Shown here: one piece after another, positions 1 to 64,000 of the stretch
How the letters are laid out: the number at the start of each line of letters is the position of its first letter
Numbering within the stretch: the stretch's first letter is position 1
Origin: Deltaproteobacteria bacterium
Lineage (GTDB): Bacteria > Desulfobacterota > Binatia > Binatales > Binataceae
Direction of reading: 5' to 3'
DNA: 64,000 bases
NCBI GenBank assembly: GCA_021817345.1
Contig: JAKAVC010000025.1
Coordinates: 4,454 to 68,453, forward strand
Program-made: the position numbers and the translations under genes
The notes under the pieces: model-generated
Seen by the model: the letters and a program-made list of their open reading frames with translations, nothing else
What the model was told of the DNA's origin: nothing
Databases searched by the model: none

Positions 1-700
1 TTATGCCCAGAACGTACGCCTCGCTCAGATGGCCGCTCTGATGGAGGCCGAAGAGCCAGTCGGTCGAACGGATGCCGCGCTCGCGCGCGAGCCTTCGCGC
101 ACGGCGCGAGAGGCTTCTGAAAATCACCGACTCGACCAGTTTTCGTCCCGCGTGGTCGCGCGCGAGCGCAAGCGTGGTCATCGCGGATTCGCGCGGGAGC
201 CTGACGCACGGCACCTTATATTCGGCGGCAAGCTCGATCATGATGTCGGCGAGCACCGGATGGACGTGGAAGTTCAGATGCCCGTCGATATGATACAGGT
301 GGCCGACGAGCTTGAGGTGCTGTTCGATCTGGGCGCGGAATTCGGCGCGCAGCTTGTCGCGCAGGCTTCGGCTGAAGAAATAGCGAAGGCCGCCAAGGAC
401 CGGATTTTCGACGAACCTTCCCGCCGAATCGACCAGCGGCGAAATCTCCGCGGGAGCGAGCACGCTTCGGCCCTTGCAGACCACCAGATGAAGCCCCACG
501 TCGAGGCCGGGAAACTGCCGCGCCGCGCGGGCCGCCTCCTCGCGCGACGCCTCGGCCACCATCAGGCTTGCGCTGTTGAGCACGCCCTCGCGATGGGCCC
601 GGATGATTCCGGCGTTGACCTCGGGCGACAGGCCGAAGTCGTCGCCGTTTACGATAACGGAACGCAAGGCGCGGGCGGGCGATACTTGACCATCGGGCAT
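1..700 (-). CDS. hpnK: YdjC/ChbG-family carbohydrate deacetylase, HpnK-like; C-terminus cut by window edge
   Basis: Manual minus-strand translation from ATG at 700 (MPDGQVSPARALRSVIVNGDDFGLSPEVNAGIIRAHREGVLNSASLMV...HLVVCKG...) has no stops down to position 1 and looks like the YdjC-like fold (DDFG, HxH motifs). Not in the ORF track because it has no stop in the window. The plus-strand ORF 29..787 is its antisense artefact. Confidence 0.6.
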   Translation of the reverse strand, partial: MPDGQVSPARALRSVIVNGDDFGLSPEVNAGIIRAHREGVLNSASLMVAEASREEAARAARQFPGLDVGLHLVVCKGRSVLAPAEISPLVDSAGRFVENPVLGGLRYFFSRSLRDKLRAEFRAQIEQHLKLVGHLYHIDGHLNFHVHPVLADIMIELAAEYKVPCVRLPRESAMTTLALARDHAGRKLVESVIFRSLSRRARRLARERGIRSTDWLFGLHQSGHLSEAYVLGI

Positions 701-783
701 GTGCGCGCAATTTTGCTAGGACCGGGCGCGCGGCTCAAGCCCACCGGGCGTGAAGCCGGCGGCCCGGAGCGAGAGCCTGTCGA

Positions 784-1542
784 TTGATCCTGATTTTTTA
801 CGCATTCTCACGCGAACTCGGACCGCTCAAGCGAAGGCTCAAGGAGCGCGCGCCGCTCGCCGAGCCGGGGCTTCGCGGCTTCGAGTCGCGCGCCGGCGGG
901 CGGCGAATAGTCTTCGTCGCCACCGGAATCGGCGCCGAACGCGCAGGCGAAGCGGCCCGAATCGCGATGGGTCGCTTCTCGCCCGAACTCGTTATCGGTA
1001 CCGGCGTTGTCGGAGCGCTCTCGGCGGGGCTTTCGCCGGGCGACATCGTTCTCGCGGAGCGAATCATGCTCTCGCCCGAGGGCGAAGGCGCCGTCCAGGA
1101 ACCGGCCATCGCAATCGCCGCCGACACGCTCAGGCATTGCGAGCACGCGCTCAAGCGGGCCGGACTCGATTTCGCGCGCGGCGGGCTTCTCACTTCGCGC
1201 CGAGTGCTCGCCAACGCCCACGCCAAGCTTCGCGCCAAGGAGCAAACCGGCGCGATTGCGGTGGACATGGAAAGCGCCGCGCTCGCATCCGAAGCGATGC
1301 GTCGCGGGATTAAGTTCGCGGTGGTGCGCACCGTGATGGACGCGCTTGAGGACGAAGTGTTCGGCGCTGAACTCGCCGACGGGCAGGGACGCGTGCGTCC
1401 GCTCGCCGCGGCCGGTTACCTTGCGAGAAATCCCGCCGCTATAACGCAACTGCCGCGCATGATGCGAAATCTCTCGCGCGCGACCCGTTCGCTGGCCGAC
1501 GCGATCGAGGCGATTGGCCTGGCCGCGCCGGTGGCGCGCTGA
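784..1542 (+). CDS. hpnG: PNP/MTA-nucleosidase-family hopanoid-associated phosphorylase (HpnG-like)
   Basis: 252 aa with a PNP_UDP_1-like pattern (VFVATGIGAERAGEAA...IGTGVVGAL...AVDMESAALA), adjacent to other hpn genes. TTG start. Confidence 0.6.
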   Translation: MILIFYAFSRELGPLKRRLKERAPLAEPGLRGFESRAGGRRIVFVATGIGAERAGEAARIAMGRFSPELVIGTGVVGALSAGLSPGDIVLAERIMLSPEGEGAVQEPAIAIAADTLRHCEHALKRAGLDFARGGLLTSRRVLANAHAKLRAKEQTGAIAVDMESAALASEAMRRGIKFAVVRTVMDALEDEVFGAELADGQGRVRPLAAAGYLARNPAAITQLPRMMRNLSRATRSLADAIEAIGLAAPVAR

Positions 1543-1563
1543 GGCCGCGTCCCGCATCCGGCT

Positions 1564-2469
1564 CTACGAGCCGGTCCTGCGCGAGGCCGCCGACGCAAGA
1601 CGCTCATTTTCGTCGCGCCATACCGGGAGAGCGCGCTCGTAGGGAAAATCCGCGAGATGCCGCTCGACCGCTTCGCGATCGCCGTAGCTGTCGGGGCGGG
1701 TCAGGATATGAATTATGAGCGTCGCGAAGGGCAGATAGATGAACACGCTCGCCCACGCGATCTCGTAGGCTCCAATCACGAACAGCATCGTGATCCCGAA
1801 CAGCACGATTCCCGCGTAAAGCAGCGGGCCCATCAGCGCGCGCGACGGAAGCGAGGGAGCCGCGCCCACGGGCTTTTGCCCGCCGCGATTAATCCGCGCG
1901 TCGAGAAGAATGAAGATCGGAATCGTCACCGCCGCGACGAAGTACCATCCGAGATAATTGCTTATCGGTACGCCGAAGTGAGGCCCCGGCGGGTCGTACC
2001 AGAAAATCCTGCCCAAAAACCATCGGTTGCCCAGCACGCTCAGCGGATCGACCACGAAATCGATCATCACCATGAACAGCGCGGCCATCAGCCACACCCG
2101 CGGCGAGCGCCTGAGCTTCCACGTGTCGAGAAGCCGCAGGTCCCATCCCCGCCGATAGAGCGGCGAACTCACCAGCAGCGCAAGCGTGTACGCGGCGAAG
2201 CCCAGAAACGTGAACGACAGCGAATCCATGAAAGGCACGCCGAACACCCAGATTTCGCGGTCGCGGGTCGCCTCGATGTAATGATAAAGCCCGAACGGAA
2301 ATCCGTTGTGCACGGAAGACCATTCGCACCCGAGCGCAACCGCGTAGGTGAGCACGGCGAACAGCACCGTGGTGCGGACGCCGAAGTTGACGATCGAGAT
2401 GAACAGAAAGCTCGCCAGGAAGACGAATACGTAAGGGCGCAGCTCAATCGTGGAAATCAGCAGATGCAT
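1564..2469 (-). CDS. polytopic membrane protein, possibly carotenoid-biosynthesis-associated (DUF422-like) family
   Basis: 301 aa with several hydrophobic segments rich in W/Y/F. It sits at the distal end of the hpn operon. The family call is tentative. Confidence 0.35.
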   Translation of the reverse strand: MHLLISTIELRPYVFVFLASFLFISIVNFGVRTTVLFAVLTYAVALGCEWSSVHNGFPFGLYHYIEATRDREIWVFGVPFMDSLSFTFLGFAAYTLALLVSSPLYRRGWDLRLLDTWKLRRSPRVWLMAALFMVMIDFVVDPLSVLGNRWFLGRIFWYDPPGPHFGVPISNYLGWYFVAAVTIPIFILLDARINRGGQKPVGAAPSLPSRALMGPLLYAGIVLFGITMLFVIGAYEIAWASVFIYLPFATLIIHILTRPDSYGDREAVERHLADFPYERALPVWRDENERLASAASRRTGS

Positions 2470-2482
2470 CGCGTGACGCCGC

Positions 2483-3487
2483 CTAAGCCGCGGCCCGAAC
2501 CGCGCCGCTCGCTCGGAAAAACTCGATCGCGCGGCGAATCGCCTCGTCTATCGGACCGGGCGAGTAGCCCAGCTCGCGGCGCGCTTTCGACGAATCGAAG
2601 AACATCTTCTTGCGCGCCATCCTGACCTCGGTAAGACTCGCGCGCGGCGGCTTGCGGGTTACGGCGCGGGCGAACGCCTCGGCGCCAAGCGCGAATCCAT
2701 AGGCGAGCGCGTAGGGAATCCTGAGCCGCGGCGCGCTCAGCCCGGAAAGATTCGCAAGACGGCGGAAAAATTCCTCCAGCGTAAGGTTCTCGCCGCCCAG
2801 GATATATTTCTCGCCCACGCGCCCGCGCTCGGCGGCCAGCAGATGGCCGCGCGCAACGTCCTCAACATCGACCAGGTTGAGCCCCGTGTCCATGTACGCG
2901 GGCATCCGGCGGTTCAGGAAATCCACGATTATGCGCCCGGTCGGCGTGGGCTTCAGATCGTAGGCGCCGATCGGCGTGGAGGGATTCACGATCACGACCG
3001 GAAGTCCTGCGCGCGCGGCCGAAAGCGCTTCCATCTCGGCGAGAAACTTCGAGCGCTTGTACGGACCGACCATCTCGCCGAGCGTGACCGGAGTATCCTC
3101 GCGTCCCGGACCGTCCGGGGGGATCCCGAGCGCGCCCACCGTGCTGGTATGGACGATTCGGGCGACTTTCGCTTCGCGCGCGGCGGCGAGCACGTTGCGA
3201 GTGCCTTCAACGTTGGTCGCGTACATCGGCGCTTCGTCGCGCAGCCAGAGCCGGTAGTCGGCGGCGACGTGATAGACCTCGGCGCACCCGGCGACTGCGC
3301 GTCTTAGCGAATCAAGATCGCGGAGATCGCCGCGCACCGGCTCGCAATCGACGCCTGACAGCGCGGTAATGTCCGCCCGCTCGCGAACCAGCACGCGCAC
3401 GCGGTCGCCGCGCGCGACGAGCGCGCGCACCACGTGGCATCCCACGAACCCGTTTCCGCCGGTAACCAGCGCCGTCCTCGACGCCAT
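2483..3487 (-). CDS. hpnA: NAD-dependent epimerase/dehydratase, hopanoid-associated sugar epimerase HpnA-like
   Basis: N-terminal TGGNGFVG Rossmann motif and YxxxK-type SDR features (PYKRSK), in the hpn operon. Confidence 0.6.
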   Translation of the reverse strand: MASRTALVTGGNGFVGCHVVRALVARGDRVRVLVRERADITALSGVDCEPVRGDLRDLDSLRRAVAGCAEVYHVAADYRLWLRDEAPMYATNVEGTRNVLAAAREAKVARIVHTSTVGALGIPPDGPGREDTPVTLGEMVGPYKRSKFLAEMEALSAARAGLPVVIVNPSTPIGAYDLKPTPTGRIIVDFLNRRMPAYMDTGLNLVDVEDVARGHLLAAERGRVGEKYILGGENLTLEEFFRRLANLSGLSAPRLRIPYALAYGFALGAEAFARAVTRKPPRASLTEVRMARKKMFFDSSKARRELGYSPGPIDEAIRRAIEFFRASGAVRAAA

Positions 3488-3501
3488 CGCGAACGCTCCC
3501 G

Positions 3502-4881
3502 CTACGCGGCCACCGCCAGGGTTTTTTCGCCGTGGCGCGCCTCAAGCGCGCGCGCCGCCGCGCGTCCCGACATTACCGCGCTCTCGATCGTCGCGGGAAG
3601 GCCGGTCTGAATCCAGTCGCCGGCAAGGAACAGGTTGGGCACCGGCGTGTTTGCGGTCGGCCGCAGGCGGAAAGTATCGGGCGCGGGCGCCATCGTGGCA
3701 TGCTTTTCCTTGAGCACGAGCGCCTTCACCATCCGCGCCCCGCGCGCCGCGGGAATCATGGCCTTCAGATCGCCGAGCACGATATCGAGCAGCTCATTGT
3801 TGGGCCGCTCGACCAGCTTTCGCGCGCCGCTGATAACGAAGCTCAGATATCCCGGATGACGCTCGCCGTGGCGGGCGAAGATACGCCGCTTGTTGAACAT
3901 CCACTGGGTGGTGGTTCCGATGAAGCCGGCGAAAGCGGCGTCGGTGACTTCGCGGTCGAACCATGCGTGAACGCACACGATAGGCGAGCTTTCGAGCTTG
4001 CCCACGCGCGCGAAAAACGGATCGGATGCGGCGCCGTCGGGCAGGAGGCGGAGCATCTGATGAGGCGGGACGGCGAGCACGAAGTTGCTCGCGCCGAGCT
4101 TTCTTCCGTCGCGAAGCCTGACTCGCGCGACCGCGCCGTCGGCAAACTCGAGCGCCTCGACGTTGCAATGCGCCGCCACCACGCCGTCGCGCTTTTCGAT
4201 AAAATCGGCCGCGGGCTTGCAGTACAGTTCGCTCAGTCCAACCCGCGAATAGACGAACGCGGAATCCGAGCGGCGGCTGAAAAACGCGCGCTTGAGCACT
4301 TCCGCAAGCAGCGCTGCGGAGGAAACTTCGGGCTCGTCGTTCAGCGTCGCGATAGAAAGCGGATACCAGAAGCATTGGCGCGCGCGCTCGCCCTGCTTGA
4401 GCCGGCTCATCAGTTCCGCGACCGTAAGGCCTTCGAGCGCGGCGCGCTCGCGCCGAAGCATCGCGAGCAGCTTCATCCCGCCCGCCATCAGCCGGACACG
4501 CTCGCCTATCCCGAGATGGCGGTAGCGAAGCAGCGCGCCGCTCATATGCAGCGGACCCGGCATCCGCGAGGTCTTGAGCACCGCCTCGGCACCGTTTCGA
4601 TCGAGCATCCGGATTTCCAAATCCTGATGGAAGAAAAGCTTGTCGCGCGAGCCAATCCGCTCAAGGAAATCGAGCGTCTCGTGATAGCAGCCCATCAGGA
4701 CGTGCTGGCCGTTATCGACCTGGTCGCCACCATCCTCCTGCATGAAGGAGTAAGCGCGGCCGCCGAGCTCCGGCTTGCTCTCGAGCACCGCGACGCGGAA
4801 GCCCCGCTCGGCCAGCGCGACCGCGGCGGAAAGCCCGGCGAAACCGCCGCCGACAACCACAACGTCCTTCGCTTCAACCAT
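3502..4881 (-). CDS. hpnE: squalene-associated FAD-dependent desaturase HpnE (amine-oxidase family)
   Basis: N-terminal VVVGGGFAGLSAA dinucleotide-binding motif, 459 aa, located immediately after hpnD. Confidence 0.7.
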   Translation of the reverse strand: MVEAKDVVVVGGGFAGLSAAVALAERGFRVAVLESKPELGGRAYSFMQEDGGDQVDNGQHVLMGCYHETLDFLERIGSRDKLFFHQDLEIRMLDRNGAEAVLKTSRMPGPLHMSGALLRYRHLGIGERVRLMAGGMKLLAMLRRERAALEGLTVAELMSRLKQGERARQCFWYPLSIATLNDEPEVSSAALLAEVLKRAFFSRRSDSAFVYSRVGLSELYCKPAADFIEKRDGVVAAHCNVEALEFADGAVARVRLRDGRKLGASNFVLAVPPHQMLRLLPDGAASDPFFARVGKLESSPIVCVHAWFDREVTDAAFAGFIGTTTQWMFNKRRIFARHGERHPGYLSFVISGARKLVERPNNELLDIVLGDLKAMIPAARGARMVKALVLKEKHATMAPAPDTFRLRPTANTPVPNLFLAGDWIQTGLPATIESAVMSGRAAARALEARHGEKTLAVAA

Positions 4882-4888
4882 CGTCGCG

Positions 4889-5788
4889 TCATCCCCTGAG
4901 CGAAGCGATTCTTCCCGAGGCCCATGCCCTGCCGACCAGGTAAAGCTTGCGCGGAGCCGACAGGCCGAGCCTTCGGTCGAGCACGCGGTAATTGGAGCGG
5001 ACTATCCGGGCCAGCAGCGCCCCGTAGATCATCCGCATCGCCTCCGCGGTGCGCAGCGTCGAGCGGTCCTCGGGCGGCATCGCGGCCTCGGCCTCGCGAT
5101 AGAAATTCCGCGCCCGTTTGGCCTCGAATTCCATCAGGCGCACGAAATTCGAGCTATAGACGCGGTTTAGGATCTCTTCTTCGGTCACGCCCATCGCCTC
5201 AAGGTCCTCAAGCGGCAGATAGATACGGCCGCGCGAGGCGTCCTCGCTCACGTCGCGCAGGATATTGGTGAGCTGGAATGCGATTCCGAGTTTTTCCGCG
5301 TAAACCCTGGCGGCTGGATTGGTATAGCCGAAGACCTCGATACAGATGAGGCCGACCGCCGAGGCGACCCGGTAGCAGTACAGGCGAAGCTCGTCGAAGG
5401 TCCGGTAGCGCTTTCGCGTAAGGTCCATCTCGACGCCCGCGATAACTTCCTCGAAGTATTCGCGCGGAATCGTGAAACGGCGCGCCGCGTCGGCCAGCGC
5501 GCGAGAGACCGGGCGAGTCGGCTCGCCACCGTACACGCGGTCGAGTTCCTCGCGCCATCGCGCGAGCATCACGGCCGGATCGCGCACCGCGGCGTCGTCG
5601 GCGATATCGTCGACGAACCGGCAGAAGGCATAGACCGCGTAGAGCGCCTGGCGCCGCTCGGGCGCAAGGAGCATGAACGCGTAGTAGAAGTTGGACGAGG
5701 AGCGCCGGGTTATTTCGGCGCATCGTTCGTAGTCGCGATCGAGTTGCGTGGCTCCCGCTTCGCCTTGAACTGCCGCCTGTTGCCGCAT
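4889..5788 (-). CDS. hpnD: presqualene diphosphate synthase HpnD (squalene/phytoene synthase family)
   Basis: Trans-IPPS head-to-head motifs (YAFCRFVDDIAD, ILRDVSEDASRGRIYLP). The likely start is the internal Met (MRQQ...) whose ATG overlaps the hpnC stop (ATGA). The ORF track start at 5878 overlaps hpnC. Confidence 0.75.
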   Translation of the reverse strand: MRQQAAVQGEAGATQLDRDYERCAEITRRSSSNFYYAFMLLAPERRQALYAVYAFCRFVDDIADDAAVRDPAVMLARWREELDRVYGGEPTRPVSRALADAARRFTIPREYFEEVIAGVEMDLTRKRYRTFDELRLYCYRVASAVGLICIEVFGYTNPAARVYAEKLGIAFQLTNILRDVSEDASRGRIYLPLEDLEAMGVTEEEILNRVYSSNFVRLMEFEAKRARNFYREAEAAMPPEDRSTLRTAEAMRMIYGALLARIVRSNYRVLDRRLGLSAPRKLYLVGRAWASGRIASLRG

Positions 5789-6717
5789 CAGACGCAAAGC
5801 CTCCCAAGCGCCGCGTTCAGTCCAAGCCTGAGATAATCGAGCTTGTTCAGTTTCGGTCTGCTTTGAAAAACGTCGCACCCGGCGCGCTCTATCGCGCGCA
5901 GGATCGCGAGCCCTCCGCCCGCGAACATCAGGATGTCGCGGCGAAGCCGTCGATCGACGAGCCGGTTCAGTTGCGCGCCCTCCCTGAGCATCGCCCGCGC
6001 GACCTCGACTTCGTACCGCATCAGGTCCACGAAGGCTGGCGTCGCCGTGCGGCGCGCGAGATCCCCGGGCGTAACGCCGAAGCGCGCAAGGTCGGCGCGC
6101 GGCAGGTAGATTCGATTCTTGCCGAGGTCAACGGCAACGTCCTGCCAGAAGTTCGCAAGTTGAAGCCCGCTGCATACGAGGTCGGAGAGATACTGGCGCT
6201 CGGGGTCGCGGTATCCAAACAGGTAAAGCACCAGCCGTCCGACCGGATTGGCGGAGTAGCGCGCGTAGCCGAGAAGGTCGTCGAGGGTGTCGAAGCCGCG
6301 GAAGTTGACGTCGGAACGGAACGCGATCAGAAGGTCGGCGAACGGCTCGCGCGGGATATCGTAGCGCCTGACCGTCGCGGCGAGCGCGACAAACACGGGA
6401 TGCCGCGGGTTGCCCGCGTAGCAGAGATCGAGTTCATGCTCCCAGGCGTCGAGCTTGGCGAGGTCGTGCTCTTCGTCGGCGAAGTCGTCGGCCATGCGCG
6501 CGTAAGCGTAAATCGCGTGCATGTGCGGGCGCATCTCGCGCGGCATCAGCCACGACGCGATAGTGAAATTCTCGTAGTGAGACCGGGCAAGGCGGGTGCA
6601 ATACGCGTAAGCCTCGGCCAGTTCCGCGTCCGAATGAGCCTTGGCGGCGGACGAGCCGGCGCGGGCGGCCGGAGGTGCAACCAGGGAGGCGGGATCGGTC
6701 GAAGCGCGGCTCATCAA
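5788..6717 (-). CDS. hpnC: hydroxysqualene synthase HpnC (squalene/phytoene synthase family)
   Basis: Motifs YAYARMADDFADE and NFWQDVAVDLGKNRIYLP, paired with hpnD. Confidence 0.75.
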   Translation of the reverse strand: MMSRASTDPASLVAPPAARAGSSAAKAHSDAELAEAYAYCTRLARSHYENFTIASWLMPREMRPHMHAIYAYARMADDFADEEHDLAKLDAWEHELDLCYAGNPRHPVFVALAATVRRYDIPREPFADLLIAFRSDVNFRGFDTLDDLLGYARYSANPVGRLVLYLFGYRDPERQYLSDLVCSGLQLANFWQDVAVDLGKNRIYLPRADLARFGVTPGDLARRTATPAFVDLMRYEVEVARAMLREGAQLNRLVDRRLRRDILMFAGGGLAILRAIERAGCDVFQSRPKLNKLDYLRLGLNAALGRLCV

Positions 6718-7880
6718 ATCGCGTACCGCCGTTCAAGGAGATTGCGCGTTTCGCGGCGGCTCCATTCATCGACTTCCAGCAGATCCTCGAGCGAGCGCGC
6801 GGGTTTGTTCGGATGGCGCTCCATCACGGTCTCGATACATCGCGGGATGTCCACGAAGCGGGCCCGCCCGGCCAGAAACGCCGCCACCATCTCTTCGTTG
6901 GCCGCGTTCAGGCAGGCCGGCATCGTGCCGCCCGCCGAGAGCGCGTCGTAAGCGAGTCTCAGGCACGGGAACTTCGCGTAGTCGGGCTCCTCGAAGGAAA
7001 GCCGTCCGCAATCGGCGAGCGAAAGGCGCGGCAGATGGCCGAGCGGCAGGCGTTCCGGATACGCCAGCGCATAGGCGATCGGAATCGCCATGTCCGGAAT
7101 CGCCATCTCGGCCAGCACCGAGCCGTCCATCATCTCGACCATCGAGTGGATCACGCTCTGCGGATGAATCACGACCGAGATCTGCTCGCGCGAAAGATCG
7201 AACAGCCATCGCGCCTCGATCACCTCGAGGCCCTTGTTCATCAAGGTCGCGGAATCGATCGTTATCTTGCTGCCCATCCGCCAGGTCGGATGCTTGAGCG
7301 CGTCGGCGACGGTCACTTCGGCGAGCCGCTCCGCGGGAAGCTCGCGGAACGGGCCGCCCGAGGCTGTGAGGATTATCCGCTTGAGCGCGGCGCGCTGACG
7401 GCCTTCAAGGCACTGGAAAATCGCGTTGTGCTCGCTGTCGACGGGGAGCAGATGGACGCCGTGCTCGGCGACCGAACGCGTGACCATCTCGCCCGCGATC
7501 ACCAGCACTTCCTTGTTGGCAAAGGCGATGTCCTTGCCCGCCCGTATCGCGGCGAGCGTCGGCGTAAGGCCAAGCGCACCCACCATCGCGGACATCAGAA
7601 GCCGGGACTCGGGATGGGTCGCGACCGCGATCGCGCCTTCGAGCCCGTGGAGGATTTCGACTCGCTGCCCGCCGAGACGGCGGCTGAGTTCGGCGGCGAG
7701 CGCCGGGGTCGCGACCGAGACCAGCTCGGGCCGAAAGCGCCTGACCTGCTCGGTGAACAGATCGAGGTTTCGCCCCGCGCCCATCGCGACGACGCGAAAC
7801 CGCTCGGGAAAACGTCCGGCCACGTCGAGCGTGTTGACGCCGATCGAGCCGGTCGAGCCGAGAACCGAAAGCGCCTTCAT
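6714..7880 (-). CDS. dxr: 1-deoxy-D-xylulose 5-phosphate reductoisomerase
   Basis: MKALSVLGSTGSIGVNTLDV...LPVDSEHNAIFQ is a canonical Dxr pattern. The start ATG shares one nucleotide with the shc stop (TGATG). The ORF-track N-terminal extension is not used. Confidence 0.85.
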   Translation of the reverse strand: MKALSVLGSTGSIGVNTLDVAGRFPERFRVVAMGAGRNLDLFTEQVRRFRPELVSVATPALAAELSRRLGGQRVEILHGLEGAIAVATHPESRLLMSAMVGALGLTPTLAAIRAGKDIAFANKEVLVIAGEMVTRSVAEHGVHLLPVDSEHNAIFQCLEGRQRAALKRIILTASGGPFRELPAERLAEVTVADALKHPTWRMGSKITIDSATLMNKGLEVIEARWLFDLSREQISVVIHPQSVIHSMVEMMDGSVLAEMAIPDMAIPIAYALAYPERLPLGHLPRLSLADCGRLSFEEPDYAKFPCLRLAYDALSAGGTMPACLNAANEEMVAAFLAGRARFVDIPRCIETVMERHPNKPARSLEDLLEVDEWSRRETRNLLERRYAI

Positions 7881-9859
7881 CAAGCCTGGTCCACCTTCGC
7901 GCCGCCTTCGAGCAGGCGCTTGCGCAAGCGTCCTAGTGCCATCAGCGGAAAGTAGTGCGGATACAAGTGGTAGCGGAGATAGAAGTGGTTGGGGAAGCCC
8001 GCGCCGGTAAATTCCAGCTCGTCCCATCCGCCGCTTTCATTCTGGCGCTCAACGAGCCATCTCACGCCGCGCATCACGTGCTCCGAGACCCCGTCCTCGC
8101 CCGCAAGCAGGCCCATCACGGCCCACGCGGTTTGTGAGGCGGTGCTCGGGCCGCGTCCGCGCCATGCGGGGTCCTTGTCGCTGAGCGGACTTTCGCCCCA
8201 TCCGCCGTCCTCATTCTGGTGGGACTTGAGCCACGCAACCGCCCGCCTTACCCACGACTCGCCGAGGTCCACGCCGATCGCGCGCACACCCATCAGCGCC
8301 GACCACGTACCGTAAAGGTAATTGACGCCCCATCTCCCCCACCATCCGCCGTCGGGCGACTGGTTGCGCTTGAGCCACGCGATCGCGCGGCGGGCGACCG
8401 GATGCTCCGCGCTGTAGCCGACCGCGGCCATCATCTCGAGCGCGCGGCCGGCGAGATCGGGGCAGGAGGGATCGATCACGGCCTCGACGTCGGCGAGCGG
8501 AATCTGGTTGAGCCACCGCTTCTGGACGTCGGCGTCAAAGGCGGCGAATCCGCCGTCACTCGACTGCATCCCCATGACCCAGTTCGCGCCGGCGCGAATC
8601 GAGCGTTCCTTTGCCTGCGCATCGGGAAACTCGGTGCGCGCCATCACCTCGAGGATAACGGCCGAGTCATCGACGTCGGGATACCAGTCATTGTAAAACT
8701 CGAACGCCCAGCCGCCCGGCTCAAGGTCGGGGCGCTTCACCGACCAGTCGCCGCGCTTGAAGATCTGGTGATCGATGAACCACTTGACCGACTGTACGAG
8801 CGCGGGATGGTCGGCGGGCAGGCCGGAATCGAGCAGCGCCTTGGCGGCGAGCGCGGTGTCCCAGTTGGGCGAGACGCACGGCATGTACATCGCGCGGTCG
8901 CCCATCTCCCATACAAGCTCGCGGACTCCTTCGAGCGCCTTTTTGAGCACCGGATGGTCGTTGCGGTAGCCGAGCGCCCTGAGCCCCATCGCGCTCAGCA
9001 GATAGCAGGGCTCGATTCCGCCCCAGGTGCCGTTGGCCTCCTGATGCTCGAGTATCCAGTTCTCGGCGGCCCTGAGCGCTCGGGCGCGAAGCGATTTAAG
9101 GTGATGGCGGTTGTAGAACCTGAGCCCCCCGTCGATCACGTTGAACAGGTTTCGAAGCGAAAACGGACTCTTGCCGGGAGGCTGCTTGAAACGGGTGAAG
9201 TGGGGCGGCTCGATATAAAGTTCGAGCACGCCGTTTCGGAAATCGACCGGCACCACGGGACGCGCCGCCTGCAGCAGCATCAGGCCGAAAGCGGTTCCGC
9301 GCGCCCACGAGGCAAGCTCGTACATGTTGAAGAAGAACCAGTTGGGCAGAAGCGCGACTTCGACCGGCAGCGCGGCGGTCGCCTCCCAGGGCACCTGCCC
9401 CATCGCGGCCAGATAGAATCGCGCGAGCGTCCCCACCTTGGAAATTCCGCCGCGCGACAGAATCCAGCGCCGCGACTGCATCATCGGCTCGTCGCCCGCG
9501 CGCATCCCGGCGAGCTTGAGCGCGAAGTATGCCTCAATCGTGCTCGACAGGTATCCCTCGCCACCCTTATAGAGCACCCAGCTTCCGTCGGTCTCCTGGG
9601 TTTCGAGCAGGAACTTCTTAAGACGCCCCTCGAGTTCGCGGTCAACGGCGTCCATATAGTGCATGAAGATGATGTATTCGGCGTTCATCTCGGCGTTGGC
9701 TTCGAGCGCCGCATGCCAATAGCCGTCGGGATGCTGCTGGCCGATGAGGGAACGCTGCGCGCGGTCGATCGCGAAGCCGATCCTCGCCACGAATTCGTCG
9801 CGCGTCACGTCGGCAACGCGAACCTCGCCGTTTTCCACCTGTTGAAGAGCTTCACTCAT
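7880..9859 (-). CDS. shc: squalene-hopene cyclase
   Basis: 659 aa with multiple QW repeats (DGGW, DGSW), the DVDDSAVI motif (DxDD catalytic Asp), and class-II terpene cyclase length. Confidence 0.9.
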   Translation of the reverse strand: MSEALQQVENGEVRVADVTRDEFVARIGFAIDRAQRSLIGQQHPDGYWHAALEANAEMNAEYIIFMHYMDAVDRELEGRLKKFLLETQETDGSWVLYKGGEGYLSSTIEAYFALKLAGMRAGDEPMMQSRRWILSRGGISKVGTLARFYLAAMGQVPWEATAALPVEVALLPNWFFFNMYELASWARGTAFGLMLLQAARPVVPVDFRNGVLELYIEPPHFTRFKQPPGKSPFSLRNLFNVIDGGLRFYNRHHLKSLRARALRAAENWILEHQEANGTWGGIEPCYLLSAMGLRALGYRNDHPVLKKALEGVRELVWEMGDRAMYMPCVSPNWDTALAAKALLDSGLPADHPALVQSVKWFIDHQIFKRGDWSVKRPDLEPGGWAFEFYNDWYPDVDDSAVILEVMARTEFPDAQAKERSIRAGANWVMGMQSSDGGFAAFDADVQKRWLNQIPLADVEAVIDPSCPDLAGRALEMMAAVGYSAEHPVARRAIAWLKRNQSPDGGWWGRWGVNYLYGTWSALMGVRAIGVDLGESWVRRAVAWLKSHQNEDGGWGESPLSDKDPAWRGRGPSTASQTAWAVMGLLAGEDGVSEHVMRGVRWLVERQNESGGWDELEFTGAGFPNHFYLRYHLYPHYFPLMALGRLRKRLLEGGAKVDQA

Positions 9860-9908
9860 GGGTCTGTCTTAGGGGTTCGTTTCAGGTTTTCCTTGTTGCG
9901 CATCGGAT

Positions 9909-10967
9909 CTAGGGAACCACGGCGCACTTGAGCGCTTCGCCGCGTTCGAGCATCGAGAACACTTCGCCAAGTTCGGCCAGCGGCCGGCGGGCGTTGACTA
10001 TCGCGCCGGCTCCGATTTTGCCCTCGCCGAGCATCTCGAAAGCGCGCTTTACGTCGCGCGGCCGGAAATGAAACGGCGCAAGCAACGTCAGGTTGTCGTA
10101 ATGCATCCGGCGCGTATCGACTTTAAGCGTGGTATCGGCGGGGCATCCGCCAAAGAACACGACTCGCCCGCCGCGGCGCACGCGCCTGAGCGCGTCCTGC
10201 CATCCGTCGAGCTGTCCGGTGCACTCGATCACGAGATCGGGGCCGAAGCCCGCGTTGAGCGAGGCGACCGCGCCTTCCGAGTCGTTGCGGCTGACGTCGA
10301 TCACGCGGTCGGCGCCGAGTTCGCCCGCCCACTCAAGCCGTTTTGCCCCGCGCCCGGCGATCGCCACTTCGCGCACGCCGCGCGCCCGGAGCGCGAGCAT
10401 GTGCAGGAGCCCGAACGGGCCCGCGCCGACGATAAGAACCGACTCGAACGGCTCGGGCCGCGCCATCTCTTGCGCGTGCACGACGCACGCGAGCGGTTCG
10501 AGCAGCGCGGCCTCCTCGAAGCCGAGATGCTCGGGCTTGATAAAGGCGTTGCGTGCGACCACGTGCGCGGGAACCAGCAGATAATCCGCGTACGCGCCCA
10601 TCAGCATCCGTTCCATCGTCTGCGCGCACAGGTTTTCCTGCCCGCGCTGGCAATAGAAGCAGATTCCGCACGGCGCCGTCGGCGCGGCCATCATCGCGTC
10701 GCCCGGTTTGAAGCCGCGCACGCCTTCGCCCACCTCGACCACCACGCCGGCGAATTCGTGTCCGAACGGAGTCGGCAGTTTCCACACCGGATGGCCGCGG
10801 CGATAGGTCTTCAGATCGGTTCCGCAGCTCAGCGCGCACGCGACGCGCACCAGCACTTCGCCGCGCGCCGGACGGGGCGGCCTGAAGTCGCGGAGTTCGA
10901 GATGCCCCGGCGCAACCAGCACCGCCTGGCGGGCGGATAAGGGCGCGGTTGTTGCGAAGTTGGTCAA
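9909..10967 (-). CDS. zinc-binding medium-chain alcohol dehydrogenase (threonine/sorbitol-DH-like)
   Basis: CGTD...GHEFAGVVVEVG catalytic Zn motif, CGICFYCQRGQENLC structural Zn site, and a GAGPFGLL Rossmann motif. 4-nt overlap with ispA. Confidence 0.7.
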   Translation of the reverse strand: MTNFATTAPLSARQAVLVAPGHLELRDFRPPRPARGEVLVRVACALSCGTDLKTYRRGHPVWKLPTPFGHEFAGVVVEVGEGVRGFKPGDAMMAAPTAPCGICFYCQRGQENLCAQTMERMLMGAYADYLLVPAHVVARNAFIKPEHLGFEEAALLEPLACVVHAQEMARPEPFESVLIVGAGPFGLLHMLALRARGVREVAIAGRGAKRLEWAGELGADRVIDVSRNDSEGAVASLNAGFGPDLVIECTGQLDGWQDALRRVRRGGRVVFFGGCPADTTLKVDTRRMHYDNLTLLAPFHFRPRDVKRAFEMLGEGKIGAGAIVNARRPLAELGEVFSMLERGEALKCAVVP

Positions 10968-11848
10968 AGCTTTCGCTCCACCACGAACACGGCAAGCGCG
11001 CGAAGCGGCTCGGCACGCCCGTCAAAATTCGAAAGCGCGGCAATCGCGCGGTTGGAAAGCTCACGGGCGAAATCGCGCGAGCGCTCAAGCCCGAGCAGTC
11101 CTGGATAGGTGTTCTTGCCGTGCGCCTGATCCTTGCCCGTGCGCTTGCCCATCTGCTCGGTCGAGGCTTCCACATCGAGGATGTCGTCGACCACCTGGAA
11201 GCAGAGCCCGAGCGCCTTGGCGTACACCGAGAGCGACTCCATCTCGGCCGCAGTCGCGCCGCCAAGACGCGCCCCTCCGCGCACGGAGGCGAGAAACAAC
11301 GCGCCGGTCTTGCGCCCATGCAGATATTCCAGCTCCGCGAGTTCCATCGCGCGCCCTTCGCCGAGCAGATCGATAACCTGCCCCGCGACCATCCCGCGCG
11401 AGCCCGCGGCCTCCGACAATTCCGCAATCGTTTGCGCAACGAGCGCCGGCGCCACAAGCGGCGAACGCGCCAGCACGCCAAACGCATCGGTCAAAAGCGC
11501 GTCGCCCGCCAGCGTCGCGAGCGCCTCGCCGTAGACCTTGTGATTGGTCGGCCGGCCGCGGCGCAGGTCGTCGTCGTCCATGCAGGGAAGATCGTCATGG
11601 ATGAGCGAGTAGGTGTGAATCATCTCGACCGCGCAGGCAAACGACGCGGCGTCGTCAATCGCGCCGCCAACCGCCTCGCACGCGGCTAAGGCAAGGATAG
11701 GGCGCAGGCGCTTTCCGCCGTCGAGCAGGCTGTAGCGCATCGCCTCGTTAAGCCGCGCCGACGGGCCTTCGGACCCGGGCACCGCCGCGTCGAGCAGGCG
11801 CTCGACGAGCGAGGCCCGTTCCTTCAGATAACGGTCAAGTTCAAACAC
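10964..11848 (-). CDS. ispA: polyprenyl (farnesyl) diphosphate synthase
   Basis: FARM motif LIHDDLPCMDDDDLRRG and SARM motif FQVVDDILD; 294 aa. Confidence 0.75.
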   Translation of the reverse strand: MFELDRYLKERASLVERLLDAAVPGSEGPSARLNEAMRYSLLDGGKRLRPILALAACEAVGGAIDDAASFACAVEMIHTYSLIHDDLPCMDDDDLRRGRPTNHKVYGEALATLAGDALLTDAFGVLARSPLVAPALVAQTIAELSEAAGSRGMVAGQVIDLLGEGRAMELAELEYLHGRKTGALFLASVRGGARLGGATAAEMESLSVYAKALGLCFQVVDDILDVEASTEQMGKRTGKDQAHGKNTYPGLLGLERSRDFARELSNRAIAALSNFDGRAEPLRALAVFVVERKL

Positions 11849-11964
11849 GTTGGACCCTCTCGGCCACGCATCCGAAGCCGGATGCGCCGACGGCCCCGTC
11901 GGACGGGACGCGGATTGCCTGGTTTGCGGACGCGGGCATCCGACAGGACTTCAAGGCCATAAGC

Positions 11965-12969
11965 TCAGGCCATGTAGTGGCGCACCATCCGCCAGGAATC
12001 CTTGATGTTCTTGCCGAACTCGAGAGCGGCCGTTCCCTCGAACCCTGAATGCAGCTTGCAATCGCGGCATCGGAAGTCCTGCTTGGTGCGATAGAACTCC
12101 CAATCGGTCGCCTCGTGAAGCTGCTTGAACGTCTTGTAATGGCCGTTGGTGATGAGATAGCAGGGCCCCTTCCATCCCTGTGGATTACGCGTGACCGTGG
12201 TCCACGGGCTGCACGAGAGATCGCGGTCGCCGGTCAGGTAATCGAGGTAGATGGGCGTGTTGATGATCTTGTAGTGGTCGGCGAGCTCGCGCACCCGGCG
12301 GAACTTGAACGGCATCTCGTCGCTCTTCAGGTAGATGTCGTCGTTGGTCAGCACCTGGTAGTGATAACCGGGCGTGAGCAGCATCCCGTCCACGCCGAGG
12401 CCCGCGAGCATCTTGATCAGCTCTTCGAGTTCCTCGGTGGTGGTCTCGCGGAAGACCGTGGTGTTGGTCTGGACCCGGTAGCCCTTCTCCTTGAGCATCT
12501 TGATCATCTTGACGCAGGTGTCGAAGACACCCTGCTTGTCGACCACGCGATCGTGCGTTTCGCGCATGCCGTCGAGATGGATGTTGAAGCTAAGGTACGG
12601 GCTGGGCGGCACCTGGCGGACGAAGCGTTCGAGCAGGATCGCGTTGGTGCAGATCTGCACGTGACGCTTCTGCTGCTCGATCAGCCCCCTGGTGAGCGGG
12701 ACGATATGCTTGTACATGAGCGGCTCGCCGCCGCAAATGGACACGATCGGCGCGTCGCATTCCTCGGCCGAGCCGAGCGCTTCTTCCAGCGGCATCATGT
12801 CGCGGATCGTGTCCTTGTATTCGACGATCCGCCCGCATCCGATACAGGCGAGGTTGCACGCATGAAGCGGCTCGAGCATCAGCACCAGCGGAAAATACTT
12901 CTCGCCCGCCTTGCGCTTGCGGCGCATGTACCGGCCGAGGTCCGTCATCAGTTTAAGCGGCATACGCAT
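11965..12969 (-). CDS. hpnH: adenosylhopane synthase, radical SAM (HpnH)
   Basis: CNLACIGCG radical-SAM cysteine motif near the N-terminus, about 334 aa, closely matches the HpnH family. It is the first gene of the minus-strand hpn operon. Confidence 0.8.
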   Translation of the reverse strand: MRMPLKLMTDLGRYMRRKRKAGEKYFPLVLMLEPLHACNLACIGCGRIVEYKDTIRDMMPLEEALGSAEECDAPIVSICGGEPLMYKHIVPLTRGLIEQQKRHVQICTNAILLERFVRQVPPSPYLSFNIHLDGMRETHDRVVDKQGVFDTCVKMIKMLKEKGYRVQTNTTVFRETTTEELEELIKMLAGLGVDGMLLTPGYHYQVLTNDDIYLKSDEMPFKFRRVRELADHYKIINTPIYLDYLTGDRDLSCSPWTTVTRNPQGWKGPCYLITNGHYKTFKQLHEATDWEFYRTKQDFRCRDCKLHSGFEGTAALEFGKNIKDSWRMVRHYMA

Positions 12970-13009
12970 AGGCGTTTTTAGGAACTCCCTGGCCGTGATT
13001 CGGCCCTTT

Positions 13010-13756
13010 TCAATGCTCGGCCTTGACGGCCTCCGTGGCTTCCCGTTCCGAGGCGTGAAACAGCCACTGGTCGACCATCGAGACGGCCGACTCCGGATTC
13101 ATCGTGGCCCTCGGCATAAACAGGAATTCGATCATGAGCCCGTTCAACGCCGAAAGGATGAAACCTGCGGCGTCCTCGGGCGTAAAGCCGCTCGCGCAGA
13201 CTCCGCGATGCTGAGCGCGCGAGATTAGCTCGACTAACATGTTCCGGTATCCGCTGTAGAGCCGCATGATCTGCTCGCCCAGCCCTTCGGAAAGGCGCTG
13301 CTCGCGCAGCATCTGGGCCAGGAAGAAGCGCACCGAATTGGCGTGGTCGCGCACAAAGAGCAGGTAGAACTCGACCAGCCTCAGGATCTGATGGCGCTCG
13401 TCGAGCATCCGCGATTCTTCGGCAAAGTCGATGAAATAAGGCTCCAACAGCCGGTTCAGGACCGCCAGGAAAAGTTCTTCCTTGGTTTTGAAATGCCAGA
13501 AAATCAGGGCCTTGCTGACTCGCGCCTCGCGCGCGACTTCCGACATCGAAGTCTCATGGAAGCCGCGGTTGGCGAAAAGTTGCGTCGCAGCCTTTAGAAT
13601 CTCGTCGCGCGAGTCCTGCGACTGCTGTCCGTGGCTTTCCTGCGACTGTCCCTTGAGTTGAGATCCAACCATGCTAAGGAAATGGTCCCGCGGCATTCGC
13701 CGACCCTCGGACGCGCCGCTCAGGCCTTCCGGCCTCGATCGAAGCGCCCTTCCCAT
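13010..13756 (-). CDS. TetR/AcrR-family transcriptional regulator
   Basis: HTH region FANRGFHETSMSEVAREARVSKALIFWHFKTKEELF. The true start is likely an internal Met (MPRDH or MVGSQ). Confidence 0.7.
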   Translation of the reverse strand: MGRALRSRPEGLSGASEGRRMPRDHFLSMVGSQLKGQSQESHGQQSQDSRDEILKAATQLFANRGFHETSMSEVAREARVSKALIFWHFKTKEELFLAVLNRLLEPYFIDFAEESRMLDERHQILRLVEFYLLFVRDHANSVRFFLAQMLREQRLSEGLGEQIMRLYSGYRNMLVELISRAQHRGVCASGFTPEDAAGFILSALNGLMIEFLFMPRATMNPESAVSMVDQWLFHASEREATEAVKAEH

Positions 13757-13898
13757 AAACCCGTCTAATCATTACGGGGATCGGCAAGGATGCCTAACCT
13801 ATCGGTCAAGGTTTAACTTTATTTCCATCGCGGGGAAAGTCAATAGATGACAAAATACCGCGAAGATTGGCGGGCTGGAGGCCTCCGATTCGCCGATT

Positions 13899-14912
13899 CT
13901 ACCCCGCGAGCGCGATCTCCGCGCCGGTGCGAGCCGACGATTCCCGGGCCGCCTCAATAAGCCGAAGCGCGGTCGATACTTCCCTGATGTTCCGAAGCGC
14001 GGCTGCCGAGCCCGGACCCTCCCCTATCGCCTGCTCGAATTCCGCCGCAACCCCGGCGAACCATGCCGAGTGATAGCTGTCGTCGGGCGCGTCAACGACC
14101 GAAAGATCCTCAGTCCTGCCGCCTCGCTCGGTCAGGATGAGGCGGTCGCCCTCGATCTCAAGCGCCGCGCGCTCGCCGTAAAGCGATGCCGAGGTGCGTC
14201 TGACCGGCGCGCGCCACGACATATGCGAGCGGCCAATCCGCCCGCTCGAAAACCTGACCCAAAGATCGGCGACATCCTCGACCTCGCCCTCCCTGCCGAC
14301 GCCGAGATGCGCCGATACCCCAAGCGGCGCGTCGCCGCCCATCAGCGACTGCATCAGGTACGACACGTGCCATCCGTGATCGACGAGGATTCCGCCGCCG
14401 AGCGCGCCGGCCGCGCGCCAGCTTCCCGGTCCGCCGGCGGGCTGGGTCCTCAGCCGTTCGATATTCAGCAGCGTAAGCGCGCCGAGCCTGCCCGACGCAA
14501 CAAGTTCGAGCGCGCGCCGATAACTCGGCGAATGCTTCCAGTTATGCACGCACATCAGCACGCGCGAGACGCGCGCCGCCATTTCAGCGAGCGCGGTGAA
14601 TTCACCGATACCGAGGCAGAGCGGTTTCTCGCACAGCACGTGCGCGCCGGCTTCGAGCGCCGCCCGGATAGCGGGAGCGTGAAGCGCCGGCGGGCTCGCT
14701 ATATCGATGAAGTCGGGCGACTCACCCGCTAGCATCAATTCGAGGTCGTCATAGACGCGGACGTTATTCGCAAGCCGCATCGCCAGATGACGCCGCTCGG
14801 AGAGCGGGTCGTGAACCGCGACGATGCTGACGCCGGGGCGCGAAAACCATCCTGGCAGATGGCCCCGGGCCGCAACCTCGCCGAAGCCGGAAATTACCCC
14901 GCGCAGTTTCAC
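13899..14912 (-). CDS. Gfo/Idh/MocA-family NAD(P)-dependent oxidoreductase
   Basis: N-terminal KLRGVISGFGEVAARGHLPGW Rossmann motif and an EKPL motif. The likely GTG start at 14912 overlaps the stop of the upstream LLM gene (GTGA). The ORF-track start at 14951 is also possible. Confidence 0.6.
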   Translation of the reverse strand: MKLRGVISGFGEVAARGHLPGWFSRPGVSIVAVHDPLSERRHLAMRLANNVRVYDDLELMLAGESPDFIDIASPPALHAPAIRAALEAGAHVLCEKPLCLGIGEFTALAEMAARVSRVLMCVHNWKHSPSYRRALELVASGRLGALTLLNIERLRTQPAGGPGSWRAAGALGGGILVDHGWHVSYLMQSLMGGDAPLGVSAHLGVGREGEVEDVADLWVRFSSGRIGRSHMSWRAPVRRTSASLYGERAALEIEGDRLILTERGGRTEDLSVVDAPDDSYHSAWFAGVAAEFEQAIGEGPGSAAALRNIREVSTALRLIEAARESSARTGAEIALAG

Positions 14913-15775
14913 ATCCAGGCGCGCGCGATATCCTCGAGCTCGCTCTCCCACTTGTCGGGCGCGAGACTCGGCGGAAACAGGACCAGGCGATGCGCTCCGG
15001 CGCGCTCATATTCGCGGGCGGCGGCGTGAGTGTCCTTGCCGCCCGCCGGTGCGAACACGGAGATCTCGATTTTGCCGAAATCACGGCCCGCCTCGGCGCA
15101 GAGCTTCCTCAGAGTCTGCAACTGCTCGGCAAGTTCGGCGGGCGACAGCATCAGCGGTCCCCATCCGTCGCCGATTGCAACCGTATTCTTCATTGCGCGC
15201 TCGCCGCCGGCGCCGATGCCGCCCGCTCCGATCAGGATTGGAGGATGCGGCTTCTGCGCGGGCTTCGGGTAGCTTCTGACCGGCGGGAACTTGACGAATT
15301 TGCCCTCGAAGCTGGGCTCGGGCCGGGTCCAGAGTTGCTTCATCGCGCGCACGTACTCGCGCGTCATCGGCCATCGCCGGCGAAAATCGACGCCCATTAT
15401 CTCGCTTTCGTCCTTGAGCCATCCCGCGCCGATACCGAAGATGAAGCGCCCGCCGGAATAATGATCGAGCGTGGCGACCTCCTTGGCGAGCAGGAGCGGG
15501 TTGCGTTCCGGAACCAGGCAGATTCCGGTGCCGAGCTTGATTTTGCTGGTCGCGGCGGCCGCCAGCGCGAGCGCCATGAACGGATCGGGCATGTGCGAGT
15601 AAACTTCCGGTATAACGCCGTCGCGGCTGGCCGGATAGGGCGTCACATGATGGACGGGGATTATCGGATGCTCGGGGATGAACAGCGAGTCGAAGCCAAG
15701 CTGCTCGCATTTGCGCGCAACCGGGCCGGGTTCGGCGGTGTACTCGGCGATAAACGCGAGAATTCCTATCTTCAT
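14909..15775 (-). CDS. LLM-class (luciferase-like) flavin/F420-dependent oxidoreductase
   Basis: 288 aa with a bacterial-luciferase-like pattern (GFDSLFIPEH, GTGICLVPERNPLLLAKEVATLDHYSGGRF). Confidence 0.6.
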   Translation of the reverse strand: MKIGILAFIAEYTAEPGPVARKCEQLGFDSLFIPEHPIIPVHHVTPYPASRDGVIPEVYSHMPDPFMALALAAAATSKIKLGTGICLVPERNPLLLAKEVATLDHYSGGRFIFGIGAGWLKDESEIMGVDFRRRWPMTREYVRAMKQLWTRPEPSFEGKFVKFPPVRSYPKPAQKPHPPILIGAGGIGAGGERAMKNTVAIGDGWGPLMLSPAELAEQLQTLRKLCAEAGRDFGKIEISVFAPAGGKDTHAAAREYERAGAHRLVLFPPSLAPDKWESELEDIARAWM

Positions 15776-15866
15776 GCGGCGCCTCCCGTGGCGAGGTTCA
15801 GATGGCGAGACCAGTTTTTAGCGCGAACCAGCGCCCTGCGCCATCGAGCGGCGCGCCCTCTCGCGT

Positions 15867-16373
15867 TCATCGCCAGCCGAAGAAATCCTTCGCGTAGATG
15901 AAGCGGCCGACGCCTGCGGCGCGCGCCGCCTGCTCGTCGATTTCCTGGTCACCGACCATCGTCGAGGCCGAAAGATCGACTCCATACATGGCGGCCAGTT
16001 CTTCGATCATCCCGGGCCGCGGCTTGCGGCATGCGCATCGGTCGGCGTCGTCGTGCGGGCAGACCATCCATCCGCTCAGGATTCCGCCCAGTTCTTCGTC
16101 GAGCCTCGCAAGCGCCGCCTCGACCTTCTCCATCGTGACCCGGCCGCGCTTGATGCCGGCCTGGTTGGTGACGACGAAAATCAGATGGTCGCGCATCGGG
16201 CCGAGCCTTTCGGCCACGCCGGGCAGGAGCCTGAGCACGACGTTTCCGTTCGCGTCGAGCGGAAGCTGGCGCGTCTCGTCCATCTCCACGAGCGTTCCGA
16301 CGAGGTCGCAGAAAAGGGCCTGGTTGCCGGCCGCTTCAGTCATCGCGGGCAGCCCCTTCAGGCGGCGCGCCAA
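15867..16373 (-). CDS. HAD-superfamily phosphatase, GmhB (D,D-heptose-1,7-bisphosphate phosphatase)-like
   Basis: DxD motif (FCDLVGTL), VTNQAGI, and a C-terminal GDQEIDEQAARAAGV. 16-nt overlap with the aminotransferase gene. Confidence 0.5.
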   Translation of the reverse strand: MARRLKGLPAMTEAAGNQALFCDLVGTLVEMDETRQLPLDANGNVVLRLLPGVAERLGPMRDHLIFVVTNQAGIKRGRVTMEKVEAALARLDEELGGILSGWMVCPHDDADRCACRKPRPGMIEELAAMYGVDLSASTMVGDQEIDEQAARAAGVGRFIYAKDFFGWR

Positions 16374-17728
16374 TCGACGTTGTCGCGCACGTAGGCGAAG
16401 ACTTCATCGAGGATGGCGGCGCCGGCTTCGGCCTGTTCTTCGGTGATCACCAGCGGCGGATTGATCCGCACGCGGGGAAAATAGCTCATCGTGAGCAGCC
16501 CGCGCTTGAGGGCTTCCTTGAAGATCACCTCAGTAACCTTGCGATTAAGCAGTTCGCCGGTCTTCTCGTCGCGCACTAGGTCCATCCCGATAAACAGGCC
16601 GCGTCCGCGCACGTCGCCGACGAACTCGTACTTCTCCTTGAGATCGAGCAACCTGCTGAGTAATGTCGTGCCGACCTTGCGCGAATTCTCGACCAGGTTC
16701 TCGGCGTTGATCGTTTTAATCGTCTCGGCGACCGCGACCGCCGCGAGCGGATTCCCGCCGTAACTCGACGACGACGCGCTGGGCTTGCCGAACGGCTCGG
16801 CCTTTCCGAGTTCGTCGCTGAGCAGCACGCCAGAGACCGGAAATCCCGAACCCATCCCTTTGCCGACCGTCATGATGTCGGGCTTGGCGCCGGAATGCTC
16901 GACGCCCCACCATTTCCCGGTGCGGGCGAATCCGGTGATCATCTCGTCGGCGACAAGCATCGCGCCAAGTTCCTTCGCAACCGACTTGATCGCGGGCAGC
17001 CAGTCGTCGGGCGGCACCACGTTGCCCGCGGTTCCCTGCATCGGCTCGACCAGAACCGCAGCGACCGCTCCGGCGGAGGAATTCTTTATCTGCTTGCGCG
17101 CAAATTCGACGCAGAAGAGCCCGCAGTGCGGATACTTCATCCGAAACGGGCATCGATAGCAGTCCGCGTACGGCACCTGGTAGCGTCCTCCGGGAAGCGG
17201 GCCGTAGCCCTGCTTGGATTCGTCGCCGATAAGCCCGATCACGCCGCCGGTTTTGCCGTGAAAGCCGCCCCAGAAGCTCACGACCTCGTATTTCTTGGTT
17301 ACGGAACGGGCCAGCCTGAGCGCGGCCTCAACGGCCTCGGCGCCGCCGCTATACAGATGCGCGCGGTTGAGCCCTGCGGGCGCGGCCTCGGCGAGCAGGC
17401 GCAGCGCCTCGGCGCGGCTCGCGTTGGCGAAGGTGCCGACAATAAGCCGGCGCGATTGTTTTTCGAGCGCCGCGGTGAACTCGGGATGCGCGTGGCCGAG
17501 GCTCGCGACCGCGACGCCGGCGAAAAAATCAACGTAGGTGTTGCCGTCCGCGTCGGTCAGCGTGGCGCCGTCGCCGTGGTCGAAAGCGACCTCGGCGAGT
17601 GAGGAGATTCGCTGGCGACCGGGGGCGATATAGCGCTGTTCCTGTTCGAATATCTCCCGCGACCTGGGTCCCGGGACCGGAGTTTTGATGCTTGGAAGTT
17701 TGGGTTTCGAAACTTGTGAAGTCGCCAT
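16358..17728 (-). CDS. class-III pyridoxal-phosphate aminotransferase, HpnO-like (aminobacteriohopanetriol synthase candidate)
   Basis: 456 aa with the AT-III pattern (FFAGVAVASLGHAHP, ADEMITGFARTGKWWG, TVGKGMGSGFPV with the Lys site). Located in the hpn neighbourhood. Confidence 0.6.
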   Translation of the reverse strand: MATSQVSKPKLPSIKTPVPGPRSREIFEQEQRYIAPGRQRISSLAEVAFDHGDGATLTDADGNTYVDFFAGVAVASLGHAHPEFTAALEKQSRRLIVGTFANASRAEALRLLAEAAPAGLNRAHLYSGGAEAVEAALRLARSVTKKYEVVSFWGGFHGKTGGVIGLIGDESKQGYGPLPGGRYQVPYADCYRCPFRMKYPHCGLFCVEFARKQIKNSSAGAVAAVLVEPMQGTAGNVVPPDDWLPAIKSVAKELGAMLVADEMITGFARTGKWWGVEHSGAKPDIMTVGKGMGSGFPVSGVLLSDELGKAEPFGKPSASSSSYGGNPLAAVAVAETIKTINAENLVENSRKVGTTLLSRLLDLKEKYEFVGDVRGRGLFIGMDLVRDEKTGELLNRKVTEVIFKEALKRGLLTMSYFPRVRINPPLVITEEQAEAGAAILDEVFAYVRDNVDWRAA

Positions 17729-17774
17729 CTAATGGCCCGCGAGACCGCTCCTTTCATACAAAACCGCTGCCGTC

Positions 17775-18599
17775 TCAACGCGTGCGGCGTATCAACCTCA
17801 TCGCCCGCCGCGCAATCGCGCGCGCCGCGGGCGCACGAACCTGGCTATAACTGGGCCAGTCATTAAAGTCGATAATCGCAAAACGTCCGCCACTCAAGAC
17901 CGCGTCTCCGCCCCACGCCTGCAGGCCGAGCGCCGCCGCCGCAACCGAGGCGGCCTCGGCAAGCTCGCGCGCGACGTTGGCGGCGACTTCGCCTTCCTCG
18001 CCCAGCACCGAGAAGTATTCGCCGCCGCTTACGCCATAAAACTTGACGACCCTTCCCTCGACGGCCTGCTGAACGTAAACCGTATGAACACCCCGGCGGG
18101 CGAACGCCCGGATCGTCTCGAGCAGCGGCGCCTTGCCGACCACCTTTTGCACGTCGTCGGGTCCAAGTGCGTGCAGGTCGCCGCGCTTGACGTAAACTCC
18201 GGCGTCGAGATCGAGTGGGGTCAGCGCCTTGAGATTGACCGGCTCGGCGGTGCCGAGGACGGCTCCGTCGGGCGTGGGCACACCGGCGCGCATCAGCCCA
18301 ATCCCGAGCAGGTCGCGATAGCAGTTGCGAATCGCGAGCGCCGTGTTGAGCGTCAGAACGCCGCGTGCCTCCATCTCGGCCACCCGCTTGAGCGCGGCCT
18401 CGCCCTGGCACATGACCAGCAGCAGGTCGGCGCCGACCGGGTCGGTTCCCGCGGCAAAAGTCTTCGCGTCAAGGGCCGAAGTTTCCACGCCGAGCAACGA
18501 AAGCTCGTGGAGCACGGCGTCCATGATTGCGGCATCAGCCTCGACCTTCCCTGGGGAGAACTCATGCTCGCGATAAATACCGATTGCGCGATGCGTCAT
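17775..18599 (-). CDS. ATP-grasp-like ligase (RimK/GshB-like fold), unknown substrate
   Basis: 274 aa with a pre-ATP-grasp-like N-terminus, GVPTP, a VYVQQAVEGRVVKFYGV nucleotide-binding-like segment, and a C-terminal AIIDFNDWPS (ExN-like). Remote call made by eye. Confidence 0.4.
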   Translation of the reverse strand: MTHRAIGIYREHEFSPGKVEADAAIMDAVLHELSLLGVETSALDAKTFAAGTDPVGADLLLVMCQGEAALKRVAEMEARGVLTLNTALAIRNCYRDLLGIGLMRAGVPTPDGAVLGTAEPVNLKALTPLDLDAGVYVKRGDLHALGPDDVQKVVGKAPLLETIRAFARRGVHTVYVQQAVEGRVVKFYGVSGGEYFSVLGEEGEVAANVARELAEAASVAAAALGLQAWGGDAVLSGGRFAIIDFNDWPSYSQVRAPAARAIARRAMRLIRRTR

Positions 18600-19306
18600 G
18601 CTTTGTCTCCCATCGTGGCGCGAGCCGCTTCGAGGTCGGACGCTTCGTCAACGTCTATCGCCTCGCTTAGTTCGATCGCGCCAAGCAGCAATCCCTTGTC
18701 CAGCAGCATGGCAAGAAACTGCCGCATCGCTCCGAGCCCGGCGGCGCGCGCATCGGCAACAAAATCGAAGATTCGTTGCGGTAAGTAGTAGATGCCGGCG
18801 GTGACGGTGGGGCACTGCCCGCCGCCCAGCCGGGTTATTGTCTGGTTTGTGGAAACCTCCGCGAAAAGCGGACGCTCGTCGCCCCGCCATCGGACGACCC
18901 CGAGCGCTCCGTCCATCGCGCGCTCCGAGGTCATCGCGCGCGCGCTTGAAACAAACCTGCGCATCTCGCCCGCCGGCATCACCGCGTCAACCGTGGCGAG
19001 CACGAAATATCCGGGCGCAAGCCGCTCGCCGAGCGTGAACAGCGACTCCATCGAGTTGGCCGTGTCACGCACGACAAGGTTCAGATATTCTGGCAACTCC
19101 ACCCGGCGTTCCTTAACCAGGCGCGCGGTTTCGGAATTCACCACCGCGAGCACCTCGCTCGCCCCGGCCTCGCGCAGCATCGCCGCCTGACGCGCGATAA
19201 GGGTCTTCGTGCCGAGCGTCACCAACGGCTTTGGGACGCCGCCCGTGCTGCTCCGGAGTCTTTCTCCCCGGCCAGCCGCGATAATTGCTCCTTGCAAGTT
19301 GGCTAC
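18596..19306 (-). CDS. sugar/alcohol-phosphate nucleotidyltransferase (MobA/GlmU-like NTP-transferase domain)
   Basis: N-terminal AIIAAGRGERLRSSTGGVPKPLVTLGTKTLI is the nucleotidyltransferase signature. The likely GTG start at 19306 abuts the stop of the upstream HAD gene. The ORF-track start at 19360 overlaps that gene. Confidence 0.55.
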   Translation of the reverse strand, partial: VANLQGAIIAAGRGERLRSSTGGVPKPLVTLGTKTLIARQAAMLREAGASEVLAVVNSETARLVKERRVELPEYLNLVVRDTANSMESLFTLGERLAPGYFVLATVDAVMPAGEMRRFVSSARAMTSERAMDGALGVVRWRGDERPLFAEVSTNQTITRLGGGQCPTVTAGIYYLPQRIFDFVADARAAGLGAMRQFLAMLLDKGLLLGAIELSEAIDVDEASDLEAARATMGDKA

Positions 19307-20040
19307 CACCGGATGGCGAGAAGCTCGTCGAGCGAGCCGATCACACAATCGGGAACGCACGGGGTTTCCACATCCTTGGGCCCACCATTGCCCGCGTCAA
19401 TGAGGATAGTGCGCATGCCAAGCCGATGGGCCGGGACGCAGTCCTTGAGCAGCGAGTCTCCAACCATCGCCGCCTCCCTGGCGCTTATCTGAAGTCTCGC
19501 GAGCGCCATCTCGAAAATTCGCGGGTCCGGCTTGAATATACCGACGCGCGTCGAGTCGAGCGCCACGTCGATTAGCGCTTCCATCCCGGCCTCTCCAAGC
19601 ACGGTCTCCAGATTCCCGTAGAAGTTTGATACCACCCCGAGCTTGAAGCGTGGCTTTAGTTCTTCGAGAAGCCGACGGCTGTGCTTGAGACCCGCGGAAG
19701 TCTGCTCGACGAAATCCGCGACGATACGCTCGGCAAGCCTCGCACGTCCTTCGCGCCCCATCTGTTCGAGGCTCTCCCTGACACGACGTGGGCCTTCCAT
19801 TCGCAGGCATTCGAGCTGCTTTCCAACCAGAAAGCCGGTCAATCCCGCAAGTCCGAGACCTTCGAGCGAAGCAGGCTGCGCGTAGCCGAGCCGCGTCGCG
19901 TCAGTGAAGGCTCTATCAAACTCCTCACGATGAAGCTCCAGGCCGGCTGAGCGATAACATCCGAGGAACCGATCAAGCCAATGCGAGGCGAGGTCGAGGG
20001 TGCCGCCAAAGTCGAACAGAATCGCGCGAAGCTTGGTCAC
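19303..20040 (-). CDS. HAD-IA family hydrolase/phosphatase
   Basis: N-terminal ILFDFGGTL (DxG motif), VVSNF, and GDSLLKD motif IV. It is the first gene of the 7-gene minus-strand operon. Confidence 0.6.
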   Translation of the reverse strand: MTKLRAILFDFGGTLDLASHWLDRFLGCYRSAGLELHREEFDRAFTDATRLGYAQPASLEGLGLAGLTGFLVGKQLECLRMEGPRRVRESLEQMGREGRARLAERIVADFVEQTSAGLKHSRRLLEELKPRFKLGVVSNFYGNLETVLGEAGMEALIDVALDSTRVGIFKPDPRIFEMALARLQISAREAAMVGDSLLKDCVPAHRLGMRTILIDAGNGGPKDVETPCVPDCVIGSLDELLAIRW

Positions 20041-20180
20041 TTTGTGGCCCAGTTTATCAACCGGCGCAGAGACGCTCCAGAAAGAGCCAAATTAAGGCTT
20101 TGCCGACATCGAGTACGTCTGGCATCTTTGAAGAACCTGTTATCGAACGCTAGCACGTCGACGGTCCCGGAGACTCTGAT

Positions 20181-20882
20181 TTGGGTTACATTGCTGTTAA
20201 ATCCAACGCCTTGCGCGCGTTCTCGCTGGTATTGCTTTGGCTTGTTTTCCCCGTCGCAACCCTCGCCGCCCCATCCGCGGCCCCGGGTGAAAGCACGATC
20301 CGCAGCCTCCTCGCCGCGATGAGAGCCTACGCTCAGGCCAGGACGCCCGCTGAAAGGGCGGCGGCTGCCGCTAAAGTAAGCCGCCGCCTCGCCCTCCGAA
20401 CGGTGGCGCAGGAATCCCTTGGCACCCAATGGCAAAAGCTGAACCGTGCCGAGCGCGACCGCTTCGCGGCACTCTTCGAACGTTCGGTGGAAAGCCTCGC
20501 CTACCCGCGTGCGGCGCGGGCACTTGCGCAAATCAAAGTCAATTATCTTCGGGAAACCGTGAAAGGCCGCGAGCGGTTCGTCCACACGACGGTGACACGA
20601 CCCGAGGGCGGGACGCTTCCGGTCGATTACACACTCACCAAGCAGGACGGCCGCTGGACAGTTGCCGACGTAAGCCTCGACGGGGAGAGTCTCGCAAAAG
20701 CGGTTCGGACCCGCATTCAGAAGGCTCTTAACGAGGAAGGCTACGCGAAGCTCGTGGCCGACCTCAAAAAGCACGTGGAACAGGGGAATTCCGCCAGTTC
20801 CGGAGCCAACGCGCGGTCGTCCGGAAGGGACGGTGCGGACAAAGCACTTTCCGATCGGTCAGTCCAAGAGCCTGCGCGTTGA
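20181..20882 (+). CDS. MlaC/Ttg2D-family periplasmic lipid-binding protein (HpnM-like)
   Basis: Signal peptide, about 230 aa, tolerance-to-toluene Ttg2D-like composition. In other hopanoid producers HpnM is a Ttg2D homologue. TTG start. Confidence 0.45.
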   Translation: MGYIAVKSNALRAFSLVLLWLVFPVATLAAPSAAPGESTIRSLLAAMRAYAQARTPAERAAAAAKVSRRLALRTVAQESLGTQWQKLNRAERDRFAALFERSVESLAYPRAARALAQIKVNYLRETVKGRERFVHTTVTRPEGGTLPVDYTLTKQDGRWTVADVSLDGESLAKAVRTRIQKALNEEGYAKLVADLKKHVEQGNSASSGANARSSGRDGADKALSDRSVQEPAR

Positions 20883-20954
20883 TTTAACACCTGTTTTCAT
20901 CTAAGAAACTTGGTTCTATAACCGTAAGTAATAGGCGGTTAACCAGGAATTCAC

Positions 20955-22151
20955 TTGATCGAGACAGCATTAGTGACTGCGCCGCCACGCGGCGGCGAGG
21001 CGATTTTCGGACGCCCGCTGCTCGAACGGCTTCTGGCCAGCTGCGAACGTGTCGGTATCAAGCGCTTTTTCATCCAGGCAACGGCTGAAGAACGCGAACA
21101 GCTTGCAAGGTCGATGGGTCGGTTTGCGGGACGACCCGAGGTGCGGGTGGTTGACTCGTTCGAGGAGCTGTTGAACGGCCCGAACCGAATTGACCCCTCA
21201 GCGCCGTGCCTCGCGCTCAATGGAAATCTGGTGATTTCGTCGTGGTTCCTGAACCGGATCGTCGCCGAGGGCGAGCATCAGGGGGGCCGGGTGACGACGA
21301 TGCTGAGCGCGGACCCGGAGCGCGCGGGTTCTATCGCGATTGGTCCGGTCGCCGAGTTTGTGCGTGCGGGGGTGGCGGCAGGCACCTCCGCCCGGACCGC
21401 ATCGTGTCTGCCGTTCGCGCTCAACGGACGTCCGGAGGATCGCGAGGAAGCCGAGATGCGCCTTGCTTGCTCGCTCAAGCAGGAGACGGCCGCCACGGAC
21501 GCCTTCCTTGCGCGCCATCTCGATCGCAACCTGTCGTGGCGAATCAGCGTACGGCTCGCGCGTATCCGCGGCGTGACGGCGAACCTCGTTACGGTCGCAA
21601 ACACCGCCGTGGGATTGTTGTGCGGATGGATGTTCGCGTCGCCGTCGTATTGGGTGCGGATGGCGGCGGCGATTTTGTTCCTGGTCTCAATCACGGTTGA
21701 CGGGGTGGACGGCGAGATCGCGCGGCTCACGATGACGGAAAGTAAATTCGGCGGGATGCTCGACAAGGTCACCGACAATGTCGTGCATGTCGCGATTTTT
21801 GCGGGAATTTTTGTCGGTTGCTATAGGACGTCGGGCAGCGCAGCCTATTTATATCTGATTCCGGTCGTGCTCATTGGCTTCTCGCTGTGCGCTATCGCGA
21901 CTTATCGGGCGTTTCGGGTGCACGGTGCCGACGCCGAAGAATGGATTTCAAGGGTGGACAGGACCAGCGGGCGCGATTTTGCCTACCTGCTGGTGCTGCT
22001 CGCGGCCGTTAACCGTTTGAACTATTTCGCCTGGGGTGTCGCATTCGGTACTTACGTGTTCGCCTTCGGCCTGATGTGGCTTACCCAATATCGCTGGGGG
22101 CGAGCGGAAACTGGCGCTGGCCCAAATAGTGCGCCAGCGGAGGAACTATGA
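20955..22151 (+). CDS. fusion protein: N-terminal degenerate NTP-transferase-like domain plus C-terminal CDP-alcohol phosphatidyltransferase domain
   Basis: A perfect CDP-OH phosphotransferase motif DG-x2-AR-x8-G-x3-D-x3-D (VDGVDGEIARLTMTESKFGGMLDKVTD) with flanking TM helices. The N-terminal 180 aa loosely resemble a nucleotidyltransferase domain (ALVTAPPRGGEAIFGRPLLERLL). The overall architecture resembles IPCT/DIPPS-type fusions. TTG start. Confidence 0.55.
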   Translation: MIETALVTAPPRGGEAIFGRPLLERLLASCERVGIKRFFIQATAEEREQLARSMGRFAGRPEVRVVDSFEELLNGPNRIDPSAPCLALNGNLVISSWFLNRIVAEGEHQGGRVTTMLSADPERAGSIAIGPVAEFVRAGVAAGTSARTASCLPFALNGRPEDREEAEMRLACSLKQETAATDAFLARHLDRNLSWRISVRLARIRGVTANLVTVANTAVGLLCGWMFASPSYWVRMAAAILFLVSITVDGVDGEIARLTMTESKFGGMLDKVTDNVVHVAIFAGIFVGCYRTSGSAAYLYLIPVVLIGFSLCAIATYRAFRVHGADAEEWISRVDRTSGRDFAYLLVLLAAVNRLNYFAWGVAFGTYVFAFGLMWLTQYRWGRAETGAGPNSAPAEEL

Positions 22152-23473
22152 AAAAGCCGCGAATTCTGCTGGTTCAGCCGACGACCGTTCATCTGGACGG
22201 AACGCCGCACAAGACCCGATGGCGGCTGATCATCGGGCTCATGATCCCATTGATGGCGGGACTTACACCGCCCGAGTATGACGTAACGCTCTGTGACGAA
22301 CGCCTGGAGGACCTCGACTTCGACGCGGGATGGGATCTGGTCGGAATGACCACCACCATCGGAGCGTCGTTGCGCGCCTATCAACTCGCCGACGAGTTCC
22401 GAAAGCGCGGAATTCCGGTCGTGATGGGCGGCTTTCATGCCACGCTCCAGACCGAGGAGGCGCTAAAACACGCCGACGCCGTGGTCCAGGGCGAGGCCGA
22501 CCTGGTCTGGGCCGAACTGCTCCAGGACTGGCGCGACGGCAAGCTCAAGCGCATCTACAAGGGCGACAAGCTTCACGACCTAAAAAATCTGCCGCGCCCG
22601 CGCCATGAACTGCTTAAGCTCAACCGCTATCTGTTCAAGGCGCTTCCGATCCAGGCAAGCCGGGGATGCCCTTATCGATGCTCGTTCTGCGAGATCCCGG
22701 TCTTCTATGAAGGTTCGTACCGTACCCGTCCGGTCGGCGATATCATCGAGGAAATCAAGAAAAACATCGAGATAACCGGCTTTCGCCGCTTCCAGTTCAT
22801 CGACGACCAGATCACCGGCAAGCATCGCTTCGCCAAGGAACTGTTCAAGGCGCTCGCCCCGCTCAACATCCGCTTCTCGTGCCTGTGGACGGTCAATTCC
22901 AACCACGACGAGGAGCTGCTCGATCTCGCGGCCAAGGCGGGAATCTTTCACGTCAATATCGGCGTGGAATCGATTAGCCAGGACAGCCTGCTGTCGATGA
23001 ACAAGATCCAGAACCACGCCAAGGAATACAAAAAGCTGCTCAAGCGCCTCGAGCAGCACGGCATTTACTACTCGCTCAACTTCCTGTTCGGGCTCGACGA
23101 GGACCATCCCAAGATCTTCGACGACACGCTGCAATTCCTGCACGAGGTGCGCGCCCCCGAGGCGTTCTTCAACACCGTCACGCCGCGCAAGGGCACCCCG
23201 ATGCGCGCGAAGCTGGAGGCCGAGGACCGCGTCATCATCCCCGACGCCGACATGTACACCAACAACTTCCGCTGCATGTTCATCCCGAAGAAACTCAGCC
23301 CGCAGCAGGTCGAGGAAGGCGTCTGGCGATGCACCAAGGAATTCTACTCGTTCAGGTCGATGTTTAAACGCCTGCTGATGCCGCCGAATAAGTACACCTG
23401 GCAGGGCCTGACCGAGAACATGCTGTTCTGGTACGGCGCGAAGCGTCAGATCGATCCGGTCGATTACTATTGA
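22148..23473 (+). CDS. B12-binding domain radical SAM enzyme (class B; HpnJ/HpnP/HpnR-like candidate)
   Basis: N-terminal cobalamin-binding Rossmann domain, then QASRGCPYRCSFCEIP (CxxxCxxC), 441 aa. The start overlaps the upstream stop (ATGA). Confidence 0.7.
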   Translation: MKKPRILLVQPTTVHLDGTPHKTRWRLIIGLMIPLMAGLTPPEYDVTLCDERLEDLDFDAGWDLVGMTTTIGASLRAYQLADEFRKRGIPVVMGGFHATLQTEEALKHADAVVQGEADLVWAELLQDWRDGKLKRIYKGDKLHDLKNLPRPRHELLKLNRYLFKALPIQASRGCPYRCSFCEIPVFYEGSYRTRPVGDIIEEIKKNIEITGFRRFQFIDDQITGKHRFAKELFKALAPLNIRFSCLWTVNSNHDEELLDLAAKAGIFHVNIGVESISQDSLLSMNKIQNHAKEYKKLLKRLEQHGIYYSLNFLFGLDEDHPKIFDDTLQFLHEVRAPEAFFNTVTPRKGTPMRAKLEAEDRVIIPDADMYTNNFRCMFIPKKLSPQQVEEGVWRCTKEFYSFRSMFKRLLMPPNKYTWQGLTENMLFWYGAKRQIDPVDYY

Positions 23474-23557
23474 GCCGGCCTGTTCGCCGTAAACCCTGAA
23501 AATCCGCGCGGGGCCGGAGCGATTCGCTTCGGCCTCGCGTCTTTGCGCGAAGCCGCC

Positions 23558-24034
23558 TCATCCGCCGCCGCGCACGCGCCTGTCTGCCGCCTGCGTCTTC
23601 AACCCCTCCAGGTGCAGATAGGAGTAAAGCGCCGAAAAAGCCGCGGCGTGAAAGGCAGCCGCGTACGCGGACAGAAGCCGGAGCTGCGCAATCCGACCCG
23701 CGCCGCGCCCGGTTAGAAGCCGCCAAACTCCGAAGAGCGAGAAAACCACGAGCGCGTAAGCCAGCATCCAGAGCGGCAGCCGGCGCATCCATCGCGGAGC
23801 GCCGCGCGTGGCCGCCTTCCACTTGTCACGCCATCGCAGACCGCGCGTCATCGCGTGCCCGGCGAGAAACGCCGGCATCCACACGATGAAGACCGCAACG
23901 AAGGCCGCCACGGTCAAATCGAAGAGCATCGGTGTCCAGATTCCGGCGAGCGAGACTACATGCAGGCACGCGCTTGTGACCGCGCCCGCTCCCGAAAGAA
24001 CCAGAAACGGCACGGCCCACGATTGGCGCGACAT
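23558..24034 (-). CDS. hypothetical small integral membrane protein
   Basis: 158 aa with 3-4 hydrophobic helices and no recognisable family. Confidence 0.3.
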   Translation of the reverse strand: MSRQSWAVPFLVLSGAGAVTSACLHVVSLAGIWTPMLFDLTVAAFVAVFIVWMPAFLAGHAMTRGLRWRDKWKAATRGAPRWMRRLPLWMLAYALVVFSLFGVWRLLTGRGAGRIAQLRLLSAYAAAFHAAAFSALYSYLHLEGLKTQAADRRVRGGG

Positions 24035-24137
24035 GCAACCCTTCTAGCGGCTCATGAACCGGCGTTCCAGACCGCCCTGCTCCATCAAGCCGCCCGCAGC
24101 CGAACCCGGTACGCGACGATGAAGTGTCGCCGACCCG

Positions 24138-24539
24138 TTATTTAGCGGCGCCCTCGGGCGCGGACGCGAAGCCGCCGCATGCGGGGCTCGGCCGGATACG
24201 GTTTCGGTTGTCCACGTGAACAACCGTCGGCACATGACGGCGCGCCTCCGCCTCGTCCATCGCGCCGAACGTCGCGATTATAACGATGTCACCGGGGGTT
24301 CCGCGAAGCGCCGCCGCGCCGTTGAGCGCCACCTCGCCCGAGCCGCGCGGTGCCTCTATCGCGTAGGTTTCGAGCCGTTCTCCGTTGCTGACGTTCCAGA
24401 CGTGAACCTGTTCGAACGGGATAATTCCCGCCGCGTCGAGCAGGTCGCGGTCGATGCCGATACTTCCTTCGTAATCGGGGTCCGCTCCGGTGAGGGTCAG
24501 GCGATGGAGCTTCGCCCGCAACATGATCCTGGTTGCCAC
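24138..24539 (-). CDS. panD: aspartate 1-decarboxylase
   Basis: [24 protein letters not shown] with the Gly-Ser self-cleavage site, and a [14 protein letters not shown] motif. Confidence 0.8.
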
Positions 24540-24588
24540 CTTGCCTCCGAAAAATCAGTCGGTACGAAAATGCGCTCGCGTCGAACGT

Positions 24589-25470
24589 TTATGCCCGCAG
24601 GCGCTCGCGTGAAACCGCCGAGGCGCGCAGCACGATGTTGTCGATCAGCCGGGTGTTGCCGACCCGCGCGGCGATTGCGAGCAGAATCGGCCGTTCTAGT
24701 GAAACTGCGGCCTCCAGCGTCTCGGCGTCGACCGCCTCCACGTATTCGATTTTGACCGCCTCGTTCTGTTCGAGCACCGCCCGCGCCGCCGCGGCCAGAT
24801 CTGCGGGCGTGCGCGCGTCCCACAGGTATTTCTCGCGCGCGACCATCAGTGCGCGGCTCAGCGCCAGCGCCTGCTTTCGCTCGTGCGGGTCGAGGTAGGC
24901 GTTTCGCGACGACATCGCAAGCCCGTCGGCCTCGCGCACGATCGGCATCGGAACGATCTCGACATCGAAATTCAAATCGGCGACCATCCGCTCGATCGCG
25001 CGAAGCTGCTGGAAATCCTTCTCGCCAAAGAACGCCAGATGCGGTTTGGTTATGTTGAAGAGCTTTGCAACCACGGTGGTCACGCCGCGGAAATGCCCCG
25101 GACGCGAGCGCCCGCACAGCCCCCTGGTCAGCTCCGTGACCTCAACCCAAGTCTGAGCTCCCGGCGGATACATCTCGGCCGCATCGGGCGCATAAACCGC
25201 ATCCACCGCAACCGTTTCCATCATCGCGCAGTCGCGTTCGAAGTTGCGCGGATACTTTGCGAGATCCTCGTTCGGCCCGAACTGGGTTGGATTCACGAAC
25301 ACCGAGGCGATCACGACATCGGCGCGCCGGCGCGCCTCGCGCATCAGGCTCAGATGTCCCTCGTGCAGAAAGCCCATCGTGGGCACGAAGCCAATCCGTG
25401 CTCCGCGCATCCGCGCGGCCTCGGAATAGAGCGTCATTTCACGCGCGCTGTTGATTATTTCCACGGTCAC
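24589..25470 (-). CDS. panC: pantoate--beta-alanine ligase
   Basis: [16 protein letters not shown] (HxGH motif), FGEKDFQQ, and [15 protein letters not shown]. The GTG start overlaps the panB stop (GTGA). The ORF-track N-terminal extension is not used. Confidence 0.8.
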
Positions 25471-26300
25471 GCTCCCTTTAAGCCGTAGCAATGCTCCGGG
25501 CCGGGAAAGCTCCGCTCGCGAACCTCGCGGATATAGGCGGTCGCCGCGCCCGCGGCCTCCCGCCATAGATTCGCGTAGGTCTTTGCGAAGCGCGGCACGA
25601 ACGAGGACGTAAGCCCGAGCATGTCATGCATCACGAGCACCTGCCCGTCGCAATCCGGGCCGGCGCCTATTCCGATCGTGGGCACCGAGACGCTCGCGGT
25701 GATTTCGCGCGCAAGCGGTGCCGGGATACCTTCGAGCACGATCGCAAAAGCTCCCGCCTGCTCGATAGCGCGGGCGTCCTCGAGCAGCCGCTCGCGGCAT
25801 CCGGGGCCATGTCCCTCGCGCCGGCCCTGAACCCGATGGCCGCCCATGCGATGGATCGACTGCGGCGTAAGCCCGACGTGGCCCATCACCGGAATATCGA
25901 CCCGCGTCAGCCGGGCAACCGTGTCGGCCACGAAGATCCCGCCCTCGAGTTTGACCGCTTCGGCGCCGCCTTCCTTGATGAGGCGCCCGGCGTTGCGCAT
26001 CGCGTCCTCGGGACTCACCTGGTAGGAGAGAAACGGCATGTCCGCGACGACCAGAGCGCGTTTTCCGCCCCGCACAACCATCCGGGTGTGGTAGATGATC
26101 TCGTCGACGGTCACGGGCAGCGTGCTGTCGGCGCCCTGCACCACCATCCCGAGGCTGTCGCCGATAAGCAGCACGTCCACGCCCGCCTCGTCGAAGATCC
26201 GCGCGAACGCGAAATCGTACGCCGTCAGCATCGTGATTGGCGTCGCCGCCGCCTTCATCCGGGCCAGGTCTGGCACTCGAACCTTCGCCTGATTCATCAT
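25467..26300 (-). CDS. panB: 3-methyl-2-oxobutanoate hydroxymethyltransferase
   Basis: [35 protein letters not shown] and [11 protein letters not shown] motifs. Start taken at the internal MMNQAK, preceded by a GGGAAAGAG RBS. Confidence 0.8.
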
Positions 26301-26310
26301 CTCTTTCCCA

Positions 26311-26346
26311 AAAAAAACGGGGTCGCCGTCGAACCGGCAACCCCGC
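26311..26346 (-). terminator. intrinsic terminator or attenuator hairpin immediately upstream of panB
   Basis: Minus-strand GGGGUUGCCG-GUUCGAC-CGGCGACCCC forms a 10-bp GC-rich stem followed by U8. The U-tract ends 10 nt before the panB ATG. Confidence 0.6.
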
Positions 26347-26578
26347 TTAAGAGCAGACTCAAGAAGGTCAGCGCCCAAGCCTTGATTCGGGTCCCGGTCC
26401 GGTAATTCGGATCCAGGCGCGAGCCCAAGCTTTATTTGTCTAGCGTCCCCTGTCCGCCGTGACGCAAAATCCATCGGCCTCGCCGGGTAAAACCTCGACG
26501 GGCCTGTCCCAGTCTTTCTAGTACAACAGGCGCCTTACAGTAAAGCCCGATTTGCCTTATACCGCGGAGCCAACAGTC
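26347..26578 (-). ncRNA. candidate cis-regulatory leader or small RNA upstream of panBCD (possibly a pan-motif-type element)
   Basis: About 230 nt with no credible ORF, lying between the PDZ-protein stop and a terminator that directly abuts the panB RBS. Function not verified. Confidence 0.25.
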
Positions 26579-27535
26579 TTACTGCGAGGCGGTTTGCGTG
26601 GTCGATGGGATGGGAACCCTGATCTGGACCCGCTTTCCGTTGCGTATCACGGACAGATAGACAATTTCGCCTGGAAGGGTCTTGCGCATCTGGTCCTCGA
26701 AATCCATAAAATTCGTCACCCTGACGCCGTCGATGCCGATTACCATGTCGTAGGATTCGCCAATCCGCGTGTAGTCGAGCACCGGCAACGCAAGGATCGC
26801 TGGCGGACAGACCATCGCGGCCGCTAGCACGGCTCCGGTCAGGACACTGTGCGCGGTAGTCTTGAAAGGCTGCAATCCCGCCTTGGCCGCCGGGCTTCCA
26901 GGAAAGACTTTCACCACCAGCAGCCCGTCAGCCACCTCCCCGGAGTCGAGTTTACGGCGCGCCTCGACAAATTGGGCGCCGATCTCGGAGGTCTCCGTGC
27001 CCTGCGCCACGAATTCCCTGAGCGTTCCAAGCTGCGCGTCGAGATCCTGTTCGGCCTGGTAGCTCTTTATGTCGTTGTCGCTTGAGGACGCGGTTGATTC
27101 AGGCGAAGCCACCTGTTCGTCTGGCTGAGAAGCGGCGGGCGGAGCGGCCCGCGGGATTACCTGGGTGGACTCGGGCGGCACCTGCGGACTCATCAGCACG
27201 CCGGAGCCTTCGATAACCGGCGTTTTGATCTCCGCGGCCCGCGACCGGCTCCATCCTCGGCTGCCGACAGGAACGGGCGTGGACGACGCCGACGGTGAAG
27301 GCGACGCTTCGGGCGCGTTCGATGGCGACTCCGCAATCGCGCCTGTGGACCCGGGAGCCGCTGACGGAGAACCGCCGCCCGCCGCAGACATCCGCGCGGC
27401 GTCGGCCGCGGTGATCGGGACGGGCGGTTCCGACTGCGCGCACACCGACGCGCATGCGACAAGCATTATCGCTGCGCCCGCGAACGCGGCGGCGGCAATC
27501 CTCCGCCTACGCGATAAGACTCCAGCGGCTCTCAT
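26579..27535 (-). CDS. secreted PDZ-domain protein with a Pro/Ser/Ala-rich low-complexity linker
   Basis: Signal peptide, long S/P/A-rich region, and a C-terminal PDZ-like GLLVVKVFPGSPAAKAGLQP...IGIDGVRV. The true start is probably internal. Confidence 0.45.
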   Translation of the reverse strand: MRAAGVLSRRRRIAAAAFAGAAIMLVACASVCAQSEPPVPITAADAARMSAAGGGSPSAAPGSTGAIAESPSNAPEASPSPSASSTPVPVGSRGWSRSRAAEIKTPVIEGSGVLMSPQVPPESTQVIPRAAPPAASQPDEQVASPESTASSSDNDIKSYQAEQDLDAQLGTLREFVAQGTETSEIGAQFVEARRKLDSGEVADGLLVVKVFPGSPAAKAGLQPFKTTAHSVLTGAVLAAAMVCPPAILALPVLDYTRIGESYDMVIGIDGVRVTNFMDFEDQMRKTLPGEIVYLSVIRNGKRVQIRVPIPSTTQTASQ

Positions 27536-28388
27536 TCTCGATCACGCGTCCCTCCTTGCGGAGTTTTTTCAGATGCGAACGGACCGAGCTTGCGGCGGCC
27601 GGATGCAGGTATTCGGGAACGTCGAAGTAAATTTTTTTCACGATCTCCATTACTTCGAGTCCGCCGTTGCTCGCGAGCGTGTCCAGCACCTGGCGCTCAC
27701 GAAGTTCCCGATGGGCGATATATTCGCGGAGCTTGGCGCGGGGATTGCGGATGGCCGGACCGTGGGCCGGATAGATCGTTTCGAGGTCGAGTTCGAGAAG
27801 CCGGCGCAGCGAGTCCATGTAATCGCCCAGATCGCCCGTATCGTCGGGAATTACCGTCGTTCCCGCGCCCAGCACGACATCGCCGGTGAACAGCGCGCGT
27901 TCCTCTTCCACATAATAGCACAGATGGTCGGGCGCATGACCCGGCGTATGGATCGCGCGAAGCGTCGCGCCCTCGGTGGCTATCACCGCGCCGTCGCCGA
28001 TCGGCGTGATCGGGACCCCCGCGGCTTCATCGTGTCCCGGCCACGGCTTCTTCAAAACCTCGACCCGCCCGAACCGCTCCGCCACCTGCTTTACGCCGCC
28101 GATATGATCGACGTGCGCATGGGTCAGGACGATCCGCTCGATCGCGCCGCCGTGCGCGAGTTCGTAAAGCGCCTGGACGAGGAGGTCGATCCAGAGCGGC
28201 ACGCCCTGCCCGGTATCGAGCAGGAGCGGCCGAGGCCCCGTGCCGACCAGGTAGGTGTTGGTTCCCGGCCCGGTGAACGGCGACGGGTTGTGGCCGAGCA
28301 CGGTCGCGACCCGCGGCGAAAGGCGCGCGTAGTCCGGCAGCTTCATCCCGATCATGGAATCGGTAACGATCCGCGCGGGCTTGTCCAT
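27507..28388 (-). CDS. MBL-fold metallo-hydrolase
   Basis: LTHAHVDHIGG (HxHxDH) motif; 293 aa. Confidence 0.65.
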   Translation of the reverse strand: MDKPARIVTDSMIGMKLPDYARLSPRVATVLGHNPSPFTGPGTNTYLVGTGPRPLLLDTGQGVPLWIDLLVQALYELAHGGAIERIVLTHAHVDHIGGVKQVAERFGRVEVLKKPWPGHDEAAGVPITPIGDGAVIATEGATLRAIHTPGHAPDHLCYYVEEERALFTGDVVLGAGTTVIPDDTGDLGDYMDSLRRLLELDLETIYPAHGPAIRNPRAKLREYIAHRELRERQVLDTLASNGGLEVMEIVKKIYFDVPEYLHPAAASSVRSHLKKLRKEGRVIENESRWSLIA

Positions 28389-28404
28389 CGATCCCTCCTC
28401 GGCC

Positions 28405-29175
28405 TCAGCGGCGATTGCGCTCGAAGATGAGCCTGAGTCCCTTCAGGGTCAGGAATTCGTCAACTTCTTCGATCGTCGAGGACTCGGGCGCGATCAGGTC
28501 GGCGAGTCCGCCGGTCGCGATCACGCGCGCGTTCTCTCCGCGCTCGCGGTTGATCCGATCGACGAGGCCGTCGACCAGCGCGGTGTACCCGAAGATGAGC
28601 CCCGACTGTATCGCACCCATCGTGGTCCTGCCTACCGCCTCGCGCGGGCGCACCAGCTCGACCCGGTAAAGCTTCGCCGCGTGCTCGATAAGCGCATCCA
28701 TCGAAACGCCCAGCCCCGGCGCGATCGCGCCGCCCGCGTACTCGCCGCGTCGCGTCACGTAATCGAAGGTGGTCGCGGTGCCGAAATCCACCACGATACA
28801 GGCGCTCGCGTAGCGGTCGTAGGCGGCAACCGCGTTGACGATCCGGTCGGCGCCGACCTCCTTGGGATTCTCGTACAGGATCGGCATCCCGGTCTTGATC
28901 CCCGGCCCGACGATGAGCGGCGTGCAATGGAAGTAGCGCTCGGCCACCTGCTCCATCACGCGATTGAGCGGCGGCACCACGCAGGCAACCGCGACTCCCT
29001 CAGGTTTGAGCGGAATCGGAAGCTCCGCCGCTTGCAGCAGAGTGTTCAGCACCGCGCCGTGCTCGTCGGTAGTGCGTTCGGGGTTGGTCGAGATACGCCA
29101 GTGATGGATCAATGCGTCATCGGCGTAAATCCCGATCACGGTATGACTGTTGCCAACGTCGATTGTTACCAGCAT
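28405..29175 (-). CDS. coaX: type III pantothenate kinase
   Basis: MLVTIDVGNSHTVIG and IVVDFGTATTFD motifs (ASKHA fold, CoaX family); 256 aa. Confidence 0.8.
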   Translation of the reverse strand: MLVTIDVGNSHTVIGIYADDALIHHWRISTNPERTTDEHGAVLNTLLQAAELPIPLKPEGVAVACVVPPLNRVMEQVAERYFHCTPLIVGPGIKTGMPILYENPKEVGADRIVNAVAAYDRYASACIVVDFGTATTFDYVTRRGEYAGGAIAPGLGVSMDALIEHAAKLYRVELVRPREAVGRTTMGAIQSGLIFGYTALVDGLVDRINRERGENARVIATGGLADLIAPESSTIEEVDEFLTLKGLRLIFERNRR

Positions 29176-29286
29176 CTATCGATTTCGAAACCTGCGAAGC
29201 GCCTGCACACAGAATAGAACTTCGGCGCCCATGTAAGAAGCGGGAATAATTCCACGGATGGGCCGGCGGAGGAAGCCCCGCGCGCG

Positions 29287-29748
29287 TCAGCGGGCGCGGG
29301 AAGCCGACCGGCTCGCCGTATGGGCACGCGCGACAGGAATCGCGGGCGGTATAGTCACATAACCGGGCGCAACCGGCACCGGCGAGCCCGCAGTGCGCTG
29401 ACGCTCGTAGTCGGCCACGGTTCCGTAGTCGGTGCCGTGGCGCGAACCGGATGCGGAGCGGCTCTGCCGGCCGGCCGCCAGCTCGTCGCGCTCACCGCGA
29501 TCGCACAGCGTCGAAACCGCCTCGCGGCTGCATTGTTGCGGGATTACCAGAACCTGGCGGATACCGACCCAGTCGGCTTCGGCGATAGTGTCGGGCACTT
29601 CGGAATTGTCGGCGGCAAGGACCACTCCTACCGGTCCGACAAACGCGGCAAGCGCTATCGCGCAAACCGCAATCCACGCCGCGCTCGCGCTCGAATCAGC
29701 CTTGCCCGACAGTCCGTTCAAGCTTCGCCCCCTGCGCAGGTCAGCCAC
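29287..29748 (-). CDS. hypothetical membrane-anchored protein
   Basis: 153 aa with one N-terminal TM helix and no family recognised. It could be spurious. Confidence 0.25.
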   Translation of the reverse strand: MADLRRGRSLNGLSGKADSSASAAWIAVCAIALAAFVGPVGVVLAADNSEVPDTIAEADWVGIRQVLVIPQQCSREAVSTLCDRGERDELAAGRQSRSASGSRHGTDYGTVADYERQRTAGSPVPVAPGYVTIPPAIPVARAHTASRSASRAR

Positions 29749-29878
29749 CCCTCACCGGAAGCCTCTGGCGTTTGAGGCTAGCATCGCCCGGCCCCCCGGC
29801 CAAGAAAGCCGCGGAACCCCAAAACCGCCCTGCGCGCAAGGTTTTCAGGAGCGTATCGTCCAGCTAATATCCGTCGCC

Positions 29879-30622
29879 ATGTCTCTGAGCAAAGTTGCAC
29901 TGGTAACCGGCGCGGGGCGCGGGATCGGCCGCGATATCGCGCTCAGGCTTGCGCGCGAGGGATACGCCTGCGGACTTATCGCGCGCACCAAGTCCCAACT
30001 CGAGGAAACCGCCGAACTGATCCATAAACAGGGCGGACGCGCGCTCGTCACTCCGACCGACGTCTCGAAACGCGAACAGGTGCTCGCGTCGGTCGAGGCC
30101 GTCGAACGCGAACTCGGACCCATCTCAGTCCTGGTCAACAACGCCGGCGCGTACCTAAAGAAGCGCTTCACCGACATCACCGAGGACGAGTTCGACTTCC
30201 AGTTCAAGGTCAACTGCTACGGGCCGTTCTTTTGCACGCAGGCGGTGGTGAGCCGGATGGCCGAACATGGAGGCGGGACGGTCATCTTCGTGCTCGGCTC
30301 CGAATCGCGCGGCGGACCGGCGCAATATTCGGCCTACACTGCTTCCAAGGTCGCGCAGCGCGCGATTGCGGAATCGCTCGCCTACGAGTTCGGCCATCTG
30401 GGCATCCACGCCGCGGCGCTGGATGTTGACGGGGCGGTCGACAGCCCGCGGGTGCGCGAGGCGATGCCCGACGTGGATCCTTCGTGGTTTGTCTCGCCCG
30501 AGCGCATCTGCGAGGAGATCGTCCATCTGGTGAACCAGCCGAAAAGCTCGTGGACCTTCCAGCTCGACCTGCGCTCGTATTCGCAATGGCGTCCGCGCGT
30601 CGCGGCAAAGAAGAAGGCCTGA
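29879..30622 (+). CDS. SDR-family oxidoreductase
   Basis: VALVTGAGRGIGRDIA (TGxxxGxG), NNAG, and a YSAYTASK active site (YxxxK). Start taken at the internal ATG (MSLSKV); the ORF-track N-terminal 149 aa look non-coding. Confidence 0.7.
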   Translation: MSLSKVALVTGAGRGIGRDIALRLAREGYACGLIARTKSQLEETAELIHKQGGRALVTPTDVSKREQVLASVEAVERELGPISVLVNNAGAYLKKRFTDITEDEFDFQFKVNCYGPFFCTQAVVSRMAEHGGGTVIFVLGSESRGGPAQYSAYTASKVAQRAIAESLAYEFGHLGIHAAALDVDGAVDSPRVREAMPDVDPSWFVSPERICEEIVHLVNQPKSSWTFQLDLRSYSQWRPRVAAKKKA

Positions 30623-30772
30623 CGCGGCGTTCGCGATTTGTTAAGGCGCCGCAAGCGCTCGCGGACATCGCGCGCAGGCAAAGGGACTCGCGTGAGGTGT
30701 GGTTTTCGCTCGCGGCTGATTGTATTGTCGAAATCCCGGCCGCCCGTTAGGCGGCCGGTTACGACCCCGGGT

Positions 30773-30849
30773 CGGGGCGTGGCGCAGACTGGTAGCGCAC
30801 ACGCTTGGGGTGCGTGTGGTCGCCGGTTCAAATCCGGCCGCCCCGACCA
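30773..30849 (+). tRNA. tRNA-Pro (anticodon GGG)
   Basis: Cloverleaf folded by hand: acceptor CGGGGCG/CGCCCCG, D-arm GCGC/GCGC, anticodon stem CACGC/GCGTG, loop TTGGGGT (anticodon GGG), T-arm GCCGG-TTCAAAT-CCGGC, discriminator A, encoded CCA. Confidence 0.85.
30800..30849. repeat. attL core: 3-prime 50 nt of tRNA-Pro, directly repeated at 38599-38648
   Basis: Exact 49-nt match acgcttggggtgcgtgtggtcgccggttcaaatccggccgccccgacca at both positions. Confidence 0.75.
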
Positions 30850-30862
30850 ACAAAAAACCCTT

Positions 30863-32053
30863 TCAGTTCAAGGCTTTTTCAGGAATCGCAAAACGCGGTT
30901 CTGTCTCTATCGCGCCCGACTGTGGGGGATTTTGTGGGGACCCCGAGGCAAAATCGGCCCCTTGCGGCCGCTCCAGGGCGGCGATGGCGTCCCGCCGGGC
31001 TTGCGCCCGGATATGGGCATAGCGGGCGAGCATGCGCGGGCTGACGTGGCCCGCGAGCTGGCGGATGGTCTCTTCGCTCACCCTCGGGTTTTCCGCAAGC
31101 CGGGTCACGAAGGTGTGGCGCGCGTCATAGAGCCGGCAATCGACTCCCGCCTTGCGGCGCGCGGTATCGAAGGCGCGCTTGTAGCTGTAGGCTCCCATCG
31201 GGCGGCCGAGGTCGATTCCCCAGAGATGCGGCTTGCGGCCGTTGCCCGCGAAGCCGACGCGATGGAACGGGAACAGGTAGGCGTCCGGCCCGGCTTCCGG
31301 GAACCGCGCGAGCCAGAGAGTTAGAGCGGCGGCGGCCCGTCGCGTAAGCGGGATCACGCGGCCGGTCCCGGCTTCCGTCTTCGAGCGTCCCACGACGATT
31401 TCCCCTTCCTCAATCGCCCCGTCACGCCAGCGAAGGCTAAGATCGCAGCGCCTGAGCGCCCGTGTCTCGGCTGGCCGCAAGCCCGCGTCGAGCGACAGGA
31501 TGAAGAACGGGTAGAGCGCGGGAGACGCGCTTTGCCCGATGGCGTCGAGCAGCTTCCGTTCGTCTTCGAGCGAGAGCGCGCGGCCCGTATCGGACCGCTC
31601 CCGGAGCATCTTCACGCGATGGCCGATGCCGCCCCAAAGCCCGTAATGCTTCAGGATCGCCCGCAAGGTGGCGACTTCGCAGTTAATCTGCCGCCCGGAC
31701 AAGCCCTCGCCCTGGCGCTTGCGTTGAAGCGCGGCTATGTCGTCCGCCGTGATGTCGGAAACAAGACGGCCGCCGAATTCCCGGCTGAGCTTGCCGAGAT
31801 ACTGCCGGTAATAGGCCCGCCCGAGCGGGGTAAGGGCTGTCTTCGAGGCGAACCACTGCTCGGCCGCCAACCTGAAAAGCGGCGGGCGCTCCCGCTTCGC
31901 CAGCCCGTTAAGAGCTCGCTCCAGTTCGCGCCGGCGCGCTCGCTCCGCTTCCCGCGCGATAGTCTTCGAGCTTGTCTTAGCGCTTTCGCGGACACGCGAA
32001 CCACCAAGCACGAATTCGAACCAAAAAGTTCTGCCGCGTCGGTAAACGGCCAT
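30863..32053 (-). CDS. int: tyrosine-type site-specific integrase
   Basis: C-terminal catalytic signature YDARHTFVTRL...LAGHVSPRMLARYAH (R, HxxR, H, Y); 396 aa; adjacent to the tRNA. Confidence 0.85.
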   Translation of the reverse strand: MAVYRRGRTFWFEFVLGGSRVRESAKTSSKTIAREAERARRRELERALNGLAKRERPPLFRLAAEQWFASKTALTPLGRAYYRQYLGKLSREFGGRLVSDITADDIAALQRKRQGEGLSGRQINCEVATLRAILKHYGLWGGIGHRVKMLRERSDTGRALSLEDERKLLDAIGQSASPALYPFFILSLDAGLRPAETRALRRCDLSLRWRDGAIEEGEIVVGRSKTEAGTGRVIPLTRRAAAALTLWLARFPEAGPDAYLFPFHRVGFAGNGRKPHLWGIDLGRPMGAYSYKRAFDTARRKAGVDCRLYDARHTFVTRLAENPRVSEETIRQLAGHVSPRMLARYAHIRAQARRDAIAALERPQGADFASGSPQNPPQSGAIETEPRFAIPEKALN

Positions 32054-32057
32054 CTGC

Positions 32058-32819
32058 TTACCCTCCGTTTGATTGCTTCGTTCGCTCTCTCACTTTAGCC
32101 GCGATGGCGGCGCCCTTGGTCTTGCGCACCCAACGCACGTAGGAGGCATGGCGCCGCTTCCGCTGTTCTTCTTCCCCATGCCTCTCTCGGAAGCGCGCCT
32201 GGCGCGCGCGCTGAGAACATGCGCGAGAGCAGTAGGCTCCGCGCTTGCGGCGGACAAATGGCTTGTTGCAAGGCTTCCAGGAGCATCGCGCGAGGCGCCG
32301 CCCTTCGGCGGCCAGCACGTCGATCATCGCCATGCGGAAGATTTCGCGGGAATCGCCGCCCCATGAGGACGTGAAGCTCTGCGTGATGGCGCGCCACACT
32401 CTTCCCGCCTTGCCAACCTCGAAAACCACATGTCCGCCGCCCAGCAGCTCGGCGATAGTATGCTCGGCCTCCCGCGCGAGCACGGCCAATTCCCTTGCAC
32501 TTAGATCGTAATCGACGGTTGTCACCCTCCCCGCGGGATCATGGAGGGTCATTGCGCCATTCTGAGCATGCCCCGTGCGCAAGCTAAAGAGCGACACTTC
32601 GGCGCGCCTTTGAACCAGCGCGGCCCGATCCATGCGGGCGGGCGCGGGCGCGGACGCGAACCCGAGCAGCCACTTGAGGCGGCTCAAGTCGCTCTTTCCG
32701 ACCCGCTTCCTTGCCTCACGCTCCGTCGGAGCCCACTCGACGGCGGCTGCGCGCACAAGGCGTCTTGGGGATTCTGTCTCGAAGTTTGGCATAACGCTCA
32801 TCCGCATGATTCGAGTCAT
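32058..32819 (-). CDS. hypothetical protein with a C-terminal CxxC...CxxxC zinc-ribbon-like motif
   Basis: 253 aa with a C-terminal WKPCNKPF...CSRACSQRARQ motif, inside the island next to int. Confidence 0.35.
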   Translation of the reverse strand: MTRIMRMSVMPNFETESPRRLVRAAAVEWAPTEREARKRVGKSDLSRLKWLLGFASAPAPARMDRAALVQRRAEVSLFSLRTGHAQNGAMTLHDPAGRVTTVDYDLSARELAVLAREAEHTIAELLGGGHVVFEVGKAGRVWRAITQSFTSSWGGDSREIFRMAMIDVLAAEGRRLARCSWKPCNKPFVRRKRGAYCSRACSQRARQARFRERHGEEEQRKRRHASYVRWVRKTKGAAIAAKVRERTKQSNGG

Positions 32820-32887
32820 TACTCGCCAACACTAATTTTCTAGTTGAGCGTTGTCAAGTAGCGCTGCCGACCGCTACGCTCGTCGGC

Positions 32888-33085
32888 ATGGGAACCCTCA
32901 AATTGCTGACGATCGAGCAGGCGGCGGAGCGGCTTGGCATGAAGCCCGTAACGGTGCGAATGTGGGCTGCGACGCGGAAAATCGCGCGCTGCAAAATCGG
33001 CCGCGCGGTCCGAATCCCTGAAAGCGAAATCGAGCGGCTGATCGCCGCGTCGTTGATACCCACCGCGCCGGAGTCGCGTCGATGA
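32888..33085 (+). CDS. xis: excisionase/AlpA-family helix-turn-helix DNA-binding protein
   Basis: 65 aa; LTIEQAAERLGMKPVTVRMWAATRKIARCKIGRAVRIPESEIERLI matches the excisionase-family HTH pattern. Confidence 0.6.
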   Translation: MGTLKLLTIEQAAERLGMKPVTVRMWAATRKIARCKIGRAVRIPESEIERLIAASLIPTAPESRR

Positions 33086-34674
33086 GATCGCCCGAGATCG
33101 ACGCGACCGATGAGTTGGCCGGCGCCCGGCCGCCCGACCGCGCCGCGCTGTTGCGGGCCGAAGCCGCCCGGCTGGCGAAGCTGGATGATGTGGGCTACAT
33201 GGTCGAGCGGCGCGCCGTTGCGAAGGCGCTAGGCGTACCGGTCGGCGAGCTGGACAAGCTGGTTGACAAGGCAAAGCCGAAACCGGCCGCCGCGAAAGCC
33301 GACACACTCGCGCCGCCGCCGCCGGTGCCATGGCCCGAACCGGTCGAGCCAGCCGCCGTGCTCGATGAGCTGCGCGCCTTCATTCGGCGTTTCATCGTGC
33401 TGGACGAGCACGCCGTGACCGCGGTCGCGCTGTGGATCGCGTTCGCGCACGCCTTCGAGATCGCCGAGGTGAGCCCGCGCTTGGCCGTTCTCAGCGCGAC
33501 GAAGCGCTGCGGGAAGACGCGCTTGATCGAATTGCTTGGGCTTTTGTGTCCGAGCGCGATCGCGGCATCGAACCTGACCCCAAGCGCGATTTTCCGCACA
33601 ATCGACGCCGGCTTTTGCACGCTTCTGATCGACGAAGCCGATACTTTCACGCGCGAAAACGGCGAGCTGCGCGGCCTTCTCAACAGCGGCCACACTAAAA
33701 CCGCCGCCTATGTAATCAGAAGCGTCCCCACGGGAGAGGGTGGCAAGGAATGGACGCCGCGCCGGTTTTCAACGTGGTGTCCGATCGCAATTGCCGCTAT
33801 CGGCCGCCTGCCAGAAACGTGGCTGGACCGTGCCATCGTGATTCCAATGAAGCGCAAACTGCGCTCGCAGCCTGTCGAGCGTCTCACTCGCGCGAATCAA
33901 GCCGCGCGCGCGCAAGCAGCGGCCCTGGCATCGAAGTTGGTCCGACTTGCGCAAGACAGCCTTGAGGCGGTGCGCAATGCCACCCCAGAGCCGCCGCCCT
34001 TGGATAGCGATCGGCAGGTTGACAACTGGGAATTGCTGCTCGCGATCGCCAACCTGGGCAGCCCCGACTGGGCAAAGCGAGCCCGCGCCGCCGCCGTCGC
34101 CCTGAGCGGCAAGCAGGATGAAACGGCCGATTCGTTGCCGCTCAAGATGCTCGCGGACGTGTACTCGATCTTCGAAGCCGAGCATCTCGAATTAATTGGG
34201 TCAGCCGAGCTTTGCGAAAAGCTTGTAGCTCTGGAGCTTTCCCCTTGGAGCACGATTTCGCGCGGCAGACCCCTAACGCCAGCTCGGCTTGCTCGGCTGC
34301 TTCGACAGTTTGAAGTCTATCCTCGCAACGCCGGCAAACAGAACGGTTACGCCCGAAAAGATGTCGCGCGCGCGTATACCCCCTACCAAAGTTCCGAAGT
34401 TCATAAAACCCTTGGGAGAGTAGCACAAAACGACGATTTCAAAGTTCCATGCACTGGAACCTTGAAAACTGCGGATTGTCCTACGGAGAGAACAACTTCC
34501 GGAACTTCGGAACTTTCAAAGGGGGGGATGGACACCAATATGTCTGTTTCGGCGGCCGAGGAGGCCGAAATCGACAGGGCGTTGGCCGACGAGGGGGAGA
34601 CGTGCCCGCACGGCGACGACTCGCTGCTGTGCGGGCGATGCGAGTCCGAGGCTCAATTTGAGGAGATCGAATGA
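33082..34674 (+). CDS. DUF3631-like replication-associated protein (P-loop-like LLIDEAD segment)
   Basis: 530 aa with an LLIDEADTF Walker-B-like segment. The family is commonly found next to the primase in integrative elements. Call is by recollection of the family pattern. Confidence 0.4.
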   Translation: MRSPEIDATDELAGARPPDRAALLRAEAARLAKLDDVGYMVERRAVAKALGVPVGELDKLVDKAKPKPAAAKADTLAPPPPVPWPEPVEPAAVLDELRAFIRRFIVLDEHAVTAVALWIAFAHAFEIAEVSPRLAVLSATKRCGKTRLIELLGLLCPSAIAASNLTPSAIFRTIDAGFCTLLIDEADTFTRENGELRGLLNSGHTKTAAYVIRSVPTGEGGKEWTPRRFSTWCPIAIAAIGRLPETWLDRAIVIPMKRKLRSQPVERLTRANQAARAQAAALASKLVRLAQDSLEAVRNATPEPPPLDSDRQVDNWELLLAIANLGSPDWAKRARAAAVALSGKQDETADSLPLKMLADVYSIFEAEHLELIGSAELCEKLVALELSPWSTISRGRPLTPARLARLLRQFEVYPRNAGKQNGYARKDVARAYTPYQSSEVHKTLGRVAQNDDFKVPCTGTLKTADCPTERTTSGTSELSKGGMDTNMSVSAAEEAEIDRALADEGETCPHGDDSLLCGRCESEAQFEEIE

Positions 34675-35135
34675 CTCCGGCCGAACTGATCAACCAAGCC
34701 CAGCATTACGGCGCGCGGTTACTGATCGTGGGCGGAAAGCTCGCGGTCGCGCCGCCCGGCCGCGTACCGCCCGATCTGAAAAGCAGGCTCCGCGAACACG
34801 CGCCCGAAATTCGCGCCCTGCTGACCCAACCGTCCCCCGCCGCGCCCGAGCCGTCCGCCGCCGACCGGGCCGCTTGGGCCCGCGAGGTGACCCCCAATTC
34901 GCGCCAGCCGCTCATCCCGCCCGAGGTCCGCAGGAAGATAGAGGGCATCGAGGGCGAGGCGCGCCGCCTGGGCTGGCCAGCGGAATTGCTTTGGAGCGCC
35001 GGGTTCTGGGACTGCCCGCGCGGCCTGGCGGCCGTGCTCGATGAGGACGATCAGATCGGCGCGGTCACGCCCGACTTCATCGAGATCGTGAAAATGCGCC
35101 GCGACTTGCTGCGCTTTCAACGCCGTGCTGCTTGA
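34671..35135 (+). CDS. hypothetical island protein
   Basis: 154 aa, overlapping stop/start with its neighbours, no family recognised. Confidence 0.3.
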   Translation: MTPAELINQAQHYGARLLIVGGKLAVAPPGRVPPDLKSRLREHAPEIRALLTQPSPAAPEPSAADRAAWAREVTPNSRQPLIPPEVRRKIEGIEGEARRLGWPAELLWSAGFWDCPRGLAAVLDEDDQIGAVTPDFIEIVKMRRDLLRFQRRAA

Positions 35136-36027
35136 CCTGGACACCATGCTGGGCCGCCTTCGCGGCGTCCGCCGGGCCGGGAGCGGCTACGTCGCCTGCT
35201 GCCCCGCTCATGCCGACCAAAACCCGAGCTTGTCCATCCGCGAAGGGAAGGACCGCATCTTGCTCCATTGTCACGCCGGCTGCGATTACCGTTCCATCCT
35301 TCGCGCCCTGGAGCTGGAGCCGCAGCGGAGCGGGCCGGCAATACCCTTACCCAGTGGGGGTATTCACCCGGCCGACGATAGCGCCCGCATCGAGCACGCC
35401 CGCCGGCTCTGGCGCGAGGCGAAGCCCCTGCCCGGCACGCCCGCCGAACGCTACCTCGAAGGGCGGGGAATCTCGCTCCCGAGCTGGCCGCCGACCCTGC
35501 GCTTTCACCCGGCCTGCCCGCATCCGTCCGGCAAGCGCCTGCCCGCTCTGATTGCCGCCATCTGCCGCTATCGCGAAAGGATGCTTCGCCTTCGCGGCCT
35601 GCATCGGGTCTTCATCACGCCCGACGGCCGCAAGGCCGCCATCGAGCCGCGCAAAGCCGCGCTCGGAGCCGTGAAGGGCGCAGCCGTCTACCTTTCGCGT
35701 CCGACCGCGACGCTCGCCGTCGCCGAGGGCGTCGAGACTGCGCTCGCCACGATGCTCCTGTGCCGGCACGATCCGCGCTTCGAGGGCTGGAGCTACGCCG
35801 CCGCCGTCTCGGCTGGCAACCTGCCCGCCATCGAGCTGCCGCCCGAGGTCAAGGTCGTAATCATCGCCGCCGATAACGACGAACCGGGACGCGAGGCCGC
35901 AATCAAAGCCGCCCATCGCTTCATCCGCGAAGGGAAGGACGCCCGCATCGCGTACCCGCCCAACGCCAAGGATTTCAACGACGCTCTGCTTAACGAGCGG
36001 CGCGAAAAGGAAAGCGCCAATGGGTGA
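35125..36027 (+). CDS. DNA primase, CHC2 zinc-finger plus Toprim domain (P4-alpha-like N-terminal primase)
   Basis: CPAHADQNPSLSI...LHCHAGCD forms the CHC2 zinc finger. VAEGVETAL and IIAADNDEPGREAA form the Toprim E and DxD motifs. Confidence 0.6.
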   Translation: MLLDLDTMLGRLRGVRRAGSGYVACCPAHADQNPSLSIREGKDRILLHCHAGCDYRSILRALELEPQRSGPAIPLPSGGIHPADDSARIEHARRLWREAKPLPGTPAERYLEGRGISLPSWPPTLRFHPACPHPSGKRLPALIAAICRYRERMLRLRGLHRVFITPDGRKAAIEPRKAALGAVKGAAVYLSRPTATLAVAEGVETALATMLLCRHDPRFEGWSYAAAVSAGNLPAIELPPEVKVVIIAADNDEPGREAAIKAAHRFIREGKDARIAYPPNAKDFNDALLNERREKESANG

Positions 36028-36268
36028 CTATCCCAACAGCGGGATCATGTTCCGCGAGGACCGCAAGGACCGCCCCACCTCGCGGGATTACAAGGGCGAA
36101 GGCAATCTCGCCTGTCCGCACTGCGGTGCGCGGATCGGACTTTGGCTGTCGGGCTGGATTAAGACCGCCCGCAACGGCGCGCGGTTCCTGAGCCTCAGCT
36201 TCAAACCGAAAACCGAGCGGGCGGCCGCCAGCGCCCCGGCGCGCGATGGCGATGACATCCCCTTCTGA
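36020..36268 (+). CDS. small DUF736-like protein with a CxxC pair
   Basis: 82 aa; GIMFRED...RDYKGEG...FLSLSFKPK resembles DUF736 proteins found on ICEs and plasmids. Weak call. Confidence 0.3.
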   Translation: MGDYPNSGIMFREDRKDRPTSRDYKGEGNLACPHCGARIGLWLSGWIKTARNGARFLSLSFKPKTERAAASAPARDGDDIPF

Positions 36269-36485
36269 CTTCTCTCTCGCGCTTACCATCGTCGGCGACG
36301 TCATGGTTCGCGGCGCGGCGAGCCATCCCGGCGACGACTGGCGCGCCTACCCGCCCGCCTTCCACGTTGCGAAGGCCGAGCGGCACGTGCGGCTTTACCG
36401 CGAAGGGGACAAAAGCGAGCCGCACCTTGCGCACGCCGCCACGCGCCTGCTGATGGCCCTGGAGCTAAGCTGTGAGCGGCCTTGA
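36246..36485 (+). CDS. hypothetical small protein
   Basis: 79 aa; its 3-prime end is part of a local tandem duplication. Confidence 0.25.
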   Translation: MAMTSPSDFSLALTIVGDVMVRGAASHPGDDWRAYPPAFHVAKAERHVRLYREGDKSEPHLAHAATRLLMALELSCERP

Positions 36486-36581
36486 GCGGGCGTTCGTTAA
36501 GCTGACCGGCCATACCCCGACCCCGTACCAGTATTCGGCATGCCAGCGTACGCTTGCTAATGAGCCTGGAGTTGACCGTCT

Positions 36582-36923
36582 GTGAGCGGCCTTGAGAAGG
36601 CGTTCCTGCTCCACTTGCGCGCCGCCGGGCTGCCCGCGCCGGTCCGCGAGCATCGGTTCCACCCTTCGCGAAGATGGCGCTTCGATTGCGCGTGGCCCGA
36701 GCTGAAGCTTGCGGTCGAACTCGAAGGCGGGACATGGATTCACGGCCGCCACAACCGGGGCCGGGGCTTCGAGGCCGACTGCGAGAAGTACAACGCCGCC
36801 GCCCTGGCGGGTTGGCGCGTGCTTCGCTTCACGGCCGCGATGGTCGAATCGGGCGCGGCGCTCGAACAAGTCCGCCAAGCTTGGGCGGCCAGCACGTGCC
36901 TGGCCTTGGCGGCCGGCCATTGA
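36582..36923 (+). CDS. DUF559/Vsr-like endonuclease-domain protein
   Basis: 113 aa; HRFHPSRRWRFDCAWPELKLAVELEGGTWIHGR matches the DUF559 (very-short-patch-repair-like REase fold) pattern. Confidence 0.45.
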   Translation: MSGLEKAFLLHLRAAGLPAPVREHRFHPSRRWRFDCAWPELKLAVELEGGTWIHGRHNRGRGFEADCEKYNAAALAGWRVLRFTAAMVESGAALEQVRQAWAASTCLALAAGH

Positions 36924-36924
36924 T

Positions 36925-37149
36925 TCACGCGGCAAGGTCGAAGGACACGCCCGACGGATCGCCCGGCCGCTCGCCATGCTCGATTTCATCGGCGATCACC
37001 CGCAAAGCCAGCGCCTTCGCCTTGGCGACCGCCTCTTCGCGGCTCGCGCCGTAAGCCATCACGCCCGGAAGCGCCGGAATGTCCGCGATCCAGCGGCCGT
37101 CCCGCTCGCGGTCGATTTCGATCCTGAGCCGGATTGTGTCGGCGTTCAT
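36925..37149 (-). CDS. HicB-family (UPF0150) antitoxin-like protein with no adjacent HicA
   Basis: MNADTIRLRIEIDRERDGRWIADIPALPGVMAYGASREEAVAKAKALALRVIADEIEHGE fits the HicB N-terminal domain. Start taken at the internal Met. Confidence 0.5.
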   Translation of the reverse strand: MNADTIRLRIEIDRERDGRWIADIPALPGVMAYGASREEAVAKAKALALRVIADEIEHGERPGDPSGVSFDLAA

Positions 37150-37230
37150 GCGTAGCGCAAGACGAGGCCCACAAACCCGAGGGAAGGCCGGTTCCGGGCA
37201 CGGGTTTTTACCATGAGTGAGCATCACTTT

Positions 37231-37665
37231 TCATTTCAGCCGTGGATCGTCGCTCGCAAGGCAAGCCGTTGGGCGTTCAGCCTGTCCCGCTACAAACTGA
37301 TCGACGTAATCTTTGGCAAGCGGCTGACCCGCCTTGCGTGCGTCTTCCATTATAACTTTGGCAAGCCGCTCATCTTGTCGCCGCTCTTGTTCCATTCTCT
37401 GGCGCGAGTGTGTCCATGCGCGACAACCCGAAAGTGTTTCAAAAGTGCCAATCTGGACCCACTTGGAAAACGGAGCGAAGTAGTCGGGGCCCGTCGCCTC
37501 GTAATCACAGATCATCTCGAATTTTTGCCACGACTCGGGGGAGCATCTAATATCCGTATCGGCTTGGGTTGGCGCCAGCATCAGATACCAGCCGGCAATC
37601 GCGAGCGCAGCGGCATGGCCTAGCTTCATAGCGCGCATCCCGCCATCGTTATCTGTCTTGAACAT
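37231..37665 (-). CDS. secreted Cys-containing hypothetical protein (AT-rich gene)
   Basis: 144 aa with a signal peptide and four Cys. Local GC is clearly below that of its surroundings. Confidence 0.35.
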   Translation of the reverse strand: MFKTDNDGGMRAMKLGHAAALAIAGWYLMLAPTQADTDIRCSPESWQKFEMICDYEATGPDYFAPFSKWVQIGTFETLSGCRAWTHSRQRMEQERRQDERLAKVIMEDARKAGQPLAKDYVDQFVAGQAERPTACLASDDPRLK

Positions 37666-37681
37666 TGTGAGCGTGCCCCGC

Positions 37682-38248
37682 TCACCTTCGCGAGCGCCGT
37701 TCGGCTTCCCTCAGCGCCCGAAGCGTGGCCTTCAGCGCGGCCCAGCCATCCGCCACCGCGGGTGCGCTGTCTTTCGCCACCGGGCCGCCTTGCGCTTCGG
37801 CGCGAGCGTCGGCGCGCACAGAGATTACGCCTGTCCCCGTCGTTAGGGAAGGGTTTTCACGCTTGCTCCAGCGAGCCCTGTTGGCCCGCTTCGCGAGCAT
37901 GGACCGGCCCCAGGCGCGGCTGCGGGGATGGAGCGTCATGGAGACCGCGGTGGCCAGCGCCAGCTGCGGCTTCATCCCCCGGCTGCGATAGTCGCGCTCG
38001 CGCTCCTGAATCTCGCTCCACTGCGCCTCGGTGAACTTCGCGCGGGCGATTGCCGTCCCCGTGGCGTGGCGGAAGTTCCGCTCCGCCTCGGTCCGCTGCC
38101 GTGCGGGCGGCGGCTCCGGTTCCCGTTCCGGTTGCGTCACGGGCGGGGCATAGCGCGAAGGGCGGTAACCGCCCCGGACTCCGCCCCAGGAATTGAAGAC
38201 CACCATGCCGCCAGTCTGCCACGGATCGGCGTCGCCAGGGAATTGCAA
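37682..38248 (-). CDS. hypothetical island protein
   Basis: 188 aa, basic, no family recognised. Confidence 0.3.
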   Translation of the reverse strand: MQFPGDADPWQTGGMVVFNSWGGVRGGYRPSRYAPPVTQPEREPEPPPARQRTEAERNFRHATGTAIARAKFTEAQWSEIQERERDYRSRGMKPQLALATAVSMTLHPRSRAWGRSMLAKRANRARWSKRENPSLTTGTGVISVRADARAEAQGGPVAKDSAPAVADGWAALKATLRALREAERRSRR

Positions 38249-38598
38249 TCTCCATCGCGAAGCGCGCGGGAACTATGCACGGCTCTGGGCGTGAGCGGCG
38301 CGCGCGGGAGGGGCTCGGAGCAATGGGAGGGCAGGAGGCGGGCCGCGGACGCCTTGGCGGGCCGCGGACGCCTTGGCGGGCCGTTTCCGTGCCCGCGCGG
38401 GGCATTCCTGATTAGCCAGTGGAATAGCCAGTGAGTATCGCTTCGGGACTGTGGGGGATTTTGTGGGGACCCTCAATCAATTTCGGTATCGCTCGGTAGC
38501 GGTCGGGCTTTCGGCTCGAAGGCGAGAAAGCCCTTGGGGGACAAGCGTTTGACGCATATTGAGCGCTACCAAGTGATACTGGCGAAAAGTCCATTTTT

Positions 38599-38648
38599 AC
38601 GCTTGGGGTGCGTGTGGTCGCCGGTTCAAATCCGGCCGCCCCGACCAG
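38599..38648. repeat. attR core: partial tRNA-Pro 3-prime copy
   Basis: Exact copy of tRNA-Pro nt 28-76. The upstream tRNA half is absent. Confidence 0.75.
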
Positions 38649-38771
38649 AAACAATCGACCAGCCGCGCCGCATTCGCACGCCTCAGCGGAAAACGAGCCG
38701 CGCGAGCCGCCTTTTCCGGTGGTTCCTCCTGTCTCTGCTCGCCATTTCCACGCTCCGAGATTGCGGACAGG

Positions 38772-39620
38772 TTAGAAGAACCATCCCGATTCTGAGGATG
38801 GCCCGAAGATCGCGCCCACGAACCGCTCCAGTTCCAGGTTAAATTTCATGATCACATGGTCCGAGCCGCGCGTGAGGCCGAAACCGGGGCCGAGATTGTA
38901 CTCGATCCCGTGCGGGAGCTCGCCCCAGACCACGGGGAAAATGTAGTGTTGCTGTGCGTTGAGCGGGTCGGTGTCGTCCATTAATCCGGCCCCGCCGTAA
39001 AATTCGAGGCCGGGTGACAGGTAGCGCATCCAGCGATAATAGGCGCCGGTTGCGTAACCGAATTCGAAACCTTCGTGGACGCCAACTCCTTTCAACACTT
39101 TCTCGAAAATTGGATTGGCTATGAAGGAGAATCGACCGATGTCCTTTTCCACGATCGGGCGCAGTTCGAGCTCGATATCGGCGTCATCGAACTGCGGCGT
39201 ATGATGCCATTCGAGTTCCGCGTACCAGCCGAGGTCAACGGGCAGGACCTCCGGGTCAAATAGCCGCCCACGCAAGCGGTATTCCGAGCCGGCGTACCAG
39301 TATCCATGTCCGCTCGGCGAAGCCATTAGAAGATAAGCTGAGGCTTCGATCCGATCGGTCAGCCCGTAAGTGAGTTCGTACTGGTTGTACCACATCCCTT
39401 GGCTACGGAAGGTTCCGGCGGCGGTGCCTTCGCCTCCTTTGCTGTGCCCGTTGGCGATAACAGCGTTGTCGGTCTCCAGCTCCATCGTGCCGCGGCTCTC
39501 AGTGGCGTAGGGGTAGACCTCAAATTCCCATGGATCCACCTGAGCCCGAACGCTGCTCGCGCCCAGAACAGCGGTGAACAGCAAGGCTCCCATCCCAACT
39601 AATCGCAGAAGATTCTTCAT
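38772..39620 (-). CDS. putative outer-membrane beta-barrel protein (MetA/phenol-pathway-like transporter family?)
   Basis: Signal peptide, alternating aromatic/Gly-rich strands, C-terminal ...GWFF (terminal Phe). Confidence 0.4.
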   Translation of the reverse strand: MKNLLRLVGMGALLFTAVLGASSVRAQVDPWEFEVYPYATESRGTMELETDNAVIANGHSKGGEGTAAGTFRSQGMWYNQYELTYGLTDRIEASAYLLMASPSGHGYWYAGSEYRLRGRLFDPEVLPVDLGWYAELEWHHTPQFDDADIELELRPIVEKDIGRFSFIANPIFEKVLKGVGVHEGFEFGYATGAYYRWMRYLSPGLEFYGGAGLMDDTDPLNAQQHYIFPVVWGELPHGIEYNLGPGFGLTRGSDHVIMKFNLELERFVGAIFGPSSESGWFF

Positions 39621-39636
39621 AGAGGGCCTTTCACAC

Positions 39637-40098
39637 TTATTGTTGTTTCCGCGGCGAGGACGTCGTCAGAACAGACTCGACCCAGCGTTCCAGCGCGGCC
39701 CGATCGGCGTTGGTAAGGCGGGCGCCAGGATGCATCAGCCGATAGGGCCAGGGCGGCATGTTCTCTTCGCGCACCGCCCGTCCCATCCATTCGAGCTTTC
39801 TCCGCCGAGTAGCGGGGTAGTAGCTCCTCCACTCGGAAAAGTTGATTTCCTTGCGCCCGAGGTCCACGTCGCGAACGATGAGCCACGACAGGGGAGCCAC
39901 ATGGCTGTACCAGGGCCAGTGACTCTCGTTGGAATGGCAGTCGTAGCAGGCGCGCTTTAGAACTTCGTCGATCCGCGGCGGAGCGAGTAACTTGCCATGG
40001 GACGGCGGATTAGTTCTTTGTGCCGGGACAAACTGGATTCCGGCCAGCACCGCCACTGTCACGAATGCCACTGCCCGAGGGATTCGTGATGAAGTCAC
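39637..40098 (-). CDS. haem-binding-domain protein
   Basis: CYDCHSNESHWPWYSHVAPLSWLI...EINFSEW matches the haem-binding domain family (CxxCH present). Confidence 0.5.
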   Translation of the reverse strand: MTSSRIPRAVAFVTVAVLAGIQFVPAQRTNPPSHGKLLAPPRIDEVLKRACYDCHSNESHWPWYSHVAPLSWLIVRDVDLGRKEINFSEWRSYYPATRRRKLEWMGRAVREENMPPWPYRLMHPGARLTNADRAALERWVESVLTTSSPRKQQ

Positions 40099-40145
40099 AA
40101 TCCGCAGCCCGCGCCAGCGACCACGCGACCGGTTGCCGACCCACC

Positions 40146-40529
40146 CTACTTCGCCACGATTGCGCCCTCGGGCACGTCCTGATGGAAGTCGTCATAGAAG
40201 TCGTAGCGGCCGGGGCCGAGCGCCGGCAGGCGGACCGTAATCGTCTCGCCCGGCGTCATCGCAACTTCGCGGTTGAGCTTGAAGCTCTCGAACTCGATGG
40301 TTTCCTTGCTGGCGTTGATAACTTTGAGAACGACAGGTTTTCCCGCCGTAACCTCGACTGTTTGAGGTATGAAGTGATGGTTCTCGAAGCGGATTTCCTG
40401 GCCGCCCATCGCCCGTGACGGGCTTGGAAAAAGGAAGCTGGCGCTAATCCCCAGGAAGGCGATGGTCAGCGTAAATCGTGGAAGGTTCATATTTTCTGGT
40501 GCCTCCATGATTTTGAGAATAATTCTCAA
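40146..40529 (-). CDS. cupredoxin-like domain protein
   Basis: Signal peptide, then EIRFENHHFIPQTVEVTAGKPVVLKVINASKETIEFES, a plastocyanin-like fold without an obvious complete Cu site. Confidence 0.45.
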   Translation of the reverse strand: MRIILKIMEAPENMNLPRFTLTIAFLGISASFLFPSPSRAMGGQEIRFENHHFIPQTVEVTAGKPVVLKVINASKETIEFESFKLNREVAMTPGETITVRLPALGPGRYDFYDDFHQDVPEGAIVAK

Positions 40530-40959
40530 TATCGTTACACTCAGCCCCTGTCAAGAGCGGATGAGGATCGCGCGAGTTGGCCGACGAACGGCTGGGATCA
40601 ACTTGATGGGAGGTCAATTCACGCTTAGTGGCGCATAGGGTCCGGAGGGTCATGATCGAGGAACACGGATTCGGATCTCCAGCGTAAAATGCGATCGAAC
40701 AACTCGGCCGCATTGACAAATTCGGATAGCTCGTCCGCGCGCTGGCGGGCGGGAAATCTCGGATGGGGGCGTGGCGGCTACGGTGAAATCGGCGAGGTTA
40801 GCCTATCTCCCGAATCGCATCGCATCTGTGGACGGAGCGCGCGTTTTAGCGCAGAGTCTCCTCAATTCCTTCCGGCGAAACGACGCGCCGCGAACGTCGG
40901 GTCACGGCTCGCGCCGCCGCCATTACTTTGTCGCCGGAAAACCTGGGAGAGATGACGCG

Positions 40960-41739
40960 ATGGAATATCTGGTTCGTGACGGGGTCAAGCTTTACTACGA
41001 CATGGGCGGAAGGGGCTCGCCGCCTATTGTTTTCGTGCACGGATGGACCTGCAATCATACCTACTTCGCGCCGCAGCAGAAGTATTTCGCCAAGCGCCAT
41101 CGCGTCGTATCGGTCGATCTTCGCGGACATGGCAAAAGCGGCAAACCCGAGCAGCAGTACTCGATCGCCGGCTTCGCCGACGACCTCGCGTGGATGTGCG
41201 GCGAGCTTGGGCTCAAGAAGCCGGTCGTCGTTGGCCATAGCATGGGCGGGATGGTCGCGCTTGAGCTGGCTGGCTCGCATCCCGACGTTCCGAGTACAAT
41301 CGTGACGTGCGATTCGCCGATCGTGGTCCCCGCTCAACTTGCAACGAATATGGCCGCGACACTCGAACAGTTCCACAAGCCCAACTGGCGCAAGGCGCAT
41401 CGGGCCTTTATCGCCGATGCGCTCTTCATCCCGAGCGACGACCCCAAGCGCAAGGAGCGCATCCTGAAGGATATGACCTCTGCGCCCGATCACGTGACGG
41501 TCGGATGCTTCGACGCGATCGCCCAAGCCGACACCGAAGGCGCGGCGCGCAAGTGCAAGGTGCCGTTCCTGAACATTCTTGCAACAAACCCGCTATGCGA
41601 CGTCGCGCGGCTGCGCGAGCTATGTCCGTCCGTGGTGATCGGCCAGACGGTTGGCGCGGGCCATTTCCATCAACTCGAGGTGCCCGATCAGGTCAATGCA
41701 ATGATCGAGCGCTTCCTGAAGGTCTCGGGCGTCAAATGA
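40960..41739 (+). CDS. alpha/beta-fold hydrolase
   Basis: PIVFVHGW..., GHSMGG nucleophile elbow, and a C-terminal GAGHFHQLE. Start taken at the internal MEYL. Confidence 0.65.
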   Translation: MEYLVRDGVKLYYDMGGRGSPPIVFVHGWTCNHTYFAPQQKYFAKRHRVVSVDLRGHGKSGKPEQQYSIAGFADDLAWMCGELGLKKPVVVGHSMGGMVALELAGSHPDVPSTIVTCDSPIVVPAQLATNMAATLEQFHKPNWRKAHRAFIADALFIPSDDPKRKERILKDMTSAPDHVTVGCFDAIAQADTEGAARKCKVPFLNILATNPLCDVARLRELCPSVVIGQTVGAGHFHQLEVPDQVNAMIERFLKVSGVK

Positions 41740-41974
41740 ATTCTCATTTGGACATGCGGACGCAACTGCGTGCGCCCCGATTTAGCGATTCCTTTCCGCT
41801 GGATTCTTCGTTAATTGTGGCATATGCCTGCGAAAGGGGCGTCTGGCGGCTCGGTTTCGACGTTTTTGCGGAATTTTTTACTTACGATATGCGGCATTTC
41901 CTGACCATCTCGGGCACATAGGGCTGCTGACTGGGGAAGATTCACTTATGCTTTGTTAAGCAAGAACTGCTTGC

Positions 41975-42496
41975 GTGTTACGGGGCATGGCTCTTGCTGG
42001 GATTACAGACATGGCCAATCTCCAGCAAAAAAAGTTGATTGGAGGGTCGCGGGTCGTATATCCGCGCTATTTGCACGCATGGATACACACCAAGCACGGC
42101 GCTTTGGCGCTCTCGCGCTTGGGGCTGCCGGCGTGCCTGTCGATCGCGTATATGCATCCGACGGCACTGTGGGTTCACGAATTGCCCATACGGATTGGCG
42201 TGTTGGGATGGCTGCTTTCGGTCGTGGGCGCGCTCGGATGGTTGATGCTTGGGTGGGCCATCTATCGCACCAGTCCGCTCGCGGCGGCCGTCGCATTACT
42301 GCTCTATGTATCCTCGCGCGCGGGCCACGTGGCGTACGCACTAAGCGGTCCTGGAAGAGCCGAAGGAATCATCCAGCTCGTGGTCACGGCCACACTTACA
42401 GCGATGCTGATGGCTTCCGCTTACGGAAGCTTCCAGTACCGGCGGCGGATGCGCCGGAAGCAGGACGAAACCGAGGGGCTCTTTCCTGATGGATAA
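41975..42496 (+). CDS. hypothetical membrane protein
   Basis: 173 aa with 3-4 hydrophobic helices. Start uncertain. Confidence 0.3.
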   Translation: MLRGMALAGITDMANLQQKKLIGGSRVVYPRYLHAWIHTKHGALALSRLGLPACLSIAYMHPTALWVHELPIRIGVLGWLLSVVGALGWLMLGWAIYRTSPLAAAVALLLYVSSRAGHVAYALSGPGRAEGIIQLVVTATLTAMLMASAYGSFQYRRRMRRKQDETEGLFPDG

Positions 42497-42555
42497 TCAA
42501 ACGGCGCGGCGGGAACTCCCGCCGCGCCGTTGCGTGCTTCGGCCGTAGCCGCGAA

Positions 42556-43893
42556 TCAGAGCGCGGCAAGCGCCTCGGCGTTGGCAACCGGTTCAGGCTC
42601 GGAGGATGCCGCAAGCGGCGTCGATCCCGGAGCGCGCTCGAACGGATCCACCAGGTCCAGTTCCTTGCCGATCTCGCGGACCCTCGGCATGACCTCCTTG
42701 CCAAGCAGCTCGACACATCGCATCCGGTCCTTCGGCGGAATCGGACCGTCGATCCAGAACGAAAATATTCCCGGGCGCAGCACTTCGAGCACCTTGCGAA
42801 GCTGCGGGATGACCGAATCAGGCGTTCCCGCGATCATCTGCAGATCCTTGCGCGACTGCGGATAGCCTTCGTAGATGGCCTTTCGTATCGCTTCGATCTG
42901 CGCGTCATCTTCGTCGCCGCCGGCCGCGTGGATCGGCTTTCCGGGAAGGTTGGGCCCGTTATTGAGCCTGGCGAGCCGGCGGGTCGCCTCCTTGGAGTTG
43001 TATCCCGGCGGGAACATCCATTCCGGACGCGCGAAATGGGCGAACGCGCCGCCGAACATGAAGCGCTTGCCGAGTTCCTCGGCCTTCTCCTGCGTGTCGG
43101 CCACGAACACCGGCTGCAGGTAGCCGAAATTCTCGGTCCCCGCCTGATAGCCTTCGCGCGCCGCCTGCTGCGTGTACATGTTCCAGAGCTCGACCGTTGG
43201 TTCGAGCTTGGTCGCCAGCGCCACGTACGGGAAACGCTTCTGCGCGCACCACTTGACCGTGTCGGGGCTGACCAGGCCGGGAATCCAGATGGGCGGATGC
43301 GGCTTCTGCAGCGGCAGCACCCACGGATTGACGAAGCGGAAGTGGAAATGCTTGCCCTCGTAGCGGAACGGCCCGGGCTGCGTCCACGCCTTGATGATCA
43401 AATCGATTCCTTCCTCGAACAACTCGCGATTGTTCGCCGGATTGGCGTTGTTGGCAAACTGCTCGCTGCCCGCGCCGCGCACCCATCCGGGCACCAGCCG
43501 TCCGCGCGAGATGAGATCGATCATCGCGAGTTCCTCGGCCAGCCTGACTGGATTGCCAACGGTCGGAACCGGGTTGCCGAGAAGAACGATTTTCACGCGC
43601 CGGGTGGTCTTGGCGAGCACCGCCGCCTCGACGTCCATCACAGCGCCCAGGCAGAATGGCGTGCCGTGATGCTCGTTCAGCATCACGCCGTCGAATCCGA
43701 GTTCGTCGGAATAGATTTTCTCGTCGAGAAACTGGTTGAGAAGCTCGGAGCCGAGTTTCGCGTCGAACAGCTCGTTGCGAAGCCCGAAGAAGCTCCGATG
43801 CCTGATTACCTCGGTTTCGAGTTCGCGAAGTTTTTCCGGCTCCTTTTCCGGGTCGTAATGATACGACCGCTCCGTAAACCACATTATGTGCAT
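42556..43893 (-). CDS. LLM-class flavin-dependent monooxygenase/oxidoreductase
   Basis: 445 aa with a luciferase-like TIM-barrel pattern (GFDGVMLNEHH, IDLISRGRL). Confidence 0.6.
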   Translation of the reverse strand: MHIMWFTERSYHYDPEKEPEKLRELETEVIRHRSFFGLRNELFDAKLGSELLNQFLDEKIYSDELGFDGVMLNEHHGTPFCLGAVMDVEAAVLAKTTRRVKIVLLGNPVPTVGNPVRLAEELAMIDLISRGRLVPGWVRGAGSEQFANNANPANNRELFEEGIDLIIKAWTQPGPFRYEGKHFHFRFVNPWVLPLQKPHPPIWIPGLVSPDTVKWCAQKRFPYVALATKLEPTVELWNMYTQQAAREGYQAGTENFGYLQPVFVADTQEKAEELGKRFMFGGAFAHFARPEWMFPPGYNSKEATRRLARLNNGPNLPGKPIHAAGGDEDDAQIEAIRKAIYEGYPQSRKDLQMIAGTPDSVIPQLRKVLEVLRPGIFSFWIDGPIPPKDRMRCVELLGKEVMPRVREIGKELDLVDPFERAPGSTPLAASSEPEPVANAEALAAL

Positions 43894-43911
43894 CGCGCCA
43901 CCTCCGGGTGA

Positions 43912-44709
43912 TTAGGCAAGAAACTCGTTTACCTGGGCCACGAACTCCGAGGTCTTTTCGACTTCGGGGCGATGGCCGCAATTGTCGAATACGACCAGGC
44001 GGGAATCCTTGAGCGCCCGCTGATAAACTTCGCCCGCCGAAAGCGGAACCACGCCATCCTCGCGTCCCCAGAGAAGGAGCGTCGGCAGTCCGCTCACTCC
44101 TTCGAGCAGATGGGGCAGACTCGGATTATGCATGTAGGGCTGCCAGGCAAGCCGCGCCACTTCGGCCCGCGCGTCCTCAAACGCCTCGAACTGCTCGGGA
44201 GTCTCGTCGCCGCCGAACAGCGCGCCGAACTCCGCCGTCGCGGCCGGATTCCTGACGCTCGCGCTGAGATAAACCCGAGCGGGCGTAACGAACATGTCGC
44301 GCAACTCGCCGTTCGGCGGACGGATGCCGGTCGGTGCGACCAGCACCATCCTGCGAAACAGGTTCGGATCATTCGCCGCCATCTCGGCCGCGACCCATCC
44401 GCCAAAGGAAAAGCCGATCACGTCGATCCCGGCGAGCTTTTGCTCGCGCAGGTATCGGGAATGGAAGCCCGCCAGATCGCGGACGCTGGAAATCCATTCC
44501 GCCTTTTCGGTGCGGCCGAAACCCGGATGCATCGGGATGAGGAGCGTGCGATTCTTCGCCATCTCCGCGTTCCACCTGAGCCATCCGGGAAAGCCCAGCT
44601 CCTCGTGCAGGACGAGAAGCGGTTTTCCGCTTCCGCCCTTCAGTACGACCAGGCTGGTAGCGCCGACCTTGACGGTTTCCTCGGTAAATCCGGAAACTTT
44701 CTCTGCCAT
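43912..44709 (-). CDS. alpha/beta-fold hydrolase
   Basis: GFSFGG nucleophile elbow, C-terminal CGHRP; 265 aa. Confidence 0.65.
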   Translation of the reverse strand: MAEKVSGFTEETVKVGATSLVVLKGGSGKPLLVLHEELGFPGWLRWNAEMAKNRTLLIPMHPGFGRTEKAEWISSVRDLAGFHSRYLREQKLAGIDVIGFSFGGWVAAEMAANDPNLFRRMVLVAPTGIRPPNGELRDMFVTPARVYLSASVRNPAATAEFGALFGGDETPEQFEAFEDARAEVARLAWQPYMHNPSLPHLLEGVSGLPTLLLWGREDGVVPLSAGEVYQRALKDSRLVVFDNCGHRPEVEKTSEFVAQVNEFLA

Positions 44710-44837
44710 CCAACTAATGTCCCCGCGCGTCTGGTGGGAAGCGGCGAAGCGACGCGCTAAAAAGAGCAGCTACCACAGATTTCGGCAGTTTTACAAACCA
44801 ACCAATCGGTTGATCGGCGGAAAGGGCCGACGTTTTT

Positions 44838-45992
44838 TCAGCCCGGCGCGCGCTCGCCGAGCGCGTCGCGAATCGAGCGATGGAAATGCTCCAGCGCGGG
44901 CTCGAAACGCCCATAAATCACTTCGCCGACCGCTCCCGATTCGAAATTCCGCTGGATTTGTTCTCCCACCGCGAAATCTTCCTCAACGACGCCGAGCAGC
45001 AGCTCCATCACGCGGCTCCACTGACGCTCGGGCGCGCCCGCCGTATTCCTGCGCGGCACCAGCACGTTCACTTCGGTGATCGATTCGTCCGCTCTTCCCG
45101 GCGCGGGAAAGATCCTGAAGACTTCCAGATGGTCGCTCTGCATCACCGCGACCGTGTTCGGGAACAGGTTCATCAGGATCGTCGCGTGCGGCAGCAGGTC
45201 CCATTCGTTCTCGGGCCGCCCGCGCAGCTTTTCGATCGAAGTGCGCACTCCGACCAGCCGGTGGTTCTTCCCGAACGGCTCGAACAGGGCGAGATTGCGC
45301 ACGAAGAGCGGCGCTATCGTCGCGCGATGGAGCACCTTGATGTGGTAGCCCTCCCAGAACGTGTCGCTCACGAGCTTCCAGTTCATCGGTCTTCGGAGCA
45401 CGCGCCGCTCGTAAAGTTCGAACGAATCGAGCCGATACGATTCCAGGTCCTCGGCGAGGCCGCCGAGGTGCTCGTCGATTTCGAATCGCGCGCCCGGCTT
45501 CGCGATCGCCCATACCATCCCGTATTTCTCCGCGACCGGAAACTCGACCAACCCGCATCGCTCGCGCTCGAGCCCCGCAAATCCGTACTCGTCGGGAATC
45601 GCGCGCAAGCGCCCGTCGGTGTCGTACGACCATGCGTGATACGGGCATGTGAAGCGCACTGCGCCGTGGCCCGTCCCCTGAACCAGGCGCGCGCCGCGAT
45701 GGCGGCAGATATTGGCGAACGCGCGCAGTTCGCCGCGCTCATTGCGTACGACCAGCGTCGGCATAGGCGAGAGATCGTCCGCTGCGTAATCGCCCGGCGC
45801 GCGAAACTCGGAGCTGAATCCGACCACTATCGGATAACCACCGAACAGGATTTCGCGTTCCATCGCCGCGCGCCGCGGGTCGGTGTAAACGCTGGCGCGA
45901 TTCTTCGTGAAGGTCTCGGCAAGCGGCGGCGAGCCGCGCTCGATCGCCGCGAGCGCCTCGCGGATAAGCCTGACCTGAGTCGGATGCTTCAT
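44838..45992 (-). CDS. Rieske [2Fe-2S] non-haem-iron oxygenase, alpha subunit-like
   Basis: CRHRGARL...CPYHAW Rieske motif and a downstream mononuclear Fe-binding region. Start at the internal MKHPTQ. No reductase or ferredoxin partner in the window. Confidence 0.65.
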   Translation of the reverse strand: MKHPTQVRLIREALAAIERGSPPLAETFTKNRASVYTDPRRAAMEREILFGGYPIVVGFSSEFRAPGDYAADDLSPMPTLVVRNERGELRAFANICRHRGARLVQGTGHGAVRFTCPYHAWSYDTDGRLRAIPDEYGFAGLERERCGLVEFPVAEKYGMVWAIAKPGARFEIDEHLGGLAEDLESYRLDSFELYERRVLRRPMNWKLVSDTFWEGYHIKVLHRATIAPLFVRNLALFEPFGKNHRLVGVRTSIEKLRGRPENEWDLLPHATILMNLFPNTVAVMQSDHLEVFRIFPAPGRADESITEVNVLVPRRNTAGAPERQWSRVMELLLGVVEEDFAVGEQIQRNFESGAVGEVIYGRFEPALEHFHRSIRDALGERAPG

Positions 45993-46144
45993 GCGATCCT
46001 GTCCCCCGTCTTCGCCCGGATAGCGGCGCGCGATTATGCGCGAGCATCGGCTCGCAGGGCAAAAATCCCCGCCGGGCGAGCCGTCGCGCTCGTCCATATC
46101 GGCCTACAACATTGTTCCGGCCATCGCTATAATATTGTGGTCCT

Positions 46145-46792
46145 ATGGATGAGGACCTCGCAAAAGCCCAGGAGCGCATGATCGTCGAGCAGCTCATGCG
46201 GCGCGGAATTTCCGACCGCGGCGTGCTCGACGCGATGCGTTCGGTGCCGCGCCATCGCTTTGTCCCGCCCGAACTCGTGGAGCATGCTTACGACGACGCG
46301 CCGCTGCCTATCGGCGGGTCGCAGACCATCTCGCAGCCCTACATGGTCGCGCTCATATGCGAGGTCGCCGAACTCGACGGCTTCGAAAAGGTTCTCGAAG
46401 TCGGCACCGGAAGCGGCTACCAGGCCGCGGTTCTCTCGCGCCTTGCCGCGGAGGTTCGCACCGTCGAATGTATCGAGCATCTATGCGACCGCGCGCGCGT
46501 AATCCTGAACGGCGTGGGCGCCCGAAACGTGCAGGTGCGGCTCGGCGACGGATCGTTCGGATGGCCCGAGGAGGCGCCGTTCGACGCAATCGTGGTGACG
46601 GCCGCGATGCCCGGTATCCCGATCGCGCTGCTCGACCAGCTCAAGCCTGACGGCCGGCTGATCGCGCCGATCGGCGAGCAGGAGCTGCAAACTCTCGTCC
46701 GTATCCGGCGTATCAAGGGCCACTGGCAGGAAGAATATTTCGGCGAATGCCGGTTCGTCAGGATGACGGGCAAGTACGGATTCACGGACTGA
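46145..46792 (+). CDS. pcm: protein-L-isoaspartate O-methyltransferase
   Basis: VLEVGTGSGYQAAVLS SAM-binding motif and QTISQPYMVA; 215 aa. Confidence 0.8.
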   Translation: MDEDLAKAQERMIVEQLMRRGISDRGVLDAMRSVPRHRFVPPELVEHAYDDAPLPIGGSQTISQPYMVALICEVAELDGFEKVLEVGTGSGYQAAVLSRLAAEVRTVECIEHLCDRARVILNGVGARNVQVRLGDGSFGWPEEAPFDAIVVTAAMPGIPIALLDQLKPDGRLIAPIGEQELQTLVRIRRIKGHWQEEYFGECRFVRMTGKYGFTD

Positions 46793-46902
46793 GCGCCCTT
46801 CGGGAAAGGGCGCCGCGGCGCGGTTGCGGCGGCGATGGTCTGGCGGTGGTGGAGGAGGAAACGAGGACAAGGAAAGCCTGCGGCGTAGCGCTTGCGCTTC
46901 TC

Positions 46903-47604
46903 ATGTTCGGCGCGCTCCTTGCCGGATGCTCTTCGAGAAACGCGCCGAGCACGCCCCCGCCGGCCGTTTCGGCCCGGGCCGGTTCCTACACGGTCCGACG
47001 CGGCGACACGCTCTACGGAATCGCGAGGCGTTTCCATATAAGCGTGTACAGCCTGATGGCGGCCAACGGAATCGGCAGCGCGCGCGATCTGCGAGCCGGG
47101 CGAGTGCTCGTGATTCCGAGCGCAACCACGCGGATCCCATACGCATCCAACCTGCAAATCCCCGCGCACTCGCATGACCCGCTGGCGCCGCATTTCATGT
47201 GGCCCGTGGCGCACGGGGTCGTCTCGTCCGGCTTCGGAATACGCAACGGCACGATGCATGACGGAGTGGATATCGCGGCACCGGTCGGAACTCCGGTGCG
47301 CGCGGCCGCCGGCGGCGTGGTGATTTTCGCCGGATGGCTGCACGGTTACGGCCGGGTGGTTATCGTGCGCCACAACCCGTATTACGTGACCGTTTACGGG
47401 CACGACCATATCAATTATGTGCATAAGGGCGAGCGCCTCAGGCGCGGGCAGATAATCGGCGAAATCGGACGCAGCGGCAGGGTAACGGGACCGAACCTGC
47501 ATTTCGAGATTCGCCGCGACAATATCGCGCGCAACCCGCTCGCATACCTGCCCGAACCCGCCACTTCCGACGGGATAAGCTTTGCCAGCAATGCCGCGCC
47601 CTAG
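46903..47604 (+). CDS. LysM plus M23 peptidase lipoprotein (NlpD-like)
   Basis: LLAGC lipobox, a LysM segment YTVRRGDTLYGIARRF, and M23 HDGVDIAA...GHDH motifs. The start is approximate and a GTG upstream is possible. Classic pcm-nlpD gene pairing. Confidence 0.65.
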   Translation: MFGALLAGCSSRNAPSTPPPAVSARAGSYTVRRGDTLYGIARRFHISVYSLMAANGIGSARDLRAGRVLVIPSATTRIPYASNLQIPAHSHDPLAPHFMWPVAHGVVSSGFGIRNGTMHDGVDIAAPVGTPVRAAAGGVVIFAGWLHGYGRVVIVRHNPYYVTVYGHDHINYVHKGERLRRGQIIGEIGRSGRVTGPNLHFEIRRDNIARNPLAYLPEPATSDGISFASNAAP

Positions 47605-47715
47605 TATCTTGGGTGATTCCGACCGCGCCCCTGAACCGGGTTAGCGCGGCGATTCCCGCGGCTTCGGCGGCTCGCCCGGAAAAGCCGGCCGCATCATGAT
47701 TATTGAAAGAACCCG

Positions 47716-48237
47716 ATGACGCCTGACGAACTGAAAAAGCTTATTCGCAACATCCCGGATTTTCCCCAGCCGGGAATCATGTTTCGTGACATCACGCCGC
47801 TTATCGGCAGCGCGCGTGGCTTGGCCGCGGTCGTGGACCAGATGGCCGAACCCTATCTCGGAGCGGTCGACGTGGTGCTCGGTATCGAGTCGCGCGGATT
47901 CATCGTCGGCGCCCCGGTCGCCTACCGGCTCGGGGTCGGCCTTGCGATCGCGCGCAAACCGGGCAAGCTGCCCTATCAAACGATCGAGGAGGGCTACGAG
48001 CTCGAGTACGGCCGCGCGGAACTCCAGATGCATCAGGACGGAATCGCCCCGCAGGCGCGCGTGCTGCTCGTTGATGATCTGCTCGCGACCGGAGGCACCG
48101 CGGAGGCGGCGGTTCGCCTGGTCAGAAGGCTCGGCGGCCAGGTCGTGGGATGCGCCTTCGTGGTCGAGCTTTCCGCGCTGGGCGGCCGCGCCCGGCTCGC
48201 CGGAGTGAACGTTACCTCGCTGGTTCAATATGATTGA
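47716..48237 (+). CDS. apt: adenine phosphoribosyltransferase
   Basis: VLLVDDLLATGGTAEAA PRPP-binding motif and FPQPGIMFRDITPL. Confidence 0.85.
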   Translation: MTPDELKKLIRNIPDFPQPGIMFRDITPLIGSARGLAAVVDQMAEPYLGAVDVVLGIESRGFIVGAPVAYRLGVGLAIARKPGKLPYQTIEEGYELEYGRAELQMHQDGIAPQARVLLVDDLLATGGTAEAAVRLVRRLGGQVVGCAFVVELSALGGRARLAGVNVTSLVQYD

Positions 48238-48321
48238 TGGTGCTCGGCCGGGCGCCCGAATCGCGCGGACCCCGCGTTCGACGCGCCGGCCGGCGTGGAG
48301 CCCGTCTGACGGGAAGGGTGC

Positions 48322-49227
48322 ATGCGCGCTGCCAATGACAGAAACCGCATCGTTGCCTCGGAGCGCCGGCGGCTGCTGGCGGTCCTGGCCGTAACCACGG
48401 CCTACTGCGCGACCGAGTTCATAGGCGGCTACTTCACCAACAGCCTCGCGCTTGTTTCCGACGCGGTCCATCTGCTGACCGACATGGCCGCGCTCGGACT
48501 GAGCCTGCTCGCGCTGTGGATCTCGATGCGCCCGGCGACGCCGGGAAAGACCTACGGCTATCTGCGCGCGGAGATACTGGGCGCGCTGCTCAACGGGCTT
48601 TTCCTGTGGGTCCTGGTGGTCTTCATCTGGATCGAAGCCGTGCGCCGGCTGCGCACGCCCGAACATATCGACGCGCTTCCCGTGATGGCGATCGCCGCGG
48701 GCGGAATCGTGGTAAACGCATTCTCCGCGTGGATGACACATCAGGCGGCCGAAGCGGGCGCGCGCGGGATGGCGGTGCGCGCGGTGTTCGTTCACGTGCT
48801 CTCCGATCTCCTCGGTTCGACGGGGGTTCTCGTCGGCGCGGCGATAATCCAGTTCACCGGATGGTGGGAGGCCGACCCGATCGTCAGTATCGGAATCGGA
48901 TGCCTGGTGCTCTACGGCTCGTGGGGACTGGTCCGCGAGGGAGTGGACATCCTGATGGAATCCGTTCCGTCGGCAATCGACCTCGACCAGCTAAGAAGCG
49001 ACCTGCTCGCGGTTGACGGCACCGAGGAAGTGCACGATCTTCACGTATGGTGCCTGACCAGCCGCGAGTTCGCTCTTTCGGCTCACGCGGTGGTTGCGGC
49101 CGAGGTCGACCAGGATCGGGTGCTTTCGGATATGTATCGGCTGCTCGAGCACAAGTTCAAGATCCGGCACATGACCGTCCAGCTCGAACGCGACAGCCGC
49201 CGCGACCACGAGCCCGAGCATTTCTGA
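48322..49227 (+). CDS. cation diffusion facilitator (CDF) family metal efflux transporter
   Basis: Six TM helices, SDAVHLLTD and HVLSDLLGS metal-site motifs, and a C-terminal dimerisation domain. Confidence 0.8.
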   Translation: MRAANDRNRIVASERRRLLAVLAVTTAYCATEFIGGYFTNSLALVSDAVHLLTDMAALGLSLLALWISMRPATPGKTYGYLRAEILGALLNGLFLWVLVVFIWIEAVRRLRTPEHIDALPVMAIAAGGIVVNAFSAWMTHQAAEAGARGMAVRAVFVHVLSDLLGSTGVLVGAAIIQFTGWWEADPIVSIGIGCLVLYGSWGLVREGVDILMESVPSAIDLDQLRSDLLAVDGTEEVHDLHVWCLTSREFALSAHAVVAAEVDQDRVLSDMYRLLEHKFKIRHMTVQLERDSRRDHEPEHF

Positions 49228-49296
49228 ATTCATCCTCGCAGGCGCGGACGACTTGCGCGCGCGCCGAAAATCCCGCGCGCCGGGGGGTCAGGCGTA

Positions 49297-49728
49297 ATGA
49301 ACCAGCGCAACGACCGTAAACTCTTCCGCGAGTTCGAGCATACCGGCGACCTCGGAATCGAGCTCGAAGCTCCGACCCGCCTCGAATTGTTCGCCAACGC
49401 CGCGCTCGCGCTTGCGCATCTGATGGTCGCGGCGGAGGGAATTTCCCCGCGCGAGAGCCGCCTCGTCGAGACTTCCGCCGAAAGCGATGAAGACCTGATG
49501 CATGACATGCTCGCCGCCGCTCTCAATGTCTTCCTTGCCGACGGCTTCATCTGGTGCGAAGCCCGCGCCGAGGAGCGTCCCGGCGGCGTCGCGGTTACGC
49601 TTCGCGGCGAGCGCTTCGACCCGCACCGCCATCAGTTGCTCACCGAAATCAAGGCCGTCACCTATCACCAGCTCCGGGTCGAGCGCGGCCGCGGCCTGTG
49701 GCGCGCGCGGATCGTTTTCGACGTGTGA
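49297..49728 (+). CDS. archease
   Basis: FREFEHTGDLGIELEA N-terminal hallmark of the archease family (HTAD[I/L]G); 143 aa. Confidence 0.65.
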   Translation: MNQRNDRKLFREFEHTGDLGIELEAPTRLELFANAALALAHLMVAAEGISPRESRLVETSAESDEDLMHDMLAAALNVFLADGFIWCEARAEERPGGVAVTLRGERFDPHRHQLLTEIKAVTYHQLRVERGRGLWRARIVFDV

Positions 49729-49785
49729 GGAACGGCGCGAAGGCGTTTGCAAGGCAAGCGCATGCGGCGCGGACTCGCCGGCGTC

Positions 49786-50442
49786 TCAGAGATTGCGGCG
49801 GATGGCGGCGAGCAGGGAGCGGGTCGCCTCGGCGGGCGAATCGGCGCCGAATACCGCGCCGATAACCGCAACTCCTGCCGCCCCCGAGCCGCGAAGTTCC
49901 CCGATCCGTTCGGCCGTGACACCGCCGAGTGCGAAAACCGGAAGGTTCGTCGCGCGGCACGCCTCGGCAAGGCCCTTTGGCCCCAATGGAGCCCCGTAAC
50001 CGGTCTTGGAGAGCGGAGCGTAGACTGGGCCGTACACCGCGAAGTCCGCGCCCTCGCGCTCGGCGCGCTCGAGGTCCAAGACCCGATGGGCCGAAACGCC
50101 GACGAGACGCTCGGGACCAAGCAGACGGCGCGCCTCGGCGGGCGAAAACGAGTCGGCGCGAAGATGTACGCCGTCGGCCTCGCACGCAAGCGCTACGTCC
50201 ACCCGATCGTTTACCGTGAGAAGCGCGCCGAATCGCCTGCATAGCGCGCGGACTTCGCGGCCAAGCGCGCAAAGCTCGCCTCCCGTCAGCTCCTTCTCGC
50301 GAAGCTGCACCGCAACGCCGATCTCCGGCGCCGCCTCGCGCGCCGCGGCGAGCGCCTCCGCCAGTGCCCGGGTGATATCGCCACCGCGGACCAGCTTGCG
50401 ATCGGTTATGAGATAGAGCGAGAAACGCCCTGCGCGCGCCAT
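49786..50442 (-). CDS. thiE: thiamine-phosphate synthase
   Basis: LYLITD...VQLREK...GADFAVYGPVYAP...FALGGV pattern; 218 aa. Confidence 0.8.
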   Translation of the reverse strand: MARAGRFSLYLITDRKLVRGGDITRALAEALAAAREAAPEIGVAVQLREKELTGGELCALGREVRALCRRFGALLTVNDRVDVALACEADGVHLRADSFSPAEARRLLGPERLVGVSAHRVLDLERAEREGADFAVYGPVYAPLSKTGYGAPLGPKGLAEACRATNLPVFALGGVTAERIGELRGSGAAGVAVIGAVFGADSPAEATRSLLAAIRRNL

Positions 50443-50461
50443 CGAATCGACCGGCGCGCGC

Positions 50462-51238
50462 TCAGCCGATAAGGCCGGTCAGCGGACTCGACGCGCTGGC
50501 GTAGAGCTTGCGCTCGATTCGTCCGGCCAGGTAGGCGAGACGGCCGGCTTCGATCGCAAGGCGCATCGCGCGCGCCATCGCGATCGGGTCTTTCGCGCCC
50601 GCGATCGCGCTGTTCATCAGCACGCCGTCGCACCCGAGTTCCATCGCGACCGCCGCGTCCGAGGCCGTGCCGACTCCGGCATCTACGATAACCGGGACCT
50701 TGGCCTGTTCGACTATGATCCGGATGTTGTACGGATTGCGGATTCCGAGGCCCGAGCCGATCGGCGCCGCGAGCGGCATCACGGCGGCGCATCCGATCTC
50801 CTCGAGCCTTTTGCACGCGATCGGATCGTCGGTGACGTAGGGCAGCACCGTGAAGCCCTCTTTCACAAGTATTTTCGCGGCTTCTATCGTGGCGGGAACG
50901 TCGGGAAACAGCGTCTTCTGGTCGCCGATTATCTCCAGCTTGACCATCGCGCCGACGCCGACCTCGCGCGCCAGCCTGCAGGTGCGAATCGCCTCCTCGG
51001 CCGTGTAGCATCCGGCGGTGTTCGGCAAGATCTGGAACTTTGCGGGATCGAGGAAGTCGAGCAGGTTTTCCTTGCCGCGGTCAGTAATATTGACGCGCCT
51101 TACCGCGACCGTGACGATCTCGGCGCCGCTTTCCTCGACCGCGCGGCGGGTCTCGGCGAAATCCCTGTACTTGCCGGTGCCGACGATAAGCCGCGACTTG
51201 AAGCTCCGCTCGCCAATCCTGAAAGGAGTATCCTGCAT
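50462..51238 (-). CDS. thiG: thiazole synthase
   Basis: LIVGTGKY...VTVAVRR...LPNTAGC...[12 protein letters not shown] conserved ThiG pattern; 258 aa. Confidence 0.85.
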
Positions 51239-51267
51239 TTTTGTAAGGAGCCGGGCGCGCGCCCGGT

Positions 51268-51489
51268 TCAGCCTCCTCCGACGAAATTGATTATTTCGAG
51301 ACGGTCGCCGTCGCGCAGCACAACGCTGTCGTGCTCGGCCTTGGGCACCACCTCGCCGTTAAGCTCGACCGCGATTCTACCGCGCTTCATGTTGAGCTTC
51401 TCGATAAGCGCGGCAAGACGCGGATCGCCCTCGATACGGCACGGCTCGCCATTCAGTTGCACGGTGATGGAGGAAGAAACCTGGGACAT
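51268..51489 (-). CDS. thiS: sulfur-carrier protein ThiS
   Basis: Ends in the GG motif (INFVGGG) and has a ubiquitin-like size. Start taken at MSQVSS. Confidence 0.7.
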
Positions 51490-51503
51490 TTTCGAGGGCA
51501 TCC

Positions 51504-51538
51504 AAAAAAGCCGCTTCCCGGCGCCTGGGAAGCGGCTT
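51504..51538 (-). terminator. riboswitch expression-platform terminator upstream of thiS
   Basis: Minus-strand GCCGCUUCCC-aggcgcc-GGGAAGCGGC plus U6, lying between the TPP aptamer and the thiS start. Confidence 0.55.
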
Positions 51539-51579
51539 CAGGCGCGGCCGCGATCGCCGCGCCATCGCCCGGATATGCA

Positions 51580-51665
51580 CGGCTTCCCTACGCCGGTATA
51601 ACCCGGATCAGGTTCGAGGGGTCTCTCCAAACCGGAGATCTCAGCGCCTGCCGACGCACCCCCAG
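51580..51665 (-). promoter_or_regulatory. TPP (THI-box) riboswitch aptamer
   Basis: Minus-strand GGGGUGCG...CUGAGA...ACCC...AACCUGAUCCGGGUUAUACCGGCGUAGGGAA matches the THI element consensus (CUGAGA box and the ACCUGAUC.GG.UAAUACC.GCGUAGGGA pyrimidine-sensing helix). Confidence 0.75.
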
Positions 51666-52170
51666 CCAACCAATCAAATCTATACCACCGCGATTGGCGC
51701 ATAGTCAAAAAATCTTTCACCCGCGGATTCGCCCGCTCGTGCGGGTCGCCGCAAGCCGGTGCTGTCGCAAGTCCCGACAAAATCCGCGGAGTCTCCGAAA
51801 CTCACGCGGGCGCCGATGATAGACCGCAGCGCACGGCGCCGCCAAGATGGAGGAAAGGAAAATGGATATCGACGAGAAAGCTAAAGCGCAAGCCTCGCAA
51901 ACCCTGGCGCAAGCGCGCGCAAGGACCAGCGTCAAGGCGCTGCGGGCCTGCATGTCGGAGCAACATTGACTGCACTTCAGGTCAATGGTTATCTGAACCC
52001 GCTCCTCGACGGGCGTTATTTCCACCGGGGCGGATTGCACCTCGCGCATCTGCCGGAGTCACCGTCCCCGTGGGACTCGCGTCCGGGCCTTCGTCAATGG
52101 CTCGGACGCTTTCGCTTGGAGATAATGTCCGTGGCGCCTTGCGGAAGAACCCTGGGATTCGGAAACGCGC

Positions 52171-53301
52171 GTGACAGGCTCTGAAATCGAACGCCCAACG
52201 GTCGCCGAGATCGATCTCGGCGCGCTCAGGCACAACTATCACGCGCTGCGCGCGCTCGCGGGCGCGGCTCGGATGATGGCGATCGTCAAGGCGGACGCCT
52301 ACGGGCACGGCGCGGTCGCGGTCGCGCGAACGCTCGCCCAGGAAGGATGCGCTTATTTCGGCGTCGCGACCATCGGCGAGGCGCGCGAGCTTCGCTCGGC
52401 CGGGCTTCGCGCGCGCCTTTTCCTGCTCGGCGGATTCTTTGCCGAGCAGGCTGCCGAGATCGTCGCGCTCGACCTCACGCCTTTCGTCTTCGACGCGGCG
52501 CTGATTGCTCCCATGGAGGCGGCGGCGAAGGCCGCCGGACGGCGCGACTTCGCCATCCACCTGAAAATCGACACCGGCGCGACGCGGCTCGGCGTGATGC
52601 AATCGGAACTCGCAACCGTCGTGCGCCATCTGCGCCAGGCGCCGTCGCTGAGCCTCGAAGGCGCCTGTACGCTGCTCGCCAATGCGGGCGATCCGGCAAG
52701 CCCAATCACCGAGGCGCAACTGAAAGTCTTCGACGGGGCGCTTAAGGCGTTACGCGCGGCCGGATTCGATCCTCCGATAGCCCATGTCTCCAATTCGGCC
52801 GCGCTCGTGCTTCGCGAGGACTGCCGCTACAACATGGTCCGGCCGGGGCTCGCGCTCTACGGATTGCCGCCGGTAGCCGCGGTGCGCGAGAAGATCACGC
52901 TCGTTCCGGTGATGACCTTCAAGACCCGCGTGATGCAGACCAAGCGCGTGCCGGCCGGCTCGGGCGTCAGCTATGGCCATACTTTTATAACCCCGCGCGA
53001 GAGCCTGATCGGAATTCTGCCGGTCGGCTACGCCGACGGATACCGGCGCGGGCTTCAGCACGGCGGCGAAGTGCTGGTGCGCGGCTATCGCGCTCCGGTG
53101 GTCGGCGCGGTCTGCATGGACCTCACGATGGTCGATCTGACGGATGTGCCCGGCGCGGCGGTCGGCGACGAAGTGATACTCTGGGGACGCAGCGGCGACG
53201 AAACCATCAGCGTCAACGACGTGGCCCGAATCGCGCAAACCATCTCGTACGAGATGCTCTGCACGGTGGGACGGCGCGTGCCGCGAATCGCAAGGAGCTG
53301 A
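52171..53301 (+). CDS. alr: alanine racemase
   Basis: AIVKADAYGHG PLP-lysine motif and C-terminal MDLTMVD; 376 aa; GTG start. Confidence 0.8.
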   Translation: MTGSEIERPTVAEIDLGALRHNYHALRALAGAARMMAIVKADAYGHGAVAVARTLAQEGCAYFGVATIGEARELRSAGLRARLFLLGGFFAEQAAEIVALDLTPFVFDAALIAPMEAAAKAAGRRDFAIHLKIDTGATRLGVMQSELATVVRHLRQAPSLSLEGACTLLANAGDPASPITEAQLKVFDGALKALRAAGFDPPIAHVSNSAALVLREDCRYNMVRPGLALYGLPPVAAVREKITLVPVMTFKTRVMQTKRVPAGSGVSYGHTFITPRESLIGILPVGYADGYRRGLQHGGEVLVRGYRAPVVGAVCMDLTMVDLTDVPGAAVGDEVILWGRSGDETISVNDVARIAQTISYEMLCTVGRRVPRIARS

Positions 53302-53306
53302 ATTCG

Positions 53307-54872
53307 ATGAATACGGACAAGGTCATGATACGGCGGGCACTGCTCGGCGTCTCGGACAAAAATGGCCTGGCGGAGTTTGCCCGCGTGCTCGAACGCCACG
53401 GGGTCGAGATCCTTTCCACCGGCGGCACCAAGGCCGCGCTCGAGAAGGCCGGCGTGCGGGTCAAGGCGGTCGAGGATTTCACCGGGTTTCCCGAGATGCT
53501 CGACGGCCGGGTAAAGACCCTCCATCCGAAGATTCACGGCGCAATCCTCGCCCGGCGCGCCGAACCGTCGCATCAGCGCCAGATGAAGGAGCACGGAATC
53601 GAGCCGATCGACCTGGTGGTCGTCAACTTTTACCCGTTCGAGCAGACCGTCTCGAACCCGGACGTCGCGCTCGACGACGCAATCGAGAATATCGACATCG
53701 GGGGGCCAACGCTGGTTCGCGCTGCCGCCAAGAACTACGCGGACGTGGCGGTCGTCGTCGATCCGGCCGACTATTCGCCGCTGGCCGAGGAACTCGACTC
53801 CAACCGCGGCGCGATAAGCGCGGATACGCGATGGCGTCTGGCGCGAAAGGCGTTCGCCCGCGTAACCGCCTACGACTGCGCGATTTCGAACTATCTCGGC
53901 GCGAAGGCCGAGGGTGAATCGGCGCCGCTCGGCGAAACCTTCAGCCTTTCGTTCCCGCGCGAGCAGAAGCTGCGCTACGGCGAGAATCCGCATCAGCAGG
54001 CCGCCCTCTATGGCGACTTTCTCGATATCGCCGAACAGCTCCACGGCCGCGAGCTGTCCTTCAACAACGTCGTCGATATCAGCTCGGCGATTAACCTTAT
54101 CGTGGAATTCCAGCGCGAGCCGCGCGCCGTCGTCGCGATCCTAAAGCACAACACCCCGTGCGGGGTTGGCGTCGCCGATACGCTCAAGGGCGCGTGGGAC
54201 AAGGCGTTCGCGACCGATCCCGACTCGCCTTTCGGCGGAATCATAATCGCCAACCGCCCCTGGGACCTCGAATTCGCCCGCACGGTTGACGAACTTTTCA
54301 CCGAGGTCCTGATAGGCCTCGACTACCCGCCCGAGGTTCTCGAATTCCTGCGCAAGAAAAAGAACCGGCGCGTGATGCGGTTCCACCCGGAGGCGATCCG
54401 GCGTGAGGAGGTCGATTTGAAGCGCGTGCTCGGCGGAATTCTCGTCCAGACGCCCGACCTCGCGATCGAAGACCCGCGCGAGGCCAAAGTGGTGACCAGG
54501 TGCAGGCCGACCGAGGCGGAACTCAGGGCGATGGCGTTCGGCATCAAGGTCTGCAAACATATCAAGTCCAACGCGATCGCATTCGTCGCCGAGGATCGCA
54601 CGCTCGCGGTCGGCGGCGGTGCGACTTCGCGTATCGACCCTGTGTACGCGGCGCGGGAAAAGGCCGCACGGCTTAAGGTTCCTTTGCACGGCTCGGTCCT
54701 GGTTTCAGAGGCGTTGTTCCCCTTCCCCGACGGCCCGACACTCGCCGCCGAGGCGGGCGCGACCGCTATCGCCCAGCCCGGTGGCGCGGTGCGCGACGAC
54801 GAGGTTATCGAGGCGGCGGACCGTTTCGGCCTTGCGATGGTTTTCACGGGGGTGCGTCATTTTCGCCATTAA
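53307..54872 (+). CDS. purH: bifunctional AICAR formyltransferase / IMP cyclohydrolase
   Basis: RALLGVSDKNGL MGS-like N-terminal domain, KTLHPKIHGAIL, and the C-terminal AICARFT domain; 521 aa. Confidence 0.9.
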   Translation: MNTDKVMIRRALLGVSDKNGLAEFARVLERHGVEILSTGGTKAALEKAGVRVKAVEDFTGFPEMLDGRVKTLHPKIHGAILARRAEPSHQRQMKEHGIEPIDLVVVNFYPFEQTVSNPDVALDDAIENIDIGGPTLVRAAAKNYADVAVVVDPADYSPLAEELDSNRGAISADTRWRLARKAFARVTAYDCAISNYLGAKAEGESAPLGETFSLSFPREQKLRYGENPHQQAALYGDFLDIAEQLHGRELSFNNVVDISSAINLIVEFQREPRAVVAILKHNTPCGVGVADTLKGAWDKAFATDPDSPFGGIIIANRPWDLEFARTVDELFTEVLIGLDYPPEVLEFLRKKKNRRVMRFHPEAIRREEVDLKRVLGGILVQTPDLAIEDPREAKVVTRCRPTEAELRAMAFGIKVCKHIKSNAIAFVAEDRTLAVGGGATSRIDPVYAAREKAARLKVPLHGSVLVSEALFPFPDGPTLAAEAGATAIAQPGGAVRDDEVIEAADRFGLAMVFTGVRHFRH

Positions 54873-54884
54873 GGCGTGTCCTGG

Positions 54885-56210
54885 ATGAAGGTCCTGGTAG
54901 TAGGAAAAGGCGGGCGCGAGCACGCGCTATGCTGGCGGCTCAGCCAGAGCCAGACGGTGCGCGGGCTTTACTGCGCGAGCGGAAATCCCGGCATCGACAG
55001 GCTCGCAAAGCCGGTCGCGCTTTCCCCCGGCGATATCGCGGGCCTGCTCGGCTTCGCGCGCGACAATTCGATCGACCTTACCGTAATCGGCCCCGAGGAC
55101 CCGCTTGCGGCCGGAATCGTTGACGAGTTCGTCCGGGCGGGCCTCCCCATTTTTGGACCCACCGCGGCTGCCGCCCAGCTCGAAACGAGCAAATCATTCG
55201 CCAAGACGGTGATGCGCGAGGCGGGCGTTCCGACCGCGGACTTCGCCGTCTTCGACGACTTCGACGCGGCGCGCCGCTACATCGCGGCGCATCCCGGTCC
55301 GATGGTCGTCAAGGCCGACGGTCTCGCGCTCGGAAAAGGCGTCACCGTTTGCCCGGACAGCGCAACGGCCCTTGACGCGCTTGCCGACGCGATGGAGCGC
55401 CGGCGGTTCGGCGGCGCCGGCGCGCGCGTCGTGCTCGAGCAGGTGCTGCGCGGCGAGGAGCTCTCCTTCTTCGCGCTGTGCGACGGCGAGAACGCGCTCG
55501 CCCTTGGGATGTGCCAGGATCACAAGGCGGCCTTCGACGGCGACCGCGGTCCCAACACGGGCGGGATGGGCGCGTATTCACCGGTGCCGCAATTCGACGC
55601 CGCGCTCGAAGCGCGCGTGCTCGACGAAGTCATCAAGCCGACGCTTCGCGCGATGAAGGCGCGCGGGACGGAGTTCCGCGGCGTGCTCTTCGTCGGCCTG
55701 ATGGTGGACGGAGAGCGAATCAACGTTCTTGAATTCAACGTGCGGTTCGGCGACCCGGAATGTCAGCCGCTGATGATGCGCTTTCAGGGCGATCTGGCCG
55801 AAGCGCTGCTTGTTGCGACCGAAGGCAGGCTCGCTCGAACCCCGATAACCCTTTCGCCAGCAAGCGCCGCAACCGTCGTGCTCGCCTCGGGCGGATACCC
55901 GGGCGAATACCGCAAGGGAATTCCGATCACGGGTCTGGAGCGGATCGAAGGCGCCGAGCCGTCGGAGCTCAAGGTCAAGTGGGCGCTTGATAAAGTGCGC
56001 GTCAAGGTCTTTCACGCGGGCACCGCGCTTCGCGACGGCCAACTGGTTACCGACGGCGGGCGCGTGCTCGCGGTCACCGCGATGGCGCCGACGCTGGAGC
56101 AGACGTTGCAGGCCGCCTACGAGGGCGCCGATCTGATAGAATTCGAGGGCAAGCACATGCGCCGCGATATCGGACGGCGCGCGCTCGATTATCTCGCACG
56201 CAAGCGATGA
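54885..56210 (+). CDS. purD: phosphoribosylamine--glycine ligase
   Basis: MKVLVVGKGGREHAL N-terminus and an ATP-grasp core. Start taken at the ATG 9 nt inside the ORF-track start. Confidence 0.85.
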   Translation: MKVLVVGKGGREHALCWRLSQSQTVRGLYCASGNPGIDRLAKPVALSPGDIAGLLGFARDNSIDLTVIGPEDPLAAGIVDEFVRAGLPIFGPTAAAAQLETSKSFAKTVMREAGVPTADFAVFDDFDAARRYIAAHPGPMVVKADGLALGKGVTVCPDSATALDALADAMERRRFGGAGARVVLEQVLRGEELSFFALCDGENALALGMCQDHKAAFDGDRGPNTGGMGAYSPVPQFDAALEARVLDEVIKPTLRAMKARGTEFRGVLFVGLMVDGERINVLEFNVRFGDPECQPLMMRFQGDLAEALLVATEGRLARTPITLSPASAATVVLASGGYPGEYRKGIPITGLERIEGAEPSELKVKWALDKVRVKVFHAGTALRDGQLVTDGGRVLAVTAMAPTLEQTLQAAYEGADLIEFEGKHMRRDIGRRALDYLARKR

Positions 56211-56217
56211 ATTAGCC

Positions 56218-56847
56218 GTGGCCGCAGCATCATCAGAAATCCCGGGGCTCGACGAAGCGCTCGCGGCGCTTCGCGCGGGAGAACTGGTCGTCTATCCGAC
56301 CGAAACCTTTTACGCGCTGGGCGCCGATCCGTTTTCCGAGGCCGCGATGGAGCGTCTTTTCGCGCTCAAGGGACGCGACCCGGAAAAGCCCGTTGCGCTT
56401 ATCGCCGCCGACGCGCCGATGGCTTTCGCCCTGGCCCGCTCGATACCCGAGTCCGCGCGCGCTCTCGCCGAAGCGTTCTGGCCGGGGCCGCTCACCCTTG
56501 TGCTCGCGCCGCGCGACGGTATCCCCGCCGCGCTTATCGGGCCAACCGGCGGCGTGGGCGTGCGAGTCTCGCCGAATCCGGTCGCCCGCGCGTTAAGCGC
56601 CGGACTCGGACGTCCCATAACCGCGACCAGCGCGAATCTCTCCGGCCAGCCTCCCGCATCAACCCTTTCCGCGGCTCGCGCCGCACTTGGAGACAGAGTG
56701 AGAGTGTATCTTGAAGGTGGAACGCTTCGCGCGCCGGCCCCGAGCACGGTGGTCGCGTGCGAGGACGAGGGATTCCGGATTATTCGCACGGGCGCGATCG
56801 TCGAACGCGAACTTATCGCCGCACTTTCGACCGGAGCGCTCAAATGA
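56218..56847 (+). CDS. tsaC: L-threonylcarbamoyladenylate synthase (TsaC/YrdC family)
   Basis: VVYPTETFYALGADPF YrdC hallmark; 209 aa. Confidence 0.75.
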   Translation: MAAASSEIPGLDEALAALRAGELVVYPTETFYALGADPFSEAAMERLFALKGRDPEKPVALIAADAPMAFALARSIPESARALAEAFWPGPLTLVLAPRDGIPAALIGPTGGVGVRVSPNPVARALSAGLGRPITATSANLSGQPPASTLSAARAALGDRVRVYLEGGTLRAPAPSTVVACEDEGFRIIRTGAIVERELIAALSTGALK

Positions 56848-58139
56848 GCGGCTTCGGCGAACGTATCGAACCGCTGCGCGCGCTGCTTTATGACCCCGAA
56901 CAGGTCGGCGACCTGCGCAAGGTCGTCGCCCCGCCCTACGATCTGATCAACGAGCGGCAGCAGAGCGAACTCTACCAGCGAAGCCCGTACAACGTGGTGC
57001 GCCTGGAGCTTGCGCGCGACCCCGATCGCTACGCGGCGTCCGCCGAAACGATGACGCGATGGCGGCGCGAGGGCGCGCTCAGGTTCGCCCCACGGCCCGC
57101 AATCTATCACTACGTCCAGGAATTCGAGGTCGAGGGGCGAAAGCTGAGCCGCACCGGCCTCATCGTCCGCATCAGGCTCGAGGAATTCGCAAGCGGCGGA
57201 ATCCTGCCGCACGAAAAAACCTTTCCCGCCGCCAAGCAGGACCGCCTTCGGCTCCTGCAGGCGCTCGAAACCAACGTGAGTTCCATCTTCGGCCTCTATC
57301 CGGGCGCCTATCCGGAGCTTGCCGCGATGCTTCGCGCGGTTGGCGCGCGCGAGCCGCTCATCGACATCGTCGACGATCTCGGCATCCGCAACCAGCTTCG
57401 GCCGATCGAGGACCCGGCGGAAATCGCCGTCGTCCAGCGCTCGCTCGCAACCACGCGCATCCTTATCGCCGACGGGCATCATCGCTACGAGACCGCGCTC
57501 AACTATCGCCGGATGCGCCGCGAGGCCGAAGGCAACCCCAAGGAAGTCCGGCCGTACGACTACACGATGATGACGCTGGTTGCGTTCGACGACCCCGGAC
57601 TGGTGATCCTGCCGACCCATCGCGTGGTCGCGAAGCTCGACGCCGCGGCGGCGGAAAAGTTCGTCGAACGCGCCGCCGGGACGTTCGAGATTTCAGAAAC
57701 CGAAGAGCGCGGCTCGTTTCTCGTCGAGCTTTCGCGTCGCGGGCGCGGCACGCTTGGCGTCGCGCTTCGCGGACGCAACCGCCTGATGCTGCTCAAGCTG
57801 CGCTCGCAGGAAGCGCTCAAGACCGCGCTTCCCGATACTCCGCCGGCGGTCCGCGAACTTGACGTCTCGATCCTGCACGCGCTCGTGCTCGATCGGATTT
57901 TCGGCATCAAGGGCGAGCAGGTAAAAAAGGGCGGCAATATCGAGTACACGATTGACGGGCGCGGCGCTCTCGCGGCGGTAGCCGAAGGCCGCGCCGACGG
58001 CGCATTCCTGATGAACCCGCCGTCGATCGGCGACGTCGAACGGGTCTGCAACTCGGGCGCGACGATGCCGGAGAAGTCCACATACTTCCATCCCAAGCTG
58101 CTGACCGGGCTGGTCCTGAACCCGCTCGACGCGCGCTGA
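56844..58139 (+). CDS. DUF1015-domain protein
   Basis: About 430 aa with the conserved IADGHHRY motif. Start at the ATG overlapping the tsaC stop (ATGA). The ORF-track N-terminal extension overlaps tsaC. Confidence 0.6.
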   Translation: MSGFGERIEPLRALLYDPEQVGDLRKVVAPPYDLINERQQSELYQRSPYNVVRLELARDPDRYAASAETMTRWRREGALRFAPRPAIYHYVQEFEVEGRKLSRTGLIVRIRLEEFASGGILPHEKTFPAAKQDRLRLLQALETNVSSIFGLYPGAYPELAAMLRAVGAREPLIDIVDDLGIRNQLRPIEDPAEIAVVQRSLATTRILIADGHHRYETALNYRRMRREAEGNPKEVRPYDYTMMTLVAFDDPGLVILPTHRVVAKLDAAAAEKFVERAAGTFEISETEERGSFLVELSRRGRGTLGVALRGRNRLMLLKLRSQEALKTALPDTPPAVRELDVSILHALVLDRIFGIKGEQVKKGGNIEYTIDGRGALAAVAEGRADGAFLMNPPSIGDVERVCNSGATMPEKSTYFHPKLLTGLVLNPLDAR

Positions 58140-58160
58140 GACGGCCGAAACGCGGGAATT

Positions 58161-58820
58161 TTGCACGTACCGGCGATGAGCGGCGGACGGACTATTGCGC
58201 TGACCACGATGGCGCTGGTTCGCCACGGAGAAACCGAGGGCGAATCCAGCATCCGCTACCACGGCCGCACTGACGTCGCGCTCTCGGAACTCGGGCGCGC
58301 GCAGATGCGCGCGGCGCGGCGCGAACTTGCGCAGCGGCTCGGCGAAACCGCCTTCGCGCACGTGTTTTCAAGCCCGCTCATCCGCGCAATCGAAGGCGCG
58401 CGGCTTATCGCGGGCGGCAGCGCCACGCTCGTCACGATCGAGGAGTTCGCCGAGGTCCACTTCGGGCTGTTCGAGGGGCTCACGGCCGAGGAGATCCGCG
58501 AGCGCTATCCCGAGGAGTTCGCGCGATGGCGCGCTGACCCGCTCGCCCCGGCCTATACCTATCCGGGCGGCGAGAACCGTGGCGCGTTTGCCGAGCGGGT
58601 CCGGCGCGGACTGGACAGGATGCTGACGATGCTCGCGGATGAACAGTCGGACGGCGGATGCGCGCTGGTTGTGGCGCATCGCGGGGTTATCCGCGCTATC
58701 GTCTCCGCGCTCGCCGCCGAGGAGCCGAGCGTGGAACTCGGTTCAGTGCATATCCTGGAACGCCGCAATTCGCGATGGCATCCTCGCGCGCTCGACATCA
58801 CGGCGCATCTCCCGCGCTAA
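58161..58820 (+). CDS. histidine phosphatase (phosphoglycerate-mutase-like) family protein
   Basis: LVRHGET catalytic RHG motif and a downstream VVAHRGVIRA (second His). The true start may be the internal Met (MALVRHG). Confidence 0.65.
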   Translation: MHVPAMSGGRTIALTTMALVRHGETEGESSIRYHGRTDVALSELGRAQMRAARRELAQRLGETAFAHVFSSPLIRAIEGARLIAGGSATLVTIEEFAEVHFGLFEGLTAEEIRERYPEEFARWRADPLAPAYTYPGGENRGAFAERVRRGLDRMLTMLADEQSDGGCALVVAHRGVIRAIVSALAAEEPSVELGSVHILERRNSRWHPRALDITAHLPR

Positions 58821-58914
58821 CGCGCCCGGTTTGAGACTCGCGCGCGTCCCGGCGAAAGACTCGGCGCGCGAGCTAGTGCGGCGTCCCATTGATAATTTTA
58901 CAGCGGACGCATGA

Positions 58915-58992
58915 GATTCTTCGCTTCGGCAGCCTTTGCTCAGAATGACCAACAACCGTGCGCGCGCCTGTCATTCTGAGCGAAGCGAAGAA
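58915..58992. repeat. long imperfect palindrome (hairpin) between convergent genes
   Basis: gattcttcgcttcg[gcagcctttg]ctcagaatgac ... gtcattctgagcgaagcgaagaa: two 23-nt arms that are perfect apart from a 10-nt insertion in the left arm, around a 20-nt loop. Confidence 0.6.
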
Positions 58993-59114
58993 CCTCATTC
59001 CACCGAGCGACATCTCATCAACTTATCTGCGGAACACCAAACTAGCCCGCGCCAATCGCCCGCCGATATTTCCGTTCGCGAGACCCGGCGAACGAGTCGC
59101 TCGCCGGCTTCCGT

Positions 59115-60896
59115 CTATTGCGCGCTCGGGGTGATGCTCGCTATCCAGGTTCCCCAGATCGATCCCAGAAGCGGGTAGTCGGTCGAGTACTCGCCGCCGA
59201 TCCAGATGCTCGAGTCGGTGGGATCGGTGCTTGCGCCCGAGTAATCGCCCCATCGCGGCGGCGAAAGCGTGTACTGGTAATTACCCAGTTGGACCGTCTG
59301 AAAATAACCAAGTTCATTTGCGCTGCCACCCGCCTTCTGCATCCCGGCGTACACCGACGCAAAGCTGGTGCTCGAAGAGCCCGAGAACACTGTCACCAGG
59401 TCGCCCGCACTGTCGGTCCGAACGGCGGGATAATAGAAGTAGTACCCGGGAGAGCCGAGGTCGAAGTCCTGCGCGACGTTCATCGAGCCGCCGCTGCCGA
59501 TATTCACCTCGATGAAGCGCGCGCAGGAACGGGTCGAGCTGTCGCCCGCCGGCACGCAGGCATCGTTGGCTGCCACCCACAGCGTGCCCGTCGTATCCGA
59601 CGTGTCCGACGTTGACGGGCGGAACATGGCATCCAGCAGGCTATCGTCATTGGTGTCGATAAGCGTGCTGGTGCCCTCCTGCTGCGCGTTCGGCGGAAGC
59701 GAAATCGTATTGATGCCGACTTGAGCAAGCGAGGCCTGAGCCGTGGAGGTGGCACACGTCGTGGAACTCGTCGAAGCGGCGTTGCCGGTGACGGTCCAGA
59801 TGTCGAGCGTTTTCGTCGATGAGACGCTGGAATCCACCGCGGCCATGTAGAGAGTGTCACTGCTTGTCGAGTTGGGCGGGAGATTCTCCGCGGGCTCAAT
59901 CGCGACCGCGCCCTGGTTCGGAGGAAAAAACGTAGTGCAAACCACCGGCGCCTGGTAACTCGAGTTGTTGATGTTCGCGTAAATATCGTTCGCCGCGGTT
60001 ACGAGTTCGCTCTTGTTGATTACCAGGAACTCAGTTCCCTGATATTTGTAGCTGGCGCTGAATCGACCTTTCTGGCTCACGGAGAATGCGTCGCCGGTCA
60101 GTACCAGTTTGTCGCCATTGAACCCGATCTTCGGGAAATCGGGAAAATTACCAACACTGCCGTCGGGATTCGTCACTCCGGCGGTGGGAAAATAGAACAG
60201 CACCCAGTACCCGGTCGTGGGATCGCTGGTCGCCGAAACCGCTAGATCCCATCCCGCGTCGCTAATCGGCGAGAAAGTGACAAGGCTGATGAACCATCTT
60301 TGCGGCGCCGCGTCGTAAAGAACCCGCGGATCGCTGACGCTGTCAGTCAGGTAGTCGGGAGTGAATGCGGAGAGCGAAAAGCTACTGACTCCTGGCAGCG
60401 AAGTCCCGCTGGTGCTGAAAACCTCGGCTTCCAGGTTGACCGCCTCCAGCACGTTCGTCGCCGCACTGGTACCGTTGACGCCTGCGGTAAGGATAGTGTC
60501 GGGCGGTTCATAGCCACCGCCGTCCAGCATCCCGAGCGCGTTGAAGCTCGACCCCAGTGCGATCCCTGGCAGATTCGGAAGCGTAGGAGTAACACTACCG
60601 CCGCCACCTCCTCCGCCACTGCCGCCGCCTCCGCCGCCCGGTTTGCCCTTGCTCGGCGTTATGCCTCTCGCCAGCGCCGCCTTTATCAGGCCGACCATCG
60701 ACGGGTTGGCATAGTAATAACGCAATGGCGTCGCTTTCCCGCCCCGCGGCGCTTGCGGCGCCTGATTCACATTGACCAGCATTGCGGACTTCAAAAGCAC
60801 GCTTTGCGGCGCGGGACCTGCGGCGATAGCCGAACCAATCGGCAAAGCCAACATCGCAGAGAGCGCCACGATGAGGAAAACTCGAAGGTTGGGCAT
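59115..60896 (-). CDS. secreted hypothetical protein with a Gly-rich linker (lower-GC gene)
   Basis: 593 aa with a signal peptide, a GGGGGSGGGGGGGS linker, and an S/T-rich C-terminal domain. GC is lower than in the flanking genes. Confidence 0.4.
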   Translation of the reverse strand: MPNLRVFLIVALSAMLALPIGSAIAAGPAPQSVLLKSAMLVNVNQAPQAPRGGKATPLRYYYANPSMVGLIKAALARGITPSKGKPGGGGGGSGGGGGGGSVTPTLPNLPGIALGSSFNALGMLDGGGYEPPDTILTAGVNGTSAATNVLEAVNLEAEVFSTSGTSLPGVSSFSLSAFTPDYLTDSVSDPRVLYDAAPQRWFISLVTFSPISDAGWDLAVSATSDPTTGYWVLFYFPTAGVTNPDGSVGNFPDFPKIGFNGDKLVLTGDAFSVSQKGRFSASYKYQGTEFLVINKSELVTAANDIYANINNSSYQAPVVCTTFFPPNQGAVAIEPAENLPPNSTSSDTLYMAAVDSSVSSTKTLDIWTVTGNAASTSSTTCATSTAQASLAQVGINTISLPPNAQQEGTSTLIDTNDDSLLDAMFRPSTSDTSDTTGTLWVAANDACVPAGDSSTRSCARFIEVNIGSGGSMNVAQDFDLGSPGYYFYYPAVRTDSAGDLVTVFSGSSSTSFASVYAGMQKAGGSANELGYFQTVQLGNYQYTLSPPRWGDYSGASTDPTDSSIWIGGEYSTDYPLLGSIWGTWIASITPSAQ

Positions 60897-61286
60897 TGGA
60901 GAACCTCCGCGCGGATTTTTGCGCCTGATCCATTTAGCCGCCGGACTCGTTGGAGCTAACTCTGAGCAAATTGATTATGCAGCGTTGAACTGCTGGGAAC
61001 TCTCTCTGACATCGCCTAGTGACCTTAAAAAATAGCCTAGAAGAAGTCAAACTCAACTTGAGTTAATTTGGCTCCGCTGAGTGTGCGGTTGAGTAGAGTC
61101 CGACTTCTCAAGATTTGAAATTCAAATCGTAGCGCCTCTGATGCTTAAGGGAGCACTGTTGGCTCTTTGCGAGCCACTGCAGGGGTTTGCTATCGCCCTT
61201 GAGCGCGTATCGCGCCAAATCTCGTCCGGCACAGCCTATGCTCGTCCCCAGGCGGGAAACACATCCACATCCTGGGGAGAGCGCCA

Positions 61287-62525
61287 ATGGAGTACCTGGA
61301 ACTCGGGGACAAGGAACTGGCACCCGAATATCGCGAACTCAAGGAAAACGTCCATCGCTTTGCCCGCGACGTTCTGCGTCCCGCCGCCGTCGCGCTCGAC
61401 AAGCTGGCCAGCCCTGAACAGGTTATCGCGCCCGACTCGCGGCTCTGGCAGTTCTTCAAGCAGGCCTGGGCGCTTGGCTACCACACGGTCACGATTCCGG
61501 CGGAATATGGCGGCCTCGGCCTTCACGGCGTCGGCATGCAGGTCTTTCTCGAGGAACTCGGATGGGGCAGCGCCGACCTGGCGCTCAGCCTCGGCGTCGC
61601 GAGCTTTCCGTTCAGCGCGCTCGCGATGACCGGAAATCCGCGGTTGATCGATGAGTACGTGACGCCGTTCATCCAGGACCGGGAGGCGCGGCACATCGGA
61701 TGCTGGCCGGTGACGGAACCGAGTCACGGCTCGGACTGGGCGATGGCTCTCTCGGCCGATTACGATCCGGCCACTCCCGGACGCGCAACGATCCGGCGCG
61801 ACGGTGACGGTTACGTAATCAGCGGCCAGAAGGCGCCATGGGTCTCCAACGGCACGATCTCGACGCATGGACTTACCTACCTGATGGAGCCGGCATCGAG
61901 CGGGCGGCAGGGCGGCGGCGCGGTCGCGTTCATCCCCTTCGATCTTCCGGGCGTGTCGAAAGGCAAGCCGCTGAACAAACTTGGGCAGCGGGCGCTTAAC
62001 CAGGGCGAGATATTTTTCGACAACGTCCGGGTCCCGGCCGAATACGTGATGATAACGCCGGAGACGTTCGAGTACGGAGCGGCGGCGACATTGACCGGCG
62101 CGAACAGCACGATGGCGGCGGTGTTCACCGGGGTGGCGAGGTCGGCCTTCGACCTGGCGCTCGAATATTCGCGCCAGCGCGTGCAGGGCGGCGTTCCCAT
62201 CTGCGAGCATCAGCTCGTCCAAAAGCATCTGTTCGAGATGTTCACCAAGGTGCAGGCGTGCCGGACGCTGTCACGCGCGGTTCTCGCGCACAACGACGGC
62301 GCGGCGATTCCCGAACTGGAGTACGCGTGCGCGGCGAAGACTTTCTGCACGCAGGCGGCCTTCGAGGTCGCGAGCGACGCGCTTCAGCTCTTCGGCGGCA
62401 ACGGCCTAAGCCGCGATTATCCGATAGAAAAGATTTTCCGCGACGCGCGCGCTTCGCTTATCGAGGACGGAACCAACGACGTGCTGAGCCTGGCCGGCGC
62501 GCGGCGGATTATCGATCGCGCCTGA
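61287..62525 (+). CDS. acyl-CoA dehydrogenase family protein
   Basis: 412 aa with an ACAD fold pattern (WPVTEPSHGSD, a C-terminal QLFGGNGLSRDYPIEKIFRDAR catalytic region). Confidence 0.75.
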   Translation: MEYLELGDKELAPEYRELKENVHRFARDVLRPAAVALDKLASPEQVIAPDSRLWQFFKQAWALGYHTVTIPAEYGGLGLHGVGMQVFLEELGWGSADLALSLGVASFPFSALAMTGNPRLIDEYVTPFIQDREARHIGCWPVTEPSHGSDWAMALSADYDPATPGRATIRRDGDGYVISGQKAPWVSNGTISTHGLTYLMEPASSGRQGGGAVAFIPFDLPGVSKGKPLNKLGQRALNQGEIFFDNVRVPAEYVMITPETFEYGAAATLTGANSTMAAVFTGVARSAFDLALEYSRQRVQGGVPICEHQLVQKHLFEMFTKVQACRTLSRAVLAHNDGAAIPELEYACAAKTFCTQAAFEVASDALQLFGGNGLSRDYPIEKIFRDARASLIEDGTNDVLSLAGARRIIDRA

Positions 62526-62598
62526 GCGCCGCGCCCGACCAAGTCTGGACACGGGGACCTCAAGACGCGCGGTGACCCTGGTCGTCCTTGCGACAGTG

Positions 62599-64000
62599 CT
62601 AGCCGGCGGGCGCCGAAGCGCGTGACTTTTCCCTGTCCCAGGTCGTGCGCGTCACGCCCTCCTTTTTGAGTTCCGCTTTCTGGACCCGATGGGTTCCCGT
62701 CTTGGGCAGGCTTTCGCGGACGTCGATGTAGCGCGGAACCATGAACTTCGCCATCCGCTCCTCGCAGAACGCGACGAGGTTTTCGGGCGCGAGCGTCTGT
62801 CCCGGCCTGAGCACGACCGCGACCATCACGTCGTCTTCGCCAAGCTCCGAAGGAACGCCGTAGGCGGCGGATTCGAGGACGGCGGGATGCTGGTTGACGA
62901 TCTTCTCGACCTCGAACGACGAGATATTCTCGCCCCGGCGGCGCATCGAGTCGGTCTTGCGGTCGGCGAAGAAGAAATTTCCGTCCTGGTCGCGATAAGC
63001 GAGGTCTCCCGTGTAGAACCATCCTTTGCGGAACTTCGCCGCAGAGGCCTCTTCGTTCTTGAAGTACTCGACGCGGCGCGCCTCGGGATTGTCGACCTTG
63101 AAAACCAGGTTGCCGACCTCGCCCGGGCGAAGCTCGTTGCCGTCGTCGTCAAAAATGCCGGCCTCGACTCCCGGCGGCGGCTTGCCCATCGAGCCCTTGG
63201 GCGCGTTGCCCGGATTGATCAGACTGAAGCCGCCTCCGTCGACCGCGCCGTAACCCTCCCAGATGGTCAGATTGAAGCGCTTTTCGAATTCTTCCCACGC
63301 CCACGCCGGGGTCGCGGCGCTCAGCACCACGCGCACCGGATTGTCGGCGTCGTCGGGTCGAACGGGTTGCTTCAACAGAATCGGGATCATCGCGCCAAGC
63401 GCGTTGAACGTGGTCGCCTTGTAATGGCGCACTTCGTCCCAGAAGCGGCTTGCGCTGAAGCGCCGGCTGAGCGCGACCGTAAGCCCGTTGGCGAGCGCCC
63501 TGAGCGTCGTCAGATAGAGCGCGTTGCCGTGAAACAGGGGCAAACAGGTATAGAGGATGTCGTCGGGCCGATAGATTCCTATCGAGAACAGCCCGGGACC
63601 GGACAGGTTCATCGCGTGATTTCGCATCACCACGCCCTTGGGCAGACCCGTGGTGCCCGAGGTGTACATGAGATTGGAGATCGCGTCCGGAGCGACCGGC
63701 CGAGCCACATCTTCGGGCGCTCCCTTCGCCATCAGATCGGAAAGCGCGATCGAGCCGGCGGGCGGTCCGGCGAGCGTAACCTCGGGCGCGTTCAGATCGA
63801 CGATCACGTGCTTCAGGAGAGCGAGCCGCGATCGGATTGGCGCGAACTGCTCGAAGAGCTCGGCGCCGATTATCAGCGCCCTGCTCTCGGAGTGATTCAG
63901 TATGTAGGCGAGTCCTTCGCCCTTGAGCGCGGTATTCACGGGCACCGCGTAAGCGCCGAGTTTCTGCGTGGCGAAGAACGCGTACAGCCACTCGGGCCGG
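62599..64000 (-). CDS. AMP-dependent synthetase/ligase (acyl-CoA synthetase-like); N-terminus beyond window
   Basis: YTSGTTGLPKGV AMP-binding motif, YGAVDGG, and a C-terminal K. The reading frame stays open upstream of the ORF-track Met through position 64000. Confidence 0.75.
   Translation of the reverse strand, partial: RPEWLYAFFATQKLGAYAVPVNTALKGEGLAYILNHSESRALIIGAELFEQFAPIRSRLALLKHVIVDLNAPEVTLAGPPAGSIALSDLMAKGAPEDVARPVAPDAISNLMYTSGTTGLPKGVVMRNHAMNLSGPGLFSIGIYRPDDILYTCLPLFHGNALYLTTLRALANGLTVALSRRFSASRFWDEVRHYKATTFNALGAMIPILLKQPVRPDDADNPVRVVLSAATPAWAWEEFEKRFNLTIWEGYGAVDGGGFSLINPGNAPKGSMGKPPPGVEAGIFDDDGNELRPGEVGNLVFKVDNPEARRVEYFKNEEASAAKFRKGWFYTGDLAYRDQDGNFFFADRKTDSMRRRGENISSFEVEKIVNQHPAVLESAAYGVPSELGEDDVMVAVVLRPGQTLAPENLVAFCEERMAKFMVPRYIDVRESLPKTGTHRVQKAELKKEGVTRTTWDREKSRASAPAG

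Follow-up and report, generated by a model that had tools for sequence, protein, structure and literature searches.

How is panB expressed when a strong intrinsic terminator stands directly in front of its start codon? The question is raised by a 278-nt gap on the minus strand of the stretch of DNA analysed here (64,000 nt in all, hereafter the window), which could hold a regulatory leader, a small RNA gene or the plain end of the upstream transcription unit. The gene order given by Pfam is coaX, MBL-fold, PDZ, the gap, panB, panC and panD, which bears out the neighbours named in a first-pass annotation of this DNA, and the MBL-PDZ-gap-panBCD synteny is common to all close relatives. The stop codon of the PDZ-domain ORF lies at 26584-26579 (minus strand). 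At the 5' end of panB, two ATG codons are adjacent (ATGATG, 26300-26295, minus strand). Translation probably starts at the second one, at 26297, giving a protein of 276 rather than 277 aa, because PanB is 276 aa long in relatives and the single ATG of one relative aligns with this second ATG. The features on the panB side of the gap are the following.

25467-26297, minus strand: panB, ketopantoate hydroxymethyltransferase (Pfam PF02548, E=1.4e-115).
26301-26309, minus strand: ribosome-binding region GGGAAAGAG, read from the sequence; relatives are purine-rich at the same position.
26310-26317, minus strand: U8 tract of the terminator, the sole T8 run within the window.
26318-26345, minus strand: terminator stem-loop, 11 bp, dG -23.4 kcal/mol, found in the sequence and by a hairpin/T-run scan; conserved.

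An ORF starting at 26474 runs in frame with panB. In relatives it is interrupted by stops 1-82 codons upstream, and because these fall at varying places the gap is non-coding. This ORF, which is not conserved in relatives, was rejected both as a leader peptide and as a longer PanB, and the earlier remark that the leader holds no credible ORF was borne out. On the other side of the operon, a 158-aa ORF without Pfam match lies about 100 nt 3' of panD (23558-24034, minus strand); two relatives (L162 and L164) have a domain-less 155-aa product at the matching position. The sole tRNA within the window is a tRNA-Pro with anticodon GGG (30773-30849, plus strand). The loop of the terminator (GGUUCGA) is T-loop-like, but ARAGORN and Rfam gave only the tRNA-Pro at 30773, and a tRNA or tmRNA in the gap was discarded.

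The terminator stem (C26345-G26335 with C26328-G26318) comprises 11 bp, including one G-U pair (U26339-G26324), around a GUUCGA loop; in a consensus scan it can be extended into the U-tract to 14 pairs, nine of them G-C. On its 3' side follow U8 (26317-26310), GGGAAAGAG (26309-26301) and ATGATG. The first-pass annotation had described a perfect 10-bp GC stem with U8, 10 nt before the panB start. The hairpin, the U8 and the closeness to panB stand, but the stem is not a perfect 10-bp one and the distance from the U-tract to the likely start is 12 nt (10-60 nt in relatives). Seventeen runs of at least six T were found on the two strands of this 64-kb, 64% GC window; just one reaches eight, and the hairpin at that site, in the panB leader, is the most stable of the 17. 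A GC-rich hairpin directly before U8 has the make-up of an intrinsic-terminator attenuator; poor U-tracts were seen in some relatives (L081, L083). The annotation had also stated that no room is left for a promoter after the terminator, and this held: only the 12 nt are available, and relatives have no conserved promoter there. Because of this lack of room, panBCD must be expressed by read-through, which makes the hairpin an attenuator.

Homologues of PanB assign the organism to Candidatus Binataceae in the phylum Binatota. Loci were collected with PanB as query. Three related loci came from genomes and 14 from metagenomes (73-79% PanB identity), with about 30 further loci at 58-67% identity, some of them labelled Myxococcota, and four closer ones at 82-93%. 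A PanB scan of a genome collection returned mostly Bacteroidota loci without the element, which were used as negative controls. When the leader of the window was left out and an nhmmer profile was made from the other 16, it gave a single window match, at 26507-26309 on the minus strand (E=8.5e-34), and in the fetched loci it matched only panB leaders. In relatives at 90-93% PanB identity, the leader is 82-89% identical, versus 62-78% for the third codon positions of panB. The elements of the leader are listed below in the order of transcription, with the two hairpins of main interest named H1 and H2.

26539-26545, minus strand: -35-like box CTTTACT; CTTTAC in relatives, and TTTACT aligns with TTGACT in L165.
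26515-26523, minus strand: -10-like A/T-rich box TACTAGAAA; relatives have TATATA, TATAAT or TACTAA at the same place.
26476-26504, minus strand: H1, pan-architecture hairpin GGCC-CGUCG-A26495-GGU uuu ACC-CGGCG-A26480-GGCC, from RNAalifold.
26443-26465, minus strand: variable spacer hairpin GCGUC...GACGC, conserved in the closest relatives only.
26391-26418, minus strand: H2, hairpin G-CCUGG-A26412-UCCG aauuac CGGA-CCGGG-A26392-C, from a local Rfam pan match and covariance model R1 (see below).
26351-26376, minus strand: P3 hairpin (GGGCG-CU.A ... U.AG-UCUGCUC) in the interval from H2 to the terminator, from pair counts.

The order of elements is fixed in the aligned leaders: CTTTAC, A/T-rich box, H1, variable hairpin or insertion, H2, P3, terminator. 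CTTTAC is nearly invariant (15 of the 16 aligned Binatia-like leaders) and lies at a fixed distance upstream of H1, with 16-18 nt separating the -35-like box from the A/T-rich TAnnAn box. From this conserved -35/-10-like pair we infer that the transcript would start at about 26512-26505, which would place the terminator 3' of the promoter. A sigma-70 scan called no promoter on the leader strand, the -35-like box included. The inverted repeat cagtaa...ttactg, which the first-pass annotation had assigned to the leader, actually consists of the PDZ stop codon (26584-26579) and the -35-like box (26543-26538); it was dropped as part of the RNA, since it precedes the predicted transcript start. H2 lies between two direct copies of GCUUGGGC, at 26430-26423 and 26380-26373 (minus strand), the second copy being the 5' strand of P3. 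Either copy could pair with GCUCUUAAGC (26354-26345), next to the terminator on its 5' side, a hint at one more alternative pairing; the repeat occurs in some relatives only.

RNAalifold predicted H1, H2 and the terminator. In both H1 and H2, a 5-bp helix is bracketed by one bulged A per strand. Pair counts on the leader alignment showed that 6 of the 11 pairs of H1 are changed on both sides, with 93.5% of cells able to pair; in L162, for instance, CCUUG/CGGGG replaces the helix letters of the window. Two relatives, L165 (82% PanB identity; 1227-1500) and L086 (73%; 130-250), possess H2, P3 and the terminator without a recognisable H1, which appears dispensable in some lineages, as judged from these alignments. 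The interval between H1 and H2 is occupied in relatives by a hairpin of different sequence, by none, or by an insertion of about 90 nt. H2 pairs in 99.3% of cells across 17 leaders. It is essentially invariant among Binatia leaders, where support for its pairing comes from one-sided changes only, and in the MFE fold a weak lower stem extends it to about 26425-26384. For P3, 4 of 9 pairs are changed on both sides and 89% of cells pair, in a register that differs in some relatives. The terminator shows about 1-2 compensatory changes among the 10 pairs counted, as well as one-sided changes (17 leaders). Taking H1, H2, P3 and the terminator together, 94.7% of cells pair, versus 37-50% when the partners are slid by 1-3 columns, and 11 pairs show changes on both sides, a number reached in none of 500 shuffles. 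Conservation and covariation across relatives had been set beforehand as the check on this leader, and the profile, the pair counts and the identity values provided both. Two H2 hairpins contain duplications: in L090 (805-858), GGAUC is repeated and the distal stem is longer, and in L094 (1377-1410), CGGGAC occurs twice. From their sequence, these look like natural insertion variants retaining the bulged-A core.

The bulged-A hairpins relate this leader to a published RNA. In the pan motif, the consensus for each hairpin is a 3-bp base, a 3'-strand bulge, a 5-bp helix, a 5' bulged A and a distal stem (PMC2864571). The layout of H1 and H2 exactly matches this consensus structure; like published members, the hairpins are in tandem in the 5' UTR of a panB/panC/panD operon, in our case upstream of panB and in the same orientation, and a terminator also lies 3' of some published members. 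A gathering-level Rfam scan of the window returned only the TPP riboswitch and the tRNA. In a relaxed scan of 26200-26700, the pan family (RF01749) gave a local match at 26418-26391, that is on H2 (19.8 bits, model positions 62-86 of 92), which aligns almost letter for letter with the second hairpin of the model. The Rfam scan proposed by the annotation gave this pan match, but the full two-hairpin model stayed below its gathering threshold (19.8 versus 36.2 bits, with one hairpin only). Other Rfam families (ncr982, mmgR/suhB, Bp1_781, MIR856, sR23 and Pyrobac-1) appeared far below threshold, mostly on the terminator only, and were taken as chance.

Two covariance models were built solely from the seed alignment in the supplement of Weinberg et al. 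2010, R1 for hairpin 2 and R2 for hairpin 1. H1 and H2 were modelled separately because a joint MAFFT alignment misregistered the 3' arms. With R1, H2 ranks first in the 64 kb (22.1 bits, rough E about 0.004). The next match, at 16702-16740 on the plus strand, is antisense inside a 456-aa ORF and was taken as chance rather than as a second copy. Applied to 56 panB loci, R1 gave 49 matches at E<=1, all of them on the sense strand; the matches that were placed are upstream of panB. In three loci, the match lies about 1 kb upstream and not immediately before panB (L107, 521-551; L121, 279-307; L122, 445-472), where it presumably fronts another gene of the same operon. H2 also carries the sequence signature of pan hairpin 2 (CYGCYUGGAUC...GACCGRGACRG), and its stems are identical to those of Pelobacter (CCUGGAUCC / GGACCGGGAC); the stem letters of Geobacter hairpin 2 are likewise those of H2. 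R2 did not find H1 and had H2 as its best match, and the Rfam pan model gave no match at E<=10 on the H1 region (26455-26525). In sequence, H1 shows no resemblance to published hairpin 1 (for example GGGCAGU-A-UC...GA-ACUGC-A-CC); after its bulged A comes GG rather than UC. Among the published members, hairpin 1 varies greatly from phylum to phylum (PMC2864571). Sequence and structure both identify H2 as a pan hairpin, and H1 qualifies by architecture and covariation only. Further differences from the published motif are a mismatch in the base stem of H2, the extra P3 between H2 and the terminator, and the host, since Candidatus Binatota is absent from the three phyla originally listed. On sequence comparison, the panBCD leader is a diverged copy of the pan RNA motif already catalogued as RF01749. 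The description of the leader as pan-motif-like is supported by the significant match of its central hairpin to published pan hairpin 2.

The distribution of the element follows that of related panB genes. Ahead of panB, a simple descriptor of the H2 type matched 20 of 21 loci with at least 73% PanB identity and 24 of 29 at 58-72%, but none of 106 loci, mostly Bacteroidota, below 58%. The two positive groups differ at the second pair of the 5-bp helix, which is C-G in 22 loci and U-A in 23, a clean compensatory switch. A generic bulged-A hairpin descriptor was unspecific, with 24 matches in the window versus 20.8 in shuffles, and was set aside as stand-alone evidence. Two or three hairpins of pan architecture (GGGGA-A-UCGC..., CCCUG-A-GCG..., CUCGG-A-UCC...) were also observed 150-350 nt upstream of panB in Myxococcota-like leaders (L004-L008, L096-L120). 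They are 50-130 nt apart and lie behind a promoter of the TTGACC type. In some of these leaders a terminator (GCGCCUCCGG...) comes next, and in the others GGAGG and the start codon follow at once. The Rfam pan model gave no match at E<=10 on L004-L008 in a 52-kb search. According to the 2010 paper, delta-proteobacterial pan RNAs are mostly single (PMC2864571).

The terminator and H2 are connected by a further, predicted pairing, whose H2-side strand is the following.

26389-26397, minus strand: putative antiterminator strand CCGGGACCC (3' arm of H2 plus flank), complement of 26343-26334, from pair counts.

Conservation is unusually high in the terminator 5' arm, CGGGGUUGCCGG, which complements both the 3' arm of the terminator and that of H2, the latter over CCGGGAC plus 2-4 nt (CCGG-GACUCCG). 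Because the 3' arm of H2 complements the 5' arm of the terminator, H2 and the putative antiterminator helix would be mutually exclusive. The antiterminator pairs in 91% of cells across 17 leaders, with zero compensatory changes. When the terminator 5' arm was slid along each transcript, no other segment complemented it as well as the 3' region of H2 in 22 of the 33 leaders having both elements, and these 22 span two lineages, with CCGGGACUCCG facing CGGGGUUGCCGG in Binatia and GACGGGGGCG, located after H2, facing CGCCUCCG in the terminator of Myxococcota-like leaders. In the window, the antiterminator is a bulged 9-bp helix (-11.3 kcal/mol), placed 16th among complements of the terminator 5' arm. 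The 5' arm of H1 would be a better partner there (-14.2 kcal/mol), but this pairing is not seen in relatives and was rejected.

Folding calculations were run on the competing states. The antiterminator forms whenever the 5' arm of H2 is blocked. When transcripts stopping short of the terminator's 3' arm were folded, 7 of 17 leaders had the antiterminator as MFE structure and the others had H2. Blocking one side or the other gave H2 and antiterminator states that are predicted to be nearly isoenergetic, differing by only -6.3 to +4.4 kcal/mol; in the window, the H2 state is predicted to be more stable by 3.2 kcal/mol, and these energies, taken literally, would mean constitutive termination. In leaders lacking a terminator (L113, L117 and, from the published alignment, Anaeromyxobacter), GGAGG and the start codon come immediately after H2, an arrangement in which the same OFF logic would act at the level of translation.

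We consider it probable that the gap is the 5' leader of panBCD, a diverged tandem-hairpin member of the pan family fused to an intrinsic-terminator attenuator, in which stabilisation of H2 turns expression off. In this model, transcription would start at about 26510 from the conserved promoter-like box, and the RNA would fold in the order H1, variable hairpin, H2, P3, terminator. A trans-acting factor recognising the bulged-A hairpins would stabilise H2; the terminator would then form and panBCD would be off, as feedback repression at sufficient pantothenate or CoA. When the factor is absent, the antiterminator would form and RNA polymerase would read through. The OFF direction is inferred from the modelled competition, where stabilisation of H2 should favour termination or occlusion of the ribosome-binding site.

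Three other readings of the same elements were weighed. The control might be of the ON type, with a factor that prevents termination in the starved state, either by binding the antiterminator or by destabilising H2. LicT-type dimers bind quasi-symmetric hairpins with bulged adenines, a type of target that the bulged-A hairpins described here resemble. Moreover, folding predicts H2 as the default state for the window and roughly half of the relatives, so that activation could be needed. However, H2 itself is what is conserved and recognisable, and it cannot coexist with the antiterminator. A factor bound where H2 overlaps the ribosome-binding site, as in the terminator-less leaders, should repress; nor was an antiterminator-protein gene found next to the operon in the window or in the loci of relatives. 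We therefore regard ON-type control as unlikely. Promoter, 200-nt RNA and terminator could also constitute an independent gene for a trans-acting small RNA beside panB, in line with the suggestion in the first-pass annotation that a small RNA ends here. The unit indeed has its own promoter-like box and a strong terminator, and, whatever its role, premature termination would release a separate RNA of about 200 nt. Yet panB, so close behind the U-tract and without a conserved promoter of its own in the window or in relatives, relies on read-through; wherever panB loci were examined, the element precedes panB or its operon in the same orientation; the abutment of H2 on the ribosome-binding site in related leaders makes sense only in cis; and no Rfam small RNA family was matched beyond the terminator. 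A small RNA as the main function is thus highly improbable. Finally, the hairpin might be the mere terminator of the coaX-MBL-PDZ transcript within a conserved leader devoid of regulatory role. No other terminator lies between the PDZ stop (26579) and panB, and upstream transcripts would end here; they would also end, or be regulated, at this terminator if the leader is an attenuator. Against a plain terminator, the hairpin lies 230 nt past the PDZ stop, downstream of a conserved promoter-like box, the leader is retained in L084, L085 and L086 although the upstream sequence differs, and the 200 nt in question are more constrained than panB third positions and contain covarying helices and a pan hairpin. 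This last reading is very unlikely.

Within the preferred reading of an OFF attenuator, the factor could be a protein or a small molecule. We lean slightly to a protein, possibly a dimer spanning H1 and H2, although the evidence is thin and such an effector has somewhat under an even chance. A dimeric protein was proposed by the discoverers from the tandem arrangement (PMC2864571). A small molecule other than those tested in 2010 is possible, if on the unlikely side, and some other kind of effector is slightly less likely still. The corresponding alternative keeps the leader and the OFF attenuator and makes of the hairpins a riboswitch aptamer for an as yet untried compound of the pantothenate/CoA pathway, such as pantoate, 4'-phosphopantetheine, dephospho-CoA or an acyl-CoA, with H1 and H2 perhaps co-operating or docking. 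Across phyla, the motif is strictly tied to operons for pantothenate biosynthesis; from Firmicutes to Binatota, the bases that form the helix and bulges of H2 show extreme conservation; and the putative terminator/antiterminator platform is of the riboswitch type. Guanidine-II (mini-ykkC) provides the precedent that tandem small hairpins can be riboswitches. On the other hand, no pocket is obvious in what is a simple interrupted helix, some lineages do without H1, and the discoverers favoured a dimeric protein. In addition, 1 mM pantothenate, CoA or beta-alanine did not modulate a Geobacter pan RNA in in-line probing (PMC2864571). This negative result was obtained with three compounds on one single-hairpin construct, which the authors themselves cautioned may have been inadequate or inactive (PMC2864571). 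RNA-seq papers on two bacilli identified the pan motif in 5' UTRs for the pan operon and added no function. In the literature searched, to 2026, no report was found of a riboswitch for CoA or pantothenate, nor of a factor binding pan RNA, and a CoA riboswitch class is explicitly listed as missing (PMC9971707). The riboswitch alternative is in our view possible but doubtful, and the specific claim that the bulged-A hairpins form the aptamer for a pantothenate/CoA-pathway metabolite outside the 2010 panel is rather unlikely.

Altogether, the leader is a real, conserved cis-regulatory element of a known kind, not a new type of element. A regulatory leader at this place is less notable than the annotation assumed, the pan motif being already catalogued. 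The motif, which several phyla conserve before vitamin B5 genes, has nevertheless had orphan status since 2010, and among the cofactors for which no riboswitch is known, CoA is the most conspicuous. The family is extended here to Candidatus Binatota and to long-spacer Myxococcota-like leaders, both of which the Rfam model misses. In both lineages, whose sequences differ, the strand that would compete with the terminator is the 3' arm of hairpin 2; this predicts an OFF switch and shows which helix to stabilise or break. The strong, simple transcription read-out is suited to in vitro termination assays. If an untried CoA-pathway ligand were indeed sensed, leaders of the Binatia or Myxococcota type would be the construct finally revealing a CoA-pathway riboswitch.

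Several known systems can be compared with the panBCD leader. The closest at hand is the TPP riboswitch of the same window (51673-51568, minus strand; Rfam 81.3 bits), which is likewise a sensor in a 5' leader followed by a strong hairpin and a U-tract. The hairpin associated with it (about 51510, minus strand; -20.0 kcal/mol, with T6 from 51509) is the second most stable among the T-run sites of the window, and the pair looks like a riboswitch-controlled terminator. Because the other strong terminator of the window follows a TPP riboswitch, the organism uses control of this kind. Unlike the simple pan hairpins, for which no ligand is known, TPP riboswitches form a complex, ligand-validated aptamer family.

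Guanidine-II shares with pan the two small tandem hairpins upstream of the regulated genes, and it was once deemed too simple for metabolite binding; its conserved part is an ACGR loop and the loops kiss, whereas the loops of pan vary and the interrupted bulged-A helix is conserved. The thrS operator bound by the ThrRS dimer and the RAT elements bound by LicT/BglG dimers resemble pan in another way, since two hairpins, or a single quasi-symmetric one with bulged bases, are bound by a homodimer, and binding is coupled to control of translation or termination. For pan, in contrast, no partner protein is known. Moreover, RAT overlaps the 5' arm of its terminator and works as an ON switch, whereas H2 is complementary to that arm, a logic that points to OFF.

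Follow-up and report, generated by a model that had tools for sequence, protein, structure and literature searches.

The window, i.e. the whole 64-kb stretch of DNA that was analysed, contains one tRNA gene according to ARAGORN, an intact tRNA-Pro(GGG) on the plus strand (30773-30849), and Rfam concurs on this assignment (tRNA, 63 bits). An insert of 7,798 bp between 49-bp direct repeats follows directly after this gene. The 3′ 49 nt of the tRNA gene constitute the attL core (30801-30849, +), and a perfect copy of them, the attR core, is located at 38599-38647 (+), where only part of the tRNA 3′ end is present and Rfam merely sees a tRNA/tmRNA-like fragment. A perfect 49-mer repeat in 64 kb cannot have arisen by chance. 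As the repeated sequence corresponds to the 3′ portion of the tRNA, insertion leaves the tRNA-Pro gene intact. An earlier, sequence-only reading of this DNA had recognised the 49-bp perfect repeat, although its coordinates (30800-30849 and 38599-38648) were off by one at each outer end.

That reading had also claimed a discrete integrative element at the tRNA-Pro 3′ end and had proposed a comparison with an insert-free genome. This comparison yielded a clean empty tRNA-Pro site in the metagenomic contig L008 (ENA ERZ27237319 k141_294292), which is about 98% identical to the window in both flanks. The contig aligned with window positions 20030-30849 at 98.5% and with positions 38599-46967 at 97.6% identity. 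The two alignments overlap by precisely the 49-bp core, present there in a single copy as expected of an empty attB. The comparison thus shows a precise insertion of the island at the 3′ end of tRNA-Pro(GGG), with the tRNA regenerated and a near-identical genome lacking the island. Since the flanks of the empty site are near-identical, the element must have been inserted recently and its ends are exact. All 12 of its ORFs are intact. A search for the attP junction gave no match in JGI metagenomes, a collection in which the element is itself not represented.

Recombination sites and integration genes

The repeat GACTGTGGGGGATTTTGTGGGGACCC, which holds two TGTGGGG units, is found at 30918-30943 (+; P′ arm), in the 3′ tail of the integrase gene and 69 bp inward of attL. 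A perfect 26-bp copy is found at 38447-38472 (+; P arm), 127 bp inside attR, and is kept in the sister element L133/L134. TGTGGGG occurs only four times in the 64 kb, always inside these two repeats, and the relative L002 shows the same arm-repeat geometry with another motif, TTGCTAACGGATTGCTAAC. We infer that the TGTGGGG repeats flanking both ends are putative arm-type sites of the integrase. Adjoining the P arm, a tandem of two TAGCCAGTG units (38413-38433, +), read from the sequence and also kept in L133/L134, could speculatively serve as an accessory binding site, perhaps for Xis.

The tyrosine integrase (30863-32053, -; 396 aa) matches PF00589 (E 1.4e-15) and phrog_1 (E 1.1e-49), and its translation shows the motif residues R, K, HxxR, H and Y. 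It shares 68% identity with the L137 integrase, which is located at a tRNA-Asn. Separated from int by a 4-nt gap, orf253 (32058-32819, -) encodes a protein with a weak zf-CGNR match (E 0.0028) and a C-terminal zinc ribbon of the CGNR type (C-x4-C-x12-C-x3-C). Only two homologues were found, in which the cysteines and the block ‘FVRRKRGAYCSRACSQ’ are invariant, and the gene accompanies int and xis in L137. The protein is putatively a regulator or a recombination accessory; its AF2 model was of too low quality for use. Judging from the gene layout, the 68 bp at 32820-32887 form a divergent control region between the leftward orf253-int and the rightward xis-rep operons; no promoter was confirmed in these 68 bp. 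The rightward operon starts with an excisionase/AlpA-like HTH_17 protein of 65 aa (32888-33085, +; PF12728, E 5.5e-13; TIGR01764 ‘excise’, E 1.3e-10; phrog_66), whose gene shares an ATGA overlap with the following repAM.

Replication module and cargo

The next gene (33082-34674, +) encodes a 530-aa DUF3631 protein (PF12307, E 4e-30), a helicase-like P-loop ATPase. DUF3631 corresponds to RepAM, which initiates replication of pMEA300, an element of actinomycetes (PMC3218068), and integrative conjugative elements of actinomycetes have initiators of this type (PMC3218068, PMC2440964). The sequence-only reading had assigned the family correctly but missed the identity as an initiator; the protein is a RepAM-type initiator with its own putative binding-site hairpin. 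Its Walker A (G144, K145) and Walker B (D184, E185, D187) residues are invariant in 23 homologues, and its fold resembles that of the helicase moiety in phage primase-helicases (E 8.6e-9). Fusions with a Toprim or Prim-Pol primase are frequent among homologues.

Inside the 3′ end of repAM, at 34379-34525, inverted AAGTTCC/GGAACTT arrays surround a central palindrome. Seven of these heptamers are present versus 0.4 expected, and the arms of 24 nt are 88% complementary and 99 nt apart. The predicted DNA hairpin has a dG of -32.9 kcal/mol (z -5.85). This part of repAM encodes a disordered linker (residues 437-490, pLDDT < 50). The same architecture with different motifs was observed in L002, L017 and L007, and an intragenic inverted-repeat hairpin recurs at the same repAM position across 90 homologous loci. 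The RepAM of pMEA300 binds multiple 8-bp repeats that form a hairpin in the 3′-terminal part of the gene encoding it (PMC2440964). By analogy, the hairpin in the window, with its inverted 7-8-bp repeats, carries the published RepAM signature and is a putative origin of replication.

Downstream, and again joined to repAM by an ATGA overlap, orf154 (34671-35135, +) encodes a small TubC_N-like protein (PF18563, E 1.7e-5). Its homologues adjoin RepAM on the downstream side in L002, L017 and L055, and a TubC_N match comes next after RepAM in L025, L054, L131 and the P0016 contig. The DnaG-type primase (35125-36027, +; 300 aa) combines a CHC2 zinc finger with DUF7146 and Toprim_3 (PF23639, E 2.8e-29; PF13362, E 4.5e-16; PF01807, E 6e-6; phrog_510, E 1.8e-47). 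The primase stop codon is overlapped by orf82 (36020-36268, +), which encodes a small Cys-containing protein with a weak and tentative similarity to phage SSB families (phrog_18154, E 5e-5; phrog_7364, E 3e-4). It is followed by orf79 (36246-36485, +), which comprises only a domain like the N-terminus of dATP/dGTP diphosphohydrolases (PF18909, E 1.1e-9; phrog_801).

Among the remaining small genes, orf113 (36582-36923, +) encodes a DUF559/Vsr-like endonuclease-fold protein of phage type (phrog_503, E 1.7e-34). Homologues were found in 145 phage records, with a top identity of 69% in Burkholderia phage KL4, where the gene adjoins that of a DnaB-like helicase. A HicB-like small protein (36925-37149, -; weak PF15919, E 0.004; phrog_497, E 1.7e-4) probably starts at MNADT, as inferred from L133, with the mechanical ORF reaching 37227; no HicA partner was seen. 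The product of orf144 (37231-37665, -) has a hydrophobic N-terminus; the gene has a lower GC3 (0.59) and sits in a swap hotspot, where the sister element carries a 289-aa membrane protein instead, with the first 17 codons kept. Adjoining attR, orf188/174 (37682-38206, -) encodes an orphan protein with a single homologue among 5.8 billion proteins. Neither orf144 nor orf188/174 had a family match in Pfam, PHROGs, NCBIfam or PADLOC scans. The same scans of the 12 ORFs revealed no capsid, terminase, portal, tail or lysis protein, and no relaxase, T4SS or FtsK-type protein. All gene calls of the sequence-only reading, from integrase, zinc ribbon and excisionase HTH through DUF3631, a hypothetical protein and the CHC2/Toprim primase to small cargo, were borne out, as were its int/xis-alpA/primase backbone (PF00589, PF12728/TIGR01764 and CHC2-DUF7146-Toprim_3 matches) and the lack of capsid, terminase and conjugation genes.

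Mode of life and comparison with known systems

The closest homologues carry the label of Candidatus Binataceae or of ‘Deltaproteobacteria’ MAGs. Delimited relatives measure 6.2-13.5 kb and occupy about seven to eight other tRNA types (Sec, Glu, Val, Met, Arg, Ala, His, Ser and Asn were seen). The core gene set is shared by L025, L131, L002 and L017, and the minimal set of the window element was found again in several phyla. Circular assemblies, with junctions that are not att-like, were seen for L025 (7.4 kb, same minimal set) and for three IMG/VR contigs. Circular IMG/VR relatives carry capsid, TerS or TerL, and L045, L054 and L056 are tRNA-bounded islands of 8-10 kb that combine a primase::RepAM fusion with TerS and/or an HK97 capsid. 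In the window element and its closest relatives L002 and L017, TerS and capsid-redirecting or interference genes are absent. RepAM homologues are nearly absent from sequenced phages (1 of 50,697 records). For the primase, relatives are far more common on plasmids (731 records, 37-40% identity) than in phages (128 records, about 30% identity). The plasmid bias of the primase, the scarcity of RepAM in phages and the lack of packaging genes were counted against a satellite.

The gene order suggests how the element may operate. The integrase would bind the core and the flanking TGTGGGG repeats, and would be co-transcribed leftward with the zinc-ribbon protein. A divergent rightward operon with tight overlaps would comprise xis, repAM, orf154, the primase gene, orf82 and orf79. 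As xis and the rep genes share this overlapping operon, excision is probably coupled to replication. Xis and Int would excise a 7.8-kb circle, RepAM would bind the inverted AAGTTCC repeats in the hairpin and open or load there, and the primase would then prime synthesis.

With a probability of roughly 0.55, we consider the element to be an intact, recently acquired, integrative and replicative ‘hitcher’ of 7,798 bp, minimalist and helper-dependent, and most likely a phage satellite. A helper would be needed because the element encodes no transfer function of its own, and its own integration and replication machinery without transfer genes makes hitch-hiking on a phage probable. Phage packaging is favoured because the replication backbone is common to small tRNA-bounded elements with a small terminase and an HK97 capsid gene, and because the identifiable cargo is of phage type. 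For the specific route, packaging in helper-phage capsids as a minimalist satellite in the manner of PICMI, we see an even chance; we know of no helper phage for this element. A precedent for such a satellite is PICMI itself, with int, an int-adjacent gene, alpA, a primase and no packaging genes (PMC10803314). RepAM does not fix the route, because its module also serves conjugative AICEs (PMC3218068).

It is unlikely, though conceivable, that the element is instead an integrative mobilizable element, whose excised and replicated circle would be moved by the T4SS of a co-resident conjugative plasmid or ICE, by way of an unrecognised oriT mimicking that of the helper or a helper relaxase acting in trans, with the primase starting the complementary strand. 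The plasmid location of the closest database relatives of the CHC2-DUF7146-Toprim_3 primase points this way, 402 of the 731 plasmid records being predicted conjugative, as do its match to the C-terminal part of the TraI relaxase/helicase model (TIGR02760, E 8e-8), the lack of packaging genes, and the role of RepAM as replication protein of conjugative AICEs, whose transfer requires replication (PMC3218068, PMC2440964). However, the scans of the element revealed neither a relaxase nor a coupling protein or FtsK-type translocase. Among the 25 most frequent families in a census of 141 ORFs from 12 delimited relatives, no such transfer gene occurs, whereas capsid and terminase genes do; the DUF559 nuclease, the dGTP-diphosphohydrolase-like domain and the SSB-like protein are phage-family cargo.

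We consider it similarly improbable that the element replicates and integrates without any dedicated horizontal route, as a degenerate descendant of a capsid-encoding satellite or of an AICE-like element whose transfer genes were lost. It would then be inherited mainly vertically, or be carried over now and then by transformation, in vesicles or through generalized transduction. All transfer and packaging genes are indeed missing, co-evolution with the host in the integrated state has been reported as the prevailing pattern for pMEA-type RepAM elements (PMC2440964), and decayed integrase remnants adjoin a sister element at tRNA-Pro. Against such decay stand the 12 of 12 intact ORFs, the perfect 49-mer att cores and the recent move shown by the element-free genome with 98% identical flanks. 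That the minimal set recurs in several phyla, in one case as a circular contig, speaks for a stable way of life and not for decay. The integrase and excisionase of phage type, part of the cargo (PHROG families) and the insertion at a tRNA would fit a cryptic or defective prophage remnant, but this reading is effectively refuted by the 7.8-kb size with exact ends, the lack of structural, lysis and terminase genes and of pseudogene debris, the complete plasmid-like replication module with its own putative origin, and the compact design common to the whole family. The sequence-only preference for a satellite or mobilizable element over a prophage is supported.

Tests for membership in the P4-like, PICI, cfPICI, PICMI and AICE groups placed the element in none of the five. 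The earlier label ‘P4/PICI-like’ fits the general layout but not family membership, since the defining hijacking or packaging genes of P4-like elements, PICIs and cfPICIs are missing. Like P4, the element has a tRNA integrase, an AlpA-like HTH protein, primase/helicase replication, a putative short-repeat origin and a size near 10 kb; unlike P4, it lacks psu, sid, delta, epsilon and an Ogr/Delta-type activator, and its replication is split between RepAM and a DnaG-type primase that are not family-level homologues of P4 alpha. With PICI/SaPI and cfPICI it shares the layout of the left end, where int is followed by divergently arranged regulatory genes, an HTH gene of the alpA/xis type and a pri-rep module with a putative iteron-type origin at the rep gene. 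Under the SatelliteFinder PICI model, a minimum of 4 of the 5 core components is needed, among them terS and/or a capsid-morphogenesis gene (PMC10085698); the element has 3 of 5. Distant RepAM-family relatives with TerS and an HK97 capsid resemble cfPICIs, but the capsid, portal, adaptor, connector and terminase genes required of a cfPICI are all absent here. The small prophage-like element phiRv2 of mycobacteria also has a RepAM homologue (PMC2440964). The capsid/TerS-bearing L045, L054 and L056 appear to belong to this compact type; the window element differs in lacking structural genes.

The pMEA-type actinomycete ICEs pMEA300, pMEA100 and pSE211 share a tyrosine integrase with Xis, integration at a tRNA 3′ end, a RepAM (DUF3631) initiator, a RepAM site of multiple identical 7-8-bp repeats in a hairpin inside the repAM 3′ end (PMC2440964) and, occasionally, a primase partner (PMC3218068). 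In contrast, the window element lacks the FtsK/SpoIIIE-type Tra protein as well as a Kor regulator and a Nudix gene, is about half as large (7.8 kb versus 13-23 kb), resides in a host that is not an actinomycete, carries xis upstream rather than downstream of repAM and has a dedicated DnaG-type primase. PICMI of Vibrionaceae agrees in being a 6-8 kb island with int and a gene contiguous with or overlapping it, an AlpA/HTH_17 excision regulator, one or two small genes, a primase and variable cargo, and in lacking capsid-remodelling and terminase genes (PMC10803314). It differs by integrating next to fis instead of a tRNA and by a DUF3987/DUF5906 primase in place of CHC2-Toprim plus RepAM. Of the two, PICMI is the one for which a helper phage, induction and packaging of concatemers have been demonstrated. 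It is the best functional analogue for a satellite free of packaging genes, and the element is of a recognised kind, built around an unusual replication module.

Insertion into tRNA-Pro and the ends of the element

The element is inserted in a tRNA-Pro(GGG) gene (30773-30849, plus strand), the sole tRNA gene found by ARAGORN in the window, and lies between an SDR gene and a gene for a 282-aa protein without assigned function. Two perfect 49-bp att cores mark its ends, one formed by the 3′ end of the tRNA gene (30801-30849) and the other at 38599-38647. An Rfam scan matched only the tRNA and this partial tRNA copy. A sequence-only reading had described the perfect 49-bp direct repeat correctly, with coordinates that were one base too wide at each outer end.

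An exact-sequence look-up of the protein CoaX led to an identical protein on ENA contig ERZ27237319 k141_294292 (L008), which carries an empty site; look-ups of the 282-aa flank protein and of RepAM, the replication protein discussed below, found no record. L008 shows 98.5% identity to the window over 20030-30849 and 97.6% over 38599-46967. The two alignments share exactly the 49-bp core, and on L008 the intact tRNA gene is followed directly by the right flank of the window. Thus, the insertion is recent, and the insert has exact ends and a length of exactly 7,798 bp. The sequence-only reading had proposed a comparison with an insert-free genome, which the near-identical L008 now provides. The element is also absent from more distant genomes (L010-L015, 80-84% identity), one of which, L012, has another island at the same site, along with a second tRNA-Pro copy. 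This indicates that the locus is an integration hotspot that has been used independently.

On L012 (5125-8344), the two tRNA-Pro copies are 3.1 kb apart and share a 29-bp direct repeat; the adjoining island carries PIN, BrnA-like antitoxin, acetyltransferase, Dam-type methyltransferase and HTH genes. To the right of attR in the window, the segment 38648-40948 encodes the 282-aa protein, a Haem_bd protein and a cupredoxin, with a GC content of about 0.58-0.60 compared to about 0.65 upstream. The window and L008 share this segment, which is missing in L010-L015, where the alpha/beta-hydrolase gene (at about 40949 in the window) directly follows the tRNA-Pro region. It resembles a variable segment of older date at this tRNA hotspot.

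A 26-bp repeat that contains two TGTGGGG units is located 69 bp inside attL, in the 3′ tail of int, and again 127 bp inside attR; TGTGGGG has no other occurrence in the 64 kb. In L002, one of the two closest relatives, another doubled motif, TTGCTAAC, is spaced equivalently from the core. In an excised circle these repeats would flank the core, by analogy to the arm-type sites of lambda-family integrases. The non-coding stretch 38249-38598 contains, between orf188 and the arm repeat near attR, a perfect 19-bp tandem repeat at 38337-38383 (2.5 copies, GGCGGGCCGCGGACGCCTT), which may have arisen by slippage or serve as a binding site; another non-coding stretch is 36486-36581. Judged from translated ORFs, the sister contig L133 seems to have fewer copies.

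The attP junction of the excised element is predicted to read ...GAAAAGTCCATTTTT, the 49-bp core and ACAAAAAACCCTTTC... A pattern of P-arm side, core and P′-arm side was searched against JGI metagenome contigs and gave 0 matches. The attL control pattern likewise gave 0, so the element itself is absent from this collection and the attP result is uninformative. Four JGI contigs from four samples (L133-L136) were considered as an attP junction and rejected. All of them contain a sister element's right end, P arm and core included, at 85% nucleotide identity; the core is followed by about 48 codons of an integrase with non-matching arm repeats and then by unrelated DNA. As the integrase 3′ remnant, of about 300 bp, stands in place of a chromosomal flank, these contigs represent serial integration next to a decayed older element and are no evidence of excision.

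Gene content and the RepAM replication module

Twelve ORFs of the element have coding-type GC3 or family support. The tyrosine integrase gene (PF00589; phrog_1, E 1e-49) is read leftward, as is orf253, located 4 nt upstream of int, whose 253-aa product carries a conserved C-x4-C-x12-C-x3-C zinc ribbon of the CGNR type. An AF2 model of this protein from a three-sequence alignment reached a pLDDT of 58, which does not suffice for a fold search. From a 68-bp divergent region, an HTH_17/excisionase gene (TIGR01764, E 1e-10) is read rightward, followed by the genes for the 530-aa DUF3631 protein (RepAM, 33082-34674, plus strand), a 154-aa TubC_N-like protein (orf154), a CHC2-DUF7146-Toprim_3 primase and two small ORFs. 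These rightward genes overlap or abut consecutively, with ATGA at the xis/repAM and repAM/orf154 junctions, an arrangement which argues that excision and replication functions are built for joint expression. A consensus promoter scan returned one site, equal to random expectation.

The cargo includes a DUF559/Vsr-like nuclease-fold protein (36582-36923; phrog_503, E 2e-34). It shares 69% identity with a protein of Burkholderia phage vB_BmuP_KL4, encoded there beside a DnaB-like helicase, and has homologues in 145 phage records, mostly of Vibrio and Acinetobacter phages. For a small cargo gene it is unusually conserved across phyla. Further cargo genes encode a HicB-like protein, a protein with a hydrophobic N-terminus (orf144, 37231-37665, minus strand) and an orphan (orf188, 37682-38206, minus strand) with a single homologue in a collection of 5.8 billion proteins. 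PADLOC detected no defence system, its sole matches being weak ones of the primase domain to DRT models. In BLAST-level comparisons with the relatives, no cargo gene was shared except with the sister element. There, in the region corresponding to 37079-38647, orf188 is kept with 79% amino acid identity, and a 289-aa membrane protein takes the place of orf144, with the first 17 codons and the HicB-like neighbour retained. This marks the interval between orf100 and orf188 as a hotspot of cargo exchange. No structural, packaging, lysis, relaxase, T4SS or FtsK-type proteins were found among the ORFs of the element, in agreement with the earlier statement that capsid, terminase and conjugation genes are lacking.

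The DUF3631 protein matches PF12307 with an E-value of 4e-30 (105.8 bits, compared to a cutoff of 24). DUF3631 corresponds to RepAM, which initiates replication of pMEA300, an integrative conjugative element of actinomycetes (PMC3218068). Its Walker A and B motifs in the window protein show no variation among 23 homologues. An AF2 model (pLDDT 69) resembles the ATPase/helicase part of phage primase-helicases (E 8.6e-9 and 7.7e-8), and searches against the PDB gave weak matches, all to replication ATPases. Fusions to Toprim, Prim-Pol or DUF3854 primase domains are frequent among its roughly 1,000 homologues. Together with the fold match, these fusions suggest that RepAM and the separate primase form a split 'pri-rep' unit.

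Inside the 3′ part of repAM lies a putative origin (34379-34525) of inverted repeat arrays and a hairpin. The heptamer AAGTTCC/GGAACTT occurs seven times in 161 nt, compared to 0.4 copies expected, in two inverted arrays 99 nt apart with a central palindrome between them. As single-stranded DNA, the region folds with -32.9 kcal/mol (z = -5.85). The residues that it encodes (437-490) are predicted to be disordered in the AF2 model, which points to a constraint on the DNA and not on the protein. The same architecture is found at the same place in L002, L017 (the other closest relative) and L007, with different repeats, for example AAGTGTCC.

The best inverted repeat was scored in successive 200-nt windows of 90 non-redundant RepAM loci from many phyla (L002-L130), spanning Geobacter, Smithella, Acidobacteria, Nitrospirae, NC10, Proteobacteria and others. 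The mean score was 12.4 in the window that starts at the end of the DUF3631 domain and about 5.6 elsewhere, ranging from 5.3 to 6.5 over the other windows; scores of at least 14 were reached by 34 of the 90 loci in this window and by 0-1 elsewhere. In pMEA300, multiple identical repeats of about 8 bp form a hairpin within the 3′ end of repAM, which is the RepAM binding site and putative origin (PMC2440964). Since the in-gene hairpin matches this experiment and the DUF3631 domain is present, the element has both features that define a pMEA-type RepAM replicon, the hairpin being recognized from sequence. We therefore regard the hairpin as the putative RepAM binding site and origin, and the element as a member of the RepAM-replicon group by these sequence features. 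The signal across the 90 loci extends the pMEA300 binding-site architecture to lineages well outside the actinomycetes.

Relatives and the route of transfer

A RepAM with 60% identity is encoded in a 7.67-kb tRNA-Sec element found on at least 13 contigs, and other relatives reside in tRNA-Glu, Val, Met, Arg, Ala, His and Ser genes, with spans of 6.2-13.5 kb. The recurrent core combines int and a variable gene next to it with an HTH_17/AlpA protein, a primase, RepAM and a TubC_N-like protein. The primase is either of the DnaG type or a Prim-Pol and is located before RepAM, after RepAM or fused to it. A census of 141 ORFs from 12 delimited relatives counted 13 integrases, 12 DUF3631, 7 HTH_17 and 5 TubC_N proteins, as well as 3 HK97 capsid proteins, 2-3 small terminases and 1 large terminase; its 25 most frequent families included none of conjugation. 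L054 and L056 combine a primase::RepAM fusion, TerS and a major capsid protein within 8-10 kb, and L045 encodes a capsid protein. The closest relatives, L002 and L017, carry no recognizable packaging genes.

The group of L045, L054, L056, L098, L099 and L101 comprises tRNA-bounded or circular islands of 8-11 kb with a primase::RepAM fusion, a TubC_N-like protein, an HK97-type major capsid protein and a small terminase; one of them additionally encodes a large terminase of the gpA type. They resemble compact satellites with a capsid gene of their own and come from Acidobacteria and Desulfobacteraceae MAGs and from IMG/VR. L025 (RZZN01000111.1, 7,378 bp), from a Gammaproteobacteria MAG, is circular with a 99-bp terminal overlap that is not tRNA-like. 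It encodes int, orf239, an HTH_17 protein, a Toprim primase, DUF3631, a TubC_N-like protein and four ORFs without assignment. It represents a minimal element designed like the one in the window, in a free or concatemeric form. Three IMG/VR contigs of 10-11 kb are also circular, and their junctions, like that of L025, are not att-like. At a tRNA-Asn(GTT) gene, L137 (1875-4205) carries homologues of the int (68% amino acid identity), orf253 (43%) and xis (54%) trio, and no RepAM was detected in its remaining 1.9 kb. It seems that the recombination trio moves as a module independent of the replicon, with a changed target tRNA. Among 50,697 phage records, a RepAM homologue was found in one, Pseudomonas phage Phipami28 (PV029746.1, 31473-32495), annotated as hypothetical, with 37% identity over 65% of the protein.

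The analysis shows site-specific insertion at a tRNA 3′ end, an intact gene set and a RepAM-type origin signature. The earlier interpretation as a real integrative element of satellite or mobilizable type is supported, and a prophage remnant is essentially excluded; the element carries none of the virion structural, packaging and lysis genes of a prophage. In the mechanism that we propose, Int together with Xis, and possibly orf253, would excise a circle, RepAM would load at the in-gene hairpin, the primase would prime synthesis, and copies would leave the cell with a helper. We favour a phage as this helper, with an estimated probability of roughly 0.5. In support of a phage are the relatives that carry TerS and capsid genes on the same chassis, the phage type of the identifiable cargo and the precedent of the PICMIs, where a satellite without packaging genes of its own suffices (PMC10803314). 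Conjugative mobilization appears unlikely. In its favour, primases of this type are found far more often on conjugative plasmids than in phages, and RepAM also serves AICEs; as a discriminator between phage and plasmid, the primase of the element points weakly toward plasmids and is not diagnostic. An IME is expected to carry a relaxase and/or an oriT to which a conjugative helper responds, and no relaxase family matched the ORFs of the element. A mostly vertical or otherwise opportunistic lifestyle we consider similarly improbable.

A wider form of the phage-helper reading, which we put forward only tentatively, is that the RepAM islands are one large, phylum-spanning, undescribed family of phage satellites, ranging from minimalist to capsid-bearing, and that the window element is a satellite of a phage of Binatia-like bacteria. 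By the general definition, a phage satellite is induced by a helper phage and packaged in its particles. The minimalist end (int, xis, RepAM/ori, TubC_N-like protein and primase in 6-8 kb) could include the window element, L002, L017, L025 and L131, and the other end, with its own TerS and HK97 capsid in 8-11 kb, L045, L054, L056 and the circular IMG/VR contigs. The replication module with its in-gene origin could then be common to this family and the actinomycete AICEs, and the window element could be packaged while encoding no packaging gene itself, for instance in the form of head-full concatemers like a PICMI.

Comparison with known families of mobile elements

Small tRNA islands with int, xis/alpA and primase are a recognized helper-dependent class, and the finding is therefore unsurprising in kind. 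What it adds is an insertion that is recent and clean and has a matching empty site, in an uncultured lineage that has been little studied. In the literature searched, where one paper names DUF3631, RepAM was described solely for actinomycete conjugative elements; a RepAM-type replicon is recognized here, with an in-gene binding-site hairpin conserved in about 90 loci of many phyla. The partner of the module in the literature is an FtsK-type conjugation gene, whereas the relatives studied here have either no transfer genes at all or TerS together with a capsid gene. One replication module with three transfer solutions makes a good system for studying how an integration-replication chassis switches hitch-hiking routes. 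This single chassis and the family-wide in-gene origin are the main points of value. Additionally, a DUF3631 domain followed by an inverted-repeat hairpin can serve as a marker for satellite-like elements outside Proteobacteria and Firmicutes.

With AICEs, which carry a tyrosine or serine integrase, the element shares the integrase, here a tyrosine one, and integration at a tRNA 3′ end. It differs in lacking an FtsK/SpoIIIE-type Tra protein (PF01580; no match in the 12 ORFs, none of the rest being large enough) and in its host, since the closest homologues and syntenic contigs come from Candidatus Binataceae or Deltaproteobacteria MAGs, from which the host is inferred, and not from Actinomycetales. 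The SatelliteFinder model of PICIs has five core components, of which at least four are required (PMC10085698); scored by Pfam, NCBIfam and PHROGs matches, the element would reach three of five. Besides the integrase, this total takes the HTH_17 protein (PF12728 and TIGR01764 excisionase, not Phage_AlpA PF05930) as putatively AlpA-type and RepAM with the primase, a functional analogue, as a putative pri-rep. No ORF matched a terminase family in Pfam or PHROGs, and no capsid-morphogenesis or packaging-interference gene was matched, although the orphans orf144 and orf188 may be novel analogues. The capsid, portal, head-tail adaptor/connector and terminase of cfPICIs are all absent from the element, with capsid and TerS only in distant relatives. 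Compared to P4-like satellites (seven core components), psu, delta, sid and epsilon are absent (no Psu, Sid, Delta or Ogr match in Pfam and PHROGs), and instead of an alpha-type primase-helicase there are proteins matching DUF3631 and CHC2/DUF7146/Toprim_3. The label 'P4/PICI-like' from the sequence-only reading therefore holds for the general layout and not for membership in the P4-like, PICI or cfPICI families, whose defining hijacking and packaging genes are missing.

The SatelliteFinder model of PICMIs consists of int, AlpA, primase and fis (PMC10803314). The element carries the integrase and AlpA/HTH_17 (PF05930 or PF12728 in the profile list of PMC10803314). Its primase is of the CHC2, DUF7146 and Toprim_3 type with a DUF3631 ATPase, whereas that of PICMIs is of the DUF3987/DUF5906 type, and it resides in tRNA-Pro, whereas PICMIs integrate next to fis. 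The element is a minimalist integrative-replicative hitcher with a RepAM replicon outside the Actinobacteria and not a new kind of system; by analogy, it would work like a PICMI or the left end of a PICI fitted with a pMEA-type replicon.
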